Assembly: GCA_946411695.1 (NCBI GenBank)
Contig: CAMKEX010000002.1
Location: 6,141-70,140 of the forward strand
Source: an uncultured Lachnospiraceae bacterium
Lineage (GTDB): Bacteria; Bacillota; Clostridia; Lachnospirales; Lachnospiraceae
DNA length: 64,000 nucleotides
Direction: 5' to 3'
Shown: one piece after another, positions 1 through 64,000 of the stretch
Position numbering within the stretch: the first letter of the stretch is position 1
Layout: each line of letters starts with the position of its first letter
Notes under the pieces: generated by a model
Told to the model about the DNA's origin: nothing
Seen by the model: the letters and a program-made list of their open reading frames with translations, nothing else
Database searches by the model: none
Position numbers and translations under genes: made by a program

Positions 1-735
1 CAGTGGGGCAACAAGGTTGACAACCTGATCGGCTATGAGATCCGCAGCTATGAAGGCATGTTCCTGGCCGGCTATGCCAGCGAGCTCCTCTCCAAGGACA
101 CAAATCCTGAGCTCGGCTTCTCCGCTTCCTTCAACGAGTTCTCCGTCCGCACCGCCATCAACGCCTATGCACTGGGTGCCCAGTACGCAAATCCCGAGGC
201 AACCGTGCGTGTCGCTTCCGCGGACAGCTGGTACGATATTGATAAAGAGACCCAGTGTGCTCAGTCCCTGATTGACGCCGGCATCAAGTACATGGGTATG
301 GAAGCTTCCTCCCCTGCTATTCCCGAGACCTGCCAGAAGAACGGCGCTTTTGTCGTCGGCTACCACAATGACATGTCCGCGCTGGCTCCCGAGGCAGTCC
401 TGGTCTCCCACATGTGGAATTTTGCACCCATTTTCAAGAACATTATGATCAATGCGGCCGAGGGCACAGCTTCCACCAGCGATTTCTATTACTGGGGCGG
501 CGACTGCTCCAAACTCTCCGACTTTGCCGCTTTCGTTCCCGAAGAAGTTGTCGCGGAAGTCACCGCTCTGCAGGAGAAGATCCAGTCCGGCGAAGTCCAG
601 GTCTTTGCGGGCGAGCTCAAGGACAATGCCGGCAACGTTCTGGTCGCTGACGGCGAAGTGATGTCGGATGAAGACATCATCTTCCAGAATTTCTTTGTGG
701 AAGGTGTCACCACATCCTGGAAGATCGGCGAATAA
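1..735 (+). CDS. BMP family ABC transporter substrate-binding protein (5' truncated by window edge)
   Basis: Frame 1 is open from base 1 (QWGNKVDNLIGYEIRSYEGMFLAGYA...). BMP/PnrA-like segments: 'AINAYALGAQYANPEATV', 'SWYDIDKETQCAQSLIDAG', 'VVGYHNDM'. Confidence 0.8.
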   Translation, partial: QWGNKVDNLIGYEIRSYEGMFLAGYASELLSKDTNPELGFSASFNEFSVRTAINAYALGAQYANPEATVRVASADSWYDIDKETQCAQSLIDAGIKYMGMEASSPAIPETCQKNGAFVVGYHNDMSALAPEAVLVSHMWNFAPIFKNIMINAAEGTASTSDFYYWGGDCSKLSDFAAFVPEEVVAEVTALQEKIQSGEVQVFAGELKDNAGNVLVADGEVMSDEDIIFQNFFVEGVTTSWKIGE

Positions 736-768
736 TCTGTATAACTGTTAATTTATAACGATAGGAGA

Positions 769-2154
769 ATGATCTGTATGGATACACGGAAGTTCCTGGA
801 TCTTTTTGAACGTGGAAAAACGGGAAAAAAGGTCGACAAAAGCGACTGGGACATGGACTATATCATCGATAATGTCATGGACCTGGTGGAAGAGTATGAG
901 TTTGACTGGGACAGAGAAGTCCTGATCCCGGAGGACGACGCTCTTTTTGCGGACATGTTCAAGGCAGCCAGGGAACTCCTGATCAGGACCGGTATTTACA
1001 ACATGACTACCGGCAGGATCATGCAGCTTTCGCCGGAGGAGATCGACGAGGGGCTTCGGAACATGAAGACCGAGCTGACCATGGGAGAGGGAAAAGATGC
1101 CTATACTCTTGTGGCGCGCAAGGTCGAGGACGAGCGTCCCCCCGCGATCTGGGCCGGCAATCCCGGCTGTCCCACACCGGAAAGGCTCTACTATCCGATC
1201 GTGGAGAGCGTGGCCAAAGAGCCGGTCATCGATCTTCTGACCTGCGGCTCCCTGGTGGACGTAGACGGTTACGGAGTCCAGAACGGAGAGCCCTCCGAGA
1301 TTTTTGCCGTCAGGCGTGAGATGGAATATCTGCACAGGGCGCTGGAAAAGGTCGGAAGACCCGGCATGGGCCTTCTGGCTGCCGAGAGTGCCGTGACGGA
1401 AGTCGGCGACCTGGCCGCCGTGGCGGAGCGCTGGCTCCGTCCCTGCGATTCCCACCTGGTGGCCCTCTTCAATGAACTGATCATGGACAACGGAAACCTG
1501 GTGCGGACAGCCAATTCCCTGGATTACGGCATGAAAAATGCCTCCCTGGCCTGCACTATGGTCGGCGGCCTGGGCGGCGACGCTCCGGGCAGCTGTATGA
1601 TCATGATCGCGTCCATCATGGCGGCCAACCTCTTCGCCGCTGCGGACTATCATCTGTGCCATCCCATCCATATCACGGATGTGGCCACCACAGCCCGCGG
1701 ATGCCTCTGGCTGCAGTCCGTGCTCTGCCAGACCTTTGCCAAGCATGCACCCGCCATCATCGTCTGTGACCTGTGGCCTACCAGCGGTGCCATGACCAAA
1801 GAACTTCTCTATGAAGTGGCGGCAAACTCCATCGTTGTCACCGTCAGCGGCGGCCATCTGGAAGGAATCGGCGCGGCCAACGGCCGCGTGCCCCACGGCA
1901 CCGGCCTGGAGTGCCGCCTCATGGGTCAAGTCGGCAAGGCGGTTGCCCGCATGAAACTGACACGGAGCAAAGCCAACGAGATCGTCCTGGCCCTTGTGGA
2001 CAAGTATGAACATGCTTTCAAGATGAAAGACGGAAATCCCGGCAAATGCTTCGACGAAGCATACAACATGGAGACAATCGAGCCCCTGCCCGAATGGCAG
2101 CAGATGTACGACGAGGTCGTTGAGGATCTCCGATCTTTGGGTCTGGAACTGTAA
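769..2154 (+). CDS. Monomethylamine methyltransferase MtmB-family protein, no in-frame amber codon
   Basis: 461 aa with GGAG RBS. 'VGRPGMGLLAAES' matches the MtmB Pyl segment 'AGRPGMGV-O-GPET'. 'TGLECRLMGQV' and 'GKCFDEAYNMETIEP' are also MtmB-like. Confidence 0.85.
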   Translation: MICMDTRKFLDLFERGKTGKKVDKSDWDMDYIIDNVMDLVEEYEFDWDREVLIPEDDALFADMFKAARELLIRTGIYNMTTGRIMQLSPEEIDEGLRNMKTELTMGEGKDAYTLVARKVEDERPPAIWAGNPGCPTPERLYYPIVESVAKEPVIDLLTCGSLVDVDGYGVQNGEPSEIFAVRREMEYLHRALEKVGRPGMGLLAAESAVTEVGDLAAVAERWLRPCDSHLVALFNELIMDNGNLVRTANSLDYGMKNASLACTMVGGLGGDAPGSCMIMIASIMAANLFAAADYHLCHPIHITDVATTARGCLWLQSVLCQTFAKHAPAIIVCDLWPTSGAMTKELLYEVAANSIVVTVSGGHLEGIGAANGRVPHGTGLECRLMGQVGKAVARMKLTRSKANEIVLALVDKYEHAFKMKDGNPGKCFDEAYNMETIEPLPEWQQMYDEVVEDLRSLGLEL

Positions 2155-2170
2155 AAGGGAAAGGGAGACA

Positions 2171-2243
2171 GGAGACAGGGGACGGTTCTCTGTCTCCTGC
2201 ATTTGCCCTTTGAAAAGGAGACAGAGAACCGTCCCCTGTCTCC
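2171..2243. repeat. REP-like palindrome, copy 1
   Basis: Perfect 28-bp inverted repeat: GGAGACAGGGGACGGTTCTCTGTCTCCT (2171-2198) and 2216-2243, with a 17-bp spacer. Confidence 0.9.
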
Positions 2244-2265
2244 CCCGCTCGGGCTGTATCACAAG

Positions 2266-2312
2266 AAAAAAACAGGCCCCTCTGCACGGAAAGTGCAGAG
2301 GGGCCTGTTTTT
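2266..2312. terminator. Bidirectional intrinsic terminator
   Basis: A-run, CAGGCCCCTCTGCAC-GGAAA-GTGCAGAGGGGCCTG, T-run; lies between convergent genes. Confidence 0.85.
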
Positions 2313-2325
2313 GATTCATAGACAT

Positions 2326-2649
2326 TTACAGACCTCTGAGGATTTTCAGATAATCCTGACGCTGATCTGTAATTGCATAGATTGTGACGATTTTTTCTGC
2401 TTCATTGATTTTGTAAAAGACCAGATCTTTTTCCAATATAAGTACTTTAAAGCCCTGCCGGCGCAGGACCATGTAGCGGGGATCTATGCCGGCATAAGGA
2501 TTTTCCGCAAGTATGGAAATTTTCCTCTCTATTCTGTCCAGTCTGTCCAATGCCGTTTCATTTCCTAATTTTTCCGCAATGAAGAGAACGATTTTCCGAA
2601 GGCAGGAATCGGCTGTTTCCGTTCTGAGTAAAGTATACAAGTTTCTCAT
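2326..2649 (-). CDS. RelE/ParE family toxin
   Basis: 107 aa; 'LRKIVLFIAE...RIERKISILAENPYAG...LVFYKINEAEKIVTIYAI..QRQDY'. Overlaps the antitoxin stop by 4 bp. Confidence 0.85.
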   Translation of the reverse strand: MRNLYTLLRTETADSCLRKIVLFIAEKLGNETALDRLDRIERKISILAENPYAGIDPRYMVLRRQGFKVLILEKDLVFYKINEAEKIVTIYAITDQRQDYLKILRGL

Positions 2650-2924
2650 CCCCCCTTTAACATTGCGCGCAGATCGTCAAAGGAGGTCTGCAGGGGAGCG
2701 ACTCTTTCGCTTCTGACATCTTCTTCAGCCTCTGCGAGGAGCTCAAGCAGTTCAAGGCGGGATTTCATCTGTAAATATTCTTCATAGCCAATGGAAACGG
2801 TGTCACCTCTCCCATTTACAGTGATGATGACGACCTCTCTCTCTTCCCGGCATTTTCTGGAGATCTCGCTGTAATGATTACGAAGATCTGCAGAGGGACG
2901 GATCGTCTCTTTGATCGAGATCAT
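2646..2924 (-). CDS. Phd/YefM family antitoxin
   Basis: 'IRPSADLRNHYSEISRKCREEREVVIITVNGRGDTVSIGYEEY'. ATG at 2924 has a GGAGGG RBS 6 nt upstream. Confidence 0.85.
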   Translation of the reverse strand: MISIKETIRPSADLRNHYSEISRKCREEREVVIITVNGRGDTVSIGYEEYLQMKSRLELLELLAEAEEDVRSERVAPLQTSFDDLRAMLKGG

Positions 2925-2966
2925 AGAATACCCTCCATTAAACAAGTGATGTGATTGCGTAGTCAT

Positions 2967-2996
2967 ATTATATCATCATAATGATATGAGCGTCAA
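2967..2996 (-). promoter_or_regulatory. Sigma-70 promoter of the TA operon with overlapping palindromic operator
   Basis: Minus strand TTGACG-N18-TATAAT with TG extension. Palindrome ATATCAT-cata-ATGATAT at 2970-2987. Confidence 0.65.
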
Positions 2997-3007
2997 CAAA
3001 ACTGTAT

Positions 3008-3892
3008 TTACCGCTTCAGACTCTTGTGGCTCTTGCGGTACTGGCCGGGAGAGGAGCCGACTTTTTTGACAAAGAGGTTGATGAGGCTTCCGCTGGAGGA
3101 ATATCCGACCTCCTCTGCAATCTCGGAAATCGACATGCTTGTCGTGAGCAGGAGGGTCTTGGCGTGCTCGATGCGGGTGTTGATCACATATTCCATGGGA
3201 GCGAAGCCGGTCTCCCGCTTGAACATATGGGAAAAATAGAAGGGGCTGAGTTTGGCGATCTCTGCCAGCTCCTCCAGGGTGATGGGCTTGCCGACATTGG
3301 CGCGGATGTATTCCACGGCGGCAGTGATGGGCAGTTCCTCCTTCTGCTCCTGGATGGAGGGAGAGAGAAGGATTTCGAACAGTTTGTAAATGCGCGCAGA
3401 GCTTTCAAACATGGTCTCCGCGTGGTTGTGCTCGTACAGATAGACCATATCCTGCAGCAGGATGTTGACACGCTCGTTGCGGCTGTCTCTGACAAAGCGC
3501 CCCTCTTCGTCCCGGTCCTCCCGGCGAAAGAGCCATCCGTGGAGATTGATGATGTGCTGCGTGATCTCGTGCGCGTTGGATCCCTCGTAATGCATATAGA
3601 GGAATTCCAGATTGTTCTCCGCGTGATAGTAGTGGGGCTCTGTGCAGTCCAGAAGAACGACGTCGCCCTCCCGGGCCTGCCGTTTCTCCCCGCGGTACTC
3701 CACATTGAGGATGCCCCTGCGCACATAGATGACCAGGAGAGGCGGGTAGGAATTCCTTTTCATATAGTAGCGCGAGGAACAGAAATAGTGCCCGCACCAG
3801 GTCGGGTAGAAATAGAGCTGTCTGGCAATATCCGGGGGTGTAAATGAAAAACAGATCGAATTTGGCAGTACGCCGATATCAACACTTTTCAC
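3008..3892 (-). CDS. AraC family transcriptional regulator, copy 1
   Basis: C-terminal AraC HTH 'ITLEELAEIAKLSPFYFSHMFKRETG...ISEIAEEVGY'. GTG start at 3892 chosen by colinearity with copy 2 (294 aa). Confidence 0.9.
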   Translation of the reverse strand: MKSVDIGVLPNSICFSFTPPDIARQLYFYPTWCGHYFCSSRYYMKRNSYPPLLVIYVRRGILNVEYRGEKRQAREGDVVLLDCTEPHYYHAENNLEFLYMHYEGSNAHEITQHIINLHGWLFRREDRDEEGRFVRDSRNERVNILLQDMVYLYEHNHAETMFESSARIYKLFEILLSPSIQEQKEELPITAAVEYIRANVGKPITLEELAEIAKLSPFYFSHMFKRETGFAPMEYVINTRIEHAKTLLLTTSMSISEIAEEVGYSSSGSLINLFVKKVGSSPGQYRKSHKSLKR

Positions 3893-4352
3893 AAAAAACC
3901 ACCTTTCTTTTTGGGGACAATCGACAAAAACTCCTTTTAAAACACTGATTTCTGCGAAAATACGCAGCCGGATTGATGAACTTTGAAGCAAGGTTGATGA
4001 CAAGCAAAATAGATGAATTTTTAAGCAAGTCTATCTATTTTACATCCATTATTTCAAGTATATACTAAGCACAGCAAAAAAACAAATCGGCAAACAAAAA
4101 AGGGAAATAAATGCTGAAAATAGATTCCCGAAAGGCCGGTCTTGTACATTTTTGCAGCGATAAAGCTCCATTTTCCGGAAAAAAGAGCAGCGTTACTTCA
4201 AAGAGCAGGAATTGACAATTTTATCAAACCAAAAATGAGTACCGGGTCTTTCGGGACCGATGAAAAACTGAAAAAAACAGGTGCAGCGAACGTAAGACCG
4301 GCACTGGAGAGGCCGGCATTAAAAAACCACATTTTTTAAAAGGAGATCAGAT

Positions 4353-5534
4353 ATGTATATCGGACAGAAAATCATCAAAAGGGCACCTTTCCGCTGGGGC
4401 ATCGTGGGCGGCGGCTCCACCAGTAACGTAGGCTACAAGCATCGCCTGGGCGCTATGCGCGACAACACATCCTTCGTCCTTACCGCAGCGGCATTCGACG
4501 TTGATTTTGAGCGCGGCAGACAGTTCGGCATCGACCTCTGCATGGATCCCGACCGTCTGTATCCCGATTACAAGACCATGTTCGAGGAAGAGGCAAAGCG
4601 CCCCGACGGCATCGAGGCAGTCGACATCGCGACCCCCAACTTCCTCCACTATGAAGCGACCAAGGCAGCCCTGGAAGCCGGCCTCCACGTCATCTGCGAG
4701 AAGCCCCTCTTCTTCGAAGTCGAGCAGGGCCTTGAGATCAAGAAGCTGGCCGAGGAAAAAGGCAAAGTCGTCTGCGTGACCTACGGCTTCTCCGGATTCG
4801 AACTCCTGCTGCAGATGCGCGCCATGATCGAGCGCGGCGACATCGGCAAGGTCAACATGATCGACCTGCGCTACGCACACGGCTTCGGCTGCGATCCCGA
4901 AGGCGACGTCAAGGCGGAAGGCCAGAAGTGGCGCGTGGATCCCAAGAAGGTCGGCCGTGCATTCGTCCTGGGCGACCTGTCCACACACACCTACTACATG
5001 TCCCAGCTGATCTGCCCTAATGAGAAGCTCAAACAGGTCCTCTGCGACCGCCAGGCTTTCGTCGGCTCCCGCTATCCCCTCGAGGACAACGCATACTGCC
5101 TGATGCGCTATGAGAGCGGCGCGGTCGGACGTATGTGGGCATCCGCAGTCAACGCGGGCGACCACTCCTCCCAGACCATCCGCATCGTCGGCTCCAAGGC
5201 TTCCCTGGAGTGGAACGACATGCATCCCGATGAGCTGCGCTACCAGGTACAGGGCAAGCCCGAGCAGATTCTGATCCGCTCCATGGATTACCTCTATCCC
5301 GAAGCCCTGGAAGACGAGAGACTGGGCGCCCTCCACTACACCGGCCTCATCGATTCCTGGTCCAACCTCTACAAGAGATTCGCGATCGCCATGGACGCCA
5401 AGGAGCGCGGCGACGAAGAGACCCTGAACAACCTCGTTTATCCCGATATCGACCACGGTATCGACGGCATCAAGTGGATCAATGCCTGTGCGGATTCCGC
5501 TGACGCCGGCGCTGTCTGGGTAGACGTGAACTGA
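4353..5534 (+). CDS. Gfo/Idh/MocA family oxidoreductase (inositol dehydrogenase-like), copy 1
   Basis: 'WGIVGGG', 'IATPNFLH', 'HVICEKPL', 'LGDLSTH'; AGGAG RBS. Confidence 0.9.
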   Translation: MYIGQKIIKRAPFRWGIVGGGSTSNVGYKHRLGAMRDNTSFVLTAAAFDVDFERGRQFGIDLCMDPDRLYPDYKTMFEEEAKRPDGIEAVDIATPNFLHYEATKAALEAGLHVICEKPLFFEVEQGLEIKKLAEEKGKVVCVTYGFSGFELLLQMRAMIERGDIGKVNMIDLRYAHGFGCDPEGDVKAEGQKWRVDPKKVGRAFVLGDLSTHTYYMSQLICPNEKLKQVLCDRQAFVGSRYPLEDNAYCLMRYESGAVGRMWASAVNAGDHSSQTIRIVGSKASLEWNDMHPDELRYQVQGKPEQILIRSMDYLYPEALEDERLGALHYTGLIDSWSNLYKRFAIAMDAKERGDEETLNNLVYPDIDHGIDGIKWINACADSADAGAVWVDVN

Positions 5535-5675
5535 TATTATCTTGTCTACGGCACCGTGTCGGAACGCGAAATCGTTTATATGGATGCGAGAATCCTTGTC
5601 AAGGAAAGCTTATAAACCCGATTTTCTTATTACAAAATAGAAATCTTCTCCAAAAAGAATAAACGCAAAAAGTAG

Positions 5676-5714
5676 GGGCGCCGGCAGAAAGCAAAACTGC
5701 CGGCGCCCTGTTTT
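5676..5714. terminator. Intrinsic terminator
   Basis: GGGCGCCGGCAG...CTGCCGGCGCCC followed by TGTTTT; between convergent genes. Confidence 0.75.
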
Positions 5715-5819
5715 GCTGCTATGGGCAGCATGATCTGCGCAGATCTGATTGTTTGTGTTTTAGGTACAGGGGATGATTCCCCGGTTCCCGGACGGTATCT
5801 TCCTCCGAAACAGTAACAC

Positions 5820-6704
5820 TTAGCGCTTCAGGCTCTTGTGGTTCTTGCGGTACTGGCCGGGGGAAGATCCGACTTTTTTAACAAAGAGGTTGATGAGGCT
5901 TCCGCTGTTGGAATAGCCGACTTCCTCCGCAATCTCGGACACCGTCATGTTTGTCGTCAGAAGGAGAGTCTTGGCGCGCTCGATTCGGGTGTTGATCACA
6001 TACTCCAGGGGAGAGAAGCCTGTTTCGCGCTTGAACATATGGGAAAAGTAGTAGGGACTGAGCTGCGCTATGCCAGCCAGTTCTTCGAGGGTGATGGGCT
6101 TGCCGACATTGGCGCGGATATATTCCACGGCTGCAGTGATGGGCAGTTCCTCTTTCTGCTCCTGCCTTGTAGGAGATAAAAGAATCTCGAACAGCCTGTA
6201 GATGCGCATGGAACTTTCAAAGATTCCCTCCGCGTGACTGCGCTCATACAGATAGACCATATCCTGCAGCAGGATATTGACACGCTCGTTGCGGCTGTCC
6301 CGCACAAGATTTCCATCTGCGCCGCGGTTCTCTCCGCGAAGGATCCACCCGTGGAGATCGATGATTCTCTGCGTGATCTCGTGCGAGTTTGAACCTGAAT
6401 AGTGCATGTAAAGAAATTCCAGATTGTTCTCCGCGTGGTAGTAATGAGGCTCTGTGCAGTCCAGGAGAACGACGTCGCCTTCCTGCGCCTGTCGGATCTC
6501 TCCCCGGTATTCTACGTTGAGAACGCCTTTGCGTATGTATAGGACCAGAAGCGGCGGGTAGTGGTTTCTCCTCATAAAGTAGCGCGAAGAGCAGTAATAG
6601 TGACCGCACCAGGTTGGATAGAAGTAGAGTTTCCTTGCGATTTCCGGGGGTGTAAACGAAAAACAGATCGAATTTGGCAGAACACCGATGTCAACACTTT
6701 TCAC
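5820..6704 (-). CDS. AraC family transcriptional regulator, copy 2
   Basis: 294 aa, colinear with 3008-3892 but with many substitutions. Confidence 0.9.
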   Translation of the reverse strand: MKSVDIGVLPNSICFSFTPPEIARKLYFYPTWCGHYYCSSRYFMRRNHYPPLLVLYIRKGVLNVEYRGEIRQAQEGDVVLLDCTEPHYYHAENNLEFLYMHYSGSNSHEITQRIIDLHGWILRGENRGADGNLVRDSRNERVNILLQDMVYLYERSHAEGIFESSMRIYRLFEILLSPTRQEQKEELPITAAVEYIRANVGKPITLEELAGIAQLSPYYFSHMFKRETGFSPLEYVINTRIERAKTLLLTTNMTVSEIAEEVGYSNSGSLINLFVKKVGSSPGQYRKNHKSLKR

Positions 6705-7164
6705 AAAAAACCACCTTTCGATTTATGGAAATCAACAATAAATACCTTCAAAATTGTACACTTTGCAAAAAATATACAGCAGGATTAAATAATTATAAAG
6801 CAAGATTAATGAGAAGCAGGATTGATGAATTTTTAAGCAAATCCATCTATTTCGTCAAGATGGTTTCCATTATATACTAAGCCTAGCAAAAAAACAAATA
6901 GGCATGCAAAAGGGGGTAATATTTCATAAAAAAATATTCCTGTAACGCCAGTATTTGTGCATTTTTGCTTTGACAAGCTCAAATTTCCGGAAAAAAGAGC
7001 AGAGTTATTTCATGAGCAAGAACTGATAATTTTTTGTCAACAAAAAACAGGGACACGGTCCTGCGGGACCAATGACAAAGCAAGAAAACAGTAAAGCAAA
7101 CATGGCACAGAACCGGCTCGAAGCAGTCCGGCGCAAAATCAAATTTTCAAAAAGGAGATCAGAT

Positions 7165-8346
7165 ATGTATATCGGACAGAAAATCATCAAAAGGGCACCT
7201 TTCCGCTGGGGCATCGTGGGCGGCGGCTCCACCAGTAACGTAGGCTACAAGCATCGCCTGGGCGCTATGCGCGACAACACATCCTTCGTCCTTACCGCAG
7301 CGGCATTCGACGTTGATTTTGAGCGCGGCAGACAGTTCGGCATCGACCTCTGCATGGATCCCGACCGTCTGTATCCCGATTACAAGACCATGTTCGAGGA
7401 AGAGGCAAAGCGCCCCGACGGCATCGAGGCAGTCGACATCGCGACCCCCAACTTCCTCCACTATGAAGCGACCAAGGCAGCCCTGGAAGCCGGCCTCCAC
7501 GTCATCTGCGAGAAGCCCCTCTTCTTCGAAGTCGAGCAGGGCCTTGAGATCAAGAAGCTGGCCGAGGAAAAAGGCAAAGTCGTCTGCGTGACCTACGGCT
7601 TCTCCGGATTCGAACTCCTGCTGCAGATGCGCGCCATGATCGAGCGCGGCGACATCGGCAAGGTCAACATGATCGACCTGCGCTACGCACACGGCTTCGG
7701 CTGCGATCCCGAAGGCGACGTCAAGGCGGAAGGCCAGAAGTGGCGCGTGGATCCCAAGAAGGTCGGCCGTGCATTCGTCCTGGGCGACCTGTCCACACAC
7801 ACCTACTACATGTCCCAGCTGATCTGCCCTAATGAGAAGCTCAAACAGGTCCTCTGCGACCGCCAGGCTTTCGTCGGCTCCCGCTATCCCCTCGAGGACA
7901 ACGCATACTGCCTGATGCGCTATGAGAGCGGCGCGGTCGGACGTATGTGGGCATCCGCAGTCAACGCGGGCGACCACTCCTCCCAGACCATCCGCATCGT
8001 CGGCTCCAAGGCTTCCCTGGAGTGGAACGACATGCATCCCGATGAGCTGCGCTACCAGGTACAGGGCAAGCCCGAGCAGATTCTGATCCGCTCCATGGAT
8101 TACCTCTATCCCGAAGCCCTGGAAGACGAGAGACTGGGCGCCCTCCACTACACCGGCCTCATCGATTCCTGGTCCAACCTCTACAAGAGATTCGCGATCG
8201 CCATGGACGCCAAGGAGCGCGGCGACGAAGAGACCCTGAACAACCTCGTCTATCCCGATATCGACCACGGTATCGACGGCATCAAGTGGATCAATGCCTG
8301 CGCGGATTCCGCTGACGCCGGCGCTGTCTGGGTAGACGTGAACTAA
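7165..8346 (+). CDS. Gfo/Idh/MocA family oxidoreductase, copy 2
   Basis: Protein identical to 4353-5534; ATG at 7165 after AAAAGGAGATCAGAT. Confidence 0.9.
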   Translation: MYIGQKIIKRAPFRWGIVGGGSTSNVGYKHRLGAMRDNTSFVLTAAAFDVDFERGRQFGIDLCMDPDRLYPDYKTMFEEEAKRPDGIEAVDIATPNFLHYEATKAALEAGLHVICEKPLFFEVEQGLEIKKLAEEKGKVVCVTYGFSGFELLLQMRAMIERGDIGKVNMIDLRYAHGFGCDPEGDVKAEGQKWRVDPKKVGRAFVLGDLSTHTYYMSQLICPNEKLKQVLCDRQAFVGSRYPLEDNAYCLMRYESGAVGRMWASAVNAGDHSSQTIRIVGSKASLEWNDMHPDELRYQVQGKPEQILIRSMDYLYPEALEDERLGALHYTGLIDSWSNLYKRFAIAMDAKERGDEETLNNLVYPDIDHGIDGIKWINACADSADAGAVWVDVN

Positions 8347-8480
8347 TATCAGATCTGCCAAAACGATAGTTACCCTCTTGTCTGTCAGCCGGCAGTGCTT
8401 CTCTCCTATCTTTAAACACTGCCGGCATGACAGAGCCCTACATCTGTATATTTTTGATAACTTCCTGGAGGAGACAGGAG

Positions 8481-8541
8481 GGAGACAGGGGACGGTTCTG
8501 TGTCTCCTGTCTGAGGAGACACAGAACCGTCCCCTGTCTCC
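8481..8541. repeat. REP-like palindrome, copy 2
   Basis: Perfect 28-bp inverted repeat: GGAGACAGGGGACGGTTCTGTGTCTCCT (8481-8508) and 8514-8541, with a 5-bp spacer. Confidence 0.9.
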
Positions 8542-8589
8542 CTCCTCCCCATTCCTACAAATCCCCACTCAGAAAAGGAGAATAAAATA

Positions 8590-9555
8590 ATGAAACTTTC
8601 TATCTGCACGGATGTTTTCGGAAAGATCCCTTTTACAGAAATGCTCGACAAGGTTGTCGCATACGGCCTTGATGCAATCGAGATGACCGCAGGCGGCTGG
8701 GGCGGCTGCAATTTCATCCCTTCCGCTGAGGAACTCATCAATGATGATGCAAAGCGCGAGGCATTCCTGGCCGAGATCACAAAGAGAGGCCTTGCCATCT
8801 CCGCACTTAACTGCTCCGGTAACCCCCTCATCGACACACCTATGGGCAAGATGCACTCCAAGACCATGCGCGACACCATGGTCCTGGCCGGCAAGATGGG
8901 CGTCGACACCGTCGTGACCATGTCCGGACTTCCCGCAGGAGCCCCCGGCGACAAGACCCCCAACTGGTTCGTCTCCACCATTTCCTGGCCTGAGTATGAA
9001 GGCTTCAACTACATGGCAGAAGGCGTCAAGTATCAGTGGAAAGTCGCAGGTGAGTGGTGGAAAGAGACCTGCCGCATCGCCAAGGAAGCAGGCGTCAAGA
9101 AGATCGCTATCGAGGAGTTCCCCGGAGCTCTGGTCCACAACGTCCGCACATTCAACCAGCTCTGCGAAGCGGTCGGCGAGGATTCCGATGTCCTGGGCCT
9201 CAACCTTGATCCCTCCCATCTGATGATCCAGGGCGCGGAGCCGATCGAAGCAGCATGGGCTCTGGGCGAAAAGATCTTCTATGTCCACGGCAAAGACGCC
9301 CGCATCGAGAAGCACAACGCCAACATCGACGGCATCCTTGAGAACCTCCCTGTCGAGTGCAGCGCACAGCGCAACTGGAACTATGTCGCAGTCGGCTGCG
9401 GCAGAGACCTGCAGTGGTGGAAAGAGTTCTTCTCTGTCTGCCATATGAACGGCTACGACGGCTATGTCTCCCTCGAGATGGAAGACCTGACCATGAGTGT
9501 CGGCGCCGGCCTGCAGACCTCCATCGATGCTCTTAAGGCGACTATCAGTCGCTGA
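8590..9555 (+). CDS. Sugar phosphate isomerase/epimerase (xylose isomerase-like TIM barrel)
   Basis: 'KIAIEE', 'LNLDPSHL', 'YVHGKD', 'VSLEMED' metal-binding pattern; AAGGAG RBS. Confidence 0.85.
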   Translation: MKLSICTDVFGKIPFTEMLDKVVAYGLDAIEMTAGGWGGCNFIPSAEELINDDAKREAFLAEITKRGLAISALNCSGNPLIDTPMGKMHSKTMRDTMVLAGKMGVDTVVTMSGLPAGAPGDKTPNWFVSTISWPEYEGFNYMAEGVKYQWKVAGEWWKETCRIAKEAGVKKIAIEEFPGALVHNVRTFNQLCEAVGEDSDVLGLNLDPSHLMIQGAEPIEAAWALGEKIFYVHGKDARIEKHNANIDGILENLPVECSAQRNWNYVAVGCGRDLQWWKEFFSVCHMNGYDGYVSLEMEDLTMSVGAGLQTSIDALKATISR

Positions 9556-9676
9556 TGCGACTGATCTCAGCCGCTGATACGGCTGATTCTCAGCCGGTAA
9601 GAATCTCCGGACTCAGATAACCGACAGAGTTTTTCTGTCCAGACGACTGACAGAGTGTTTCTGAAAGGAGCATTAA

Positions 9677-10597
9677 ATGAAAGTAGCATTTGACGTAGAT
9701 GTTCTCGCCAAGCAGATGAGCATCAAAGACATGGTCTACAAGGTGGCGGACTGGGGCTACAAATATATCGAGCAGTCCCCCCACCCCAGGATCAATCCCT
9801 TCTACAAACACCCCCTGTTCTCCAAGGAGTGTGAGGCGGAGTACCGCCAGGCTATGAAGGACACAGGCGTAGAGATTTCTTCCTTCATCGTTGTCTACCG
9901 CTGGTCCGGCCCCACTGAGGAGCAGAGACAGCACGCAGTAGCCAACTGGAAGAAGATCATCGAGATCGCCGTCAACATGGGCGTTCCGGTCATCAACACC
10001 GAATTCTCCGGCGATCCCAACCAGCAGGAGATCTGCAACGGCATGTGGTTCCGCTCCATGGAAGAGCTCCTTCCCATCATCGAGAAGGAAGGCCTCCGTG
10101 TCGAAGTGCAGTCCCACCCTTACGATTTCTGCGAGCTCAACGACGAGGCCTGCGATCTGGTCAAGTCCTTCCGCTCCCCCAACCTGGGCTATGTCTACAG
10201 CGCATCCCACGGTTTCTTCTATGACAACGGCAAGGGCGATGTCCGCCACATGCTCAAGTATGCCGGCGACGAACTGACCCACGTCCTCTTCGCGGACACT
10301 TACAACCAGACCAAGGACTGCCGTTACATCCTCAACCCGCCGTGGCTCAATGCCCGCGGCAAAGCGGATGTCACCATCCACCAGCACACCGCCATGGGCG
10401 AGGGCGAAGTGGACTTCCCCGGCATCTTCGAGACACTGCGCGAGATGGATTTCGCAAACAGGCAGCTGAAGGCTGACGCCCCCAAGGTAGGCGGCGACAC
10501 CATCGCATGCGTATCCTACTTCGGATTCCCGGAGAAGATGGACAAGCAGGCTCCCGAAGCCAGAGAGATCATCGAGAGAGAACTTCTGGGCAAGTGA
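9677..10597 (+). CDS. iolH: IolH-like sugar phosphate isomerase/epimerase
   Basis: 'GYKYIEQSP', 'YRWSGPTEEQRQHAVANWKKIIEIAV', 'HPYDF', 'FFYDNGKGDV', 'HVLFADT', 'VTIHQH' match B. subtilis IolH as recalled. Confidence 0.75.
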   Translation: MKVAFDVDVLAKQMSIKDMVYKVADWGYKYIEQSPHPRINPFYKHPLFSKECEAEYRQAMKDTGVEISSFIVVYRWSGPTEEQRQHAVANWKKIIEIAVNMGVPVINTEFSGDPNQQEICNGMWFRSMEELLPIIEKEGLRVEVQSHPYDFCELNDEACDLVKSFRSPNLGYVYSASHGFFYDNGKGDVRHMLKYAGDELTHVLFADTYNQTKDCRYILNPPWLNARGKADVTIHQHTAMGEGEVDFPGIFETLREMDFANRQLKADAPKVGGDTIACVSYFGFPEKMDKQAPEAREIIERELLGK

Positions 10598-11215
10598 TTT
10601 CCCGTCTTTTTACAGACGGCCGCATCTCCTGATCCCCTGCCGGCTGACGGCGGGGCCGACAAATGAAGAATGAATTTGTTGTTGAATGATTATTTTATTC
10701 ACAGCAATTCGTTACCTCCTATCCTGCCTGTTTATCGGGCAAGGCAGTTAAAGGGCGTTTTTCCCCGTTGGAATCCCTGTACCAATAGAATTTGGAAAAA
10801 CGCCCGGATTAACTGACCGGATAGAGACGGCAAGACTGCAGCCTGAAGGTGGATGACCCGTGAAGTGATGTGTGAAAAATGCGTGCGGGCCCTAAAAGAG
10901 TCTCGGTCAGTCTGCATTTTGCACAAAGAGCGTCTTGGGGAGAAAGTACACAAATGTGCAATCTGCTGATGCCGAAGTTCGGGGTTTTGCGAGTGAACGC
11001 GGTTTTATTCTCCGGAAAAAATGTGCGTGACCTTTCTTTTGAACTCTGTGCACACGATATGCGTGCAAAAATGCGTGCAAAATACAAAAAGAGACAAAAA
11101 CGCACACGGTACCGGTAACTTTGGTATAAGATACCGGTAACGCAAACGAAATGAAACGAGATTTTTTTGGGTAATATGCACCAAAAAGGCGTGCGGATTA
11201 TAGTAAAATTTACCT

Positions 11216-11245
11216 CTTGCGTGCACCTGCACGCAAGGGTATAAT
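11216..11245 (+). promoter_or_regulatory. Promoter of the sugar ABC operon with a palindromic operator between -35 and -10
   Basis: TTGCGT(11217-11222)-N17-TATAAT(11240-11245); perfect inverted repeat CTTGCGTGCA-cc-TGCACGCAAG (11216-11237). Confidence 0.75.
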
Positions 11246-11305
11246 TTGAGATAACCAATCATTGGCAGGCTAAATAAGTCTGCCCAAAATCAAGGAGGGT
11301 ACACT

Positions 11306-12343
11306 ATGAAAAAGATGAAACTGTTTGCCACACTGGCTGTTACTGCAGCCATGGTGCTCAGCCTGGCAGCTTGCGGCGGCGGCAGCTCTGCTGCTCCTGC
11401 AGCTTCCGATTCCGGCAGCACAGGCGGCGGCGCAGCAGCAGGCGGCGAGAAGATCACTCTGATCATGTCTCAGCGTGATGAGTTCCTGAGCTCCCTCGAG
11501 GCAGGCGCGAAGAAGGCTGCCGGCGAGCTCGGCGTCAACCTGGTAACACAGGATGCCAACCAGGACGAGTCCAAGCAGATCCAGTACGTTCAGGCTGCTG
11601 CAGCTGATGGCCAGAAGGCTATCATTGTTAACCCCATCAACCCTTCCGCATGCCAGTCCATTATTGACGCAGCAGGCGATATGAAGGTTGTCTTCGTTAA
11701 CCGTGTTCCGGATGACACTTCCATCCTGAACGAGAACGCTGTCTATGTCGGATCCGATGAGCATACCTCCGGTAAGTTCCAGGGCGACTTCCTTGCCAAG
11801 TATTTCAATGACAAGGGCCAGAAGGATATCAAGTACATCCTGCTCAGAGGTATTGAAGGCCAGACTTCCACAACTCTTCGTTCCGAGTCCGTTCTCCAGG
11901 CACTTGCCGACAACGGCATCAACGCAACCGAGACCTATGCAAAGAGCTGCCTGTATGACCGTACCGAGGCTCTGAACCAGATGGGCAACATCCTTGCAGA
12001 CGCTTCCAAGGAATTCGACTGCATCATCTGCAACAACGACTCCATGGCTCTTGGCGCAATCGAGGCCTGCACACAGGCTGGCAAGACCATCGATTTCCCG
12101 ATCGTCGGTATCGATGCTACAGCTGACGGCCGCCAGGCTATCAAGGACGGCACACTTGCTATGTCCGTATTCCAGGATCCCAACGGCCAGGGCGGCGGCG
12201 CAGTCGCAGCTGCACTGAACCTGATCAACGGCGATGCTCTTAACGCAAACACCAACTTCGAAGTTGACGAGACCGGATTCATCCTCTGGGTTCCTTTCGA
12301 AGAAGTTACTCCTGACAACGTAGCGGATTATGACAATCGGTAA
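11306..12343 (+). CDS. Sugar ABC transporter substrate-binding lipoprotein (RbsB/MglB-like)
   Basis: Lipobox LAAC, Peripla_BP-like 'ICNNDSMALGAIEA', 'IVGIDAT'. Confidence 0.9.
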   Translation: MKKMKLFATLAVTAAMVLSLAACGGGSSAAPAASDSGSTGGGAAAGGEKITLIMSQRDEFLSSLEAGAKKAAGELGVNLVTQDANQDESKQIQYVQAAAADGQKAIIVNPINPSACQSIIDAAGDMKVVFVNRVPDDTSILNENAVYVGSDEHTSGKFQGDFLAKYFNDKGQKDIKYILLRGIEGQTSTTLRSESVLQALADNGINATETYAKSCLYDRTEALNQMGNILADASKEFDCIICNNDSMALGAIEACTQAGKTIDFPIVGIDATADGRQAIKDGTLAMSVFQDPNGQGGGAVAAALNLINGDALNANTNFEVDETGFILWVPFEEVTPDNVADYDNR

Positions 12344-12503
12344 TATTTGCGTACCTGCACTGCAGCAAATGAGGTAACTGATCATTTTGCGGCAATACAA
12401 TAAACGCAGATAAATCAGGCGGTTGACTCCAAAACCATACAAGGTGGGTATCGGGTCTGTCCATCCGGTACCCACATTTTTATAAACGGGGAGGTAAAAC
12501 AAA

Positions 12504-14033
12504 TTGGCTGATGAATATATTCTGGAAATGCACGGGATATGTAAGTACTTTCCAGGTGTAAAGGCTCTTGACGGTGTTGAGCTCCAGGTCCGTCCCGGAA
12601 CTGTCCACACACTGATGGGAGAGAACGGCGCCGGAAAATCCACTCTGATGAAATGCCTGATCGGCATGCAGCCGGTCACTGCAGGAACCATTATTCACAA
12701 GGGCAAGGAAGTTCACTTCAAGAGCGTCCAGGACTCCATCCATGCAGGTATCACCATGATCCAGCAGGAGCTGTCCCCTGTCCTTGAGCGTACTGTCGCG
12801 GACAACCTCTGGCTTGGCCGCGAGCCCATGAAGAACAAATTCATGTGCGACAACAAGGCACTCTATACTGAGGCTGAGGCACTCTTCAAGAAACTCAACC
12901 TCGAAGTAGATGTCTATGCAAAGATGAAAGACCTGACGGTCGCGAAGCAGCAGATGGTCGAAATCGCGAAGGCCGTTTCCCATGATTCGAATATCGTTAT
13001 CATGGACGAGCCTACTTCCGCACTTACGGACGCAGAGGTCGAGGATCTCTTCCGTATCATTGCAGACCTGAAAGCAAAGAATGTCGCGATCATCTATATT
13101 TCCCATAAAATGGATGAGATCTTCCGCATCAGTGATGACATCACGGTCTTCCGTGACGGCACCTATGTGGGTACCGACCGCGCAGCAAATCTCAATAACG
13201 AGAAGCTGATCGAGATGATGGTCGGCCGTAAGATCACCAACATGTTCCCGAAGATTCCCTGCCCGATCGGCGATGTCATGTTCAAGGTCGAGAACCTCAA
13301 TTCGGGCAAGCAGGTCAAGAATGTTTCCTTCGAGGTCCGCAAGGGCGAGATCCTCGGATTCGCAGGTCTGGTCGGCGCCGGCCGTACCGAGACCATGGAG
13401 ACGATCTTCGGCATGCGCAAGAAAGACAGCGGCAGGATCTGGCTGAACGGCAAAGAGCTCAATATCAAGTCTCCCCGTGATGCCATCGACAACAAGATCG
13501 GTCTGCTGACCGAGGACCGCCGCGGCAACGGTATCTTCGGCCTGCTCTCCATTACGGACAACACGACAGTTGCCAACTGGGGTGCTTATGGTATGCCCAT
13601 GAACAACAAGCAGATGCTCAAGGATACGGAGGAGTACAACACCAAGCTCCGCACCAAGACTCCTACATGGGAGACCCGTATCATGAACCTGTCAGGCGGT
13701 AACCAGCAGAAGGTTCTGCTCGCAAGATGGCTTCTGACCAAGCCGGATCTCCTGATCGTTGACGAACCCACCAGAGGTATCGACGTCGGTGCCAAGTCCG
13801 AGATTCACGAGCTTCTGTCCAAGCTGGCAGGCGAAGGCAAGGCCATCATCGTGATCAGTTCCGAGATGCCTGAAGTCATGGGTATCTCTGACAGAATCGT
13901 TGTCATGCACGAAGGCGAGATGACCGGTGTTCTGAATCGTGACGAGTTCTCTCAGGAGCTGCTCATGAGATATGCAACCGGTGGTTCTGCAGTTGAAGAG
14001 CTGAAAAAACAGCAGGGCTCTTTAGAGTCATAA
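12504..14033 (+). CDS. Sugar ABC transporter ATP-binding protein (MglA/RbsA type)
   Basis: TTG start with GGAGG RBS; Walker A GENGAGKS, MDEPT, LSGGNQQK, VDEPTRGIDVG. Confidence 0.95.
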   Translation: MADEYILEMHGICKYFPGVKALDGVELQVRPGTVHTLMGENGAGKSTLMKCLIGMQPVTAGTIIHKGKEVHFKSVQDSIHAGITMIQQELSPVLERTVADNLWLGREPMKNKFMCDNKALYTEAEALFKKLNLEVDVYAKMKDLTVAKQQMVEIAKAVSHDSNIVIMDEPTSALTDAEVEDLFRIIADLKAKNVAIIYISHKMDEIFRISDDITVFRDGTYVGTDRAANLNNEKLIEMMVGRKITNMFPKIPCPIGDVMFKVENLNSGKQVKNVSFEVRKGEILGFAGLVGAGRTETMETIFGMRKKDSGRIWLNGKELNIKSPRDAIDNKIGLLTEDRRGNGIFGLLSITDNTTVANWGAYGMPMNNKQMLKDTEEYNTKLRTKTPTWETRIMNLSGGNQQKVLLARWLLTKPDLLIVDEPTRGIDVGAKSEIHELLSKLAGEGKAIIVISSEMPEVMGISDRIVVMHEGEMTGVLNRDEFSQELLMRYATGGSAVEELKKQQGSLES

Positions 14034-14052
14034 TCAGGGAGGGTAGAATCGA

Positions 14053-15039
14053 ATGAAGTCCAAAGCTGAGAAATCTCAATTTAGTAAGTTAATTTCCGAT
14101 AATGGTATCTGGGTGGTTCTGGTCGTTCTGATTATTGCCATTACCATCGTAAACCGCAACTTCTTTACACCGAACAACGCAGTCGCACTGCTGACCGGTG
14201 AAGCCGTCAAGGGCGTTATGACCTTCGGCGTTACTCTGGCAATCCTGTCCAAAGGTATCGACCTGTCCACAGGTTCCGTTGCTGCTCTGTCCGCAATCTG
14301 CTCTGCAGCACTCTGCCAGGCTTCCACTTCCAAACTGTGGGCCGGACTGCCCACCATGCCCGCGATCGTCGGTATCCTGGGCGGTATCTGCATCGGCCTG
14401 ATCGTCGGTTTTGCAAACGGCTGGATGGTTGCATACCTTCGTCTGCATCCCTTCATCGCTACTCTGGGTACACAGCTGATCTGCCGTGCGCTCTGCAAAC
14501 TGATCACTCCCGGTCCCGTTTCCAAACTGACTCCCGGCTTCCGTTTCCTGGGCAACGGCAAGGTTGGTCCTTTCCACATGATCGTAATCGTCATGATCAT
14601 CATGTTCATCATCCTGGCATTCATGCTGAAGATGACCAGATTTGGTAAGTCCGTCTATGCAGTCGGTGGTAATGATCAGGCAGCAAGAGTTGCCGGTATC
14701 AACGTTGAGCATACTCTGGTTAAGGTTTACATGTGGTGCTCCTTCTGCGCAGCTCTCGGCGGCGTCCTCCTTGCAGGCCGTTCCGACTCCGCAGACCCTG
14801 CTAACACAGGTCTGAACTACGAGCTGGATGCAATCGCAGCAGCAACCGTCGGTGGTACTTCCCAGACTGGTGGTATCTGCCGTCCCTCCGGTGTTATCGC
14901 CGGTATCCTGATCATGGGCGTTATCAACAACGGCATGGTCATGATGGGTGTCAACGACCAGATGACATTCATCGTCAAGGGTCTCATCATCATCGGATCC
15001 GTTGCATTCGATATGAGAAAGAACGCTGTCAAGAAATAA
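14053..15039 (+). CDS. Sugar ABC transporter permease
   Basis: 'GIDLSTG', 'PFIATLG', 'FGKSVYAVGGN', 'YELDAIAAATVGGTS'. Confidence 0.95.
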   Translation: MKSKAEKSQFSKLISDNGIWVVLVVLIIAITIVNRNFFTPNNAVALLTGEAVKGVMTFGVTLAILSKGIDLSTGSVAALSAICSAALCQASTSKLWAGLPTMPAIVGILGGICIGLIVGFANGWMVAYLRLHPFIATLGTQLICRALCKLITPGPVSKLTPGFRFLGNGKVGPFHMIVIVMIIMFIILAFMLKMTRFGKSVYAVGGNDQAARVAGINVEHTLVKVYMWCSFCAALGGVLLAGRSDSADPANTGLNYELDAIAAATVGGTSQTGGICRPSGVIAGILIMGVINNGMVMMGVNDQMTFIVKGLIIIGSVAFDMRKNAVKK

Positions 15040-15105
15040 TTGAATTTCAACTGACATTGTTAAACCCTGTTCGTCAATATACCTGTATAGCTGTATAGGA
15101 TGAGG

Positions 15106-15148
15106 CAGAGGGCAGAGGAAGACGCAGTCTTCTTCTGCCCTCTTTTTA
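15106..15148 (+). terminator. Intrinsic terminator of the ABC operon
   Basis: AGAGGGCAGAGGAAGAC-gca-GTCTTCTTCTGCCCTCT-TTTT. Confidence 0.75.
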
Positions 15149-15314
15149 TGTGCAGCAGTCCGGCTGGTGTGATCGGGCAGATGTTGGAGCAGTAAAAAAG
15201 AAAAGGCAGCCCCGCGGGACTGCCTTTTACAATTGCGTTTTTATTCTTCATGGCACGGGACTTGCAGGCGATGAAGAAAAAATATGCGCTGCCTTGCTGC
15301 ATCCGAAAGGGTCT

Positions 15315-16406
15315 TCAGGTATGCAGGGAGGAGATAGCTTTTACCTGCTGGAACTGCCTGGTGAATTCGGATGACAGAGAGAAATGGTAATTGTATGCAT
15401 TGATGATGCGAATATCGGTATAGTAGTATTCCTGATCCGGTTCTCTTTTGTTGTAGTGCCATAGAAAGAGTAAATACAGGGACATAAATCCCTGTCCGAA
15501 TCCATCGTCGTCAATAACATAGTCGATTGTCCGGTCCAGAATATCTTCACTCCGGCAGGCGGCCAGGTCGTGCAGGATCAGATGAATATTCGAAGAGAGA
15601 GCCAGCTCTTTCAGGATGCTGCAGAGTTCGATGGAGCCTTCCCCGCAGAGATAGATGCCGTTTACATCCGGGTGCAGATCCAAAGAAGCCCTCGCCATTC
15701 GGGCCAGTGTCTCACGGCTGTTTCCGGTCTTTTTTTCTTCGATAATGTGTATGTCTTTATACCTGTGGGAAATAATGTCGCGGAATCCGCGGATCCGCTC
15801 AGTGTGGATCGTGGAATCCAGTCCGTAGTAGACAATAACGGAACCTTCGCCGCCCAGAAGATCTGCCATAACACTGGCTGCGGTCTGACCGCTGCCATAG
15901 GCGTTTTGTCCGATGAAAAAACTCCGGTGAGAACTGGGGACGTCGGAGTTCACAGTTACGACGTCAATATTTGCCTTTTTGCACGTGTCAATCTCACGGC
16001 GGAGTGCGGAGTCGTTATTTCCGACAAGAATGATGGCAGAGACTTTTTCTTCATATAACCGTCTCATGCCGGCGACAGCCTGATCGGAATCCATACCCTC
16101 AATCCGGATGATCTCTACTTCAATCCCATACTGCATGAATTCTTCCGTTGCAGTCATAATGCCGCGCAGAACTTCCTGCATAAACGGAGTTTCAATAAAT
16201 TGCAGAATGACACCGAATTTCCGACGATGCGAAGTCAGAGCGAGAGCACGGGCGTTGGCATTAGGAGTATAGCCCATTTCCTCTGCAATATGCCTGATCC
16301 GTTCAGCGACCTGGGGCTGAATACGTCCCCGGTTGTTGAGAGCGCGGTCTACTGTTCCTCTGGAGACGCCGGCTGCTCTGGCAATCTCGTTGAGTGTAAC
16401 TGCCAT
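15315..16406 (-). CDS. LacI family transcriptional regulator
   Basis: N-terminal 'VTLNEIARAAGVSRGTVDRALN...MGYTPNANARAL' plus sugar-binding domain. Confidence 0.92.
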   Translation of the reverse strand: MAVTLNEIARAAGVSRGTVDRALNNRGRIQPQVAERIRHIAEEMGYTPNANARALALTSHRRKFGVILQFIETPFMQEVLRGIMTATEEFMQYGIEVEIIRIEGMDSDQAVAGMRRLYEEKVSAIILVGNNDSALRREIDTCKKANIDVVTVNSDVPSSHRSFFIGQNAYGSGQTAASVMADLLGGEGSVIVYYGLDSTIHTERIRGFRDIISHRYKDIHIIEEKKTGNSRETLARMARASLDLHPDVNGIYLCGEGSIELCSILKELALSSNIHLILHDLAACRSEDILDRTIDYVIDDDGFGQGFMSLYLLFLWHYNKREPDQEYYYTDIRIINAYNYHFSLSSEFTRQFQQVKAISSLHT

Positions 16407-16890
16407 GGATGTTCTCCCTGTTATTGTTTACTGCGAAAAGGCAAGACTCGCCCGGGAGCCTTGCGCGTTTATCCCTTGACGGCAGCCACAGGTACTGCCC
16501 GATGAAGAATAAACCTGAAAGAGGCTGATAAAATGGTATATCTGCAAACCCGCCGGTGTACCTGACCTGCAGCTGCAGATGGGAAAAGGCGGGAAAGAGA
16601 TTTGCCTGTTTTTGACCTGAATTTGCTATCATTGTATCAAATTTAATACATACTTATCAAGAGATTAGATATTGGGATAGGAACGAATATTCGTTCTCAT
16701 ATGCGTCTGCGGCGGGCTGAGAGGATGAGGATTGACAGACGCGGGGGCGCATTCTACACTGTTATCGGTATGTCTGTAGGGGGATCTAAGCAGGACAGAC
16801 AGAGATGTCAGTACAATAGTTGTTGATGCCCCTCGACAGGGGGGACAGCCATTAGCCATATCGTAGACATGTAAGAGGACAAAAAGAATC

Positions 16891-17829
16891 ATGTATGATG
16901 TAACTGTAATCGGCTCGTCAGTGATCGATATTCTCGCCGCGCCCTTTGATCCGGATGCTCTGGCAAGGGGGAAACGGGATGTGGACCAGATCAGAATGTC
17001 TTTTGGCGGAGATGCCCTTAATGAATCAGTTGTGTTGAGCCGGCTTGGCAAAAAAGTGCAGCTGATCAGTAAGATCGGAGCGGATGAGGCCGGCCGCAGT
17101 ATCCGAAAACACCTGGAAAAAGAAAAAGTATCAACAGAGCATGTGATCGTCCAGCAGGGCCTCAATACTTCTGTAAATATTGCTCTGGTTGATGCGGGCG
17201 GCGAAAGAAAATTTTTGATGGACCCGCACAGCAGCCAGCGGAACCTGGGCCTTGAGGATGTCCTGCCCATGCTGGATGAAACTGCTCCGATCGTTTCCTT
17301 TGCGAGTATTTTTATATCGCCCTGTTTTTCTATAGAAAAAATGGAAAAACTGTTTTCCGGAATCAAAGCGGCAGGAAAGATCCTGGTGTCGGATGTCACA
17401 CGTCCCAAAAACGGAGAGACTTTTGAGGATTTGAAAGTCCTCTTTCCCTATATGGATGTCTTTGTACCCAACGATGAGGAAATCTTTCTGTTGACCGGGG
17501 AGAAGGACCCTTATAGAAATGTTCAGATGCTGGTAGACGCCGGGGTAAAGACCGCGGTTGTCAAGATCGGCAAGGACGGGAGTCTGGTCGGCACCGGGGA
17601 CGGGATTACACATGTACATGCTGTTCCGGGGGTAAAGTGTGTAGATACTACCGGTGCGGGCGACGCATTTGCGGCCGGATTCATATCGGGACTGATTGAG
17701 GGCAGAAGTATGACGGACTGCGCGCGGATCGGGTGTGCAGCGGCTTCCTGTTCGATCGAGCAGGTTGGCGCGACAGACGGTGTCCGGTCCATAGACCAGG
17801 TGATGGAGCGCTGCAGGCGTATCCCGTAA
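16891..17829 (+). CDS. PfkB family carbohydrate kinase
   Basis: 'FGGDALN', 'FVPNDEE', 'VVKIGKDG', 'VDTTGAGDAFAAG'. Confidence 0.92.
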   Translation: MYDVTVIGSSVIDILAAPFDPDALARGKRDVDQIRMSFGGDALNESVVLSRLGKKVQLISKIGADEAGRSIRKHLEKEKVSTEHVIVQQGLNTSVNIALVDAGGERKFLMDPHSSQRNLGLEDVLPMLDETAPIVSFASIFISPCFSIEKMEKLFSGIKAAGKILVSDVTRPKNGETFEDLKVLFPYMDVFVPNDEEIFLLTGEKDPYRNVQMLVDAGVKTAVVKIGKDGSLVGTGDGITHVHAVPGVKCVDTTGAGDAFAAGFISGLIEGRSMTDCARIGCAAASCSIEQVGATDGVRSIDQVMERCRRIP

Positions 17830-17953
17830 TGCGGCTGCATGTATATCCTGTAATGCGGCTGCATGCATATCCTGTAATGCGGCTGCATGTATATCCTGTA
17901 ATGCGGCTGCATGCATATCCTGTAATGCGGGTGCATGCGTATCCTGTAATGTG
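17826..17953. repeat. 24-bp tandem repeat, 5 full copies plus a partial
   Basis: Unit GTAATGCGGCTGCATG(T/C)ATATCCT starts at 17826, 17850, 17874, 17898, 17922 and (partial) 17946. Confidence 0.95.
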
Positions 17954-18107
17954 ACTGCTGTAAGCAGGGAGTACAATAGTTTGGACTCACAATGATTTTG
18001 CGCTGTCAATTATGTACGTATCTCATGGCATCTCTTGCAAAAACGCACAAAAACAGATACAATAAATTGTGCAGAACAGAGAAATAGTGAAAAATGCGAA
18101 AAATAGC

Positions 18108-18136
18108 TTGCACGCAAAATACCTGCGTGCTAATAT
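18108..18136 (+). promoter_or_regulatory. iolC promoter overlapped by TGCACGCA/TGCGTGC motifs
   Basis: TTGCAC(18108-18113)-N17-TAATAT(18131-18136) with TG extension. Confidence 0.65.
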
Positions 18137-18209
18137 AAAAGCACAAGGAACGAACAACAAATGCACGCAAAAAGGCACGCACAAATGCGAAATTCATTGG
18201 AGGGGTAAA

Positions 18210-19244
18210 ATGAATTATATTGATTTTGATGAGTCCAGAAAATATGATCTGATCCTGCTCGGCAGAATCGGCATCGACTTCAATCCTGCTTACAGCGATG
18301 ATGTAAAAGAGGATTTCAAGCCTCTGAAGAAGGTTCACTATTTTGAGAAATTTGTCGGCGGTTCTCCTGCCAACATCGCTGTCGGTATCACACACCACGG
18401 CATGAAGGCCGGTTTCATCGGTAAAGTTTCCGATGATCAGTTCGGTGATTTCGTTGTTGATTATTTCAACGAGCAGGGCATTGACACCTCCAACATCTCC
18501 AGATGCACCAACGGTGAGAAGCTGGGTCTGACCTTCACAGAGATGAAGTCCCCCATCGAGAGCTCCATCCTGATGTATCGTAACCGCGTCGCTGACCTTC
18601 AGCTCTCCGTTGATGATATCAAGGAAGAGTATATCAAGCAGGCAAAGGCTATCCTGATCTCCGGTACTGCACTTGCAGAGAGCCCCTCCAGAGAGGCTGC
18701 CCTCAAGGCTGTTATGCTGGCCAGAAGGGTCGGCACAAAGATCATCTTCGATATCGACTACAGAAACTACAACTGGAAGAACTTCGATGAGATCTCCATC
18801 TACTGCTCCATGGTAGCCAAGGAGTCCACCGTTATCCTCGGATCCAGAGAAGAGTTTGACCTGACTGAGAGAGAGCTTATGCCCGGTCTGTCCGACGAAG
18901 AGAGCGCAAAGATGTGGCACAGCTACCATGCAAGGATCGTCGTTATCAAGCACGGCATGCAGGGCTCCACTGCTTACACTCGTGACGGCCAGAAGTTCTC
19001 CATCCGTCCTTTCCCTGTCCAGGCACGCAAGGGCTTCGGCGGCGGCGACGGCTACGCTTCCGGTTTCCTGTATGGCCTCTTCCACAACTGGGAGATCATC
19101 GACTGCCTCGAGTTCGGCTCTGCAGAGGCTTCCATGATGGTCCGCGCAAACAACTGCTCCGATGCTCTTCCTACTCCCGAGGAAGTTCATGCATTCATTG
19201 CAGAAGAGAAAGCGCTCTATGGCGATATGATCGCCCGCGTCTGA
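18210..19244 (+). CDS. iolC: 5-dehydro-2-deoxygluconokinase
   Basis: 'DLILLGRIGIDFN', 'FVGGSPANIAVG', 'GFIGKVSDDQFG', 'FDIDYR', 'GFGGGDGYASG'. ATG at 18210 after GGAGGG. Confidence 0.9.
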   Translation: MNYIDFDESRKYDLILLGRIGIDFNPAYSDDVKEDFKPLKKVHYFEKFVGGSPANIAVGITHHGMKAGFIGKVSDDQFGDFVVDYFNEQGIDTSNISRCTNGEKLGLTFTEMKSPIESSILMYRNRVADLQLSVDDIKEEYIKQAKAILISGTALAESPSREAALKAVMLARRVGTKIIFDIDYRNYNWKNFDEISIYCSMVAKESTVILGSREEFDLTERELMPGLSDEESAKMWHSYHARIVVIKHGMQGSTAYTRDGQKFSIRPFPVQARKGFGGGDGYASGFLYGLFHNWEIIDCLEFGSAEASMMVRANNCSDALPTPEEVHAFIAEEKALYGDMIARV

Positions 19245-19330
19245 TCTTCAGGCGTACATTTGTGATAAGGGTGTGCTGATTGCAAAATAATACTGCACCT
19301 CTTATAATATTCAATAGCGAGTAAACAGCG

Positions 19331-19368
19331 GCCGGCAGTCACGTTGAAAGTGACTGCCGGCTACTTTA
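19331..19368 (+). terminator. Probable terminator after iolC
   Basis: GCCGGCAGTCAC-gttgaaa-GTGACTGCCGGC then a T-rich tail. Confidence 0.6.
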
Positions 19369-19388
19369 CGTTTCTTAATGAGTCAATA

Positions 19389-19440
19389 GGGACGGTTCCA
19401 AAAAACTCATTGTACACAATGAGTTTTTTGGAACCGTCCC
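19389..19440. repeat. REP-like palindrome with the GGGACGGTTC core, variant
   Basis: Perfect 25-bp inverted repeat GGGACGGTTCCAAAAAACTCATTGT-ac-ACAATGAGTTTTTTGGAACCGTCCC. Confidence 0.85.
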
Positions 19441-19489
19441 CCGTGTCTCATTTCACAAAGGTAAAAAAGATAGAAGGACATGATTCTTT

Positions 19490-22387
19490 ATGAGAAAACT
19501 TGCTTTGCCGGATGAGCTCTTGCTGCAGGTGCAGAAGCCTGCGCGGTATCTGGGAAATGAAATGCATGCGGTCTATAAGGACAGGAATATTCCTGTCCGC
19601 TTTGCCATGTGTTTTCCGGATGTCTATGAAATAGGAATGTCTCATTTGGGAATCCAGATTCTTTATGAGCTCTTCAACCAAAGAGAGGACACCTGGTGTG
19701 AGCGGGTCTTTTCACCTTGGACCGATATGGATCAGCTGATGCGGGAACAAGGGATCCCCCTGTTTGCGCTGGAGTCACAGGATCCGGTAAAGAACTTTGA
19801 TTTTCTGGGATTTACGCTTCAGTTTGAACTCTGCTACGCGAATGTCCTGCAGGTCCTGGATCTGTCCGGAATTCCCCTGCATGCTGCGGAGAGGACGGAG
19901 AAAGATCCGATCGTGATCGGGGGAGGACCCTGTGCCTTCAACCCGGAGCCGATGGCGCGTTTTTTCGATATGTTTTATATCGGGGAAGGAGAGACCTCCT
20001 ACGATCAGCTGCTGGATCTGTACCGGGCCATGAAGGAGAGGGGGGAGAGCCGGGAGGCCTTTTTGTGTGCCGCTTCCCGGGTGCCGGGAATCTATGTGCC
20101 CTCGCTGTATGAAGTGACTTACAAAGAGGACGGGACCCTTGCTTCCTTTGTACCGAAAAAATACGGTGTCAGCTCTTCTTTCTTTGACAGAGAAGAATCC
20201 GCCCCGGCCCGCGTCCGCAGGCAGGTGGCGGCTGATCTGGATGACAAAGAGCGGGCGCCTTACCCGACAAAGCCCCTGATCCCCTTTATCACGGTGACCC
20301 AGGACCGGGTGGCGGTGGAACTGCAGCGCGGGTGCATCCGCGGCTGTCGTTTCTGCCAGGCGGGAATGATCTATCGTCCCAACAGGGAACGGGATCTTTC
20401 CACTGTGAAAAAATATGCGGATCTGATGCTGGACAGCACAGGCCAGGATGATATTCTGCTGAGTTCTCTGAGCTCCAGTGATTATTCCTGCATCCATGAG
20501 ATCGTCGATTATATTTCGGACCATCGGGAAGAGGACCGGGTCAAGCTCCAGGTGCCTTCCCTCAGGATCGATGCCTTTTCCCTGGACCTGATGGCCAGGG
20601 TCCAGGATGTCCGCAGGAGCAGTCTGACCTTTGCGCCCGAGGCGGGTTCGCAGAGGCTGCGCGATGTCATCAACAAGGGGATTACGGAGGAAGAGATCCT
20701 GAACGGGGCAAGAGAAGCCTTCCGGGGAGGCTGGAACAAGGTCAAGCTCTATTTCATGCTGGGACTTCCTACGGAGACGGAGGAGGACCGCGTTGCTATT
20801 TCCGACCTGGCCAATAAAATCTCTGCCGCCTATTATGAAGAGGTGCCTAAAGAAAAGAGGAACGGCCGCTGCCAGATCACAGTGAGCACTTCCTTCTTCG
20901 TTCCCAAGCCCTTTACACCCTTCCAGTGGGCGCCCATGTACCATTCCGGGGATTATCTGGGATTTGCTGCGACGGTCAACCACGCGATCTATGCGGCTCA
21001 CAATCACAGGAGCATCCGCTACAGCTGGCACGATTCCAGGATGATCTTCCTGGAGGGAATTCTGGCCAGGGGTGACCGCCGCACAGCGGATCTCATTCAG
21101 GAAGCCTACAGGCTGGGGGCAGTGTTTGACTGCTGGCTGGATACCTGGGACTATGCCCGATGGGAGCAGGCGGCTGCCAATATCGGCATGGATGTGGATT
21201 TTTATGCCCTGCGGGAGAGGGACAAGGACGAGATCCTGCCCTGGGATTTCATTGATGTCGGAGTGCGCCGGGATTTCCTCTGGAAGGAGTGGGAGAAGGC
21301 TCACATGGCTGTCCTGACCCCCAACTGCCGCGAGGCCTGCAGCGGCTGCGGAGCGGCGGAGTACGGCTGCGGTGTGTGCCTGCGTAAAAAGGCATCTGAC
21401 CGGATAGAAAAAGAGAGTACAGAGACCTCGGAAAAGGCCGCAGAGCTTCATGCAGAGGGCACGGAAAAGGCCGCAGAGCTTCATGAAGAGGTCAAAGAGA
21501 AGGCTGTGGAGAAGCCTGCAGATAAGCCTGCAGATCTCTCAGAACCATCAGAGGAAATCTGTATCCGTGCCAGAATTCGCCTGGCCAAATACGGGCCGAT
21601 GAAGTTTATCGGACATCTGGAGCTGATGCGCTTTTTGCAGAAATGTCTGCGGCGCACGGATATTGATGTGCATTATTCGGATGGCATCACGCCCCGCATG
21701 ATCATGTCAACGGCTATGCCGCTGGGGCTTGGTCTGGAGAGCAGCGGCGAGTATGTCGACCTTGAGCTTGGCAGGCCGGTCAGCACAGAGCATGCGCTGG
21801 AACAGCTGCGTCCCATGATGCCTGAAGGGCTTGAGATCCTGGATTTCAGACAGGTCGGTGAGATCGTTCCGGAGGGCGGAGGAACTGCCAAAAAGCCCGA
21901 GAAAGCCATGTCCGTCGTTGCGGCTGCGGAGTACGATGTCTGCTTCAGAGACAGCTATAGACCGCCCGGGAACTGGCAGCAGATACTCCTGGACTTTGTC
22001 GGGCAGGAGGAGATTATCTGGACCAAGGAGACCAAAAAAGGCTTCCGCACACTGGACATGAAGCCTCTGATTTATTCATTTTCCATTACAGAAGATGATC
22101 ATGTGCAGATGTGTGTCTGTTCCCGTGTGGGACAAAATCTACGCCCCGAGCAGTTGGTCGGGGAGGCATTTGTCAGGAAGGGGATTCAGATACCCGGGGA
22201 TGCTCTTCAGATCCGGCGTGTGGATCTTCTGGCCGAGCAGGACCCGGACGGCGTCTGTGTGCGCCAGGGGGACCGCAGAAAAGGCCACGAAGAGCCTTCG
22301 GAGGCGGAAAAAAAGCTGCAGATGCAGGAGCGAAAGCTGATCTCTCTCGGAGAAGTCGGGAAAGTGATTAAAAGAGAAGACTATTAA
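19490..22387 (+). CDS. TIGR03960-like B12-binding radical SAM protein fused to a TIGR03936/DUF2344-like domain
   Basis: 'QKPARYLGNE', CxxxCxxC 'RGCIRGCRFCQAG', 'CSGCGAAEYGCGVC', then 'RIRLAKYGPMKFIGHLELMR'; 965 aa. Confidence 0.85.
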   Translation: MRKLALPDELLLQVQKPARYLGNEMHAVYKDRNIPVRFAMCFPDVYEIGMSHLGIQILYELFNQREDTWCERVFSPWTDMDQLMREQGIPLFALESQDPVKNFDFLGFTLQFELCYANVLQVLDLSGIPLHAAERTEKDPIVIGGGPCAFNPEPMARFFDMFYIGEGETSYDQLLDLYRAMKERGESREAFLCAASRVPGIYVPSLYEVTYKEDGTLASFVPKKYGVSSSFFDREESAPARVRRQVAADLDDKERAPYPTKPLIPFITVTQDRVAVELQRGCIRGCRFCQAGMIYRPNRERDLSTVKKYADLMLDSTGQDDILLSSLSSSDYSCIHEIVDYISDHREEDRVKLQVPSLRIDAFSLDLMARVQDVRRSSLTFAPEAGSQRLRDVINKGITEEEILNGAREAFRGGWNKVKLYFMLGLPTETEEDRVAISDLANKISAAYYEEVPKEKRNGRCQITVSTSFFVPKPFTPFQWAPMYHSGDYLGFAATVNHAIYAAHNHRSIRYSWHDSRMIFLEGILARGDRRTADLIQEAYRLGAVFDCWLDTWDYARWEQAAANIGMDVDFYALRERDKDEILPWDFIDVGVRRDFLWKEWEKAHMAVLTPNCREACSGCGAAEYGCGVCLRKKASDRIEKESTETSEKAAELHAEGTEKAAELHEEVKEKAVEKPADKPADLSEPSEEICIRARIRLAKYGPMKFIGHLELMRFLQKCLRRTDIDVHYSDGITPRMIMSTAMPLGLGLESSGEYVDLELGRPVSTEHALEQLRPMMPEGLEILDFRQVGEIVPEGGGTAKKPEKAMSVVAAAEYDVCFRDSYRPPGNWQQILLDFVGQEEIIWTKETKKGFRTLDMKPLIYSFSITEDDHVQMCVCSRVGQNLRPEQLVGEAFVRKGIQIPGDALQIRRVDLLAEQDPDGVCVRQGDRRKGHEEPSEAEKKLQMQERKLISLGEVGKVIKREDY

Positions 22388-22404
22388 AAATAAATAAGAG
22401 AAAC

Positions 22405-22445
22405 AAAAGACCTTTCGGCGGCATAAAGCAGCTGAAAGGTCTTTT
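22405..22445. terminator. Bidirectional terminator
   Basis: AAAAGACCTTTCGGC...GCTGAAAGGTCTTTT between convergent genes. Confidence 0.75.
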
Positions 22446-22475
22446 CAAATCCGCCTGAGCGGTAGTCAAACCATT

Positions 22476-23447
22476 CTATCTGTGCGGGGGACGCACGATT
22501 TTGCTGAACTGGGTGGAGTAGTACCAGGGCTGTGTTCCGCCGACATCCTTGTCCCGGTATTCCTTGGGGGTGCAGCCCATGGCCTCCCGGAAGACTTTGC
22601 CGAAATAGCTGGGAGAACTGAAACCGCACTCTTCGCTGATCTCGATAATGCTCTTGGCACTGTCGGCCAAAAGGTCGGCTGCCATGGCGAGGCGGGTCTG
22701 TGTGAGATAGACAATGGGGGATGTGTTGATACAGCGGGCAAAGCAGCGTGTGCACTCGCGGGTGCTGATATCCGCCGCAGCGGCAATATCCTCCAGGGTG
22801 AGCTTCTCACCGCAGTGGTCCTTGATAAACTGCGTCATCAGCTTGAGGCGCTCTGTGTCAGCGGAGTTGCTCCTGACGATCTCCGAGGCCTGAGACCGCA
22901 CTGCCTCGGTATCCTGCATGAGCATCTTCCAGAAATCGCTGAGGCGGCTGCGCAGATCAAACTCGTAGCCGAAGGGCTCCTCGCGGCTGAGTTCCACCGT
23001 GCGGAGTACGGCTTCGACCATTTTCAGATGCAGCATGGAGTCCGGCTTTACATGCCAGAAGGGGAGCGCACTGCTCCGCATGACGGGGAGGATATATTTT
23101 TCCTCGTAAATGCTGTTGTACATTCCGGACAGAAAATGCATGTCGAACTGGATCGTATTGTACTCGCAGGGCGTGCTGCCTATGGCTGTGCAGGAGTGCA
23201 GAACGCCGTTGTTGATAAAATCGATCTCGCCGGCAGTGACAATATGCGTTGCGTCCGGAGTCTGCAGCGAGAGTTCGCCCCTGACGACATAGTTGATCTC
23301 AAACATGTTGTGCCAGTGCCAGGGAATGGACTTTTCCGGATTGCAGTCAAGCCTGGTAGTGCTGCATAAATAGGGGAAGGATTCTTTTGCAATGGGGAGG
23401 ATTTCCTTCTGTTCCTCGTCTGTGTTGATATTTGTATGAAGCAGCAT
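22476..23447 (-). CDS. AraC family regulator with cupin sensor domain
   Basis: 'PWHWHNMFEINYV' cupin; 'LTLEDIAAAADIS...ISEECGFSSPSYFGKVFR'. Confidence 0.92.
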   Translation of the reverse strand: MLLHTNINTDEEQKEILPIAKESFPYLCSTTRLDCNPEKSIPWHWHNMFEINYVVRGELSLQTPDATHIVTAGEIDFINNGVLHSCTAIGSTPCEYNTIQFDMHFLSGMYNSIYEEKYILPVMRSSALPFWHVKPDSMLHLKMVEAVLRTVELSREEPFGYEFDLRSRLSDFWKMLMQDTEAVRSQASEIVRSNSADTERLKLMTQFIKDHCGEKLTLEDIAAAADISTRECTRCFARCINTSPIVYLTQTRLAMAADLLADSAKSIIEISEECGFSSPSYFGKVFREAMGCTPKEYRDKDVGGTQPWYYSTQFSKIVRPPHR

Positions 23448-23901
23448 AATCTTATTATTCTTGTCTTTTTGATGAGTTGTTTTCCTGAAAGCTACCTGTT
23501 TTGTATATGAATATTGCGACTGTACAGTCTTGAACTATAGCAAGCTAAACGTACACTATTTTTGAGCAATTGGCAATATTTTTTGTATCAAAAAGGACGG
23601 TGGGAAAAACAGACAGTCGGAGGTCACACCGCGGCCGGTTCCGACCATCTGCTGCCGGAAGACGGTGGTGCAGGACTTGCATTTTCCCCGGCAGAGCGTG
23701 ATAATACATGCGTCTGACGATGGATAAATCATCGTATCTGACCAGAAACTGTAATATTGGGCAGCCGGCGGCTGCCATTCTGCCGCGTGTCGGATTGTGT
23801 CCGCCCGAAGCTGCGAGCCGGTCGGCATGACGGACCGTGTCCGGCTCGAGGCCGCAGCAACTCGAAAACCTGAACGGCTGAAAATGAAAAAATGACAGAA
23901 T

Positions 23902-25329
23902 ATGATGAGTGACAACAAAGAGAAGAATGCAGCACCGGAGGGAGAAAAGGGGAAAATCGAGATTCGGAAAGAAGACAGGCGGATCTATATCCTGAGCCGG
24001 GAGAAGCCGGAGCTGGCTGTGATCAAGCTGGGCGTCCCCCTGATCGCGGGCATGTTCATCATGGTGCTCTATAACCTGGTTGACACCTACTTTATCGGGC
24101 TGATGCGGGATGACTATCAGCTGGCGGCGGTCAATCTGGCCTATCCGGTCATGATGATCTCCATTGCCATTTCGAATATGATCGGCACAGGGGCCTCCTC
24201 CCTGATCGCCAGGAGCCTGGGGGCGGAAGACAGAGCGAAAGCCAGGCATACCCTGACCGTGGGTTTCGAGCTCACAATTTTCAACAGCCTGCTTGTGACT
24301 GCTGTCGGCACGGTCTTCCTCACCGCCATCGTGCGGGGGCTGGGTGCCCAGAGCAATACCTTTGAATACACGCGGCAGTATGTGCAGGTCATCCTGCTTG
24401 GCAGCGTCTTTACCATGGGAAACTATACCTTCGGCCAGCTTCTCAGGAGCGAGGGGTCGGTAAAGCATTCGATCGCGGGAATGATCGTCGGGACCATAGT
24501 CAACATTATCCTGGACCCTGTGTTTATTTTCACCCTGGGATTGCAGATCAGGGGCGCCGCGATCGCGACCATCCTGGGGAACGCGGCCGGCATGTGTGTC
24601 TCGCTGTGGATGTATGCAGGGGGAAAGTCACTGCTGACGCCTTCTCTTGCGTATTTAAGACCGACCGGGGAAATCCTGCGGGAAATCTTCTGGGTCGGAG
24701 TGCCCGCGACGCTGGAGACGCTTCTGACTTCGGCAGCCTATATCGTAAATAATAATCTCGCGGTGGCATACGGAGAGCTGACGGTTGCTGCCATGGGGAT
24801 CGCGCAGAAGATCCTGTCCCTGGGCAATTATATTTATCAGGGATTCGCGGCGGGAACCCAGCCCATCATGGGCTATAACTACGGAGCAGCAAATTATAAG
24901 AGGATGAAGGATGTGCTCCGTGCCGGACTTCTGGTGGTCAGCGGAACAGAGCTCTGTGTCATGGCGGTCTACGGCATTTTCGCTCCGCAGCTGATCGGGA
25001 TTTTTACCGATTCCCCTGAAGTCATCGCCACGGGAAGCCGTGTGCTGCGGACAATCATGTGCATCCTGCCCTTCGTCGGGGCGGTTTCCATGAGCCGCAT
25101 GTCATTTCAGGCCATGGGAAAACCTCAGTACGCATTCGCGATCACGCTGGTGAGGCAGTTCTTCCTCTATATTCCGCTCCTCCTGCTCCTGAACCGTCTG
25201 TTCGGCTTCGGCGGCATGATCTGGGCCCAGCCTGTGACGGAGATGATCATGATGGCAGTGTCGGTATCTCTTCTGGTCTCAGTGATCCGCAGAGAAGATC
25301 GTGCCGGGCGAAAAAGCCCGGATCCATAA
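23902..25329 (+). CDS. MATE family efflux transporter
   Basis: 'LYNLVDTYFIG', 'LRSEG', 'NIILDPVFIF', 'GAAIAT', 'QPIMGYNYGA'. Confidence 0.93.
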   Translation: MMSDNKEKNAAPEGEKGKIEIRKEDRRIYILSREKPELAVIKLGVPLIAGMFIMVLYNLVDTYFIGLMRDDYQLAAVNLAYPVMMISIAISNMIGTGASSLIARSLGAEDRAKARHTLTVGFELTIFNSLLVTAVGTVFLTAIVRGLGAQSNTFEYTRQYVQVILLGSVFTMGNYTFGQLLRSEGSVKHSIAGMIVGTIVNIILDPVFIFTLGLQIRGAAIATILGNAAGMCVSLWMYAGGKSLLTPSLAYLRPTGEILREIFWVGVPATLETLLTSAAYIVNNNLAVAYGELTVAAMGIAQKILSLGNYIYQGFAAGTQPIMGYNYGAANYKRMKDVLRAGLLVVSGTELCVMAVYGIFAPQLIGIFTDSPEVIATGSRVLRTIMCILPFVGAVSMSRMSFQAMGKPQYAFAITLVRQFFLYIPLLLLLNRLFGFGGMIWAQPVTEMIMMAVSVSLLVSVIRREDRAGRKSPDP

Positions 25330-25715
25330 TGAGAAAAGAGATGCTTTACTGTATTCGCTGTTGACAGGATGCATACAGTAACCGGGATGCACATAGTAAT
25401 CAGGATGCATATGGTGAGTAACAATAAAAAAGCAGCCTCTTCCTGACCTTTCGTGTCTCTGCACGGAATCATCGGAAGCGGCTGCTCCTTGTTTTTTATT
25501 ATATGAAATGACTCACTGTCTGTCCGGCCCTCAGTCCGGAGCGGATGTCATCGGGTGAATTTTATGATTTGCTGTTTTTTGTATCAATATTAAAAGCCCC
25601 TGTCCGGTTCTCGGTCCGGCGCGGGGAGTGAAAGGTATTTTAAAAAAGTGTGCGATCAGTCTGCCCCGTCCGGCCCTCAGTCCGGCAATAGAGCAGCAGG
25701 CCGCAGTAATGATCT

Positions 25716-25889
25716 TTAGAAGATGGAGAGCAGGACTGCAGTTATGCGCTGCAGAAGATTTCCCTTCTTCTGTGAGCCTGTCTCTGTGAGAAAGTCTTCG
25801 CAGTACTCGTAGCGCTCTGCGCGGGCCCATCCGGGGATGCGGTGCTGATCGGTGTATTTGTCGTAATAAACAACTCCCATGATTGACAT
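25716..25889 (-). CDS. Small hypothetical protein (57 aa)
   Basis: AAGGAGG RBS (25898-25904) upstream of ATG 25889: MSIMGVVYYDKYTDQHRIPGWARAERYEYCEDFLTETGSQKKGNLLQRITAVLLSIF. Confidence 0.6.
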   Translation of the reverse strand: MSIMGVVYYDKYTDQHRIPGWARAERYEYCEDFLTETGSQKKGNLLQRITAVLLSIF

Positions 25890-26107
25890 AGTATTTTCCT
25901 CCTTCATGAATGCGGGACAGGTAAATCGATGTGTCCCGGCGGATGACGGGGTGTGCTTTCCGCATCCTTGTATTTTTCCTGTTTTGTTTTCTAAGAACAT
26001 GGTATCATATTAAAAATAGATTTCTATGGGCTGATATACAAAATGTGTGAGATCTTTTTTGTGCTTCGGGCACAAAGACTGCTTCTGATAGAAGGGAAGG
26101 TGCTGAC

Positions 26108-27259
26108 ATGGGATTTACCATAGAGGACATGCTGGTCGTCTCGGCGGATAAATATCAAATGAAGCTGGAGGCGGGAGAGAAAGGGTGGTCGAATTCCATC
26201 AGCTGGCTTTTGATGCTGGAGGATCTGACGATCATTCAGAATTTCAGCGGCAAGGAACTGGCGGTCACGACCGGGCTGGGCTTTCAGACAGAGGAGAAGA
26301 TGCTGGATCTGGTGCGGGAGCTGTCCTGGCACAATGCGGCAGGTCTGATCGTCAACACGGGATATTACATCAGGGAGATACCGGAGGAGGTAAGGCGCTT
26401 GTGCGACCATTATGACCTGCCTCTGCTCACGGTACCATGGGAAGTATATCTGGCGGATATGATCAAGGATATGAGTATCCGGATCTTCCTGCAGTCTTCG
26501 ACGGACGAGCAGATTTCCGCTGCTCTGATCCGGGCGATCGAGAGCCCGGGATCCAGGGATCTGTACGAGAAGGAGCTTCTTCCCCACTTTGATCTGGACG
26601 GAACCTTTCAGACTGCCCTGGTCACCACAGGCAATCTGGATTCCATGGACACTGTGGAGCGCAAGCGGATCGCCTACAGGATGCAGCTCTACCTGACCAA
26701 CCTGACCCACAACGGTCATTTTCTCTATTACGACGGATATTTTGTGATCGTTATGAACGACATGAAGCCGGAAGAGTGCGCGGATGTCATGGAGGCCTTC
26801 GCGGACCGGGCGGCAAGAAAAATGCCGGAGCGCCGGGTATGGGTCGGCGTCAGTGATCAGGTGACGGATATTTCCAACCTGCGGCTTTCCTTCCGGCGCG
26901 CAAGAGCAGCAGTGACAATGGCTGAAAATGTCGATGACAGTATACAGTTTTTTGATAAAATGGGTTTGTATCGTCTGCTCTATATGGTGGATGATCCCCT
27001 GCTTCTGAAAAGCCTCTCGGATCATCTGCTGCAGCCCCTCCTGGAATATGACGGCCAGCACGGAGGCGGATATCTGGAAACGCTCGAATCCTATCTGAAA
27101 AACTCCGGCAGCATCAAGGCGATGGCAGACGAGCTTTTCATCCACAGAAATACGATTCTCTACCGCATGACGAACATCAAAAAGCTTCTCGGGTCCAATC
27201 TGGAGGATTCAAGGGAACGCATGATGTTTGCAATTGCATGTATGATCCGGAAAATGTAG
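26108..27259 (+). CDS. PucR family transcriptional regulator
   Basis: N-terminal PucR domain 'ELAVTTG...AGLIVN..LPLLTVP'; C-terminal 'LETLESYL..SGSIKAMADELFIHRNTILYR'. Confidence 0.92.
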   Translation: MGFTIEDMLVVSADKYQMKLEAGEKGWSNSISWLLMLEDLTIIQNFSGKELAVTTGLGFQTEEKMLDLVRELSWHNAAGLIVNTGYYIREIPEEVRRLCDHYDLPLLTVPWEVYLADMIKDMSIRIFLQSSTDEQISAALIRAIESPGSRDLYEKELLPHFDLDGTFQTALVTTGNLDSMDTVERKRIAYRMQLYLTNLTHNGHFLYYDGYFVIVMNDMKPEECADVMEAFADRAARKMPERRVWVGVSDQVTDISNLRLSFRRARAAVTMAENVDDSIQFFDKMGLYRLLYMVDDPLLLKSLSDHLLQPLLEYDGQHGGGYLETLESYLKNSGSIKAMADELFIHRNTILYRMTNIKKLLGSNLEDSRERMMFAIACMIRKM

Positions 27260-27378
27260 CAGGAAAAGTCCCGGCAGGGCAGAGAATGCATACGGAAGGC
27301 AGAGCGTTTTCAGAGGTGTACATCTGCAGTGTACATCTGTATGGGAAAGTGTAAAGGAAAGAATAAAAGGAGCATGTT

Positions 27379-28956
27379 ATGAAAGTTTGTCTGTTGAACG
27401 ATTCCTTTCCTCCGATGATCGACGGCGTCGTCAATGTACTGATGAATTATGCAGACTATATGATGCAGGACTATAATGCGGAAATTATGGTCGGAACACC
27501 GGAATATCCGGGGACCGACTACAGTGTCTATCCCTATCCGGTCGTTGCCTATCCCAGCTTTGATACGACAGCGGTGTGGAACGGATATCGGGCCGGGAAT
27601 CCTCTTGCAGGGAGGGCGGTCTCGGAGCTGTCAGCATTTATGCCCGATATTATCCATTCCCACTGCCCTTCGACGGCCACCGTGGTAGCAAGGCTGATCA
27701 GGGAACAGACCGGGGCTCCGATCATTTTTACCTACCACACCAAGTATGATATTGATATCCGCCGGGCAGTAAAGATCGATGCGATCGCACGCGAGGGGAT
27801 CAAGGCCATGGTGGGCAACATTGAGGCCTGTGACGACATCTGGGTGGTCAGCCGCGGCGCGGGAGAGAGTCTGCGGGCACTTGGGTTTCAGGGCCGCTAT
27901 ATCGTCATGAACAACGGCGTTGACTTCGCCCGGGGGCAGGTGGACGCGGAGACTGTCGCAAAGGTGACAAAAGACTATGACCTGCCCGCGGATGTGCCCG
28001 TCTTCCTCTTTGTGGGCCGGATGATGACCTACAAGGGGCTTCCGATCATTCTGGATGCCATGAAGATCCTGGCGGACAGGGGGATGGATTTCCGCATGGT
28101 CTTTATCGGCAAGGGACCGGACAGGGAACTGCTGGAAGAGAGGGCGAGGGAACTGGGGCTGATGGGAGGAAGCTCCGCAGACAAATGTATTTTCACAGGT
28201 CCTGTTTATGACCGCGACCAACTGCGGGCCTGGAATACGCGGGCGGATCTCTTCCTCTTCCCTTCAACCTTTGACACCAACGGCCTGGTCGTCCGCGAGG
28301 CGGCTGCCTGCGGACTTGCAAGTGTCCTGATCCGGGATTCCTGTGCCGCAGAGGGTATCACAGACGGGCAGAACGGCTTTTTGATCGATGAGAATGCGGA
28401 GTCGATGGCGGAACTTCTCCTGCAGGTGAGCGGAGATCTTGACCACCTTCATGAGGTGGGACAGCACGCCATGGATGAGATCTATCTCTCCTGGCAGGAA
28501 TGTGTCGCAAAGGCTTACGAGCGCTATCAGTTTGTCCTCGCGGAGAAGAAGATCGGCATGATGCCGCATCACAGAAAACAGGCGACAGACCGTCTGGTCA
28601 GCCTGATCACCCACGGCATTGAGAATCATGACAGGCTCTTGAGACTCGGGCATGAACTTATGGGTGACTTCCGGGAATCCGCGGTCGGAATGATGGAGAA
28701 TTTCCAGGAGAGTTCGGACAGTTCCGAGCATTTCTGGAATAAAGTCTGGAGAGAGATGCGCACCGGAATGGAAACCGGCGTTCAGAAGATGCGTGACGGA
28801 ATGGAGAGCGGAACGCAAAAGGCGCTCACAGGTGTCCAGTGGATGCGTGAGGATATGCATACGGCGGCAGAAGGACTGCGCGAAGACGTGAAAGAATTCA
28901 AGAGAGACATAAAGCGCACCGCGCAGGAGCTTGCAGACAAAAAACGGACAATGTGA
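27379..28956 (+). CDS. Glycosyltransferase family 4 (diacylglycerol glucosyltransferase-like) with helical C-terminal extension
   Basis: 'NDSFPPMIDGV', 'TYHTKY', 'FLFVGRM..YKG', 'FPSTFDTNGLVVREAAA'. Confidence 0.88.
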   Translation: MKVCLLNDSFPPMIDGVVNVLMNYADYMMQDYNAEIMVGTPEYPGTDYSVYPYPVVAYPSFDTTAVWNGYRAGNPLAGRAVSELSAFMPDIIHSHCPSTATVVARLIREQTGAPIIFTYHTKYDIDIRRAVKIDAIAREGIKAMVGNIEACDDIWVVSRGAGESLRALGFQGRYIVMNNGVDFARGQVDAETVAKVTKDYDLPADVPVFLFVGRMMTYKGLPIILDAMKILADRGMDFRMVFIGKGPDRELLEERARELGLMGGSSADKCIFTGPVYDRDQLRAWNTRADLFLFPSTFDTNGLVVREAAACGLASVLIRDSCAAEGITDGQNGFLIDENAESMAELLLQVSGDLDHLHEVGQHAMDEIYLSWQECVAKAYERYQFVLAEKKIGMMPHHRKQATDRLVSLITHGIENHDRLLRLGHELMGDFRESAVGMMENFQESSDSSEHFWNKVWREMRTGMETGVQKMRDGMESGTQKALTGVQWMREDMHTAAEGLREDVKEFKRDIKRTAQELADKKRTM

Positions 28957-30935
28957 TGAAGAAAAAACAGTTTGATTTCAGGAAAATGTCTTTTTATCAG
29001 ATCTGGGTCCGGTCTTTCTGTGACGGAAACGGAGACGGGATCGGAGATCTGTACGGAGTTTATGACAAGCTGGACTATATAAAGTCCCTTGGGGTGGACG
29101 GGATCTGGTTCAGCCCGATCTTTCCCTCGCCCAATGCGGATTACGGCTACGATATTTCCGATTACAAAAATATCCATCCGGATTACGGAACCCTGGAGCA
29201 GTTTCAGAAGGTGCTGGACCGGGCCCATGAATTAGGATTGAAAGTCCTGCTGGACCTGGTCATCAACCACACCTCCGACGAGCACCCCTGGTTCATTGAG
29301 AGCTGCAAGGGAAAAGACAATCCCTACAGCGACTATTACATCTGGCGTGACCCTCTGGGCGTGAAGATTGAAAAAAACCTGGAAGAAGCTTCGGAGATCC
29401 TGACTGAAAAGAGAGATGAACTGGAAGATATCTCCGGATTTCCCGTGGATCAGAGGAAGAGGGAAAAGAGGAAAGAAAAAAGAGACAGGAACAGAAAGCG
29501 TATTGAGAATAAGGCGGAACAGTATCGTCCTCCGAACAACTGGTTCAGCCAGTTTGAGGGACTGGCCTGGGAGTACAAGGAACAGCGGGGGCAGTACTAC
29601 CTGCATATTTTCGCCCGCAAGCAGCCGGATCTGAATATGGATAACCCCAGGGTGCGCGAGGAAGTAAAAAGCATCATGCGCTTCTGGCTGGACATGGGCG
29701 TGGACGGATTCCGGGAGGATGTCATCAATTTTATCTCCAAGGATCCCAGGCTCCCGGACGGTCTGCCCTTTGTGCCGGTCATCAACGGCCTCCCCTTTTA
29801 TAAGGACGGTCCCAATCTGCACAGATACCTGCAGGAGTTCAGGGAGACGGCCCTGGACTACGGTGCGGTCCAGATCGGCGAAGCTCCTTTTACAGGCGTA
29901 AAAAAAGCCCTTACCTACATAGCAGGAAAAGACCGTGTGCTGGACATGCTGATTCAGTTCGATACCATGATGGCGGACTGCTTCATGACAGAGTATGTCT
30001 ATCACGGATTCCGCCTGCGCAAGCTCAAGCGCGCCTTCTCCAGGTGGGAATACGGTCTGCAGGGAAAGCGGGCCGGACGAAAGGGGACCGCCTGCATGGC
30101 CTGGAATGCCCTGTATCTGGAGAACCACGATCATCCCAGGGTGGTCAGCCGCTACGGAAATCTTCATTTCTGGAGGGCTTCCGCGACTATGCTTGCAGCC
30201 TCCTATATTTTCCAGAGGGGAACACCTTTTCTCTATCAGGGACAGGAGCTGGGCATGACCAATATTGCCCTGGATTCCATCGACCAGTATCTGGATGTGG
30301 CCTCCAAAAACGCCTACCACACATTTCATCTCAGAGAACCGGTGGCGAAAAGACTGCGCCGGATACAGATCTCCACCCGGGATTCCGCGCGCACGCCGGT
30401 CCAGTGGAGCCATGGGCCCGGCGCCGGTTTTACCGACGGGACGCCGTGGTTTGCCATCAATCCCAACTATGTGAAGATCAACGCGCAGGACCAGGAGAAA
30501 AAGGCATACAGCGTCCTGAATTTCTACCGCAGATGCCTGGCGCTCCGAAAGTCGGAAGAGACCCTGCTGTGGGGCACCTACCGCGAATATTGCCGCAGAC
30601 ATCCCAAGCTCTTTATGTATGAGCGCCGGTATAAAGGGGAAGTCATCCTCGTGGTCTGTTCCTTCGCGGACAAGCCCCTTTCCTGGAAGCTTCCCCGCAG
30701 TCTTTCCCGCAAAGCCGCAAAGGGGAAAGAGGCGGAGCTTCTGCTGTCCAATTATCCCCCGGCCGGATCCGGGGACCGGAAGGAGGATTCCTCTTCAAAG
30801 AATCGGGATTCCCGTTCAAAGAGGAGAAATTCACCTGTCAATGAGACAGGGAAAAAGCACTTTGTGAAAATGGCGGAAATCTGCTGCCCGCTCCGGCCCT
30901 ACGAGGCCCGGGTCTGGAGACTGCCCGGGAACTGA
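28953..30935 (+). CDS. GH13 alpha-glucosidase / oligo-1,6-glucosidase with two charged insertions
   Basis: 'YQIWVRSFCDGNGDGIGDL', 'DLVINHTSDEH', 'GFREDV', 'IGEAP', 'YLENHD', 'YQGQELGM'. Confidence 0.92.
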   Translation: MMKKKQFDFRKMSFYQIWVRSFCDGNGDGIGDLYGVYDKLDYIKSLGVDGIWFSPIFPSPNADYGYDISDYKNIHPDYGTLEQFQKVLDRAHELGLKVLLDLVINHTSDEHPWFIESCKGKDNPYSDYYIWRDPLGVKIEKNLEEASEILTEKRDELEDISGFPVDQRKREKRKEKRDRNRKRIENKAEQYRPPNNWFSQFEGLAWEYKEQRGQYYLHIFARKQPDLNMDNPRVREEVKSIMRFWLDMGVDGFREDVINFISKDPRLPDGLPFVPVINGLPFYKDGPNLHRYLQEFRETALDYGAVQIGEAPFTGVKKALTYIAGKDRVLDMLIQFDTMMADCFMTEYVYHGFRLRKLKRAFSRWEYGLQGKRAGRKGTACMAWNALYLENHDHPRVVSRYGNLHFWRASATMLAASYIFQRGTPFLYQGQELGMTNIALDSIDQYLDVASKNAYHTFHLREPVAKRLRRIQISTRDSARTPVQWSHGPGAGFTDGTPWFAINPNYVKINAQDQEKKAYSVLNFYRRCLALRKSEETLLWGTYREYCRRHPKLFMYERRYKGEVILVVCSFADKPLSWKLPRSLSRKAAKGKEAELLLSNYPPAGSGDRKEDSSSKNRDSRSKRRNSPVNETGKKHFVKMAEICCPLRPYEARVWRLPGN

Positions 30936-30943
30936 CGTCCCGT

Positions 30944-31534
30944 TCACCCGGCCCCGGTCCCTGTATCTTCGGGGGACGGCCGGCGCTCCTGGATATTTTC
31001 CTTGAGCTCCTCCGGCTCATAGTCCAGGGTTTTGGCCAGAAAGCCCATTTCCCAGAGGCGGTTTTCAATCGTATCCAGCACGCTTTCTGACGGAGCCAGG
31101 AGTGTGTGATAGTGGTAGCCTTCCGTAGTGGAGGAGAGCAGAGTGGATTTGCCGCTGCGGATGGACTCCAGAAATGCCTGCACATCCAGCCGGGAGCGGA
31201 TGTCGAGTTCACCGCGGAGAACTCCGTAGGCTCTGTGGCTCACAAAGACGTCTTTGACGACTGCCCCGCAGTCTACAAACAGGTTCAGCTCGGACTCACA
31301 TTCCTCACGGGTGTGGTGGACCTTGAAGATGCGTTTGCACTGCCTGATCTCCGGAGTCATGTAACCCTGGCTGGTGGAAATGATCTCAAAGCCCTCCGCA
31401 CGCAGGATCGCAATATCTGTGACGATGACCTGCCTGCTCACGGACAGCATTTTTGCAAGCGCTGACCCTGAGACCGGGACAGCGGACTGTGCGAGAATTT
31501 TCTTGAGTTGTTCTCTTCTTTCCCCTGCCTTCAT
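30944..31534 (-). CDS. niaR: NiaR/YrxA-type repressor (HTH + 3H domain)
   Basis: 'VSGSALAKMLSVSRQVIVTDIAILR', 'KVHH', 'VSHRAYG', 'YHYHTL'. Confidence 0.8.
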   Translation of the reverse strand: MKAGERREQLKKILAQSAVPVSGSALAKMLSVSRQVIVTDIAILRAEGFEIISTSQGYMTPEIRQCKRIFKVHHTREECESELNLFVDCGAVVKDVFVSHRAYGVLRGELDIRSRLDVQAFLESIRSGKSTLLSSTTEGYHYHTLLAPSESVLDTIENRLWEMGFLAKTLDYEPEELKENIQERRPSPEDTGTGAG

Positions 31535-31778
31535 GCACCTGCCCTTTCTGCTGGCTGCCTTTCATTCCTGGTTCATTGAAAACAATAATCCGATTAACCG
31601 TATTCGATCAGTACAGATCAGAACCTGCGGGACTCCTCTCCGTAAACAGGGACTTTCAGTCTGTTATAAGCCTGACGAAGTCACTTATTAGTCTATCGAA
31701 ACTGAAAAGAAATGAAAAGTTTTTTTTTCAGTTCCGCATATGGATTTCCTCCGGTATTGCCGAAAGCCTGTGCTGATT

Positions 31779-32600
31779 TCAGTGCAGGTCGATGATGACA
31801 ACTTCCCGCGGATTGAAGAGGCGGGGGATCGGACGGGGAGCAGTATTTGCAAGTCCCCTGGAAATAACCAGCCTTCCGTGCGGGCCTCTGAAGACACCGC
31901 CGGTATAGCGGGGCAGGGGGCCCTGACCGGGCGAGTAGAGGCCTTGTCCGAACAGGCGGATCTGTCCGCCGTGGGCATGGCCGGACAGGACCAGGTCGAT
32001 GGGATGATCCCTGAGCATGGGTGTCTGCAGACACCAGTATTCCGGATGGTGGCAGAGCAGTATTTTATAGCCGTCCTGTTTCTCAAAGGTCCGAAGCCAC
32101 CCCACTGAAGGATGCAGAACGAGACCGTCGACGTGGCGCTTTTTCTTCGGATATTGATGGTCCGGTGTGTGTTTTTTGCGGAATCTCCGGAAATCCATCA
32201 CCATGGCCGAGGTGAGTCCCCCGATCAGAAGGCCCGTTCCTTGGTCCCGGACCCACTTGTTGTCCAGAAGTACGGCACCCGTTGACTGCAGCGCGCGAAT
32301 GTCTGCCGGACTGGCAAGCCATTCGTGATTCCCGAGAGAAATATAGGTCGGTGCCAGTGTTGCGCAGGCCCGGATCAGAGGGATTACTTTGGGCTGCAGA
32401 TCGACCAGACTGTCCCCCTCCTGCGCATGATCCAGAAACAGATCCCCGCTCACTGCGATCAGGGACGGGCGGCGGCGTATGAGTATTTTCAGAATTTCAT
32501 TCCCGTCCTGACCGTGAATGTCCGATAAATGTGCAATTGTATGCGGAATCCCTGCCGGGATTCTGTAGATACGTTCTTTCATATACACCTCATATGTCAA
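31779..32600 (-). CDS. Metallophosphoesterase (YkuE-like)
   Basis: 'HLSDIH', 'VSGD', 'LGNHE', 'LCHHP', 'GHAHGGQ', 'RLFNPRE'. Confidence 0.9.
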   Translation of the reverse strand: MTYEVYMKERIYRIPAGIPHTIAHLSDIHGQDGNEILKILIRRRPSLIAVSGDLFLDHAQEGDSLVDLQPKVIPLIRACATLAPTYISLGNHEWLASPADIRALQSTGAVLLDNKWVRDQGTGLLIGGLTSAMVMDFRRFRKKHTPDHQYPKKKRHVDGLVLHPSVGWLRTFEKQDGYKILLCHHPEYWCLQTPMLRDHPIDLVLSGHAHGGQIRLFGQGLYSPGQGPLPRYTGGVFRGPHGRLVISRGLANTAPRPIPRLFNPREVVIIDLH

Positions 32601-32927
32601 AGTGATCAGCTGCCAGGAAATCCGTTCATTTTCATCTCATATACCGAATATACCGAAGCTTTTTTTACAATGATTTTATCATCATTGACGCAGGAGTGCC
32701 ATGGCCGTTGACGCCTATTGTATCAGGAATTAAAATGAAAAAGACAATTCAGGGTTATTCTTCATAGCGCAATATCCGTGACCTCAGTTGTGGGATACGC
32801 GCGCAAGGCTCGCAGGCGAGTCCTGAATGTACGGCTTCCCCCGGAATTCGGGACAGGGGTTATGCACGCTGATCGCAAAACCCGGGCTGCGTGTACAGAA
32901 TGCCTCAATCTACAGCAGGAGAGAAAA

Positions 32928-33893
32928 ATGACTGAGAATGTGAACAAGGGAAATATCAACGAGGATACTGCCGGCTGTGATGTCCTCTGCATCGGGCAGG
33001 CTGTGATCGACTGTATCACGCGCGGGCAGGAAGCGGACAGGCACCGGGAAAATGTTTTCCGGGCGGAGCGGATCGAACTTCACATCGGCGGAGACGCGGT
33101 AAATGAATCGATCGCGCTGGCTGACCTGGGGCATCGGCCGGCAATCGCCTGCGGTGTCGGAACAGACCTGGCGGGAAACCTGCTCCGTTCGGAGCTGGCA
33201 AACCGGGGGGTAGATACTTCGGAGATCACCGTTATGGAGTCCCTCACGACGCCGATCGCCCAGCTTGTGGTCCACCAGGACGGAGGCCGGCACTCCATCA
33301 ACAGCCGTGCCACCATGCTGGAGGGCTATCTGCCCGATCCCGGGATCGTGCGCAGAAAGGCGGCCCGCATCGTTTCGTTTGCCAGCCTCTTCCGGGCTCC
33401 CCTTGACCAGGCGCATGTGGTCCGTGAGCTCATGCGCGCGGCAAAGGAGGCCGGTGCACTGATCAGTGTGGACACCAAGCTTCCCACATTCCGTGAGATC
33501 AGACTGGAGGAGCTTGCTGACGTATGGCCGCTTGTGGATTTCATTTTCCCCAATGAAAAGGAGGCCGCCTATCATACGGGTATTCCTGAAGGGGAGGGAG
33601 ACACCGCAGAGCATTTCCTGAAGATGACAGAGGTATTCCGCGGCTATGGGATCAAAAATGTGATCATCAAAGCAGGCGCGGACGGCTGTTATATCAATAA
33701 CGACGAGGGCTTCCGGCACCTGCCGGCCCTTCCCGTGGAGGTGGTGGATTCCACGGGCGCGGGAGATAATTTTGTCGCGGGATTTCTGTCCGGTGTCCTG
33801 CGGGGCGAAGATATTATGGCCTGCGCGGAGCGCGGACGGGCTAGGGCGGCTCAGTGCATCTCCAGAATGGGTGCGAGTGAAAAGAAGTCATAA
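32928..33893 (+). CDS. PfkB family carbohydrate kinase
   Basis: 'IGGDAVN', 'FPNEKEA', 'IIKAGADG', 'VDSTGAGDNFVAG'; ATG at 32928 after GGAG. Confidence 0.9.
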   Translation: MTENVNKGNINEDTAGCDVLCIGQAVIDCITRGQEADRHRENVFRAERIELHIGGDAVNESIALADLGHRPAIACGVGTDLAGNLLRSELANRGVDTSEITVMESLTTPIAQLVVHQDGGRHSINSRATMLEGYLPDPGIVRRKAARIVSFASLFRAPLDQAHVVRELMRAAKEAGALISVDTKLPTFREIRLEELADVWPLVDFIFPNEKEAAYHTGIPEGEGDTAEHFLKMTEVFRGYGIKNVIIKAGADGCYINNDEGFRHLPALPVEVVDSTGAGDNFVAGFLSGVLRGEDIMACAERGRARAAQCISRMGASEKKS

Positions 33894-33895
33894 AA

Positions 33896-33941
33896 AACAG
33901 CGGCAGGATTCCCGGTTGACGGAAAATCCTGCCGCTTTGTT
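33896..33941. terminator. Bidirectional terminator
   Basis: A-run, CAGCGGCAGGATT...AATCCTGCCGCT, T-rich tail. Confidence 0.75.
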
Positions 33942-34003
33942 TTTGACATTATGACATTCTCCCCGCGCTGCCGCTCCCGGGAGCGGCTTAGTCGGAAGAA
34001 GGA

Positions 34004-34321
34004 TCAGAAGAGATCAACAGCACCTGTCACATCGCCGTTGATGACATAATATGCCTTGCCTTCCTCGGCTTTGACATAGATATCGACGGAAGTGATCTCG
34101 CCCTCAAAAGCAGCTTTGACTTTTTCGATAACGGCATCATATGTAACACTCTGCTCGGCAGAGGACTGGATAACGAAATTCGGAACCACTTTTTTCCTGC
34201 GGGTTCTTGTGGCGGTTGTTGTTTTGACAGTTTTCTTCTCAGCGGCAGGTGCTTTCCTGACAACCTTTTTCTCGGCTGCGGGTGCAGCAGCTGCTGTGGT
34301 TTCTTTTTTTGCTTTGGCCAT
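34004..34321 (-). CDS. DUF6465-like small protein with Lys/Ala-rich N-terminus
   Basis: 'VDIYVKAEEGKAYYVING' C-terminal motif; ATG at 34321 after AGGAGG. Confidence 0.7.
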   Translation of the reverse strand: MAKAKKETTAAAAPAAEKKVVRKAPAAEKKTVKTTTATRTRRKKVVPNFVIQSSAEQSVTYDAVIEKVKAAFEGEITSVDIYVKAEEGKAYYVINGDVTGAVDLF

Positions 34322-34535
34322 AGTATGCGCCTCCTGAAATAAATGATTAGTCTGTAAAAAAATTACGCAGAATAATTTAGTATGATAATTTGGGATTGTC
34401 AAGTTTTTCATTTGCAAATTTCCTGTTTTTCTTCTCCCAAGGCCTTATTTTTAACAGGAAACAGCAGGGTATGCCGGGGACAGGCCGAAGGAACATGAAA
34501 AAAAGAAGTGCTGAGGCGGGTGCAAAAGCGGGCGG

Positions 34536-34578
34536 AAAAAGCGGCCGGCCATCTCCGTGAGAGGGGATGACCGGCCGC
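34536..34578 (-). terminator. Intrinsic terminator downstream of the secreted-protein gene
   Basis: GCGGCCGG-CCATCTCC...GGGGATGA-CCGGCCGC preceded by an A-run on the plus strand. Confidence 0.6.
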
Positions 34579-34678
34579 TGTCATGTGCCCGTCAGACCGG
34601 GCGGTTTCTGCCAAACATTTCTATTGTCCCGGAACACTCCGTCCCGGAATGCGGCGGTGATCTGCGAAAAAAGAACGA

Positions 34679-36076
34679 TTACCTGCTTTCTGTAATGCTG
34701 ACGTCAAAAGTCTTGTAGGTATAATCGGGACCGTCGCGATAAGTGAGGATAATGCGGCCGCCCAGATCATCGATATCGCTGAATCCGTCATCCAGGAGTT
34801 TCTTTCCGGTAAACATGTCGTAGATTGCAGGATCATCTCCGTTGCCCGGATCCACATAGAGGATATAGTCGCTGTAGATACGGTAGTAGGCATCGGAGCT
34901 GTAGGGGAGGAAACCGGATCCGTCATTGAGGCAGATCAGCTTACCGTCCTTGGAGTAGATATTGTAGGTCTCGGCTTTGACATCCTCTGCCAGTGTTCCG
35001 GAGGGGCCGACCAATGTATAGGTCTTCACACCGGTTTCAAGGAAATACCGTCCATAGCCGGCATCATTGCATTCGCCTTCTGTCCGGCCCAGTTCACTGC
35101 CGCTTTCGTCCAGGATGATATAGGGGCCGTCTCCCTTGGTCTTGAAGGTATTATGGTTTTCGCTGTAGACCGTATCTGCAGTCAGTATTTTATTGCCTCT
35201 GACGTCAATGATGGCATATTTTCCGGAATCGTAATAGCTTAGATAGCCGCTTGTACTGCTGCTGAGGGGAGTGAGGCTCTCGCCGCTCTTGGAGATCTCC
35301 TTGCCGGTATCATCATAGACGCGGCAGCCGGAATTTGTCTCGGACCGTTCGATGATCACATTTTCGTTGAAATCAACTCTGCTGTTCAGGTCCAGAAGCT
35401 TTTTGCCTTCGGCGTCGTACAGGGTATGTGTCTCATCCGCATTCTCGATCAGGATGCTGTTGCCGACGATGTTGACCGTGTCATATTTATCCACGTGTTC
35501 AAACTCCAGACCGCTGACGAACTTCTGATTCTGAATGTCGTAGATTTTGGCATAGCCCTTGTAGAGGGTGTCATTTTTTCCGGGCTCGCCTATTGCGATC
35601 ATATCCTCCGTCGTGTAGAAGAGATAGTCCTTATCGTCATCTGTCTCTTCTGTGCCGTAGTAGGCAAGGATAAATCTGTTCTGGGTCTTGTTGTGGTATT
35701 CACCGGGCCATGTATAGAAGGCATACTCAAAAGGAATCAGGAAATCGCCGTCAGCACTGACCAGGGCATTGGCATTAACATCAGACGAATCTGCTTTGGT
35801 AAATTCGAACATGCCTCTCTCGAGATAATTGGCATTTTTTACGGCATCGGGGAAGACCTTCTTCCCGTCCTTGCTGTACACATAGGCTTCGGTCTCGCCC
35901 TTGATCTCCAGGAAGGAATTGCGGTAAATGGAAATGCCTTCCTGAGAAAAACTGCCGGCCTGATCCAGTTCGATCTGATAACCGCCTTCTGCGGGAGCCG
36001 CAAAAGCCGGAATCGCGCTGCCGATCACCATTACGGCTGCAAGAACTATGGATAACAGCTTTGCTCTGGTTTTCAT
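34679..36076 (-). CDS. Secreted hypothetical protein with beta-rich repeats
   Basis: Signal peptide MKTRAKLLSIVLAAVMVIGSAIPAFA; recurring 'YD..G..I/L' motifs; AAGGAG RBS. Confidence 0.75.
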   Translation of the reverse strand: MKTRAKLLSIVLAAVMVIGSAIPAFAAPAEGGYQIELDQAGSFSQEGISIYRNSFLEIKGETEAYVYSKDGKKVFPDAVKNANYLERGMFEFTKADSSDVNANALVSADGDFLIPFEYAFYTWPGEYHNKTQNRFILAYYGTEETDDDKDYLFYTTEDMIAIGEPGKNDTLYKGYAKIYDIQNQKFVSGLEFEHVDKYDTVNIVGNSILIENADETHTLYDAEGKKLLDLNSRVDFNENVIIERSETNSGCRVYDDTGKEISKSGESLTPLSSSTSGYLSYYDSGKYAIIDVRGNKILTADTVYSENHNTFKTKGDGPYIILDESGSELGRTEGECNDAGYGRYFLETGVKTYTLVGPSGTLAEDVKAETYNIYSKDGKLICLNDGSGFLPYSSDAYYRIYSDYILYVDPGNGDDPAIYDMFTGKKLLDDGFSDIDDLGGRIILTYRDGPDYTYKTFDVSITESR

Positions 36077-36465
36077 ATCTTGTCTCCTTTCTGAATTGAC
36101 TCTTTCCTTTCCTGCCATGTCCTGTCATGCCGCTCGAAAGAGCGGCAGTGCGGGGAGAAATACGCAGCATGAGAGGCCCTCCTCTCATGTCGGCGATTTC
36201 TCCGATGCCATCACAGGATGTTTGCAGCCGCCATGCGGCAAAACATCCGGAGATATACGTCAATTGGTGTATATGCCCAAATATCCGCATATCTGCTGTC
36301 GATTTCTGTGAGAAATTCACAAAAACATTGTAGCACATTTGCCGGGGCTTATCTACGATATTTCACACTGATAAATGATGTTGCACCGGAGATGGTTTTC
36401 TTATATTCTGATTGTAGCCGCCTGTCGGCTGGATCCGGCTGTAATTGGCAATGAGGTAAACAGCT

Positions 36466-37827
36466 ATGGAATATGGAGCACTGACACTGATTCCGATCGT
36501 TTTTATTATAGTGACAGCAATCCTGACAAGAAAATCCTTTGAATCTCTGCTGGCGGGCTCTGTGATCGCCTGTATCATCATGCACGGCACCGGCTTTTTC
36601 CTGCCGTGGGTGGAGATCTTTCTGGAGGCCCTCTCAGACCCGGAAAACCAGTGGGTCATCCTGGTGTGCGGACTGTTCGGAAGTCTGATCGCACTCCTGA
36701 GGGAATCAAAGGGGACAAGCGGCTTTATACGCATCGGCGAACGGCTGTGCAAAACAGGGCGGGGGGCTCTTCTGGGGACCTTTGTTCTGGGCGCCGTCAT
36801 TTTTGTCGACGACTATCTCAACATGCTGACTGTGGGAACATGTATGAGGCCCATCTGTGACCGGCGCAAGGTTCCGAGGGAGGCTCTTGCCTATCTGCTG
36901 GACTCCACCGGGACACCCATCTGCGTACTGCTTCCCTTTTCAACATGGACGGCTTTTTATATCTCTCTTTTTATGAAGGAGAAGGCTGTGCAGGCCAGGG
37001 GCTTTGCCTCCGGTCTTTCCATGTATATACAGACCATTCCCTTTATTTTCTACGCGATCATCACTGTGATCATGGTCTTTTTGTTCGCCATGGGCTGGAT
37101 GCCCAGGATCGGCCCCATGAAGAGAGCCTATGAGCGGGTGCGGAAGACCGGCAGGACCTTCAGTGAGGAGAGCGGGAAATATAATCAGGATACGGAGGAA
37201 GTGAAGACGGACGGGAGCATCGTGGACTTCCTGCTTCCGATCCTGGTACTGATCGTGATAACGATCATCTCCGATGACATCCTGGCGGCAGTCATTGTGA
37301 CGCTTGCACTCTGTCTTCTGCTCTATGTCCCCCGCAGAAAGATGACTTTTACCCAGTGGAGTGAACTGCTGATCAGCGGTTTCTGCGAGATGATGCCCAC
37401 TCTGGCTATTCTGGCAGGAGCCTTCACAGTCGCGCGCTGCTGCAATGCCATGCACCTGCCGGAATATGTCATCTCCACAGTGCAGCCTTTCGTCACTCCG
37501 CAGACCTATCCCATGATCATCTTCCTTGTTGTATCGGCCCTGACTTTTGCGACAAGTTCCACCTGGGGGATCTCCACGATCGTCATCCCCATCATCATTC
37601 CTTTGGCGGCGGCGGTCGACGCAAACCTCATCCTCACCATGGCGGCGATCCTCTCAGGCAGCACCTTCGGCAGCCACGCCTGCTTCTATTCGGATGCGAC
37701 TGTGCTGGCCTCTGCAGCGTCCAGGATCGAAAATATGGAGCACGCTTTTACCCAGATCCCCTATGCAGCCATCGGGGCGGCGCTCACCTGCGTCTGTCTC
37801 CTGGTCAGCGGGTTCATGATGGGATAG
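36466..37827 (+). CDS. Na+/H+ antiporter NhaC-family transporter
   Basis: Hydrophobic; 'IFVDDY', 'SREALAYLLDST'-like segment, 'TSSTWG', 'GSHACFYSDATVLAS'. Confidence 0.8.
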   Translation: MEYGALTLIPIVFIIVTAILTRKSFESLLAGSVIACIIMHGTGFFLPWVEIFLEALSDPENQWVILVCGLFGSLIALLRESKGTSGFIRIGERLCKTGRGALLGTFVLGAVIFVDDYLNMLTVGTCMRPICDRRKVPREALAYLLDSTGTPICVLLPFSTWTAFYISLFMKEKAVQARGFASGLSMYIQTIPFIFYAIITVIMVFLFAMGWMPRIGPMKRAYERVRKTGRTFSEESGKYNQDTEEVKTDGSIVDFLLPILVLIVITIISDDILAAVIVTLALCLLLYVPRRKMTFTQWSELLISGFCEMMPTLAILAGAFTVARCCNAMHLPEYVISTVQPFVTPQTYPMIIFLVVSALTFATSSTWGISTIVIPIIIPLAAAVDANLILTMAAILSGSTFGSHACFYSDATVLASAASRIENMEHAFTQIPYAAIGAALTCVCLLVSGFMMG

Positions 37828-37997
37828 TTTGGATTGAGCATATGGATCCGGGCAGGCATACGATTGTGACGGATATTAATAATTAATGCACAAAGTATGC
37901 ACATTTTTATGGAAATTATTGTATAATATTGTCAGGCAGGCATCTTAGTGTTAGATGCGATCAGAATGGTAAACAATTCGAATTGAGGGAGGTTAAT

Positions 37998-38636
37998 ATG
38001 CAGAGTTATACAAAGATGCGTTCTACCCGGCACCATGATGTTATTATGAAAGTGATCCCCGGACACTTTGTAACTCCGAACTCTCATATCAATTATTACA
38101 TCGATATGACGACGATGAAGACCAGACAGAACGAGGCAATGGCAGCTGCGCGTGCAATGAGTGAGAACTACGTGGCCAGCACAGTCGTAGATACGATCGT
38201 GTGCATGGACGGCATGGAAGTAATCGGCGCATACATGGCCGAAGAACTCACCCGCGCAGGCATTATGTCCATGAATGCCCACAAAACCATTTATATCATG
38301 TCTCCGGAGTACGATCTTTCGGGCCAGATGATTGTCAGAGAGAACAACCAGATGATGGTCCGCGGCAAACACTGCCTGCTCCTGCTCGCATCCGCTACCA
38401 CGGGTCAGACCATCGCGCGCGCGCAGAAGTCGATCGACTACTACGGCGGCACGATCGTAGGCATTTCCGCGATCTATTCCGCGGTCAGCAAGGTCATGGA
38501 TTATCCGGTGCATGCGCTGTACACCACCTCGGATCTTCCGGATTACAAATCCTATCAGCCCGCCAACTGCAAGATGTGCATGAACAACGAGCCGATCGAC
38601 GCGATCTGCAACGGCTTCGGCTATTCCAGGCTGTAA
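37998..38636 (+). CDS. Type I phosphoribosyltransferase-fold protein (PyrE-like) with degenerate PRPP loop
   Basis: 'GHFVT..SHINYYID', 'DTIVCMDG', 'LLLLASATTGQT', C-terminal CxxC; GGAGG RBS. Confidence 0.75.
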   Translation: MQSYTKMRSTRHHDVIMKVIPGHFVTPNSHINYYIDMTTMKTRQNEAMAAARAMSENYVASTVVDTIVCMDGMEVIGAYMAEELTRAGIMSMNAHKTIYIMSPEYDLSGQMIVRENNQMMVRGKHCLLLLASATTGQTIARAQKSIDYYGGTIVGISAIYSAVSKVMDYPVHALYTTSDLPDYKSYQPANCKMCMNNEPIDAICNGFGYSRL

Positions 38637-38811
38637 TCGGGCTGAGCAGCACAGAACCCCTGTAAAAAGGTATTTCACCGGGTCTGCGGGTGTGATGTTT
38701 GCATTGCGATGCGGTTTTCGGCGCAATAATCGCGTAAAAACACCTTGGGTTTCAGCCGGGTCTGAGGCGTAATTTGTGTGCTCTGCTTTTGGTATACAAT
38801 AGTACAAAATG

Positions 38812-38840
38812 TTGACAAAACAGGATTTCAGCGCTATATT
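38812..38840 (+). promoter_or_regulatory. Sigma-70 promoter
   Basis: TTGACA(38812-38817)-N17-TATATT(38835-38840). Confidence 0.6.
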
Positions 38841-38854
38841 CTTATAGAACAAAG

Positions 38855-38888
38855 GCGTTCGGACGTTCGTCTCCGAACGCTTTTTTTT
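38855..38888 (+). terminator. Intrinsic terminator
   Basis: GCGTTCGGA-cgttcgtc-TCCGAACGC followed by T8. Confidence 0.75.
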
Positions 38889-39091
38889 GAGCAAGTGACA
38901 ATCTGTCCATTTAAAGTGATAAAATGCCGCAGTGGTCTGCTTTCCTGCGGTGACGCCTTTGGGGAGCATCGGCGCGCGGGAGCAAAGACCGGGGAAAGAT
39001 TTTTTCACACAATAACTGCTCAAGACAGGAGCGGCGGGAGTTTTTTACGCGGCTCAGGGTAACACATAAAGGGTTCTATAAGGAGGAGACA

Positions 39092-40648
39092 ATGTCGGGG
39101 TTATTGACGACAGGCAACGGTATGGCAGCCGTCACTGCCATTGAAAAGATCACAAACATCAACGGTGCGGTAAACGGGTTTGTATGGGGACTTCCCATGC
39201 TGATCCTTCTGGTCGGTACCGGTATTTTGATGACTCTTCTGACCAGATTCTTCCAGATCACGCACATCAGGCACTGGTTTTCCAAGACTATCGGAGCTGT
39301 GTTTACAGACCGCCACGTAACGGCCCACACGGCAAAAGACGACAAGTCCATCAGCCAGTTCCAGAGTCTGTGCACTGCGCTGGCAGCGACGATCGGCACA
39401 GGTAATATCGCAGGTGTCGCGGCAGCCATCGTCTCCGGCGGTCCCGGAGCGATCTTCTGGATGTGGATCGTCTCCTTCTTTGGTATGATGACCAACTTTT
39501 CCGAAAACGTCCTGGGTATCTACTACCGCCGCAAAAATGAAGTCGGTGAGTGGTGCGGAGGAGCCATGTACTATCTGCACGACGGTCTCGGCTCAAAACC
39601 CGGATGCAAACAGATCGGCGCGGTTCTGGCAGTGCTCTTCAGTGTGTTCTGCACGATTGCCTCCTTCGGTATCGGCAATATGAGCCAGGTCAACACCATC
39701 AGTGCCAACCTCAACCAGGTATTTACTATTCCCACATATATCACAGGTATCATCCTGATGATCCTGGCTGCCCTCGTAATCATCGGCGGTATCAAGAGGA
39801 TCGCGGCTGTCACTGAGAAGCTCGTGCCCTTCATGGCCATCGCATATGTTGCCGGCGCGCTCATTATTGTCATCGTGCATATCGGCATGGTCCCCGCTGT
39901 CTTTGCTTCGATTTTCCGCGGCGCCTTCGCCATGAAGGCTGTCGGCGGCGGTATCACCGGCTATGGTATCAAGCTGGCGGTCACCTGGGGTATGAAGCGA
40001 GGCGTCTTCTCCAATGAGGCTGGTCTTGGTTCTTCCGTCATGGTCCACTCCGCCTCCAATATCCGCGAGCCTGTCATGCAGGGTATGTGGGGTATCTTTG
40101 AAGTCTTTGCGGACACTATCGTCGTATGTTCTCTGACTGCGTTCGCGATCCTTTCGAGCGGTGTTGTCGACCTCAATACCGGTGAGATGATCTCCGATTC
40201 CGCCAGTACGGCACTGGTCTCCGAGGCCTTCTCCTCCGTATTCGGCAAGGCGGGCGGCGCTTTTATCGCCCTTGCCATCCTGCTGTTCGCGTTCTCCACA
40301 GTTCTGGGCTGGAGCCAGTACGGCATGCGCGGATTCGAGTATCTGTTCGGAACGAAAGCCACTATTATTTACCGCACAATCTTCGTGCTCTTCATCTTCG
40401 TCGGTTCCACCATGGAACTGCAGCTGGCATGGGATCTGTCCGATACCTTCAACGGCCTCATGGCCATCCCCAACCTGATCGGTGTTCTGGCCTGCAGCGG
40501 AACAGTCTTTGCAGTCACAAAGAACTATGTGGACCGTGTCATTCACCACAAGAATATCGAGCCCATGTATTCCGCTCTTGATCACGTGCAGGAAATGCAC
40601 AAGAGAGAGATTGCCCAGTCGAAGAAGAACAAGAAGAAAAAGAAATAA
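39092..40648 (+). CDS. Alanine/glycine:cation symporter (AGCS family)
   Basis: 'LAATIGTGNIAGVA', 'GGPGAIFWMW', 'FSNEAGLGS', 'FAFSTVLGW'. Confidence 0.95.
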   Translation: MSGLLTTGNGMAAVTAIEKITNINGAVNGFVWGLPMLILLVGTGILMTLLTRFFQITHIRHWFSKTIGAVFTDRHVTAHTAKDDKSISQFQSLCTALAATIGTGNIAGVAAAIVSGGPGAIFWMWIVSFFGMMTNFSENVLGIYYRRKNEVGEWCGGAMYYLHDGLGSKPGCKQIGAVLAVLFSVFCTIASFGIGNMSQVNTISANLNQVFTIPTYITGIILMILAALVIIGGIKRIAAVTEKLVPFMAIAYVAGALIIVIVHIGMVPAVFASIFRGAFAMKAVGGGITGYGIKLAVTWGMKRGVFSNEAGLGSSVMVHSASNIREPVMQGMWGIFEVFADTIVVCSLTAFAILSSGVVDLNTGEMISDSASTALVSEAFSSVFGKAGGAFIALAILLFAFSTVLGWSQYGMRGFEYLFGTKATIIYRTIFVLFIFVGSTMELQLAWDLSDTFNGLMAIPNLIGVLACSGTVFAVTKNYVDRVIHHKNIEPMYSALDHVQEMHKREIAQSKKNKKKKK

Positions 40649-40922
40649 TAGTTACAGGCCTGCAGGGCGTACCTGTACGGACCCGCCTGTAACGCGAGAG
40701 CGTGCAACTGTCGGGCGCAGTGATGTGTCCCGGCGCAGTGTCTTCGGTTGACACCGGCAAAATTCAGCGATATATTACTTAATGGATATAAGGCGTCCGG
40801 AGCCGCGTCTCCGGGCGCCTGTTTTCTCTAAGAGGAAAAGACTTCTGTTTCCATTACCGGGGAACCGGGAGGCAGCAGCGGATCTTGTGCAGGACGGGGA
40901 AACAGGAAGGGGGTAATGATCA

Positions 40923-41330
40923 TTGAAATTTGAAATAAAAAGTGCAAAGAACGGTTATCACAGTACGCAGAGGACTATCTACGGAAGGATTCCCGCGTCG
41001 GAATTCTACGGATTTGTTCTCGGTATTGCGATTGGCTATATAATTCCCGCTGTGATCAATCTGAGCGGTCTCGCGGAGGTCAACAACAGCGATTTCGCCA
41101 TCTTTTTCTGTATCATCGGCGTGATCATCGGCTGGTGGTACGACCAGAAACATTTCATGGTCAAGGATGAGCCGGAAGAGGCTGTAGAAGGAGCAGAGGC
41201 GGAAGCCGCAGTTTCTGACCTGCAGAAGCCTGCGGAACGCCAGGTGATCGAAGGAGCATCCACACAGGATACACTCAAGGCTATGTTTGCCCGCAATGCG
41301 GATGACGACGGGGAAGAAGACGCAGAGTAA
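40923..41330 (+). CDS. Hypothetical 2-TM membrane protein with acidic tail, paralog 1
   Basis: TTG start after GGGGG; 'IPASEFYGFVLG', two hydrophobic helices. Confidence 0.7.
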   Translation: MKFEIKSAKNGYHSTQRTIYGRIPASEFYGFVLGIAIGYIIPAVINLSGLAEVNNSDFAIFFCIIGVIIGWWYDQKHFMVKDEPEEAVEGAEAEAAVSDLQKPAERQVIEGASTQDTLKAMFARNADDDGEEDAE

Positions 41331-41382
41331 AACGGCAGGCGGATTCGGCAAGTACATACACTGAGCCTGAAACGGGGTAAGA

Positions 41383-41715
41383 ATGATGAATAATAAAAAG
41401 AAAACCCACAGCACGCAGAAAAAATATTTTAATACCATTCCCAAATCAGAGTTTTACGGCGTAGCACTGGGCTACGCCTTCGGCCTGATCATAGGCGGCT
41501 TGCTGAGACTTGATTCTCAGATTCCTCAGCTCGCCGTTGCAGTGATCGGCTTCGGAATCGGCTATTTTATTGACAAAAAATATTACCAGGAGCCCGACGA
41601 GCCCTATGAAAGTGAAGGCGCGGCAGAGGCGGAAGACGGGGATGAGACAGTCGAAGCGGAAGAATCTGAGTCCGGAGAAGATGAATCTGCAGAATCTGAT
41701 TCCGTCGAAGAATAA
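41383..41715 (+). CDS. Hypothetical 2-TM membrane protein with acidic tail, paralog 2
   Basis: 'IPKSEFYGVALG', two hydrophobic helices, E/D-rich C-terminus. Confidence 0.7.
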   Translation: MMNNKKKTHSTQKKYFNTIPKSEFYGVALGYAFGLIIGGLLRLDSQIPQLAVAVIGFGIGYFIDKKYYQEPDEPYESEGAAEAEDGDETVEAEESESGEDESAESDSVEE

Positions 41716-41794
41716 GAGATCTGAAAGCTGAAAGAGCGGGCAGCAGTCTTTGCGGCGCAAAAAGAGACTGGAGCGGATCTATTGATGCTGAAAT

Positions 41795-41832
41795 AAAAGC
41801 CATGGCAGGTGTTTTTCTGCCATGGTTTTTTT
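41795..41832 (+). terminator. Intrinsic terminator
   Basis: AAGCCATGGCAG-gtgttttt-CTGCCATGGTTT followed by a T-run. Confidence 0.7.
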
Positions 41833-41856
41833 CAGCGTTTTGTATTTTCGGGCAGC

Positions 41857-41943
41857 TTGACAATTCTGTAATACTTGCTAATATTGGAATTAAATATGGA
41901 ATAATGGGGGCGGGAACTGGAACAGAATTCCAAATATGGAATT
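41857..41943 (+). promoter_or_regulatory. Promoter and palindromic operator upstream of the XRE-Uma2 gene
   Basis: TTGACA(41857)-N16-TAATAT with TG extension; AATTCCA-aata-TGGAATT at 41926-41943; AAATATGGAAT repeated at 41892. Confidence 0.65.
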
Positions 41944-41965
41944 ATTTATAAGAGGAAGAACGCTG

Positions 41966-42946
41966 ATGATCATACAGGAAATAAAGGATAGAAAAAAGAA
42001 ATTGGGGATGACGAACAGCGAACTTGCGGAGCGATCCGGAGTCCCTCTTTCTACCGTTGCAAAGGTTCTGGGGGGAACTACGCGGAGACCGCGGATCGAT
42101 ACGATCCGCGCACTGGAAGCTGCTCTTGGCGGAGAGATCGGTTACGGCACAGCCCGACTGATACAGCAGGAAGGAGCAGCCATGGAACCCGGGGATTCCT
42201 ATATATACGGCAGCAATGCAAGAAAAGAGGACAGTTCCCGCTCACATTCTTCTGAAGAGAAAGGCGATGTGGGAGAAAACAGTAAAACCGGGGGTATTCC
42301 GCGAACCGGCGATCTATATGGGCATGAAATCCGGGTGGGAGACGAGGATTATTCAGTAGAATCTTTTGAAAAAAGAGCAGACGGGATAAAAGTGCCGCTG
42401 CACACGGTTGAGGATTATCTGGCACTTCCTGATGAACGCCGGGTCGAGATGATTGATGGCCGGTTTTATGATCTGGCCGCACCGGGAGGAATTCATCAGC
42501 AGATTGTAATGCGTCTGTGGAAGAAGCTTGATGACTGCATTGAAGAGCATAGCATGCCCTGCAGTGCGCAGGCTTCACCTTTTGATGTTCAGCTGGATGA
42601 CTACACGATTGTCCAGCCGGATGTCATGGTGTTCTGCCGGGATCCGCTGCAGGTATATGCTGACCGTGCGACAGTTCCCCCGGACCTGGTGATCGAGGTC
42701 TTATCAAAATCCACAGCTTTCAGAGACCGGCACCTGAAGCTTTTTAAGTATCAGAAAGCGGGTGTCAGAGAGGTGTGGCTTGTGTCACCGGAGAAACGGG
42801 GTGTGGAAGTATATCTGTTCGAGGAGAGCAGAGAAGAGCCGGAAAGATACACTTTTGACGATAAGGTGCCTGTTCATATTTCCAATGGCAGCTGCGATAT
42901 TGACTTTGCGGACATTCACAGGAAACTTGCCGACTATCTTCCGTAA
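41966..42946 (+). CDS. XRE-family HTH fused to Uma2 (DUF820) PD-(D/E)xK nuclease-like domain
   Basis: 'MTNSELAERSGVPLSTVAKVLGG'; 'EMIDG..Y.LAAP...HQ', 'VQPDV', 'PDLVIEVLS', 'Y..AGVREVWLV'. Confidence 0.88.
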   Translation: MIIQEIKDRKKKLGMTNSELAERSGVPLSTVAKVLGGTTRRPRIDTIRALEAALGGEIGYGTARLIQQEGAAMEPGDSYIYGSNARKEDSSRSHSSEEKGDVGENSKTGGIPRTGDLYGHEIRVGDEDYSVESFEKRADGIKVPLHTVEDYLALPDERRVEMIDGRFYDLAAPGGIHQQIVMRLWKKLDDCIEEHSMPCSAQASPFDVQLDDYTIVQPDVMVFCRDPLQVYADRATVPPDLVIEVLSKSTAFRDRHLKLFKYQKAGVREVWLVSPEKRGVEVYLFEESREEPERYTFDDKVPVHISNGSCDIDFADIHRKLADYLP

Positions 42947-43190
42947 GATATTTGTATTGTTCCGTTTTGCCGCAGACGGTGCCTGTGAGCCTGCATGTTC
43001 TGCTCTATTCCGGCATGGCCGGAAAGAATAAAATACGATGTTGTATGAAATTAATTTGTATGCTATTATCTTGTCTTACATATAGAGGATTATCGTAGTA
43101 CAAGGTACATAAAAGGTACATAAAAGGTATCTGCTCCGTACAGCTGAGATGACGGCGGTGGGGAGTTTTTGGCGGAAAGGATTTACCGGG

Positions 43191-44546
43191 ATGCAGAAGA
43201 CCAGAGAGAACAAAATGGGCACTATGCCTGTAAAAAAACTGATCATCACCATGTCGCTGCCCATGATGGTATCCATGCTGGTGCAGGCTCTTTACAATGT
43301 CGTGGACAGTATGTTTGTCGCGCGGCTCTCGGAGGATGCCCTGACGGCAGTCACCCTGGCCTTCCCCATGCAGAATATGCTGATTTCTTTCGCGGCAGGT
43401 ACAGGCGTCGGTATCAATGCCCTCCTGTCCAAGTCGCTGGGAGAGAAGCGGTTTGACCGGGCGGACGAAGCCGCCAACAACGGCCTGTTCCTGGCCATCC
43501 TGACCTATATCCTTTTCCTGCTGATCGGCCTGTTCGGCGCGGGACCCTTTATCGGGACGCAGATCAAGGATGCCCTGGTGCAGGAGTACGGCACGATCTA
43601 TCTGAGGATCGTCCTGTGCATGTCCTTCGGCGCGGTTTTCCAGATCACCTTTGAGAGGCTGCTGCAGTCTACCGGCCGCACTTTCTACAGTATGATCTCC
43701 CAGGCCACCGGTGCCATCATCAATATCATTTTTGACCCGATCATGATCTTCGGCCTCTTCGGCTTCCCCAGGATGGGTGTCGCCGGCGCCGCGGCCGCTA
43801 CCGTTCTCGGCCAGGTTGTCGCCGCCTGTATCAGCTGCTACCTGAATATTACAAAGAACGAGGACATCAATATCTCGATCCCGCAGATCCTGCATCCCTC
43901 CGGGGAGATCATTAAAAAGATCTACTTCGTAGCCGCGCCGTCCATCCTGATGATGTCCATCGGTTCCATCATGACCTATGCCATGAACCAGATCCTGGGT
44001 ACATTCTCCAAGACGGCGACCGCAGTCTTCGGTGTATACTTCAAGCTCCAGAGCTTCTTCTTCATGCCGGTCTTTGGTCTGAACAACGGACTCATCCCTG
44101 TGCTCGCCTACAATTACGGCGCGCGCAGGAGCGACCGCATCAAGGAGGCCCTCAAGTTCTCCATCAGTCTGGCCGTGGGCATCATGCTCTGCGGAACTCT
44201 GGTCTTCCACATGTTCCCCCAGGCCCTTCTGGGTATGTTCAATGCCTCTGAGGAAATGACCCGCATCGGTGTTCCCGCCCTGAGGATCATCTCACTTTCC
44301 TTTGGTCTGGCGGGTGCCTGCATTGCCATGGGTTCCATCTTCCAGGCTTTCTCCTACAGCTACTACTCCCTGATCGTCTCTGTAGGACGACAGCTGGTAG
44401 TCCTGATTCCGGTCGCCATGTTCCTGGCCACCTTCGGCGAAGTCACCCTGATCTGGTGGGCCTTCCCCATCGCGGAACTGATGTCGGCACTGCTGTCCGT
44501 CATCTTCTTCCTGCGCCTCTATAACAGGACCGTGAAGACCTTGTGA
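43191..44546 (+). CDS. MATE family efflux transporter
   Basis: 'LYNVVDSMFVARL', 'LLQSTG', 'NIIFDPIMIFG', 'GVAGAAAAT', 'YNYGA'; start uncertain by about 14 codons. Confidence 0.93.
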   Translation: MQKTRENKMGTMPVKKLIITMSLPMMVSMLVQALYNVVDSMFVARLSEDALTAVTLAFPMQNMLISFAAGTGVGINALLSKSLGEKRFDRADEAANNGLFLAILTYILFLLIGLFGAGPFIGTQIKDALVQEYGTIYLRIVLCMSFGAVFQITFERLLQSTGRTFYSMISQATGAIINIIFDPIMIFGLFGFPRMGVAGAAAATVLGQVVAACISCYLNITKNEDINISIPQILHPSGEIIKKIYFVAAPSILMMSIGSIMTYAMNQILGTFSKTATAVFGVYFKLQSFFFMPVFGLNNGLIPVLAYNYGARRSDRIKEALKFSISLAVGIMLCGTLVFHMFPQALLGMFNASEEMTRIGVPALRIISLSFGLAGACIAMGSIFQAFSYSYYSLIVSVGRQLVVLIPVAMFLATFGEVTLIWWAFPIAELMSALLSVIFFLRLYNRTVKTL

Positions 44547-44573
44547 TCTATATTGATTGAGTTTATACTGCGT

Positions 44574-44617
44574 GAAAAAGCACCGGTTCCCGCGAATGGG
44601 ATGCCGGTGCTTTTTTG
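44574..44617. terminator. Bidirectional terminator
   Basis: AAAAAGCACCGG...CCGGTGCTTTTTT between convergent genes. Confidence 0.8.
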
Positions 44618-44782
44618 ATTGCGGGTGGAGACAGCTTTCTGTAACAGGCTGATTGTCCAGCATTCTGATCGGACTGGGCGAAGGCCAGTCCGATCAGAAT
44701 GCGAAAGAGGGTCGATTTGCTGCTGCCGTTGGGGCTGGACAGGGGAGCCAAGGCAGTCCGTCCGATAACATAACTTACTTTT

Positions 44783-46429
44783 TTATTCGATGTCGAGGTC
44801 AGCCGTGACCTGGTAGTAGTCACAGGCGTGGGCATCGTAGCCGGTGACGCCTGCTCTGGAGATCATGTTCATCTCTAGGAAGGAGCAGAAGACATAGGCA
44901 TTGTCATCCAAAATCATCTGCTGCAGTTCGATCGCGATTTTTCCGCGCTCAGCGGGGTCGAATTCGGTCGACAGCTTCTCGATGAGTCCGCTGACATTCT
45001 CGTTTTCATAAGCGCCGAAGTTGTAGCTCATGCCGGGAAGGCAGCTCGTCGTGAAGAAATACTGGGGGTCTCCCGAAGGGGCGGTGACAAGAGCGGAGGC
45101 GTAGACATCCCAGGAGCTCATGTCCGCGAGAAATTCCCGGCGGTTGGCTGTGCAGTTGATATCAATCTCCATGCCGATGTCCTTGAGGGAGGCCTGCACG
45201 GATTCCGCAAGCAGAGGCAGCTCCTGGCGGCTGGGATAGGTCAGCCAGCGGATGGTCAGCTTCTGTCCGTCTTTTTCACGGATGCCGTCGCCGTCGGAAT
45301 CGATCCATCCGGCGTCCTCGAGGACCTTTGCAGCGGCCTCCGGATCATAAGCTTCCGCCTTGACGTTTTCGCCGCCGAAGGTGCTGAAGCCGTCGGGGAA
45401 TGCACCGTTGCCGGGGGTGCCGTGTCCATCCAGCAAAGTGGTGACAAAGCCTTCTTTATTGATGCCCATCGCAATGGCGCGGCGGACAGAAGGATCCTGA
45501 ATGACGGGACTGGTCATGTTCATGGAGGCAAAAAAGGCGCGGGAGGTATGGATGCTGGAGAACTGGAAACCGGCATTTTCAAAGAGAGGATATGCCTCAT
45601 AGGCCATTCCGTAGGCGGCATCGATATCTCCGGACTGAAGGGCTGCAGAGAGCGTGTCTCCGTTGGAGAGTGTGCGGATGGTCAGTTTGTCGATCTTGGG
45701 GGTGCCGTTCCAGTAGTTCTCGTTCCTGGTCAGTGTCAGATGATCATCGGTCACCATGTCCGTCACGATGTAGGGACCGGTGCCCGAGACGATGCCGGCG
45801 TCAAAATCACTGGCATCCACATCGATGATGCAGCCGTAGGGATCTCCCAGATAGTTCATCAGTGCCGGATTGGGTTCGCTGGTGGTGATGGTCAGAACCT
45901 GGCCCTCCGCTTTGATGTCCGCGATTTTTGTATCTGAAGGGGCGCGGTCATGATTGGCAAGCATGTGCTCAAAGCACTGTTTGACCGCTTCGCCGTCCAT
46001 GGCGCGGCCGCTGGAGAAAGTGATCCCATCCTGCAGGGTGATGGTCCAGGTGAGATTTCCGTCATTTTCCCAGCTTTTGGCAAGCCAGGGCTCAAGTTCC
46101 ATGGTGTCTGTATAGTGGACCAGGGTCTCGCCGATTCCGTAGCGGATGCAGGCCCAGCCGTTATAGGTGCGGTGGGGATCCACGGTCTCTTCCCAGTTCT
46201 CGGCATTGAAGGTGGTGTCGCCGATGACCATGACCTTTTGACCTGCTGTGCTTTCGGACGCCGACTGATCGTCTTTTGCGGAATCCTGCGAAGCGGCAGC
46301 GCCGGCAGATGCAGTCCGCGCGCTGCTGCCGGAAGATCCGGAGCTATTGCCGCAGGCGGACAGCAGGCCTGCGCTGAGGCACAGTGCTGTCAGGAGCACA
46401 ACCATTAATTTCCATCTTCCTTTGCTCAT
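44783..46429 (-). CDS. Nickel/peptide ABC substrate-binding lipoprotein (family 5)
   Basis: Lipobox LSAC; 'GIGETLV', 'EPWLAKSW', 'GTGPY', 'VRRAIAMGIN'. Confidence 0.9.
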   Translation of the reverse strand: MSKGRWKLMVVLLTALCLSAGLLSACGNSSGSSGSSARTASAGAAASQDSAKDDQSASESTAGQKVMVIGDTTFNAENWEETVDPHRTYNGWACIRYGIGETLVHYTDTMELEPWLAKSWENDGNLTWTITLQDGITFSSGRAMDGEAVKQCFEHMLANHDRAPSDTKIADIKAEGQVLTITTSEPNPALMNYLGDPYGCIIDVDASDFDAGIVSGTGPYIVTDMVTDDHLTLTRNENYWNGTPKIDKLTIRTLSNGDTLSAALQSGDIDAAYGMAYEAYPLFENAGFQFSSIHTSRAFFASMNMTSPVIQDPSVRRAIAMGINKEGFVTTLLDGHGTPGNGAFPDGFSTFGGENVKAEAYDPEAAAKVLEDAGWIDSDGDGIREKDGQKLTIRWLTYPSRQELPLLAESVQASLKDIGMEIDINCTANRREFLADMSSWDVYASALVTAPSGDPQYFFTTSCLPGMSYNFGAYENENVSGLIEKLSTEFDPAERGKIAIELQQMILDDNAYVFCSFLEMNMISRAGVTGYDAHACDYYQVTADLDIE

Positions 46430-46494
46430 TAAATAGTATCTCCTTTCATTCGGGGCTGTACAGTATATTTATTATATTTATTGCTTTCTACAGA

Positions 46495-47259
46495 TTATAG
46501 AATGCTGTCGATGAGACGCTGTGTATAGGGATGGCGGGGAGAGCGGATCACGTCATCGGGGAGACCTTCCTCCACGATGCGGCCCTGATACATGACCAGG
46601 ACCCGGTCGCAGAACTGCTGCACAAGCGCAATGTCATGGCAGATAAAAAGGATGGACAGGCTGTCCTTCTTTTGTCTGCGAAGGTCATTTAAAAGATGCA
46701 GGATTTCCTGCTGGATCGTGACGTCCAGGGCAGAGGTCGCCTCGTCGCAGATGAGAACGGAAGGGTCAATGGCGAGTGCCCTGGCGATCGCGGCGCGCTG
46801 GCACTGGCCCCCGCTGACCTCATGGGGAAAGCGGCCTGCAAAGCCGTCGGTCAGACCGCACGTTTGCAGGAGCTCTGCAGTCTTTTGCCGCACCTGCCCT
46901 GCGGCCATACCGCTGTTGCGCAGGCTTTCTCCGATGCCGTCTCCCAGAGTGCGGCGCGGATCAAAGGATTCTGCGGGAGACTGAAAGATCATCTGCATTT
47001 CCCTGTAGGCCTCCCTGAGCTCCCGGCCCCGGGCACGGGTGATGTCTTTTCCGTTGAGGAGGATCTGTCCGTCATCGGAATCCAAAAGTCTTGTGATCAT
47101 GTTGACAAGAGTGGTCTTGCCGGAGCCGCTCTCTCCGATGATACCCAGGCATTCTCCCTTCAGGAGGGAAAAAGAGACGCCTTCGACGGCTCTTACATCC
47201 GGCCTGCCTTTCCGGGCAAAGGTTTTTGAGAGGTTTTTGACCTGTAGGACGGCTTCCAT
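46495..47259 (-). CDS. Nickel/peptide ABC ATPase (NikE/DppF-like)
   Basis: GESGSGKT, 'VSGGQCQR', 'ICDEATSALD', 'HPYT'. Confidence 0.93.
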   Translation of the reverse strand: MEAVLQVKNLSKTFARKGRPDVRAVEGVSFSLLKGECLGIIGESGSGKTTLVNMITRLLDSDDGQILLNGKDITRARGRELREAYREMQMIFQSPAESFDPRRTLGDGIGESLRNSGMAAGQVRQKTAELLQTCGLTDGFAGRFPHEVSGGQCQRAAIARALAIDPSVLICDEATSALDVTIQQEILHLLNDLRRQKKDSLSILFICHDIALVQQFCDRVLVMYQGRIVEEGLPDDVIRSPRHPYTQRLIDSIL

Positions 47260-47302
47260 ATCGTTCTCCTTTTGCCTGTGAGCAGAGTTTATGCCTGTGC
47301 CC

Positions 47303-48085
47303 TCAGGCTCGTCTGAGTCTGGGCACGGCGGCCATCAGCGCCCTGGTATAGGGCATGCCGGGGGCGTGAAGGATCTGCTGCGTCTCTCCGTATTCCACGG
47401 TTTTGCCGTCCTTGAGGACCAGGACCCGGTCCGCCATGGCGCCGACCACACCGATGTTGTGGGTCACAAGGATGATCGATGTGCCGAAGGTGCGCCTCAT
47501 CATCAGCAGCTCCTCTACGACCTGTTTCTGAACATACACGTCCAGCGCGGAAGTAGGTTCGTCTGCCAGGATCACGGCAGGGCCAAGGAGCATGGAGGCA
47601 GCGATTGCGACACGCTGCTGCATACCGCCGGAGAGTTCAAAGGGATAGCTGCCGAGAATGCGGGAACCGTCGTCAAACCCGATCTTTTGAAGCAGGTCCA
47701 CTGCTTTTTTTTCAAAGACATCTTTTGCCATCGGTTCGTGGGCGATGACGCTCTCATAAAGCTGGACACCGACTTTGCGGATGGGGCAGAAGGAGCTTCC
47801 CGCATTCTGGAAGATCATGCCCAGCTCGGGACCATTGACCTTGCGGCGGTCCTTTTCGGACAAATCGGGAAGATTATATCCTTTATAGATAATATCTCCC
47901 CTTGTGACAGTCCCGGCAGGGCCCAGAAGTCCCATGGCCGCCCGGATCAGGGAGGATTTGCCGGAGCCGCTTTCGCCCACGATGCCAAGGATATCGCCCT
48001 CCTGCAGCGCGAAGCTGACATCTTTGACGGCGGGGAAGCCGTTGTAGCTGATACCTACATGTTCATATCGAAGGATTTCTGCCAT
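47303..48085 (-). CDS. Nickel/peptide ABC ATPase (NikD/DppD-like)
   Basis: GESGSGKS, 'YPFELSGGMQQR', 'ADEPTSALD'. Confidence 0.93.
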   Translation of the reverse strand: MAEILRYEHVGISYNGFPAVKDVSFALQEGDILGIVGESGSGKSSLIRAAMGLLGPAGTVTRGDIIYKGYNLPDLSEKDRRKVNGPELGMIFQNAGSSFCPIRKVGVQLYESVIAHEPMAKDVFEKKAVDLLQKIGFDDGSRILGSYPFELSGGMQQRVAIAASMLLGPAVILADEPTSALDVYVQKQVVEELLMMRRTFGTSIILVTHNIGVVGAMADRVLVLKDGKTVEYGETQQILHAPGMPYTRALMAAVPRLRRA

Positions 48086-48115
48086 TTATGTATCACCTCT
48101 GTGCCTGCCGGCCCA

Positions 48116-48994
48116 TTACTGCCGGCTTCTGGGATCGGCATAATCGCGGATCGTGTCGCCCAGAAGATTGAAGATCATGACGGAAAGGAAAATCGCCAGT
48201 CCGGGAGCGAAGGTGATCCAGGGACTTGTGGTCATGAGTCCGCGGGCATCGCTCATCATACTGCCCCATTCCGCGATCGGGGGCCTGGCTCCCAGTCCAA
48301 GGAAACTTAGGGCGGAGAGCTCCATCATCATCGTGCCGATATCGAGCATGGCGGTGACAAGGATCGGACCCAGGATATTGGGGAACAGATGGCGGCAGAG
48401 GATCTGCCAGGTGCTGCAGCCGGCGAGCCTGGCGGCTTTCAGGTAGGCAGATTCTTTCTGCGCCAGCGTCTGGCTGCGCGCGATCCGGGCGTATTTGGGC
48501 CATGAGATCAGCGCGAGTGCGATGACGGCATTGTGAAGGCCGCCGCCCAGAACGCCGGCTACCGCCATGGCAAAAACAAGTCCGGGAAAGGCCAGAAAGA
48601 TGTCGGAAATACGCATGAGGATGGTGTCCGCCCGCTTTCCGTTCCAGCCGCAGAACACACCGATCAGTGTGCCCGCAGCGGCGATGACAGCGACCAGAAG
48701 GAGGGTGGAAAAGATGCTGGCGCGGCTTCCCGCGATGACGCGGGAGAGCATGTCGCGGCCGTAGCGGTCTGTTCCCAGAAGGTGCGCCGCTGACGGCGCC
48801 GCCTTTGCATTGGAAAGATCCTGTAGATAAGGGTCATAGGGCGCGAGCTGCTCGCTGAAAAGGGAGCCCAGCAGCAGAAGCAGGGCGAGAAGGCTGAAAA
48901 AAATCAGCCTCGTCCGGACAGTATTTTTCCTTATTTTCTGGGGACGGACTGTCGGATGGTCTGTCTTACGGGGGTCTGTCGACATTCGGTTCAT
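48116..48994 (-). CDS. Nickel/peptide ABC permease (NikC/DppC-like)
   Basis: 'HLLGTDRYGRDMLSR', 'RISDIFLAFP', 'WPKYARIAR', 'LSFLGLG'; ATG 48994 overlaps the upstream stop. Confidence 0.92.
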   Translation of the reverse strand: MNRMSTDPRKTDHPTVRPQKIRKNTVRTRLIFFSLLALLLLLGSLFSEQLAPYDPYLQDLSNAKAAPSAAHLLGTDRYGRDMLSRVIAGSRASIFSTLLLVAVIAAAGTLIGVFCGWNGKRADTILMRISDIFLAFPGLVFAMAVAGVLGGGLHNAVIALALISWPKYARIARSQTLAQKESAYLKAARLAGCSTWQILCRHLFPNILGPILVTAMLDIGTMMMELSALSFLGLGARPPIAEWGSMMSDARGLMTTSPWITFAPGLAIFLSVMIFNLLGDTIRDYADPRSRQ

Positions 48995-49932
48995 TCGCTG
49001 CTCACCCCCAGTCTGATGCGGGGATCGAGCAGGTGGTAGAGCAGATCGGTCACGAGATTGACCAGTACGTAGATGACCGCCATCCAGACGACATAGGCCT
49101 GGATCAGGGGATAATCCCGCATGGTGATCGCGTCGACGGCCATTTTGCCTACGCCGTCCCACATGAAAATGCTCTCGATGATCGCGGTGCCTCCCAGAAG
49201 ATTTCCGATGGAAAGCGCAAGGAGTGTGATAATGGTGAGCATAGAGGAGCGGACCACGCTCTTCCAGAGGATGACTTTGCTGCTGACGCCGCGCGCTGCT
49301 GCCCCGGCCACATAATCCTTGTGCAGCTCTTCGAGGACCGCGGCGCGGACCTGCCGCATGTATTTGGAGGACATGGCAATGGCCAGTGTCAGAGTCGGCA
49401 TCACAGCGCCCCGCAGAGTGATGCCGTTTGAGATGACGGGAAGCCATTTCATACGGATCGCCAGAATCTGCATCAGAAGCAGGGCGACAAAAAAGTTGGG
49501 AAGGGAATTGCCGATAAAGCTCAGAAAACGCAGAAGATAATCCGTGATCCGGTCATGCCGCACGGCAGCAAGGATCCCCAGCGGCACGGAAATCACGAGG
49601 GTTGCCGCGATTGACAATGCCGTCAGCAGCAGAGTCGCCGGCAGTTTTGATGTAAAGGTGTCAAAAACGTCCAGGCCGGAGACATAGCTTTTTCCCATAT
49701 CCCCTCTCACCATACCGCCCAGCCAGGTGACATATTGTTTGAAAAAGGGCTGGTCCAGACCAAGTTCGGCTCTTTTTGCGTCTATGATTTCCTGAGAGAC
49801 AGCTCCTCTGTCTCCGTACAGCTCTGTGATTGCGTCGCTTCCTGCCACACGCATCATGGCAAAGGACAGAAAGGTGATTCCGATCAGTACCGGAATGAGC
49901 TGCAAGAGCCTCTGTATGATATATTTCCGCAA
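48991..49932 (-). CDS. Nickel/peptide ABC permease (NikB/DppB-like)
   Basis: TTG start after GGGAG giving 'RKYIIQRLLQLIPVLIG'; 'GLDQP...QY..W', 'RDYPLIQ'. Confidence 0.92.
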   Translation of the reverse strand: MRKYIIQRLLQLIPVLIGITFLSFAMMRVAGSDAITELYGDRGAVSQEIIDAKRAELGLDQPFFKQYVTWLGGMVRGDMGKSYVSGLDVFDTFTSKLPATLLLTALSIAATLVISVPLGILAAVRHDRITDYLLRFLSFIGNSLPNFFVALLLMQILAIRMKWLPVISNGITLRGAVMPTLTLAIAMSSKYMRQVRAAVLEELHKDYVAGAAARGVSSKVILWKSVVRSSMLTIITLLALSIGNLLGGTAIIESIFMWDGVGKMAVDAITMRDYPLIQAYVVWMAVIYVLVNLVTDLLYHLLDPRIRLGVSSE

Positions 49933-50093
49933 GGTATTCTCCCTGTTTTTCAGTAGATATTTTTTGCTCATGCGCACGCTTCAGCTGCCATTCCCGGAGT
50001 TCCTGCAGACACGGGTCCGGGAATGGTACTATTGGCTTTTTATCATATTATATGGAGCTGCCAACTTCAGCGGAAGCCCCAAGGGGGGATGGG

Positions 50094-50185
50094 GTATCCG
50101 GCTCCGTACAAACAGGGGAGTGCGTGACTATGGAGATGATATCGAAGAGATCGAGTATCCGGCCCCGTACAGGCAGGGGAGTGCG
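50094..50185. repeat. Two 31-bp direct repeats separated by 30 bp
   Basis: GTATCCGGC(T/C)CCGTACA(AA/GG)CAGGGGAGTGCG at 50094-50124 and 50155-50185 (28/31 identical). Confidence 0.85.
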
Positions 50186-50428
50186 CGGAAATATCAAGGA
50201 AAATCTACGGGTTTCAGGAGGACCTTCACAGATGTCCAGACACTCTGACGATACCATTTATATCCCCCCCGGTGGCTTGTGAATGTCCTGACCGGGATGT
50301 TACGTTAAAAGAAGCAGACCACATCATCTCAAAAACGAAGCGTCTGCGAGTCTGCCGGCATGGCGGATTGCAGGAGCACCGAAGCCGCAACAGCTCGATC
50401 GTTAGTTTTTTTACGAGGAGGACCGTAC

Positions 50429-51214
50429 ATGCGCGGGCATCTTTCATCGATTCTCTTGGAAAATAAAAGATACTGGACGGGAAGATCCACCGGTTATGCA
50501 GAGCTCAACCTCAATGAACTTGCAGCGGCACCCAGGCATGACAGGTGGAAAGAGTGTCTTCGTGCGGAGATCATCAGGAAGTTCCCGGGAAGAGACCTGA
50601 AGAGCCTGTATGCTTTGGACATCGGCACCGGTCCCGGCTTTTTGGCCATACTGCTGTGCGAACTGGGACTGCAGGTCACAGCTGTGGATCTGACACCGGC
50701 TATGCTGGAGAAGGCAGAAAAGAATGCGGGAGAAATGGCCTGCAGGATCACATTTCTGGAGATGAATGCTGAACAGCTGGAATTTGCAGATGATACGTTT
50801 GATGTCATTGTCAGCCGCAATCTCACCTGGAATCTGCCCCATCCCGAACAGGCTTATTCTGAGTGGACACGTGTACTCAGGCCGGAGGGACTTCTCCTCA
50901 ATTTTGATGCCAACTGGTATTATTATCTCTTTGATGAAGAGGCACTGGAAGGATACATGGCAGACCGCGAGAACAGCGCCAGGGAAGGAATCCGGGACGC
51001 CAACATCGGTGAAAACTTTGATGTGATGGAAGAGATCGCAAGACGGATTCCGATCTCGGGGATCCGGCGGCCCGGCTGGGATCTGGACATCCTCGGGCGG
51101 CTGGGGATGCACGTTGAGGCGGATGAAAATGTCGGGGACAGAGTCTGGTCCAGAGAAGAGAAGATCAATTTTGCTTCTACCCCCATGTTTATGATCAGAG
51201 CCGGTGCCTACTGA
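50429..51214 (+). CDS. Class I SAM-dependent methyltransferase
   Basis: Motif I 'ALDIGTGPG', 'VTAVDLT', 'MNAEQL.F.DDTFDVIVSRN', 'RVLRPEG'; GAGGAGG RBS. Confidence 0.92.
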   Translation: MRGHLSSILLENKRYWTGRSTGYAELNLNELAAAPRHDRWKECLRAEIIRKFPGRDLKSLYALDIGTGPGFLAILLCELGLQVTAVDLTPAMLEKAEKNAGEMACRITFLEMNAEQLEFADDTFDVIVSRNLTWNLPHPEQAYSEWTRVLRPEGLLLNFDANWYYYLFDEEALEGYMADRENSAREGIRDANIGENFDVMEEIARRIPISGIRRPGWDLDILGRLGMHVEADENVGDRVWSREEKINFASTPMFMIRAGAY

Positions 51215-51652
51215 CTGAATGCTGCGACAGCAGCATTTCCTTCGGAGCCTGCTAAAAAGAGAAGCGTCTGCGGGCCTGTCGGTATGGCGGATTGTGTCCG
51301 GCCGATGCTGCAGCAGTTTAGAACAATCAGAATCTATAATAAGATGGCAGAAAAACCCGGGTAACGTTCCCGGGGTTTCTGTTATGATGACACGGCCCGC
51401 GAAATGCTTTTTCCGCCTGGCGGCGGACGCGGGCCGGTAGGGGGCAGAGGGCGCAAATGAACCGCATCGCAGTTCATTGCCGTCTCTGCCCTGTTTTCAT
51501 CTTATCTAAAACGGCGCTGTCCGCAAGCCGATGATCACAGTCCCTGCAGAACGGGAAAGCATGCGGGAAGCTGTCTTTTTTACCGAAAAATTGCGCATGC
51601 ATGCTATAATAGATGTTGGTGAAAATGATCTTTATTTCTTTTTGGAGTAGAA

Positions 51653-52162
51653 ATGTACGATACTGCGGATGATAAAAAAGACCTTTTTGTATATAGAGGC
51701 GGAGACAGTGAGGACCGGGAGCAGTCGGATCCTTCCCTTCATCATGGCGCGGATGGGCAGGAAGATGAATATGGACAGACGCACAGCCATATAGATGAGA
51801 ACGGCAATGTGTACACGCACAGTCACGGCGGTGAACATGAGCATGCGCACGGGGATGCGCATATTCATTCACATGGCGGACACGGTCATCATCATGTACA
51901 CAGTGTGAAGGAAAAGAAGGCGGTTCTCAACAGGCTCTCCCGGGCCATCGGCCATCTGGAATCTGTCAGGAGGATGGTGGAGCGGGACGAGGACTGCAGT
52001 GACGTGCTGATCCAGCTTTCCGCAGTCCGCAACGCCATCAACAATACCGGCAAAGTGATCATGAAAAATCATATCAGCCACTGTATCGTAGAGGCGATCG
52101 AGCAGGATGATCTGGAAGCGGTGGAAGCTCTGAACCACGCGATCGATCATTTCATCAAGTGA
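51653..52162 (+). CDS. CsoR/RcnR-family metal-sensing repressor with His-rich N-terminal extension
   Basis: 'VLNRLSRAIGHLESVRRMVE..EDCSDVLIQLSAVR...KNHISHC'; poly-His segment upstream. Confidence 0.88.
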   Translation: MYDTADDKKDLFVYRGGDSEDREQSDPSLHHGADGQEDEYGQTHSHIDENGNVYTHSHGGEHEHAHGDAHIHSHGGHGHHHVHSVKEKKAVLNRLSRAIGHLESVRRMVERDEDCSDVLIQLSAVRNAINNTGKVIMKNHISHCIVEAIEQDDLEAVEALNHAIDHFIK

Positions 52163-52224
52163 CTGACGGGACGATGGAGGCTGCCGCTTTGAACGGCGCT
52201 TTATCCATAGGCCGATCGGCTCGC

Positions 52225-52328
52225 ACAGCCAATGGAGCTCACGCAGCCAATGGAGCTTGCGCAGCCAATGGAGCTCGCGCAGCCAATGGAGCTCGCGCAG
52301 CCAATGGAGCTCACGCAGCCATTGGAAC
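52225..52328. repeat. 18-bp tandem repeat, 5 full copies plus a partial
   Basis: Unit GCAGCCAATGGAGCTCGC (with variants) starts at 52225, 52243, 52261, 52279, 52297 and (partial) 52315. Confidence 0.95.
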
Positions 52329-52340
52329 TGAGGTATACAT

Positions 52341-53108
52341 ATGGAAGACAGATTTTCCAGGAGCAGGATGCTGCTGGGGGAAGCGGCAATGAATAAGCTT
52401 GCGGCGTCCAGGGTCGCCGTCTTCGGCGTCGGCGGCGTAGGGGGCTACGTTGTGGAGGCTCTGGCCAGAAGCGGAGTTGGAGAGATCGACCTGATCGACA
52501 ATGACGAGGTGGCGCTCTCGAACCTGAACCGCCAGATCATCGCGACCATGGATACGATCGGCAGGGACAAGGTCGATGTCATGGCGGAGCGCATTCTGTC
52601 CATCAATCCGGATGCCGTGGTACACAGACATAAATGCTTCTACCTTCCGGAGACAGCCGGACAGTTTGACTTTTCCGCCTATGACTATGTGGTGGACGCC
52701 ATTGACACGGTGACGGGCAAGATCCAGCTGATCCTGCAGGCCAAGGAGGCAGGCGTGCCCGTCATCAGCGCCATGGGCGCGGGTAATAAACTTGATCCCT
52801 CTGCCTTCGAAGTGGCGGATATTTATGAGACTTCCATAGATCCTCTGGCGCGGGTCATGCGCCGGGAATTGAAAAAGCGTGGTGTGAAGAGCCTGAAGGT
52901 CGTATATTCCAGGGAGAAACCTCTGCAGCCGGCAGGAGCCGGTGAAAAACAGACCGCAGGAGCCGGTGAAAGGGAGGAAGAGTCCCGTCCGCGCCGGTCG
53001 ACACCGGGAAGTCTCCCCTTCGTGCCCTCTGTGGCAGGGCTCATCATTGCAGGCGAAGTGATCATGGACCTGTGCGAAGCTGGGGGCGGTATCCGCCGGG
53101 ATGTATAA
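52341..53108 (+). CDS. tcdA: tRNA threonylcarbamoyladenosine dehydratase (ThiF/E1-like)
   Basis: 'VAVFGVGGVGG', 'LIDND.V..SNLNRQ', 'YVVDAID', 'SAMGAGNKLDP', 'DPLARVMR'. Confidence 0.82.
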   Translation: MEDRFSRSRMLLGEAAMNKLAASRVAVFGVGGVGGYVVEALARSGVGEIDLIDNDEVALSNLNRQIIATMDTIGRDKVDVMAERILSINPDAVVHRHKCFYLPETAGQFDFSAYDYVVDAIDTVTGKIQLILQAKEAGVPVISAMGAGNKLDPSAFEVADIYETSIDPLARVMRRELKKRGVKSLKVVYSREKPLQPAGAGEKQTAGAGEREEESRPRRSTPGSLPFVPSVAGLIIAGEVIMDLCEAGGGIRRDV

Positions 53109-53180
53109 AGATCCGGAGGGACTTTTTTCGCAGATGCGGCAGAGCCCGGGATGACAGTGGAGGACGGCCGGGGAAGAACT

Positions 53181-54578
53181 ATGAAAAACCGGAGTATTAT
53201 TCAAAACAGCATAATCTCTGATATGTCGGAAGGTGTCATGGCCATTCGGTTTGACGGCATGATCGAGCTTGTCAACGATGCTGCGGTGGAAATTCTGGAA
53301 CGGGAGAGAGAGGAACTGGAGAACAGGAAGTTTGCCAGCTGTTTTTTTGCGGAGGAGGAGAATGACCCCTTCACGGAATGTGTTCTGGATGTCATCTATA
53401 TGAAGGGCAAGCGGCAGGAGAGATATGTGCCCTATTATACAGGGCGGGGGCGGAAGCAGCTGCGTATTGTATCCTCCTATCTCAAAGAAGAGGATGAGCC
53501 TGTGGGCGTGATCCTGGTCATCAGCGATATCACGGAACTGACCCAGATGCGGGACGCTGTCATGGCCATGGAAAAGATCAGGAAGCTCAATGAGAGTCTG
53601 GCATTGCGCAACCGGGTGCTGCAGGAGACCTTCGGACGGTATCTGTCCGATGATATTGTCAGGGAGATCCTCGAGTCTCCGGACGGCTGGAAGCTGGGCG
53701 GGCAAAAGCGCACGCTGACCATCATGATGAGTGATCTCAGGGGCTTTACCATGCTCTGCGAAAGGATGCAGCCCCAGGATCTGATCGCCATGGTCAATCA
53801 CTATTTTTCCGAGATGTACGAGGAAATCAGCCGCTTCAACGGAACCCTGATCGAGTTCCTCGGAGATGGTATGTTTGTGATCTTCGGCGCTCCTGTGGCC
53901 ACAGATACCCACGCCTCGGACGCGGTGGCGGCTGCGGTCGGCATGCAGAGCAGGATGAAGGCCGTCAACGAGTGGAACGCGGAGCGGGGGTTCGAACCCC
54001 TGTCGATGGGGATCGGCATCAACACGGATGCCGTGATCCTGGGCAACATCGGTTCCGAGCGCCGCACCAAATACGGCGTCATGGGGGCTGCTGTCAATCT
54101 GGCGGGAAGGATCGAATCCTACACGACAGAAGGTCAGATCCTGATCTCCACGGCGACCCGCGCCATGATCCGGGAGGATCTGGAGGTCGATTTCACACTC
54201 GATATAAGCCCCAAGGGAGTACAGGAAACGACCAGGGTTTACGGGGTGTCGGGGATCGGTGCTCCCTATGATCTGCACCTGGAGAAAAAAACAGAGCAGC
54301 TGAGACAACTGCCGGTTCCGGCTGCCGCAGACATTTACTTCCTGGACGGAAAGCATGTGTCCGGCGAAAAAAGGAAGGGGATGATCCTGGCGGTCTCAGA
54401 CAATGAGCTGGTCCTGCAGACGGAGGAGGAACTTTCCGTCTATGAGAATCTGAAGATCGACATAGGCGATGGTCTCTATGCCAAAATAACACAGAAGGAA
54501 AATGACCTGTTCACTCTCCGCCTGACGGCAAAACCCGCCTGTTTTGACGCCTGGATGGAGAAGGTTATTTGCGTATGA
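53181..54578 (+). CDS. PAS-domain class III nucleotidyl cyclase with guanylyl-cyclase-type specificity residues
   Basis: N-terminal PAS-like segment, signalling helix, 'TIMMSDLRGFT', 'IEFLGD', 'GIGINT', 'KYGVMGAAVNLAGRIES'; no TM helix. Confidence 0.9.
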   Translation: MKNRSIIQNSIISDMSEGVMAIRFDGMIELVNDAAVEILEREREELENRKFASCFFAEEENDPFTECVLDVIYMKGKRQERYVPYYTGRGRKQLRIVSSYLKEEDEPVGVILVISDITELTQMRDAVMAMEKIRKLNESLALRNRVLQETFGRYLSDDIVREILESPDGWKLGGQKRTLTIMMSDLRGFTMLCERMQPQDLIAMVNHYFSEMYEEISRFNGTLIEFLGDGMFVIFGAPVATDTHASDAVAAAVGMQSRMKAVNEWNAERGFEPLSMGIGINTDAVILGNIGSERRTKYGVMGAAVNLAGRIESYTTEGQILISTATRAMIREDLEVDFTLDISPKGVQETTRVYGVSGIGAPYDLHLEKKTEQLRQLPVPAAADIYFLDGKHVSGEKRKGMILAVSDNELVLQTEEELSVYENLKIDIGDGLYAKITQKENDLFTLRLTAKPACFDAWMEKVICV

Positions 54579-54609
54579 TATGATTTGCATCAGTGATAAA
54601 AACAGGTAA

Positions 54610-55461
54610 TTGAAAAAGATGACTACGAAACCGGTTTATATAGATACCTGTCTGTTCGGGAGTTCTTCACTGTCCCGGGTCAGGGACTATTCCAGAGTTT
54701 ACGGAGATAAAATAGGATTTGAGATTCTGGCCATGTTTGATCTGCGCGATTATGAAAAGGCGCTGAGAGACAATCTCGATGTCCTGCAAAAGCACAGGAT
54801 CTCCTTCCACGGACCGGTCTATTGTGTGGAGCATTCCGCAGCGAGGGGAACAGCTGAATATGAGGAGTCCATGCGGCATGTCCGCCTGACTTATCAGTAC
54901 GCACAGATCCTGAGAAGTTCCTATTTTGTCATGCATCTGAACAACTGCCGCGTCGATCCGGCCGCCAAAGAGCAGATGCTGTACAACGCAAAGGAAAATT
55001 ACAGGGAACTCCTGGAGCTTTTCGGAAGGATCGACTGCCGGGTGCTGATCGAAAACACGGGGACGATCCTGCAGAAAAACATGCTGCTGGACCAGAGGGA
55101 ATTTACAGATTTCTGCCGTGATATGCGGTGCGGCGTGCTAATAGATATCGGACACGCAAATGCCAATGGCTGGGATCTCTTTAAGCTGATCAAAGATCTG
55201 CGGCGGCAGATCCGCGCCTACCATCTGCACAACAACGACGGCATGAATGACCAGCACCGGCGCCTGCACGACGGGACCATTGATTTCACTCCCCTGCTGG
55301 AGAAGATCCTGACAGATACGCCGGATGCGGATCTCATCATCGAATACACCCGCAGGACTATGGACGGCCCCGGTCTTCAAGAGGATATACAAGAGGTGCT
55401 TGATGCCAGAGAACGCCGGCAGGGCAGCTGCAATTCAACAAAACAGATTTACAAAAAATAA
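54610..55461 (+). CDS. AP endonuclease 2 / xylose isomerase-like TIM-barrel metalloenzyme
   Basis: 'FHGP', 'VMH', 'LIEN', 'DIGH', 'YHLHNN', 'DQH', 'IIEY' metal-ligand pattern. Confidence 0.8.
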   Translation: MKKMTTKPVYIDTCLFGSSSLSRVRDYSRVYGDKIGFEILAMFDLRDYEKALRDNLDVLQKHRISFHGPVYCVEHSAARGTAEYEESMRHVRLTYQYAQILRSSYFVMHLNNCRVDPAAKEQMLYNAKENYRELLELFGRIDCRVLIENTGTILQKNMLLDQREFTDFCRDMRCGVLIDIGHANANGWDLFKLIKDLRRQIRAYHLHNNDGMNDQHRRLHDGTIDFTPLLEKILTDTPDADLIIEYTRRTMDGPGLQEDIQEVLDARERRQGSCNSTKQIYKK

Positions 55462-55551
55462 ATAAACTGTTTGCAGTATATAGTATAATATGTCTGTGAG
55501 CGTATAAAAATTACCACAATTGTAAAAACCGTTAATGAGAGGAGTAAAAAC

Positions 55552-56565
55552 ATGCAGGAAAAAACATTTAACCAGAATGAAGTGATTTTCTGGGAGGGAT
55601 CTTCAGGTAAATGCATGTACAAGGTCATCGAGGGTACAGTCAGTGTCTTTCTCGGCTACGGGACCAAGGACGAGACAAAGCTGACGGAACTCGGTGAAGG
55701 CAGGATCTTCGGCGAAATGGCAGTTCTGGAGGCGTGGACAAGGTCTGCTACAGTTGTGGCCGCACATGACGAGGTCAAAGTTCTGGAGATCAGCAGCGAA
55801 GAACTCAGTGATTTCTTTGCAGAAGACCCCGAACAGATTAGGCTGATCATGAAGAACCTGAGCCGCCGCCTGCGCGAACTGACCGAGGATTACACGGAAG
55901 TCTGCAATACGATCAGCGAGATGCATCGGACCAGAGGAGAGATTGACCGCAGAAAAGAAGGACTCCTCTCCAAAATCAAAAAATTCCTCAAAGACTATGA
56001 TCGTTTCTTCAACCTGAGCACTTCTCTCGAAGCAATGGAAACGTATGAAGATATCGAACAGATCCGGGAAGATCACGGTGAGATGAGGGAGAACCTTCGT
56101 TTCGACAAGGATCAGGTGATCTTCCGCCAGGGCGATGCGGGAGACTGCATGTACTATATCGGAAGCGGCACTGTGGGAATCTATACAGACTATCAAACAG
56201 ATCATGAGGTCCTGCTCACTGAACTCAATGAGAACCAGTTCTTCGGCGAAATGGGACTGATTGAAAAGCTGCCCCGTTCCGCAACTGCTGTTGTTCTGGA
56301 AGATGACACAGTTCTGACCCGTCTCACTGAGGATGGCCTGGACCGGATGTTTGAGGAAAGACCCACCTTTATCCTGCTTGCCATGCAGCACCTTTCCTCC
56401 AGACTTCGCCGTCTGACAAAAGAATACGGAAAGGCCTGCAGGACGGTCGCCAAGATGAATGACGAAGAAAACGGCAGGGGCGAACTCACAATGAACGATG
56501 AAGACGCGATCCGGTATTATGTCGCTCTTGCCCAGAGTCGGAGCAACCGCTGGATGTATTATTAA
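55552..56565 (+). CDS. Protein with two cyclic nucleotide-binding domains and no HTH
   Basis: Two repeats: 'VIFWEG..G.CMY....G.V...FGEMAVLE...RSATV' and 'VIFRQG..G.CMY....G.V...FGEMGLIE...RSATA', each followed by a C-helix. Confidence 0.9.
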   Translation: MQEKTFNQNEVIFWEGSSGKCMYKVIEGTVSVFLGYGTKDETKLTELGEGRIFGEMAVLEAWTRSATVVAAHDEVKVLEISSEELSDFFAEDPEQIRLIMKNLSRRLRELTEDYTEVCNTISEMHRTRGEIDRRKEGLLSKIKKFLKDYDRFFNLSTSLEAMETYEDIEQIREDHGEMRENLRFDKDQVIFRQGDAGDCMYYIGSGTVGIYTDYQTDHEVLLTELNENQFFGEMGLIEKLPRSATAVVLEDDTVLTRLTEDGLDRMFEERPTFILLAMQHLSSRLRRLTKEYGKACRTVAKMNDEENGRGELTMNDEDAIRYYVALAQSRSNRWMYY

Positions 56566-56653
56566 TACTCCGGAATTGTGTCTTTTGTCCGGTTCTTTGC
56601 CGGATGTTTGAAGCAGTTTTCCAATCGCAGATGTTTTTTAGAGAGGAGAGACA

Positions 56654-57793
56654 ATGGCAAAGAACCTTCTGGATACACCCAAGCTCGGATTCGGCCTGAT
56701 GCGCCTGCCCGCGGTCGAGGGAAATCCCGATGTGATCGATCGCGAACAGGTCTGCAGAATGGTGGACATGTTCATGGAGGCGGGACTGACCTATTTTGAT
56801 ACCGCTTTTGTTTACGGAAAGGACGGCGCATCCGAGAAGGCCGCAAAGGCATGTCTTGTCGACCGCTATCCCAGGGAGAGCTTCACACTGGCCACCAAGA
56901 TCAACGCCTGGCTGATGGCGGAGGACGAGAAAGCCGCCAAGGCTCAGTTTTATACCAGCCTTGAGCGAACGGGAGCGGGATATTTTGATTTCTACCTGCT
57001 GCACGCGCTGCAGTCCAATACCTATAAAAAATATGACGAGTATCATCTCTGGGACTACGTGGCGGACCTCAAAAAACAGGGCCTGATCAAAAACATGGGC
57101 TTTTCCTTCCACGCCTCTCCCCAACTTCTGGAGCAGGTGCTGACTGAGCATCCGGAGGTGGATTTCGTCCAGCTGCAGCTCAACTACGCCGACTGGGAGA
57201 ACCCTTCCGTGACCTCCCGCGCAAACTATGAGGTCGCCCGCAGGCACAATAAGCCCATTGTTGTCATGGAACCGGTCAAGGGAGGAACCCTTGCCAATCC
57301 CCCGGCTCCTGTCCGCGAGATCCTGCAGGCGGCCGATCCGGATGCTTCCATGGCATCCTGGGCCATCCGCTATATCGCCTCCCTTCCCGGGATCCTGACC
57401 ATCCTTTCCGGCATGTCCAATGTGGAGCAGATGGCGGATAACCTCTCCTACATGCGCAAAGAGGCCTTTCGTCCTTTCAGCGAGGCGGAGCAGGAGACCA
57501 TGCGCAGGGCGAAGGAGGCGCTCGCAGCGATTCCCTCCATCCCCTGCACGGGCTGCAGCTACTGCGCGCCCGGCTGCCCCATGAATATTCCGATTCCCGA
57601 TATCTTTGATGCCAGAAACCGCCAGATGGTCTATGGCAAAACAGAAGAGGGACAGAGAGTCTATGACCGCGACACACAGGGCAGGGGAAAAGCCTCCGAC
57701 TGCATTGCCTGCGGCCAGTGCGAGGGCGCATGTCCTCAGCGCATCAATATCATCGAGCGCCTGCAGGATTGCGCGGCAGTTTTCGACAATTGA
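56654..57793 (+). CDS. Aldo/keto reductase with C-terminal 4Fe-4S ferredoxin domain
   Basis: 'LGFGLMRLP', 'YFDTA', 'VMEPVKGG', 'CTGCSYCAPGCP', 'CIACGQCEGACP'. Confidence 0.93.
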   Translation: MAKNLLDTPKLGFGLMRLPAVEGNPDVIDREQVCRMVDMFMEAGLTYFDTAFVYGKDGASEKAAKACLVDRYPRESFTLATKINAWLMAEDEKAAKAQFYTSLERTGAGYFDFYLLHALQSNTYKKYDEYHLWDYVADLKKQGLIKNMGFSFHASPQLLEQVLTEHPEVDFVQLQLNYADWENPSVTSRANYEVARRHNKPIVVMEPVKGGTLANPPAPVREILQAADPDASMASWAIRYIASLPGILTILSGMSNVEQMADNLSYMRKEAFRPFSEAEQETMRRAKEALAAIPSIPCTGCSYCAPGCPMNIPIPDIFDARNRQMVYGKTEEGQRVYDRDTQGRGKASDCIACGQCEGACPQRINIIERLQDCAAVFDN

Positions 57794-57908
57794 CAAAGGT
57801 GCTCTGCTGTGGAAAAATAGGTGTGGACACAGTTTTTAATAACGTTTTTTTAATACCTTCTTAAGTAAAAGTACGGCAAACGAATGAACTCTGGATCGGA
57901 GATGGATC

Positions 57909-58601
57909 ATGGTAGAGACAGATCGGGATCAGGATGTGAACAGGGGCACAGAAGCTGCGAAGACCGGTGTCATTGACGGTACACAGCCTGCAGAAGACGC
58001 AGCTGTTGAGAATAAAAAGGCTGCCGGACCCGCGGCGGCTGACGGCAGAAAGACTGCCGGGCCTGCAGCCGGACAAGGCGGAAAAGCTGCCGGACCTGCA
58101 GGCGGACAGAGCAGGAAGAAGGGCCGGCGCAAAAGCGGCGGGGCAGCGGAGACTGCTGGACAGGCAGGCCGTAAAGGCAGCCGGACAGAAAAACACAGAA
58201 AAGCAGCCGGGAAAAGCAGCCGGAAACATAAGACGACAGCCCAGACGATCACAAAGAGTTTCGGACATGCATTTGACGGAATATTTGCCGGCTTGGAAGA
58301 ACGCAATATGAAGATCCATTGCACCATGGCAGTGCTGGTCGTGTTTTTCGGACTGATCCTGCACATCTCTGTGACCGAGTGGTGCATCTGCCTGGTTCTT
58401 TTCGGACTGATCATGGGCCTGGAACTTGTCAACACAGCGCTTGAGGCTGTGGTTGACCTGGTGACAAAGGAATATCAGCCTCTGGCAAAACGGGCCAAGG
58501 ACACGGCTGCCGGGGCGGTCCTGATCGCTGCCATCATGGCGGCGGCAGCAGGCCTGATCATCTTTATTCCCCGCCTTTTGTATGTGCTCAGAAGCTTCTG
58601 A
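57909..58601 (+). CDS. dgkA: Diacylglycerol/undecaprenol kinase (DgkA family) with low-complexity N-terminal extension
   Basis: 'SFGHAFDGI...ERNMKIH', 'LELVNTALEAVVDL', 'AKRAKDTAAGAVL'; three 33-bp repeats at 58017-58115. Confidence 0.85.
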   Translation: MVETDRDQDVNRGTEAAKTGVIDGTQPAEDAAVENKKAAGPAAADGRKTAGPAAGQGGKAAGPAGGQSRKKGRRKSGGAAETAGQAGRKGSRTEKHRKAAGKSSRKHKTTAQTITKSFGHAFDGIFAGLEERNMKIHCTMAVLVVFFGLILHISVTEWCICLVLFGLIMGLELVNTALEAVVDLVTKEYQPLAKRAKDTAAGAVLIAAIMAAAAGLIIFIPRLLYVLRSF

Positions 58602-58914
58602 GAACAGGCGCGGTCTTTCCCTGTGAAAGCTGCCGCCGCTATATGAGGATAAGAGGAAGCGACGGCGGGTCCTGGATCAGAGAGTGTTGTTTAGAAATAA
58701 TTTCGGAAATCTTTTTACAAAGATTTCTTTTCCGCAACAGATTTGCAACATTTGATCATTATGATACATGACAGGCGCGGCGGAAAGACCGGAACGCGGC
58801 GCCGGAAGATCGGTTATTTTCAAAACGGTAACTGCGGCAGGACCGTGCAGGAGCGTCACGGTATTGCTGAAAAAAACACTGTCAGGATCGCTCCGGAAAG
58901 AGAGGATGTATAAA

Positions 58915-59328
58915 ATGGCAATGGAGAAAATCGGTGACGGCCTCAAGAAAATCCTTCTTGTCGGCATTGGGGCTGCCGCAACAACAGTGGAGAAATCCTC
59001 CCAGATCATTGATGAGCTCGTCAAAAAGGGTGAGATCACTGTTGAGCAGGGTAAGGAACTCAACAAAGAGCTGCAGCACAATGTAAAGAAGACCATGGAA
59101 GCCCGCAAGGCGGACGCGGTTTCTTTCGAAGAAAAGCTTGCTAAGATGAGCGCGGACGAGTTGGCTCTGCTCAAGTCCAAGATCGCTGAAGCCGAGAAGG
59201 CAATCGATGATGTCACCGGTGTGACGGAAGGCGATGAGATCGCTGCAGCATCTGCAGAACTCGACGCAATGGATGATGCCCTCAAGGATGAAGGCTATGC
59301 TCCCGCAGAAGAAGCTCCCGAGGAATAA
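58915..59328 (+). CDS. Phasin-like (PHA granule-associated PhaF/PhaI-type) protein
   Basis: 'LKKILLVGIGAAATTVEK...IDELVKKGEITVEQGK'. Confidence 0.75.
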   Translation: MAMEKIGDGLKKILLVGIGAAATTVEKSSQIIDELVKKGEITVEQGKELNKELQHNVKKTMEARKADAVSFEEKLAKMSADELALLKSKIAEAEKAIDDVTGVTEGDEIAAASAELDAMDDALKDEGYAPAEEAPEE

Positions 59329-59476
59329 TTTACAGACCGACAACTTGTAAATGAGATATGAACTGCCCGCTGCGGGCATGGCCTTCAGGGCCGGGTTCCG
59401 CTGCGGGCATTTTCATATGGAATATAAGTATCTGCTGCCTGAGCGGCAGCCTTCACACGACAGACTGGGGAAGACT

Positions 59477-61066
59477 ATGGAAGAGAAAGCAAAGATGGAC
59501 AATCGGTCCAGGATGAGGGAAATCCGGGAAGTACTTTTCCGCAACCACATTACACGCGGTGTGACTCCGGAAAAACTCAGGGTCATACTTGAGGAGCTCG
59601 GACCGACCTATATAAAACTCGGCCAGATCATGTCCCTGCACTCGGATATTCTCCCCAAAGCCTACTGCGATGAACTCATCAAGTTAAACTATGATGTCAA
59701 GCCCATGCCTTTTTCGGAAGTGGAGGAAGTCATCAACCGCTCTTACCGGGAAGACTGGCACAAGTACTTTGCATCGATCGAGAAGGACTCTCTGGGATCC
59801 GCGTCGATCGCACAGGTGCATCGGGCAAAACTCCTGACCGGAGAGGATGTCGTCATCAAAGTGCAGCGCAAGGGCATCTATGATACGATGGCGCGTGATA
59901 TCGGCCTTTTGCACAGACTGGTACGCCTGATGCCCTCTGTCGGAGGATTCAAAAATGTCGTCGATCTGGGTATGATCCTGGATGAAATGTGGGCCGTCGC
60001 ACAGGAGGAGATGGATTTCCTCAAGGAGGCGGCGAATATTGAGGAATTCACCCGCAATAACAGCGGGATCGCCTATGTCCGTGTTCCTCATCTCTACCGC
60101 GAGTACACCACGAGCCGTGTTCTGGTGATGGAATATGTCGGCGGATGCGCGATCGATGACCGGGACCATCTCCTCAGCCGCGGATATGACCTCAACGAGG
60201 TGGGACGCAAGTTTGTCAATAACTATATCAAGCAGGTTATGGAGGACGGCTTTTTCCACGCGGATCCCCACCCCGGCAATGTCAAGGTGCACGACGGAAA
60301 GATCGTCTGGATCGACATGGGCATGATGGGACGGCTGTCCAGCCGTGACAAGAAACTGATGGAACGTGCGATCCGCTCGATCGCCGTCAGTGATATTGCA
60401 AGTCTTGAGAGCACGATCCTGGAGCTCTGTGAGACAAGAGGCAAGGTGGACGAGGGCCGTCTCTACAAGGAACTTCGCACTCTGATCGAGCGTTACGGCA
60501 AGATGTCTCTGGGAAGTATTGATATCATCGACTTCTTTATGCAGGTGCTTGAGATCATGAAGGAGAACGGGCTCAGGCTCCCGCACGGCATGACCATGCT
60601 TGCCCGCGGACTCAACCATATGCAGGGCGTCCTCACCGAGATCAGCCCCGACATCAACATGATTGAGATCGCTGCTGCCCGTATCCGCGAGACCACCTTC
60701 GAGCAGTTTGACCTCAAACATGAGGCGAAGCGCACCGGAAGGAAGCTCTATACCGCCGCCTACAAGACGGTCGAGATCCCGCCCCTGGTCAAGAGCGCCC
60801 TGGAGGAATACCTGAAGGGGCAGGCGACGGTGAATATGAGGCTCAATACAACCAAAGAGATGAGCGATCTGCTGCGCAGACTGATCCGGAACATTGTCAT
60901 GGGACTGTGGGTCATGGCACTCCTCATTGGTTCCAGCATCATCTGTACGACGGACATGCGGCCCAAAATGCTGGGAATCCCTGCGCTCGGCTTTTTCGGG
61001 TTTATGCTGGCATTTGCAATCTGTCTGTACATCTTCATCCGACATTGGTTTACGAGAAATCAATAG
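59477..61066 (+). CDS. ABC1/AarF/UbiB family kinase-like protein
   Basis: 'LGPTYIKLGQ', 'LGSASIAQVHRA', 'VVIKVQR', 'FFHADPHPGN', 'IDMGM', C-terminal TM helices. Confidence 0.92.
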   Translation: MEEKAKMDNRSRMREIREVLFRNHITRGVTPEKLRVILEELGPTYIKLGQIMSLHSDILPKAYCDELIKLNYDVKPMPFSEVEEVINRSYREDWHKYFASIEKDSLGSASIAQVHRAKLLTGEDVVIKVQRKGIYDTMARDIGLLHRLVRLMPSVGGFKNVVDLGMILDEMWAVAQEEMDFLKEAANIEEFTRNNSGIAYVRVPHLYREYTTSRVLVMEYVGGCAIDDRDHLLSRGYDLNEVGRKFVNNYIKQVMEDGFFHADPHPGNVKVHDGKIVWIDMGMMGRLSSRDKKLMERAIRSIAVSDIASLESTILELCETRGKVDEGRLYKELRTLIERYGKMSLGSIDIIDFFMQVLEIMKENGLRLPHGMTMLARGLNHMQGVLTEISPDINMIEIAAARIRETTFEQFDLKHEAKRTGRKLYTAAYKTVEIPPLVKSALEEYLKGQATVNMRLNTTKEMSDLLRRLIRNIVMGLWVMALLIGSSIICTTDMRPKMLGIPALGFFGFMLAFAICLYIFIRHWFTRNQ

Positions 61067-61109
61067 GGCGGTCCTTCGCACAGCCTCTGCCTGCCGCTGC
61101 GTTTTCGGC

Positions 61110-61169
61110 AAAAAAGATACTCTGAAAAAAGATAATCTGAAAAAAGATATTCTGAAAAAAGACACCCTT
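61110..61169. repeat. 15-bp tandem repeat (about 4 copies) merging into a terminator-like hairpin
   Basis: AAAAAAGATANTCTG x3 plus AAAAAAGACAC, which pairs with GTGTCTTTTTT at 61191-61201. Confidence 0.85.
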
Positions 61170-61293
61170 TGGAAATGTGGTTTCCATAGAGTGTCTTTTT
61201 ATCTGCTCTCATAAAGCTTTATCTGTTTTTCTGCCGCGTTCGGATTTTCAGTCTGTACGCGGCCTTTCAAAAGCCTTTCCGGAGTCTCTCATT

Positions 61294-62541
61294 TTATTCG
61301 GAATCATTGTCCGAATCAGCGGAAACACCGGTTCCGTTTCCGGTAGATGTTCCTGCGGGAGTTCCTGTTGAAGGCGTGGGCTGTGCGGGAGTACCTTCCT
61401 GCCCGTCGTTTCCGGCTTCGTCGTCCTGTGCTCCGCCGGCGTCATCGGTCTCGCCTGACTCAGCATCACCGGAGTCAGAGCCGGGCTCCGGGTCTGTGCT
61501 GTCCTCAGCTGCTTCTTGGGAAGTGGAGGCAGTGTCTGCGCTGTCTGCATTTTCTCCGGACAGTGAGGGGTGCATGGACAGTTCTTCCTCAGGCATCTGC
61601 GCAAACCATTTGTCGAGACCGTCCGCGATGGCTGTGACCATGATCTTCTGATAGGAATCCTGGTTCATCCGCAGGTCTTCGTCGATGTTGGTCATATATC
61701 CGAGCTCGATCAGTGTTGTGGGTACCTCCGACCAGTTGTTGCCGGTCATGGTGTCGGTCTCCCAGACATATTCCTTTTTGGCGCCTGTCTGGTCACAGTA
61801 TGTATTGAGAATGACATCGGACAGACGGGCAGAGGCGCTGTACAGCTCCGGATGATAGGGGTTGTCCTTTGTGATGCAGATCGTCATGGCACCGTTTGCC
61901 TCGGTGTTTTCGGAGCCGTTGGCATGGATGCGGATAAAGGCGTCTGCCTTATTCTCATTTGCGACAGCGGCGCGCTCGACGCAGCTGATGGGATTAAAGG
62001 TGTCGCTGTGTGTCAGCTTTACCTCATATCCGCGCTCTTCGAGTTCGGTGCGCAGCTTCTGGCTGACATCCATTGTCAGATCATACTCGTGCAGGCCGCT
62101 GGCAGGACCGAAAGTGCCGACGGTATCTGCCTCCTTCATCTCGGTGGAACCCGGGCCGACCGGTTCCTGGGTTTCGGGGACCTGTGATGCATGTCCGGGG
62201 TCAAGGACGATGACCAGTCCCTTATCCTTTGCGGAGAATACAGGGGACTGCCCGCTGCCGGTCCAGTCCGGATCGGCATATTCGCTGCCTGTAGTAGCGG
62301 AGGCGGCGGACTGGGCTGTTGCCGCTGCAGCCGGGGCCTGTGTACCGGCGGCGTCCTGCCCTGTCTTTTCCGCGGCAGGATTCTGTGTCGCAGCACTTTC
62401 GGAGCCGGCTTCGGCAACCTGTGTCTGCGCAGAATTGTTTGCGCCGCAGCCTGTCAGCAGCAGACCTGCGCACAGGGAGGCGATGATGAGAGAACGGCAG
62501 ATGAACCGACTCCTGTTTACAGTTTTGCTTTTTTCCGTCAT
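61294..62541 (-). CDS. N-acetylmuramoyl-L-alanine amidase (Amidase_3) lipoprotein
   Basis: Lipobox LTGC; 'IVLDPGH', 'HEYDL', 'IRIHAN', 'LIELGYM'; low-complexity flanks. Confidence 0.9.
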   Translation of the reverse strand: MTEKSKTVNRSRFICRSLIIASLCAGLLLTGCGANNSAQTQVAEAGSESAATQNPAAEKTGQDAAGTQAPAAAATAQSAASATTGSEYADPDWTGSGQSPVFSAKDKGLVIVLDPGHASQVPETQEPVGPGSTEMKEADTVGTFGPASGLHEYDLTMDVSQKLRTELEERGYEVKLTHSDTFNPISCVERAAVANENKADAFIRIHANGSENTEANGAMTICITKDNPYHPELYSASARLSDVILNTYCDQTGAKKEYVWETDTMTGNNWSEVPTTLIELGYMTNIDEDLRMNQDSYQKIMVTAIADGLDKWFAQMPEEELSMHPSLSGENADSADTASTSQEAAEDSTDPEPGSDSGDAESGETDDAGGAQDDEAGNDGQEGTPAQPTPSTGTPAGTSTGNGTGVSADSDNDSE

Positions 62542-62584
62542 GTTTTTTTCCTCATTTTTGGCGGGGGTTAAGATTGCGCCGCAT

Positions 62585-64000
62585 TTATTCGCGTCCGGTC
62601 AGCATTTCCCATGTGTACCATGTGCCCTCCGCTGTGGGAGCGAGCGGGGTTACGTAGTCACGGCTGTCTTCGCTTTCGTCTGCTGTGGATCGGATATGGA
62701 CAGATGGCTGCAGCAGTGCCACCCATCCGTTATCGCTGACATAGGTGAATTCGTCTCCCGGTGTGAAAGAACGCATCTCCTCTGTCGTCCGATTGAACAT
62801 GTAATGCCGGATCCTGCTCATATAATCCTCGTCGGAGAGGGCTTCCAGGACAAGGTCATAGCCGTCTTCCGAAGGGGAGAGCAGAAAATCCAGATCATCC
62901 CAGGTGGCGTCGACTTCATACCATTCGCCATCCAGTTCCACAAGGTTCCAGGCGTGTTTCTCGGTGTCGGCCTCCGTAGGTCCTGCATAACCGGAGACCA
63001 CGATACAGCTCAGGCCTGCCCGCTGCATCAGATATTCGTAGGCCATGGCATAACCGTCGCAGAGCGCAGCGCCCGCATTTCCGCTGCTGTCTTCGACCAG
63101 TGCGCCGTAGGCAGTATGCGCGTAATCGTACACGGAGGCGTTCAGAGCCGCATCCGAGTTGTACCAGGCGGTGTCGATCAGAAGATCGTGGAGCTGCAGT
63201 GCAATGCCGGCGTCGGACTGTGTAAAATCCACCTCTTCGAGCAGGGCATCGGCGGCTTTTTCCAAAAGCGCCTGCTGCTGCAGATAGATACTGGTACCGT
63301 CTTCATTGAAGGTCTCCTGACCGGTGGCGTCGGAGAGAGAGAGAATCACTCTGTACTGTCCGCCCAGAGAGGGCAGGAGATAATATCTGCACTCATATTG
63401 AGCCTTCTCCTGCGCGATCCAGAACAGTTCCGGGTGGTCTCTTATCAGAGCATTATACGCCCGGGTATAGCTTTCTGCAAATGCATCTGAAGATGGATTG
63501 GTCTCCAGAAGGCGGGTTTCGGAGCCCTTGTCGCCGCTGCTGTAATTCATGGCCAGCAGGAGCATGGCGTCATACAGAAGCCGCTCTTCATCAGAGATTT
63601 TTGTGTAGTAATAATACAGTTCCTTGAATTCGGTCTCTTTCTCTTCTTTTCCCGGCGTGCTCTTGTCTGCGGCATTCTCCGTGCCCGCTTTTGCGGCCGT
63701 CTGTGTACTTTGGTCCGGGGACCGGCTGCTGTCTGACGGAGCAGAGGCCTGCTCTTTCTCTGCTTTCGCAGGATCCTCTCCGGAGGAAGCCTGCGTGTCC
63801 GGCTTCTTTGGGCTGCTGCCCGGTGCCGCAGAGGAACTGTCATGGGAATCAGGACCGGTCCGGCCCCCCATCAGGGTATCGATGGACTCAGCCAGCCGGA
63901 GTGTGGCCCGGGACATATACTCCGGTATTTTCTGTGTATAAGGGGTGATTGCAGGCAGATTACTGCCGGATATTGCCAACAATGCAAAAAAAAGGCAGAA
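62585..64000 (-). CDS. Transglutaminase-like domain protein (5' truncated by window edge)
   Basis: 'ALCDGYA', 'HAWNLV', 'YEVDATWDD' C-H-D triad; frame stays open to the window end (FCLFFALLAI...). Confidence 0.85.
   Translation of the reverse strand, partial: FCLFFALLAISGSNLPAITPYTQKIPEYMSRATLRLAESIDTLMGGRTGPDSHDSSSAAPGSSPKKPDTQASSGEDPAKAEKEQASAPSDSSRSPDQSTQTAAKAGTENAADKSTPGKEEKETEFKELYYYYTKISDEERLLYDAMLLLAMNYSSGDKGSETRLLETNPSSDAFAESYTRAYNALIRDHPELFWIAQEKAQYECRYYLLPSLGGQYRVILSLSDATGQETFNEDGTSIYLQQQALLEKAADALLEEVDFTQSDAGIALQLHDLLIDTAWYNSDAALNASVYDYAHTAYGALVEDSSGNAGAALCDGYAMAYEYLMQRAGLSCIVVSGYAGPTEADTEKHAWNLVELDGEWYEVDATWDDLDFLLSPSEDGYDLVLEALSDEDYMSRIRHYMFNRTTEEMRSFTPGDEFTYVSDNGWVALLQPSVHIRSTADESEDSRDYVTPLAPTAEGTWYTWEMLTGRE

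Follow-up and report, generated by a model that had tools for sequence, protein, structure and literature searches.

A pyrrolysine-free MtmB homologue in a conserved importer operon is a candidate methyltransferase for methylated adenine

The MtmB homologue and its operon

The window (the whole 64-kb stretch of DNA analysed, from a rumen organism) opens with the 3′ part of a gene for a BMP-family ABC substrate-binding lipoprotein, which stops with TAA at 733-735, followed by a gene for a homologue of MtmB (MtmBh) that has no pyrrolysine (Pyl) (Table 1). The full lipoprotein, 470 aa long, is encoded on contig L001 (8546-9958). The open reading frame of MtmBh at 769-2154 (+, 461 aa) contains no in-frame TAG or TGA and ends in TAA, so the preliminary description of a frame without internal TAG is borne out. 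That description also placed the start 33 bp after the BMP gene, which is the distance (736-768) to the ATG at 769. However, the true start is almost certainly the ATG at 778, because this codon is better spaced from the AGGAG motif, because nearly all of the MtmBh homologues listed are 458-460 aa long, and because the 458-aa product is on record as the exact protein of seven metagenome contigs, whereas an exact-protein look-up of the 461-aa product returned no record. The gap to the BMP gene is therefore 42 bp and the leucine in the Pyl column is L200.

Pfam family PF05369 matches residues 10-459 end to end (profile 4-450/450; E 1.8e-96; 324 bits against a cutoff of 25), far beyond what chance would give, and phmmer aligns the protein with Methanosarcina barkeri MtmB (1L2Q) at E 2e-62. 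An AF2 model of the homologue (pTM 0.84) has the TIM-barrel fold of MtmB, with a Foldseek TM of 0.89 and E 4.5e-34 to 1L2Q, compared with TM values of about 0.5 for MttB and MtgB. The homology to MtmB (1L2Q, 1NTH) is full length and retains the GRPGMG strand and the D-S-H motif, although identity is only about 28-37%.

On contigs that carry the identical protein the operon order is ABC_tran, two copies of BPD_transp_2, Bmp and MtmB. In Roseburia-like, Blautia and other genomes the same module recurs with flanking DNA that is unrelated, and metatranscriptome RNA contigs span the Bmp–MtmBh junction. The connection to a BMP transporter, first described from this one locus, is thus a conserved operon of many genomes and not a local accident. 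RNA contig depth is zero beyond 2320, past a GC-rich hairpin that looks like a bidirectional intrinsic terminator closing both the operon and a convergent ParE/Phd pair. In rumen and gut communities the clade is abundant, and it is transcribed there. GTDB has at least 147 species with a member, and cultured carriers include Robinsoniella peoriensis, Lactonifactor longoviformis DSM 17459, Bilifractor porci, Blautia spp. and Vallitalea maricola. Elsewhere in the window, an AKR+Fer4 gene at 56654-57793 is too distant to count as linked.

Table 1 Features at the start of the window. Residue numbers of MtmBh refer to the start at 778 unless stated; MtmB columns are from the alignment
Feature	Position	Strand	Details
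BMP-family ABC substrate-binding lipoprotein gene, 3′ part	1..735	+	244 codons + stop; PF02608 E 1.6e-27
BMP pocket codons	Met 58-60, Ser 142-144, Ala 154-156, Trp 229-231, Glu 301-303, Ser 307-309	+	From alignment columns
Shine-Dalgarno AGGAG	763..767	+	10 nt to ATG 778; 1 nt to ATG 769
Pyl-free MtmB-family gene	778..2154	+	458 aa; Pfam, phmmer, AF2 model, Foldseek
Cys156 (MtmB Asn158)	1243..1245	+	First of the clade-specific Cys/His/Asp set; invariant 79/79
Leu200, CTG (Leu203 in 461-aa numbering)	1375..1377	+	MtmB Pyl202 column; Leu in 79/79 orthologues
Leu227, CTG	1456..1458	+	MtmB Glu229 column; invariant 79/79
Leu257, CTG	1546..1548	+	MtmB Glu259 column; invariant 79/79
Cys294	1657-1659	+	Clade Cys/His/Asp set; invariant 79/79
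His295	1660-1662	+	Clade Cys/His/Asp set; invariant 79/79
Cys330	1765-1767	+	Clade Cys/His/Asp set; invariant 79/79
Asp331	1768-1770	+	Clade Cys/His/Asp set; invariant 79/79
His360	1855-1857	+	Clade Cys/His/Asp set; invariant 79/79
GC-rich 20-bp hairpin flanked by A and T runs	2268..2312		Terminator scan lists minus strand; TTTTTG after palindrome on plus

Active-site signature and corrinoid partners

In the phmmer alignment the 'X' at position 202 of 1L2Q falls opposite the second leucine of GRPGMG-L-L-AAES with no gap nearby. Alignment to M. barkeri MtmB therefore confirms the earlier assignment of a CTG-encoded leucine exactly to the Pyl column. The protein belongs to a tight clade of 79 orthologues from four phyla, and differs from MtmB (EC 2.1.1.248) in having neither the UAG-encoded Pyl202 nor Glu229 and Glu259. 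We take these two glutamates to be acidic residues on strands neighbouring Pyl, with a role beside it, and found no published support for such roles in the literature searched.

The clade also has a Cys/His/Asp set that differs from Pyl-MtmB at every position (N158, D296, G297, N332, Q333 and E362 of MtmB are replaced by C, C, H, C, D and H) and whose members lie within or just past predicted barrel strands of the AF2 model. Within the superfamily sample examined, the full signature is limited to this clade, and it is unlike the active site of the Pyl-MtmB-like superfamily members P0277, P0296 and P0347. MtaB, a TIM-barrel methanol:corrinoid MT1 without pyrrolysine, uses a Cys/Glu-bound zinc as Lewis acid. 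The Cys/His/Asp set may likewise be a putative metal site that activates the leaving group, a possible mechanistic analogy only, in which the metal site is postulated from the invariance of these residues.

The upstream DNA, to which the preliminary description had pointed for genes of a corrinoid protein, an activator and a methyltransferase, holds none within 10 kb, and the 64-kb window is likewise devoid of genes for a corrinoid protein, MT2 and RamA by tblastn. MtmBh thus differs from MtmB in lacking a neighbouring MtmC over this whole span, and in lying instead in a bacterial purine-importer operon. The same holds widely: across the 78 species-level loci used for all neighbourhood counts, three have a corrinoid gene of the methyltransferase type no more than 10 kb from MtmBh, and the other 75 have none in that range. 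A fourth corrinoid match near an MtmBh locus was rejected, as it is the methionine synthase MetH. Characterised MT1 genes, including that of MtqB, usually adjoin the gene for their own corrinoid protein (PMC13044021).

The three corrinoid-linked loci differ in completeness. L079 encodes a 72%-identical orthologue followed by a URO-D-family methyltransferase, a PocR-AraC regulator, a corrinoid protein and a RamA/RACo activase, and is the only one of the 78 with a full partner set. L080 has a URO-D::B12-binding fusion 1.8 kb from MtmBh, and near the L087 copy lie a URO-D-like gene and one for a corrinoid protein.

The scarcity of corrinoid genes, in the window as in the 75 loci, favours a reading in which the purine connection described below is real and the enzyme is corrinoid-independent. 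MtmBh would then be a rebuilt, metal-dependent Cys/His/Asp barrel that acts on an imported adenine derivative, detaching or rearranging one of its substituents through hydrolysis, a lyase reaction or direct passage to a thiol or folate, with adenine as the product. The leucines in the Pyl202/E229/E259 columns and the resemblance of the invariant C156, C294, H295, C330, D331 and H360 to a new metal site fit this reading, as does the retention of H158, H297, D333 and H362 by the nearest relatives (34-40% identity); furthermore, the corresponding slot of alternative operons holds an amidohydrolase-family paralogue, a hydrolytic metal enzyme. We nevertheless consider it unlikely, if the strongest of the alternatives. 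At L079 MtmBh is the sole MT1 candidate beside a complete set of MT2, corrinoid protein and RamA, corrinoid genes also occur near MtmBh in L080 and L087, and every solved structure of this fold is a corrinoid methyltransferase (MtmB at TM 0.89, then MttB and MtgB). The L079 evidence has a second interpretation, in that the URO-D-family protein could be an O-demethylase-type MT1 to which MtmBh is a mere neighbour.

Purine-type importers and salvage genes

PnrA and BmpD are examples of characterised BMP proteins that bind nucleosides, and the preliminary description gave purine nucleosides as the usual ligands of the family. The purine part of that description stands, but the closest solved relatives are the base binders AtzT (6PI5; E 9e-36) and 3S99 (E 4e-31), whereas nucleoside-binding BMPs match the module's binding protein only at about E 1e-4. 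On this homology, the protein is placed in the purine-base-binding branch and not in the nucleoside branch. AtzT has affinities of 110 nM for guanine and 2.5 µM for adenine and does not bind GTP, and the 3S99 deposition has adenine modelled in the site (PMC6834077).

The aromatic sandwich of AtzT is kept (Tyr45/Trp194 becoming Trp/Trp) and is present in 36 of 37 module binding proteins, with Trp or Phe in the first position and Trp in the second; Ser97 is kept as well. By contrast, the residues that hydrogen bond the base (Glu165, Asn218/His and Asn220/Asp) are absent, with Ser, Glu and Ser nearly invariant in their place. These changes (E165 to S, N218 to E and N220 to S), together with N169 to A and T139 to M, are clade-specific and near-invariant, and three hydrogen-bonding side chains give way to smaller ones in nearly all 37 proteins. 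Because the hydrogen-bonding residues differ from those of AtzT, the ligand is probably neither plain guanine nor plain adenine. A vitamin B6 BMP-type transporter (NF047927, NF047930) was considered and rejected, the binding protein scoring 50 bits against 400 and the ATPase 451 against 670.

An importer adjoins MtmBh in at least 60 of the 78 loci, and no locus has two types. The type is either the BMP-ABC system, a 7+7-fold permease or, in spirochaetes, an ECF system. The permease (cluster 4, 517 aa) is a 7+7 NAT/SLC26-type transporter by fold comparison, a fold that is not nucleobase-specific; its names 'xanthine/uracil permease' and 'AGZA family' are source database labels. Searches of Pfam, NCBIfam and PDB sequences gave no match to it, and an identity as an AzgA/AdeP-type permease was discarded after a 24-member profile scored -14 against Escherichia coli AdeP.

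Purine-salvage genes recur beside MtmBh in other genomes. Adenine deaminase (ade) adjoins it in 16 of 78 loci, in several gene orders, and these deaminases are canonical (TIGR01178 594-621 bits; cutoff 472.5). The adenine phosphoribosyltransferase gene apt adjoins it in seven. The window itself has no ade, apt or cluster 4 homologue detectable by tblastn. Since the linked deaminase and Apt both use the free base, a base is a likelier substrate than a nucleoside. The original proposal of an N-methylated purine or nucleoside therefore gains support for its purine part and is narrowed towards the base.

That MtmBh acts instead on the nucleoside of a methylated purine (N6-methyladenosine or 1-methyladenosine, for example) is improbable on this evidence. 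PnrA and BmpD do bind nucleosides, and the three pocket side chains smaller than those of AtzT could admit more than a methyl group. However, the binding protein matches base binders at about E 1e-35 and nucleoside binders at only 1e-4, AtzT does not bind GTP, and the alternative importer has a nucleobase:cation symporter fold. Nor does a nucleoside phosphorylase or hydrolase recur among the neighbour clusters annotated, and the enzymes that are linked take the free base.

In Vallitalea (L082) a match to RF00167 (80 bits, E 2.5e-12) is followed by terminator-like hairpins and then by ade, MtmBh and the permease gene, an arrangement in which a predicted guanine-class purine riboswitch is the controlling element. 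A regular expression for the purine aptamer core found only this copy across the other loci, with none in L098-L100. No known riboswitch was detected in the window or upstream of the modules in L001, L002, L008, L011 and L014, and a leader conserved in spirochaetes matches no Rfam family even at E 1. Three genomes have the permease operon without MtmBh, and the slot that MtmBh holds in Vallitalea is occupied in them by a divergent ade paralogue (390 bits, below the TIGR01178 cutoff) beside a canonical ade. C. paraputrificum is one carrier of this paralogue. Similarity to the C-terminal structure of YerA did not discriminate between adenine and N6-methyladenine deaminases. Taken together, the relatives of the binding protein, the ade and apt genes, the one riboswitch and the nucleobase-type importers provide independent lines of support that suggest a purine-type substrate.

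The deaminases raise a further alternative, which is that MtmBh acts on a small methylamine and the purine genes supply or accompany it. A YerA-type deaminase could free monomethylamine from N6-methyladenine, or the substrate could be an MtqB-like quaternary amine. Some 'adenine deaminases' of cog1001 (YerA, Bh0637) do hydrolyse N6-methyladenine or N6-methyladenosine with release of methylamine (PMC8643624, PMC12133300), and MtqB, which lacks Pyl, takes tetramethylammonium and choline and has slight activity on monomethylamine (PMC13044021). Yet the linked deaminases are canonical ade (594-630 bits) and not the divergent paralogue, and only 16 of the 78 loci have one, against an importer at nearly every locus. 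Loci with apt would yield no methylamine, none of the loci has a linked betaine- or choline-type transporter, and leucine fills the Pyl and both Glu columns of an active site unlike that of the Pyl-MtmB-like proteins in the superfamily sample. We therefore hold this to be highly improbable.

Clade members live in the rumen and gut, and are also found among marine and sediment Planctomycetota, Spirochaetota and Vallitalea. The rumen habitat, in which plant N6-substituted adenines occur, would suit an adenine with a non-methyl substituent, such as a cytokinin-type N6-alkyl adenine from plant feed, or another heterocycle, from which MtmBh removes the group. AtzT, moreover, accommodates N-ethyl and N-isopropyl amino-triazines (PMC6834077). 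The presence of the clade in marine and sediment lineages argues for a universal substrate, however, and the known enzymes of this fold transfer only methyl groups, which makes a non-methyl substituent the least probable of the substrates considered.

Proposed function and comparison with known systems

We propose, with a probability of about 0.45, that MtmBh is a methyltransferase that strips the methyl group from an adenine base taken up in methylated form, leaving adenine, and that it relies on corrinoid partners whose genes lie elsewhere. The ABC ATPase, two permeases, BMP-type lipoprotein and MtmBh would form a five-gene uptake-and-processing operon with MtmBh as its cytoplasmic enzyme. 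The base brought in by the importer would be a modified purine, most probably an adenine that bears a methyl group; N6-methyladenine is favoured, with the 1-, 3- and N6,N6-methylated forms as other possibilities. Acting as an MT1, MtmBh would methylate the Co(I) corrinoid carried by a partner protein, whose gene lies elsewhere in most genomes, and release adenine, which adenine deaminase would convert to hypoxanthine or adenine phosphoribosyltransferase to AMP. In such a substrate the CH3-NH- group on a ring carbon beside a ring nitrogen would resemble the methylamine–pyrrolysine adduct of MtmB. This mimicry would explain why Pyl and the two flanking glutamates have become leucine, leaving room for the purine ring.

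Three further considerations weigh against this proposal. Every residue that makes MtmB a methylamine methyltransferase has been substituted, and MtmBh may therefore catalyse something quite different. Hydrolytic deaminases can also carry out the salvage step, for which a corrinoid system of three proteins is an elaborate apparatus. Finally, the purine riboswitch was found at one locus only. A fuller hypothesis is more tentative and, on balance, doubtful. It holds that in anaerobes of several phyla a Pyl-free enzyme of the MtmB fold moves the methyl group of N6-methyladenine, or of another methylated adenine set free by the breakdown of DNA and RNA, to a corrinoid, with the adenine salvaged and the methyl group entering C1 metabolism.

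If correct, this hypothesis would describe a nucleobase N-demethylase that works without oxygen and a corrinoid methyltransferase that takes a purine, each the first of its kind. It would link the turnover of nucleic-acid modifications to purine salvage and methyl-group (acetogenic) metabolism in the gut, and offer a clean natural test of a substrate that mimics the pyrrolysine adduct. Oxygen-dependent dioxygenases are one route of nucleobase N-demethylation. The papers found describe hydrolytic deaminases of the YerA type (PMC8643624, PMC12133300). For E. coli, a 2026 paper regards the route of nucleobase N-methyl removal as not established (PMC13296781), and isotope evidence for anoxic N-demethylation of caffeine has no enzyme attached to it (bioRxiv 10.64898/2026.01.06.697959). 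An ACS Catalysis paper on dimethylguanine hydrolases makes no mention of transporters.

The N6-methyladenine/N6-methyladenosine deaminases of cog1001, YerA/Bsu06560 and Bh0637, handle the same class of substrate as that proposed here, and a divergent cog1001 paralogue is what takes the MtmBh slot in related permease operons. Unlike the reaction proposed for MtmBh, theirs is hydrolytic and releases methylamine, and their fold is that of the amidohydrolases.

Non-Pyl MtmB homologues have been known for years, and the first and only one with a demonstrated function is MtqB of Methanococcoides methylutens Q3c, reported in 2026 as a tetramethylammonium and choline:corrinoid methyltransferase (PMC13044021). 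As a Pyl-free member of the MtmB superfamily it sets a precedent for an active MT1 on substrates that mimic the Pyl adduct. MtqB adjoins its own MtqC, branches near the Pyl-MtmBs and has a conserved pocket of Met/Cys and aromatic residues; by this description MtmBh is set apart by another active-site signature, a purine rather than a quaternary-amine context and the lack of an adjacent corrinoid protein.

The non-Pyl MttB family (MtgB for glycine betaine, MtcB for carnitine and MtpB for proline betaine) similarly couples loss of Pyl to an adduct-like substrate, although it belongs to another superfamily (TM about 0.5), acts on quaternary amines and has no purine context. The non-Pyl MttB enzymes of Eubacterium limosum share a corrinoid protein and an MT2 that are encoded elsewhere in the genome, a precedent for partners that act in trans.

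The gene and its active-site signature

The open reading frame ends in TAA, has no in-frame TAG or TGA, and matches the entire Pfam MtmB profile (PF05369, E 1.8e-96) and solved M. barkeri MtmB (E 2e-62). The MtmB pyrrolysine ('X', residue 202) aligns ungapped with the second Leu of GRPGMG-L-L-AAES (codon CTG, 1375-1377), bearing out the preliminary description, which had placed Leu in this column and seen no internal TAG. Its spacing of 33 bp behind a BMP-family gene (PF02608) is upheld, counted from the TAA of that gene to ATG 769. The start itself is almost certainly ATG 778, because AGGAG (763-767) is positioned to suit this codon and not ATG 769, nearly all listed homologues are 458-460 aa long, and the 458-aa product is the sole version of the protein recorded elsewhere. 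Residues are numbered on this product, making the Pyl-column residue L200.

Modelled with AlphaFold from an alignment of 16 sequences (pTM 0.84, mean pLDDT 77.8), the protein matches MtmB (1L2Q) with a TM score of 0.89, MttB and MtgB following at only about 0.5. We collected 78 orthologues (57-100% identity) from species-representative genomes of Lachnospiraceae, Blautia, Robinsoniella, Lactonifactor, Christensenellaceae, Oscillospiraceae, Vallitalea, Planctomycetota, Spirochaetota and Adiutrix-like Deltaproteobacteria; rumen Lachnospiraceae MAGs hold 100%-identical copies, and the identical protein is found on seven metagenome contigs. With the window protein included, Leu occupies the columns of MtmB Pyl202, Glu229 and Glu259 in 79/79 sequences, the two glutamates being those that we take to flank the pyrroline ring in MtmB. 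C156, C294, H295, C330, D331 and H360 are likewise invariant, where MtmB has N, D, G, N, Q and E. In the model these signature residues sit in or just past the eight predicted barrel strands; the strand that bears Pyl202 in MtmB is central in the barrel (PMC9842639).

The MtmB superfamily comprises 795 representatives in a 50%-identity library, 173 of them at E 1e-30 or better. The clade is almost a single cluster there: its one full-length representative has 54% identity, beyond which identity drops to 40% or less. Among the representatives compared the complete signature is confined to it. We suspect that the Cys/His/Asp set forms a metal site, because the nearest relatives retain His158, His297, Asp333 and His362.

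Importers and purine enzymes beside the gene

The window edge cuts the upstream part of the operon, and its layout is read from L001, a contig carrying the identical protein. Here a 550-aa ABC ATPase with two ATPase domains, two permeases of the BPD_transp_2 family and a complete Bmp protein (470 aa, directly before the enzyme) precede the gene on the same strand. Bovine and sheep gut metatranscriptomes contain the locus, with RNA contigs (303-2242 and 565-1577 among them) that extend without a break from within Bmp into the gene for the enzyme, and zero depth past 2320. This fits a single transcript for both genes, the contigs being without direction and possibly including DNA. The five-gene module recurs in very different flanks, in Blautia inside a ribosomal-protein cluster.

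Neighbouring genes were called by a simple longest-ORF procedure, making the counts lower bounds (at least two BMP genes, in L057 and L060, were missed). The BMP-ABC module adjoins the gene in at least 36 of the 78 loci, mostly upstream and in five downstream, and a 517-aa polytopic membrane protein lies directly 3' in 24. The two never occur together, and one or other is present in 41/50 loci with complete flanks. Spirochaete loci instead have an ECF importer (S component PF09819, double ATPase, CbiQ), and two other loci an SNF symporter. What stays constant is thus a single enzyme paired with a single importer. Neither Pfam nor NCBIfam has a match for the 517-aa protein, which public sources label a xanthine/uracil or AGZA permease; its model shares with SVCT1, UraA, UapA and SLC26 the 7+7 fold and the pair of short intramembrane strands.

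Adenine deaminase and adenine phosphoribosyltransferase (Apt) both consume free adenine. The former is encoded beside the module in 16 loci, eight per main importer type and in several gene orders, scoring 594-621 bits on the TIGR01178 equivalog (cutoff 472.5), and the latter in seven. A fusion of aldo-keto reductase and 4Fe-4S dicluster domains (AKR-4Fe-4S) adjoins the gene directly in five loci (upstream in L031, L032, L035 and L046, downstream in L045/L008); it might supply electrons or reduce the purine ring.

The best solved relatives of the module binding protein are AtzT (E 9e-36) and Brucella 3S99 (E 4e-31), against about E 1e-4 for nucleoside-binding BMPs. For AtzT the affinities are 110 nM for guanine and 2.5 uM for adenine, with no binding of GTP, and the 3S99 entry includes adenine (PMC6834077). 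The suggestion that the transporter imports a purine or nucleoside gains support as regards the purine; because the protein resembles base binders, a base is the more likely ligand, and a nucleoside as enzyme substrate appears quite improbable. The 37 module binding proteins compared retain Ser97 and the stacking residues, and their hydrogen-bonding positions carry near-invariant changes (E165 to S, N169 to A, N218 to E, N220 to S, T139 to M), three of the five to smaller side chains. From this pattern the ligand would be a flat aromatic base other than plain guanine or plain adenine. An adenine with a non-methyl N6-alkyl group, or some different heterocycle, is the least probable substrate that we considered. 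The window-lineage binding protein has an N terminus about 90-100 residues longer than the Roseburia-like and Blautia ones (365-385 aa in all), probably a lipoprotein signal plus linker.

Features of the window and of comparison contigs (L-numbers)
Feature	Sequence	Position	Strand	Remark
BMP-family ORF, partial	window	1-735
MtmB homologue ORF	window	769-2154	+	458 aa from 778
20-bp hairpin	window	2268-2312		bidirectional-terminator-like, 3' of MtmB homologue
ParE toxin, Phd/YefM antitoxin	window	2326-2966	-	overlapping genes, convergent with MtmB homologue, terminator common to both
Tandem duplication	window	3008-5534, 5820-8346		period 2812 nt
GGAGACAGGGGACGGTTCTCTGTCTCC	window	2171-2197, 2217-2243, 8481-8507, 8515-8541		27-nt palindromic element
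Sugar/inositol-type catabolic cluster	window	8590-17829		no relation to MtmB-homologue finding
AKR-4Fe-4S paralogue	window	56654-57793		55 kb off
AKR-4Fe-4S gene	L001	47-1342		window's own contig, 8.5 kb from MtmB homologue
Binding protein	L001	8546-9958		470 aa
Blautia module	L014/L015	5336-11383		within secY-adk-map-infA ... rpsM-rpsK-rpsD-rpoA, immediately before S4 leader (RF03140)
Spirochaete leader	L089	~9795-9875		directly 5' of MtmB homologue
Spirochaete leader	L091	~9805-9885		as above
Spirochaete leader	L093	~9770-9850		as above
Spirochaete leader	L095	~9775-9850		as above
Deaminase-permease operon	L098	4439-9566		two deaminase-family genes, 7+7 permease
Deaminase-permease operon	L099	4438-9566		as above
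Deaminase-permease operon	L100	4445-9557		as above

In Vallitalea maricola, the one locus with purine riboswitch evidence (RF00167, 80 bits, E 2.5e-12), a promoter-like site, the riboswitch, two terminator-like hairpins, ade, the MtmB homologue and the permease follow in that order between unrelated genes. The aptamer specificity position reads GACUA, a mark of the guanine/hypoxanthine class, so that hypoxanthine, the end product of adenine deamination, would switch the operon off.

In the reciprocal test, permease homologues of Clostridium paraputrificum, Desulfonispora and Desulfosediminicola have no adjoining MtmB gene and are preceded by two tandem deaminase-family genes. Paralogue A is divergent (594 aa; 390 bits, under the TIGR01178 cutoff) and paralogue B a canonical adenine deaminase (577 aa, 630 bits); deaminases linked to the MtmB homologue are B-type in 16/16 cases. 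There are thus two operon designs, A plus B plus permease and MtmB homologue plus B plus importer, the MtmB homologue holding the slot of a non-canonical adenine-deaminase-like enzyme. Paralogue A is a candidate modified-adenine deaminase; hydrolytic N6-methyladenine deaminases have already been described (PMC8643624, PMC12133300).

A conserved leader of about 65-130 nt in four close relatives (Oceanispirochaeta/Spirochaeta) folds as a compact three-way junction with an invariant GGACGGGAAGCCUGUUC hairpin, a variable third hairpin showing a few compensatory changes and perhaps an outer stem, AUUCCGG/CCGGAAU. Rfam has nothing that matches it even at E 1, and it could be an unannotated riboswitch for a pathway ligand.

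Proposed reaction and alternatives

As the most likely reading, at a probability of about 0.45, we tentatively propose that the importer takes up a methylated adenine base and that the MtmB homologue moves the methyl group of this base to the Co(I) form of a corrinoid protein whose gene lies elsewhere, releasing adenine that would become hypoxanthine (through ade) or AMP (through Apt). N6-methyladenine heads the candidates because, of the methylated adenines, it is the most frequent in DNA and RNA and because its CH3-NH-C(ring)=N unit mimics the methylamine-pyrrolysine adduct, which would account for the loss of Pyl and both glutamates. The same adduct-like-substrate argument has been made for glycine betaine with MttB and tetramethylammonium with MtqB (PMC13044021). 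Methylamine or a quaternary amine is very improbable as the true substrate here, as the linked deaminases are canonical and no methylamine is made at Apt-linked loci.

URO-D-family proteins can themselves act as substrate:corrinoid methyltransferases (MT1) in O-demethylase systems. B12-binding proteins are encoded within 10 kb of the MtmB homologue in four loci only, one of them MetH. The most telling locus is L079, where the orthologue (72% identical) lies ahead of genes for a URO-D-family methyltransferase, a divergent regulator of the PocR-AraC type, a corrinoid protein of the MtxC type and a RamA/RACo activase; the contig has no further MT1 candidate. In L080 a URO-D::B12-binding fusion is encoded at a distance of 1.8 kb, and L087 has a corrinoid protein and a URO-D-like gene nearby. 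These few neighbourhoods are consistent, if thinly, with an MT1 role. Within the window, tblastn and Pfam on the ORFs scanned found no other corrinoid, methyl-transfer or purine-catabolism gene. The Cys/His/Asp set may carry a Lewis-acid metal, by analogy with MtaB; that the metal instead serves a non-corrinoid reaction on the same imported purine is unlikely, though deserving of some weight.

Non-Pyl MtmBs were known: MtqB was the first with a function (March 2026), and the others remain of 'unknown function' in that paper (PMC13044021). The fold, and the idea that Pyl-free homologues accept adduct-like substrates, are likewise not new. The gut methylamine gene inventory does not cover this clade, anoxic caffeine N-demethylation has been observed isotopically with no enzyme attached (bioRxiv 10.64898/2026.01.06.697959), and our literature search found no paper tying purines, BMP transporters or adenine deaminase to the MtmB family. 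What is new is a well-supported purine metabolic context for a Pyl-free MtmB. Family, fold, residue pattern, operon, junction-spanning RNA contigs and purine context are shown by the data, whereas each chemical step proposed above is an inference.

Other features of the window

The ParE/Phd pair is present on some identical-enzyme contigs (L001, L004), and L002 has a NUDIX gene in its place. The duplication includes genes for an AraC-family regulator (87% identity between the copies) and a GFO/IDH/MocA oxidoreductase (99-100%), the second oxidoreductase ORF having an N-terminal extension; the short-read contig L001 stops just within it, as expected for a repeat. The palindromic element forms inverted pairs (chance expectation 0) 3' of two operons. 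In rumen metatranscriptome contigs it reaches 5-10 times the flank depth and is joined to many different sequences, which makes it a REP-like intergenic repeat of high copy number. The catabolic cluster encodes two xylose-isomerase-like TIM-barrel proteins, a Peripla_BP_4 sugar ABC system, a PfkB kinase and a probable LacI-type regulator.

Follow-up and report, generated by a model that had tools for sequence, protein, structure and literature searches.

A candidate cGMP second-messenger module with a Cya2-type cyclase in an anaerobic Lachnospiraceae bacterium

Organization and origin of the locus

The window analysed here, a stretch of DNA of 64,000 nucleotides, carries three co-oriented genes on its + strand, as the original prediction had read them. 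They encode a 465 aa cyclase (53181-54578; ORF and Pfam) made of a PAS domain, a signalling helix/transducer element, a class III catalytic domain and a PilZ-fold domain; a xylose-isomerase-like TIM barrel of 283 aa (54610-55461; Pfam PF01261); and a stand-alone tandem cNMP-binding protein of 337 aa (55552-56565; two PF00027 stretches in Pfam), the proposed receptor. The genes are separated by 31 and 90 bp, and no terminator-like site was found on the + strand in either of these gaps. The cyclase start at 53181 is favoured over an ATG at 53151 (30 nt further 5') because a Shine-Dalgarno-like stretch, GGGGAAG, lies 4-10 nt upstream of it.

The genes flanking the module in the window have ordinary housekeeping functions. 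No mobile or defence genes were seen near the module in the window, nor sugar-catabolic genes adjoining the TIM barrel, nor DNA-repair or cobamide genes near it. The closest genome match is an uncultured Lachnospiraceae MAG (94% amino-acid identity), which supports a Lachnospiraceae origin for this rumen or gut genome. In close Lachnospiraceae relatives the entire stretch from a csoR-like to a dagK-like gene is syntenic, so that adjacency of the three genes is uninformative among them; across Lachnospiraceae species, the module also keeps its synteny with genes for a tcdA-like protein, an aldo-keto reductase and a diacylglycerol kinase.

The cyclase and its residues for base specificity

The catalytic domain is a class III nucleotidyl cyclase domain of the Cya2 type covering residues 177-368 (53709-54284, + strand), the Pfam Guanylate_cyc match extending over residues 177-346 (2.8e-27) and the Cya2 alignment over residues 171-368. 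The metal-binding Asp185 and Asp229 and the Asn306/Arg310 pair are all present, in agreement with the original prediction, and the Glu and Gly that it had singled out are encoded where it placed them: Glu225 (GAG, 53853-53855, + strand) lies in G-T-L-I-E-F-L-G-D-G at the Lys position of adenylyl cyclases, and Gly299 (GGC, 54075-54077) at their Asp/Thr position, within the Lys297-Tyr298-Gly299 stretch (54069-54077, + strand) of R-T-K-Y-G-V-M-G-A-A.

The likeness to Synechocystis Cya2 noted originally was borne out when all PDB sequences were searched. Cya2 (2w01) is the top natural match (9.1e-56), and the sole match scoring above it is 6fht, in which this cyclase domain is fused to a phytochrome; CyaB (3r5g, 3.4e-31) follows well behind, with adenylyl cyclases at 3e-31 or weaker. 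The alignment with Cya2 that had been suggested, run with BLASTP, gives 94/197 identities (48%) with zero gaps, pairing Glu225 with the Glu of the EF of Cya2 and Lys297-Tyr298-Gly299 with its K-Y-G. The eight positions D-E-D-K-Y-G-N-R are the same in Cya2 and are invariant in the 120 closest (120/120; full-length, at least 59% identity) of 5598 homologues found at E<=1e-10. The same set is found in 52/58 related loci, and this conservation in homologues and loci places it above chance. Relatives at 33-41% identity from other metagenomes, soil among them, carry D-K-D-E/D-Y-T-N-R instead, the Lys/Thr signature of adenylyl cyclases with the Glu and Lys charges swapped. For Cya2, the roles of the Glu-Gly pair and of the supporting Lys and Tyr, as well as a strong preference for GTP, have been described (PMC6005667). 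The residues support the assignment of the window cyclase as a Cya2-type enzyme bearing the putative GTP-specifying set in complete form, and a preference for GTP is likely.

Sensor, linker and C-terminal domain of the cyclase

A PAS sensor domain occupies residues about 10-120 (53208-53540, + strand; PAS_9 9.4e-07 and PAS 7.3e-05 in Pfam, sensory_box in NCBIfam); a His and the LOV Cys motif were sought in its sequence and neither is present. Since the cyclase has no hydrophobic segment and a PAS domain at its N-terminus, a cytoplasmic, sensor-linked enzyme is the supported prediction, which matches the PAS-controlled cytoplasmic source put forward originally. The linker ahead of the catalytic domain (L-Q-E-T-F-G-R-Y-L-S-D-D-I-V-R-E-I-L-E-S-P-D-G-W-K-L-G-G; 53619-53708, + strand), which we take to be the 'cyclase transducer element', is conserved with the pre-cyclase segment of 6fht, whose alignment begins at cyclase residue 147, and its T150, F151, G152, R153 and Y154 are invariant in the cyclase-family alignment A2.

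Residues about 375-465 (54303-54575, + strand) gave no match in a Pfam search. Their AF2 model (pLDDT 88) is a PilZ-fold beta-barrel with a C-terminal helix, and its top Foldseek matches are nearly all PilZ domains (BcsA, 4xrn, Alg44, MapZ, YcgR, PlzA), with E values from 8e-4 to 5e-2 and TM scores of about 0.55-0.63. The canonical c-di-GMP motifs RxxxR and D/NxSxxG are not conserved in the consensus of alignment A2. This modelled domain, missed by the original prediction, is newly recognised in this analysis.

The window enzyme thus shares with Cya2 of Synechocystis sp. PCC 6803 the Glu-Gly pair, Lys-Tyr, the metal Asp residues, Asn/Arg and the conserved linker before the domain, but Cya2 sits in the membrane and senses through an extracellular CHASE2 domain (PMC6005667), whereas the window cyclase appears soluble, with a PAS domain and a PilZ-fold C-terminus. 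Cya2 has no known receptor (PMC10187061), while the window cyclase has a candidate receptor encoded alongside.

The tandem cNMP-binding protein

Two cNMP_binding stretches (1.9e-40), and no further Pfam domain, were found in the third gene. The phosphate-binding cassette of domain A, F53-G-E-M-A-V-L-E-A-W-T-R-S-A66 (55708-55749, + strand), has F53, G54, E55, M56, R64, S65 and A66 invariant in the receptor-family alignment A3, and that of domain B, F230-F-G-E-M-G-L-I-E-K-L-P-R-S-A-T245 (56239-56286, + strand), has F230, F231, G232, E233 and R242 invariant in the same alignment. Judged by its sequence, the protein appears competent for cNMP binding. Its PDB matches include PKA RI-alpha (1.7e-13 with phmmer) and PKG, each over two stretches, and Bd1971. 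The succession of two cNMP-binding domains with intact cassettes recalls the PKA regulatory subunit and PKG; unlike these, the window protein lacks a dimerisation/docking domain, an inhibitor sequence and a kinase partner, and its family carries R-L-R-x-L-T-x-D-Y-x-x-x-C after each domain. Among the 120 best receptor homologues no fused output domain was found, bar one fragmentary 408-aa entry, and in Oscillospiraceae the two domains are split over separate genes.

The top single-domain PDB match is the cAMP-binding domain of Bd1971, and CRP models were also matched. Because the cassettes have R-S, with the R-S-A-T also seen in CRP and Bd1971, which bind cAMP, and not the R-T of PKG and CgrA, the receptor may bind cGMP, cAMP or both. 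That the protein is the receptor for the cyclase product seems probable.

The TIM-barrel protein

The second gene matches AP_endonuc_2 (PF01261, 7.6e-18) in Pfam. Its best NCBIfam matches are the CbiR phosphodiesterase (4.7e-11) and deoxyribonuclease IV (3.9e-4), at scores far under the family cut-offs (42.7 vs 105 and 20.1 vs 244, respectively). Invariant in the family are H67, H75, H109, E148, D179, H182, H205, H207, D210, D214, H216, R218 and E245, with His at the ends of strands 3 and 4. Seven of them (E148, D179, H182, H205, D214, H216, E245) align with the metal ligands E145, D179, H182, H216, D229, H231 and E261 of E. coli Nfo, in an hhalign comparison of only 30% probability that covers the C-terminal half only. 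The protein thus shares its fold with endonuclease IV (Nfo) and CbiR and matches seven Nfo ligand positions, although the cGMP substrate proposed here is unprecedented for this fold. Public annotation calls the family 'sugar phosphate isomerase/epimerase', and in Foldseek searches with the AF2 model (pLDDT 94.9) sugar epimerases and the uncharacterised MJ1311 outrank endonuclease IV.

This family is small, and 6/6 sampled distant homologues (44-56% identity; from Synergistaceae, Schwartzia and other metagenome assemblies) lie directly next to such a cyclase; codons of the neighbouring genes often overlap or are 4 nt apart, and the six show at least five gene orders. A natural TIM-PAS-cyclase fusion with a Pro-rich linker was also found (n=1). 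This adjacency and the fusion mark the TIM-barrel family as dedicated to these cyclases.

Linkage survey and an alternative hydrolase

In 29/36 non-redundant cyclase loci, counting only those whose flank reaches 1 kb or more, the cyclase has a cNMP-binding gene on its own strand no more than 1.5 kb away. This gene is found upstream or downstream of the cyclase, fused or split in two genes, in Lachnospiraceae, Oscillospiraceae, Ruminococcaceae, Saccharofermentans and Sarcina. The adjacent receptor of the original prediction is therefore seen beyond close relatives and in varied orders. Conservation of three linked genes in Lachnospiraceae held in part: the cyclase/cNMP-binding linkage is conserved, but the three-gene order is not universal, with a TIM barrel in 11/49 relatives. 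In 18 other loci, as in Oscillospiraceae, its slot is filled by a gene of the MBL fold bearing an HxHxDH motif, and no locus among the 49 has both, although these are not independent observations because the exclusivity partly tracks taxonomy (Lachnospiraceae vs Oscillospiraceae). No hydrolase is adjacent in 11/49 loci, and four TIM-bearing loci lack an adjacent cNMP-binding gene.

Among solved structures, 6kns and 1zkp come nearest to the MBL partner, which carries Anti-Pycsar_Apyc1 (weak) as its precomputed Pfam label; in P0023 it forms a fusion with the cyclase. YhfI-type MBL enzymes of B. subtilis have cAMP and cGMP as preferred substrates (PMC9117128). Such YhfI/Apyc1-type phosphodiesterases, of which the window has none, would fill the same role beside orthologous cyclases with a fold unrelated to the TIM barrel.

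Linked writers and readers have precedents. In the cGMP system of Xanthomonas campestris a guanylyl cyclase lies next to a cNMP-binding receptor carrying a GGDEF domain. Rhodospirillum centenum (gcyB, gcyC and the receptor gene cgrA) likewise has a guanylyl cyclase beside a cNMP-binding receptor (PMC10187061). CgrA carries a CRP-type HTH, unlike the two bare domains of the window receptor, and both organisms are Proteobacteria, whereas the window organism is an anaerobic Bacillota. We know of no TIM-barrel or MBL hydrolase in either of these loci.

A proposed cGMP module

We favour, with some confidence, the reading of this locus as a self-contained cGMP second-messenger module in a strict anaerobe of the Lachnospiraceae; the corresponding proposal of the original prediction is supported by the residues and gene linkages described above. 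A homodimeric cytoplasmic cyclase would sense a signal through its N-terminal PAS domain, and the helical linker would relay it to the Cya2-type domain, which would convert GTP to 3',5'-cGMP. Guanine would be read by Glu225 backed by Lys297, with steric fit from Gly299 and Tyr298; two metals would be held by Asp185 and Asp229, and the transition state stabilised by Asn306 and Arg310. The PilZ-fold domain could be an extra regulatory or docking module. The tandem protein would take up the product, presumably cGMP in view of the linkage, at its two intact cassettes; as it is without an output domain, it would have to act through protein-protein contact, perhaps as the PKA regulatory subunit releases or captures a partner. 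The TIM barrel would hydrolyse cGMP, using an endonuclease IV/CbiR-type multi-metal centre, and so end the signal.

This last step we propose at about even chances, because the family is cyclase-dedicated and alternates with an MBL phosphodiesterase-like gene in one slot. What had been the most tentative item of the original prediction, a possible degrading enzyme, has gained strong contextual support from the adjacency, the fusion and this alternation. CbiR, which is metal-dependent, is a precedent for cleavage of a small-molecule phosphodiester by the TIM fold (PMC7733943); a cyclic-nucleotide phosphodiesterase of the xylose-isomerase-like TIM fold was not found in the literature searched. 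The cyclase and receptor could instead form a cNMP module in which the TIM barrel is a sugar(-phosphate) isomerase/epimerase or other hydrolase making or using the PAS signal, or a co-regulated target. Its Pfam family, annotation and Foldseek ranking agree with such a role, the entire superfamily shares the E-D-H-E quartet, and the TIM-cyclase pair of Synergistaceae and Schwartzia stands beside a MatE-HATPase_c_2 transporter fusion, without a CNB gene. We consider this unlikely given the dedication to cyclases, the mutual exclusivity with the MBL gene, the absence of adjoining sugar-catabolic genes and the additional invariant His/Asp matching endonuclease IV ligands. To our knowledge, sugar epimerases lack these additional ligands.

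An adenylyl or dual-specificity cyclase, with a module signalling by cAMP and the tandem protein as cAMP receptor, seems improbable. The receptor cassettes and the Bd1971 and CRP matches fit it, as do the public labels of relatives ('adenylate cyclase', 'CRP-like cAMP-binding protein'), and bacterial class III cyclases are not always strict in their specificity in vitro. Against this, the complete Cya2 set (Glu, Lys-Tyr-Gly) is invariant, the relatives whose signature is of adenylyl type stand apart as a group of their own, with Lys…Glu-Tyr-Thr, and 6fht, whose chain is named adenylate cyclase, has KF where 2w01 has EF, which gives weight to the Glu position; Cya2 itself strongly prefers GTP (PMC6005667).

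A Pycsar-like anti-phage system, with an infection-activated cyclase and a cNMP-binding effector, is very improbable: PADLOC gave domain-level matches (PycC, 66 bits; cNMP-binding part of PycTIR effectors, 88 bits) and the MBL partners bear the weak Apyc1 label, but a killing domain, whether TIR, transmembrane or other, is absent from the CNB protein, Cya2 scores far above PycC, the Glu/Gly residues are of purine type, the sensor is a PAS domain, the module keeps its synteny across Lachnospiraceae species, and no mobile or defence genes were seen near it in the window. That the three genes are adjacent by chance or inherited synteny, as the csoR-like to dagK-like stretch of close relatives might suggest, has scarcely any probability with linkages surviving at 36-62% cyclase identity, across phyla, in rearranged orders and with gene fusions.

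As originally stated, no case of characterised cGMP signalling in a Firmicute was found in the literature searched, the coverage of which is incomplete. If the TIM barrel is indeed a cGMP phosphodiesterase, it would represent a new enzyme class. The same kit appears to be common among gut anaerobes, a group for which cGMP signalling has not so far been described.

Layout of the locus

The candidate cGMP module consists of three closely spaced, co-oriented ORFs on the + strand, just as the original prediction had placed them: a 465-aa cyclase (53181-54578) whose PAS domain spans residues 10-120 and whose class III cyclase domain spans residues 177-346, a 283-aa TIM-barrel protein (54610-55461), and a 337-aa protein (55552-56565) composed of two cyclic nucleotide-binding (CNB; cNMP_binding) stretches and no other domain. 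The spacers between them are 31 and 90 bp long, a scan for terminator-like sites found none on the + strand between the genes, and promoter and terminator scans of the locus gave background levels only. The ATG at 53181 seems the better cyclase start, as a GGGGAAG stretch lies 4-10 nt upstream of it, and an upstream ATG at 53151 was rejected in its favour. Also rejected was a 681-aa antisense ORF on the minus strand (52311-54356), which overlaps the well-supported tcdA-like and cyclase genes; comparable long antisense ORFs lie over other supported genes of the window. Public annotation describes the three proteins only as 'PAS domain protein', 'TIM barrel protein' and 'cyclic nucleotide-binding protein'.

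Ordinary chromosomal genes, as judged from Pfam and NCBIfam annotation, flank the module. On the 5' side are a CsoR-like repressor gene and a TcdA/ThiF-like gene, both syntenic with the cyclase gene in five Lachnospiraceae relatives. The repressor (51653-52162), of the CsoR metal-sensing type, carries a long His-rich N-terminal extension (…HSHGGEHEHAHGDAHIHSHGGHGHHHVH…), and the spacer between these two genes, just 5' of the module, holds a tandem repeat (52219-52326; 6 copies of 18 bp in perfect register, 92% matches). The gene immediately 3' of the CNB gene (56654-57793) encodes an aldo-keto reductase with a 4Fe-4S dicluster domain fused at its C-terminus; it is syntenic in some Lachnospiraceae relatives and missing in two of the related loci (L001 and L004). 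It is followed by a diacylglycerol kinase (57909-58601) with a repetitive, Lys/Ala/Gly-rich N-terminal extension of ~110 aa (…KAAGPAA…GRK…) and by an ABC1 kinase, with transporters farther away. An HTH_3 domain fused to a Uma2 (putative restriction-endonuclease-like) domain is encoded at 41936-42946, and an Rfam scan of the whole window returned no riboswitch and no other RNA family. The nearest genome record, whose cyclase is 94% identical at the amino-acid level, belongs to an uncultured Lachnospiraceae MAG, and further relatives come from rumen and gut MAGs.

A cyclase of the Cya2 type

The cyclase matches PF00211 with 95.9 bits (cut-off 21.9), which places it among the class III nucleotidyl cyclases. 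The two metal-binding Asp and the Asn/Arg pair read from the sequence beforehand are D185, D229, N306 and R310, and the two codons singled out as specifying the base are indeed GAG for Glu225 (I-E-F-L-G-D-G) and GGC for Gly299 (K-Y-G-V-M-G). Database matches number 5598 at E<=1e-10; when the 120 best homologues (59-97% identity) are aligned with MAFFT, D185, E225, D229, Y298, G299, N306 and R310 are invariant in 120/120 and K297 is found in 119/120.

The best natural match among all PDB sequences is the Synechocystis guanylyl cyclase Cya2 (2w01, 9.1e-56), the next enzyme in the ranking being P. aeruginosa CyaB (3.4e-31); the only higher match, 6fht, is a phytochrome fused to the same cyclase domain, with KF replacing the EF of 2w01. 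A gap-free BLASTP alignment with Cya2 (94/197 identities) upholds the resemblance noted in the original prediction, as Glu225 falls on the Cya2 Glu and Lys297-Tyr298-Gly299 on the Cya2 K-Y-G. Cya2 has a strong preference for GTP, and its Glu-Gly pair distinguishes it from adenylyl cyclases, which have Lys-Asp/Thr in its place; the Lys assists the Glu and the Tyr works with the Gly (PMC6005667). All four of these residues are present in the window cyclase. A metagenome scan shows the cyclase family reading D-E-D-K-Y-G-N-R at eight key positions, whereas 40 remoter relatives (33-41% identity, from other metagenomes) read D-K-D-E/D-Y-T-N-R, an adenylyl signature in which the Glu and Lys charges are swapped between two positions. 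As the remoter relatives carry the adenylyl signature, Glu/Gly is a derived and conserved trait of this clade. The window cyclase can thus be regarded, from its sequence, as a Cya2-type member carrying the GTP-specifying residues, and GTP would be its substrate.

Some relatives of the cyclase are short (250 aa) and have no PAS domain; their two specificity positions hold Glu/Asp or Asp/Asp (L012 and L013 around 5968-6720, L015:1131-1883, and L016:5947-6696 from Sarcina sp. DSM 11001). They still adjoin CNB genes and, except in L015, genes of the metallo-beta-lactamase fold (MBL). The cyclase of Schwartzia has Glu/Ser at these positions.

The PAS N-terminus and the lack of any hydrophobic segment agree with the cytoplasmic, PAS-controlled enzyme that had been proposed. 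Cya2 has a CHASE2-transmembrane N-terminus where the window cyclase has a PAS domain, a difference of architecture and not of catalysis. The segment preceding the catalytic domain (T-F-G-R-Y-L-S-D…) is shared with the Cya2-derived 6fht chain and invariant in the family, and such a conserved linker fits a dimeric, sensor-driven cyclase.

The C-terminal ~100 residues have no Pfam match, PilZ included. Their AF2 model (pLDDT 88) is a beta-barrel followed by a helix, and its top Foldseek matches are almost all PilZ domains (BcsA, PA 4xrn, Alg44, MapZ, PlzA, YcgR, MrkH; E 8e-4 to 5e-2, TM-score ~0.55-0.63), with the six-stranded beta-barrel and C-terminal helix characteristic of that fold. Only structure prediction revealed this domain, which the original prediction had missed. 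In the family consensus the c-di-GMP motif RxxxR before strand 1 is not conserved, and A-x-S-E-x-x-A stands in the place of D/NxSxxG; since neither binding motif is conserved, we call it a PilZ-fold domain and not a c-di-GMP receptor. The resulting order, PAS…GC…PilZ-fold, is a new architecture for a Cya2-type cyclase.

The TIM barrel as a candidate eraser

For a hydrolase role of the TIM barrel, genomic context is more persuasive than structure or sequence. All six homologues sampled (44-56% identity; Synergistaceae, Schwartzia (Negativicutes) and further metagenome or MAG contigs) directly adjoin a PAS-cyclase gene, with stop and start codons that often overlap or lie 4 nt apart, in arrangements as varied as APH-TIM-cyclase, MatE/HATPase-TIM-cyclase, CNB-cyclase-TIM, TIM-cyclase with CNB opposite, CNB-TIM-cyclase-STAS and CNB-CNB-cyclase-TIM. 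The family is small (100 representatives at E<=1e-30 in an HMM search of 1.84 billion representatives), and the top match of this search is a 715-aa TIM-PAS-cyclase fusion, encoded behind a CNB gene on a 29-kb contig. The fusion is no simple frameshift, as it has a Pro-rich linker that is missing in the split relative, although it is known from a single contig.

In Oscillospiraceae relatives (cyclase ~61% identical), the slot of the TIM barrel is occupied by an MBL gene (PF12706, HxHxDH motif) that overlaps the cyclase stop codon and is fused to the cyclase in one homologous protein (P0023). The closest solved relatives of this MBL partner are 1zkp and 6kns, the latter of which we take to be YhfI, and it bears a weak precomputed label, Anti-Pycsar_Apyc1. 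MBL phosphodiesterases of the B. subtilis YhfI type prefer cAMP and cGMP (Hobbs et al., PMC9117128). Among 49 non-redundant family loci, the TIM barrel is adjacent in 11, the MBL in 18 and both in none, and a further 11, all with flanks complete, carry neither. The TIM barrel is found mostly in Lachnospiraceae and the MBL mostly in Oscillospiraceae, and because taxonomy confounds these counts we treat them as strong circumstantial evidence and attach no statistic to them. The alternation is the classic pattern of non-orthologous displacement, and the swap of two unrelated, presumably metal-dependent hydrolases in one operon slot, each fused to the cyclase somewhere, suggests that they share one job, namely removing the cyclase product. 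The suspicion of a degrading enzyme has thereby gained substance, with the TIM barrel as candidate eraser, through cyclase adjacency, fusion and exchange with the MBL. The expected linkage of all three genes fared less evenly: cyclase-CNB and cyclase-TIM adjacency do recur, but gene order varies and the TIM barrel accompanies the cyclase in only the 11 loci of 49.

The sole Pfam match of the TIM barrel is to PF01261 (xylose-isomerase-like TIM barrel/AP endonuclease 2; 65.5 bits, cut-off 31.1). Its AF2 model (pLDDT 94.9) is an eight-strand barrel whose Foldseek matches all fall within this superfamily: the uncharacterised MJ1311 comes first, sugar epimerases follow, and endonuclease IV holds ranks 19 and 43. 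The fold search thus confirms the superfamily and does not separate epimerase from phosphodiesterase, and a barrel acting on something besides cGMP, in a module otherwise correctly read, would be conceivable; with the exchange for the MBL pointing to the cyclase product, we consider it fairly unlikely. The best two NCBIfam neighbours, CbiR (4.7e-11) and deoxyribonuclease IV (3.9e-4), are both phosphodiesterases, although the matches are far below the cut-offs. CbiR has the same fold and carries out metal-dependent hydrolysis of a small-molecule phosphodiester (PMC7733943). The TIM barrel was rejected as a CbiR (42.7 bits against a cut-off of 105, and neighbours that are cyclase and CNB genes with no cobamide genes) and as an orthologue of endonuclease IV, Nfo (NCBIfam score 20.1 against a cut-off of 244).

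Thirteen polar residues are invariant in the TIM family (H67, H75, H109, E148, D179, H182, H205, H207, D210, D214, H216, R218 and E245). The family profile reached only MJ1311 and IolI among PDB sequences and missed endonuclease IV, so E. coli K-12 Nfo was compared by hhalign, with the nine ligands of its trinuclear site as the yardstick. At a probability of 30%, and in the C-terminal half only, seven of these aligned: TIM E148, D179, H182 and H205 pair with Nfo E145, D179, H182 and H216, and D214, H216 and E245 with D229, H231 and E261, all presumably metal ligands in Nfo. In the AF2 model, strands 3 and 4 of the TIM barrel have H67 and H109 at their ends; Nfo has H69 and H109 there, to which the two may be equivalent. 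The known cyclic-nucleotide phosphodiesterases comprise class I (HD-type), class II (MBL-type) and class III (CpdA metallophosphoesterase), and neither fold nor profile of any of these was found in the TIM barrel, Pfam giving PF01261 only. If it is a phosphodiesterase, it would therefore represent a new class.

The tandem CNB protein as a candidate reader

PF00027 matches the CNB protein in two stretches (137 bits), each with its phosphate-binding cassette, and the protein likewise matches PKA RI-alpha in two stretches, as well as PKG and the cAMP-binding domain of Bd1971. Members of its family are stand-alone proteins of ~330 aa; among the 120 best homologues, no Pfam domain besides PF00027 was found, the one exception being P0287 (408 aa, from a 1.5-kb contig), which covers only half of the query. 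Both cassettes are invariant in the family (F-G-E-M…R-S-A), so that binding competence is well supported, and a family-specific helix motif, R-L-R-x-L-T-x-D-Y-x-x-x-C, follows each CNB domain. Linkage to the cyclase is strong at the level of gene order: a CNB gene lies at most 1.5 kb away on the same strand in 29/36 non-redundant cyclase loci whose flanks reach 1 kb or more, upstream or downstream, as one fused gene in Lachnospiraceae and as two single-domain genes in Oscillospiraceae. A different combination, one cNMP-binding domain with a weak ParB_N-like domain (1.9e-05, narrowly missing the cut-off), is encoded at L023:8292-9134, 3' of a cyclase-MBL fusion.

CNB domains selective for cGMP (PKG, CNG and CgrA type) have a Thr following the cassette Arg, in contact with the 2-amino group of guanine, and the PKG cassette reads R-T. 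The CgrA cassette also reads R-T, against R-S in CAP (PMC10187061). R-T is absent from the window protein, which has R-S in both domains, and a few homologues carry it in domain B. The adjacent receptor that was predicted thus stands as regards linkage and intact cassettes, but lacks the marker of cGMP selectivity; the R-S cassettes lower our confidence in that selectivity without excluding it. They are also the main argument for a module using cAMP or both nucleotides, which seems quite improbable alongside a cyclase with the GTP-specifying residues, and cGMP would remain the proposed ligand.

A Pycsar-type anti-phage defence role is unlikely, since the PADLOC matches are at domain level only, the CNB protein has CNB domains and no TIR or transmembrane killing domain, and the surroundings are housekeeping and syntenic. 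Mere synteny as the cause of the adjacency is excluded by the rearranged and fused gene arrangements among relatives.

A proposed cGMP circuit

The helical linker would relay PAS input to a catalytic dimer of the Cya2 type that would make cGMP. The tandem CNB protein would bind this cGMP in order to act on a partner, and the TIM barrel, as a hydrolase, would end the signal. Sequence and structure prediction establish the domains, the residues for catalysis and specificity, the intact cassettes, a set of residues resembling a metal site, and the conserved linkage; GTP as substrate, cGMP as ligand of the CNB protein, its hydrolysis by the TIM barrel and all later steps are proposals built on these. 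Since genes for HATPase_c_2, SpoIIE and STAS proteins are found repeatedly next to the module, the CNB protein may feed a partner-switching cascade, and these genes may be the output pathway.

Partner-switching parts lie near the module at L024:6001-7806, L023:5364-6986 and L109:6286-6594; among the relatives are a HAMP-SpoIIE phosphatase 3' of a cyclase-MBL fusion, a STAS protein 3' of a CNB-TIM-cyclase operon and P0033, in which cyclase and HATPase_c_2 are joined in one protein. In Synergistaceae, Schwartzia and two contigs from metagenomes, the gene directly beside the TIM-cyclase pair encodes a MatE efflux transporter with a fused HATPase_c_2 (anti-sigma-factor-kinase-like) domain (L018:2334-4139, L020:4235-5998, and 5' of the cyclase in L056 and L057), and none of these loci has a cNMP-binding gene. 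A plain MatE gene is present at 43191-44543 of the window and near the module in L003 and L006.

To our knowledge, cGMP signalling in bacteria has been documented in only a few instances (Cya2, R. centenum, Xanthomonas and Sinorhizobium Clr). Xanthomonas has a linked cGMP writer and reader, the receptor having a GGDEF output. Writer and reader are likewise linked in R. centenum, but its receptor has an HTH output, whereas the window CNB protein is stand-alone, and the receptor for a Cya2-type cyclase is still said to be undiscovered (PMC10187061). New here are the stand-alone, PKA-R-like tandem CNB reader, the candidate TIM-barrel eraser and the host range (Lachnospiraceae, Oscillospiraceae, Synergistaceae and Negativicutes). 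The original prediction knew of no characterised Firmicute case, and our literature search, of incomplete coverage, likewise turned up no Firmicute or Clostridial cGMP case, no TIM-barrel cNMP phosphodiesterase and no account of these new features.

We tentatively put forward a joint reading, plausible if short of probable, in which the TIM barrel, as an endonuclease IV/CbiR-like multi-metal barrel, would be a fourth class of cyclic-nucleotide phosphodiesterase, and 3',5'-cGMP would be a widespread messenger of anaerobes (gut and rumen Bacillota, Synergistota and Negativicutes) read by a PKA-R-like CNB protein. The locus offers a full candidate set of writer, reader and eraser for a Cya2-type enzyme, and its PAS-GC enzyme could serve synthetic biology as a compact soluble guanylyl cyclase scaffold. 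The carriers of the module are abundant, little-studied anaerobes of gut and rumen, and the cyclase has matches among thousands of database proteins. Should the TIM barrel prove to be the eraser, cyclic-nucleotide biology would gain a new enzyme class, and a family of 'sugar isomerase-like' genes would be accounted for.
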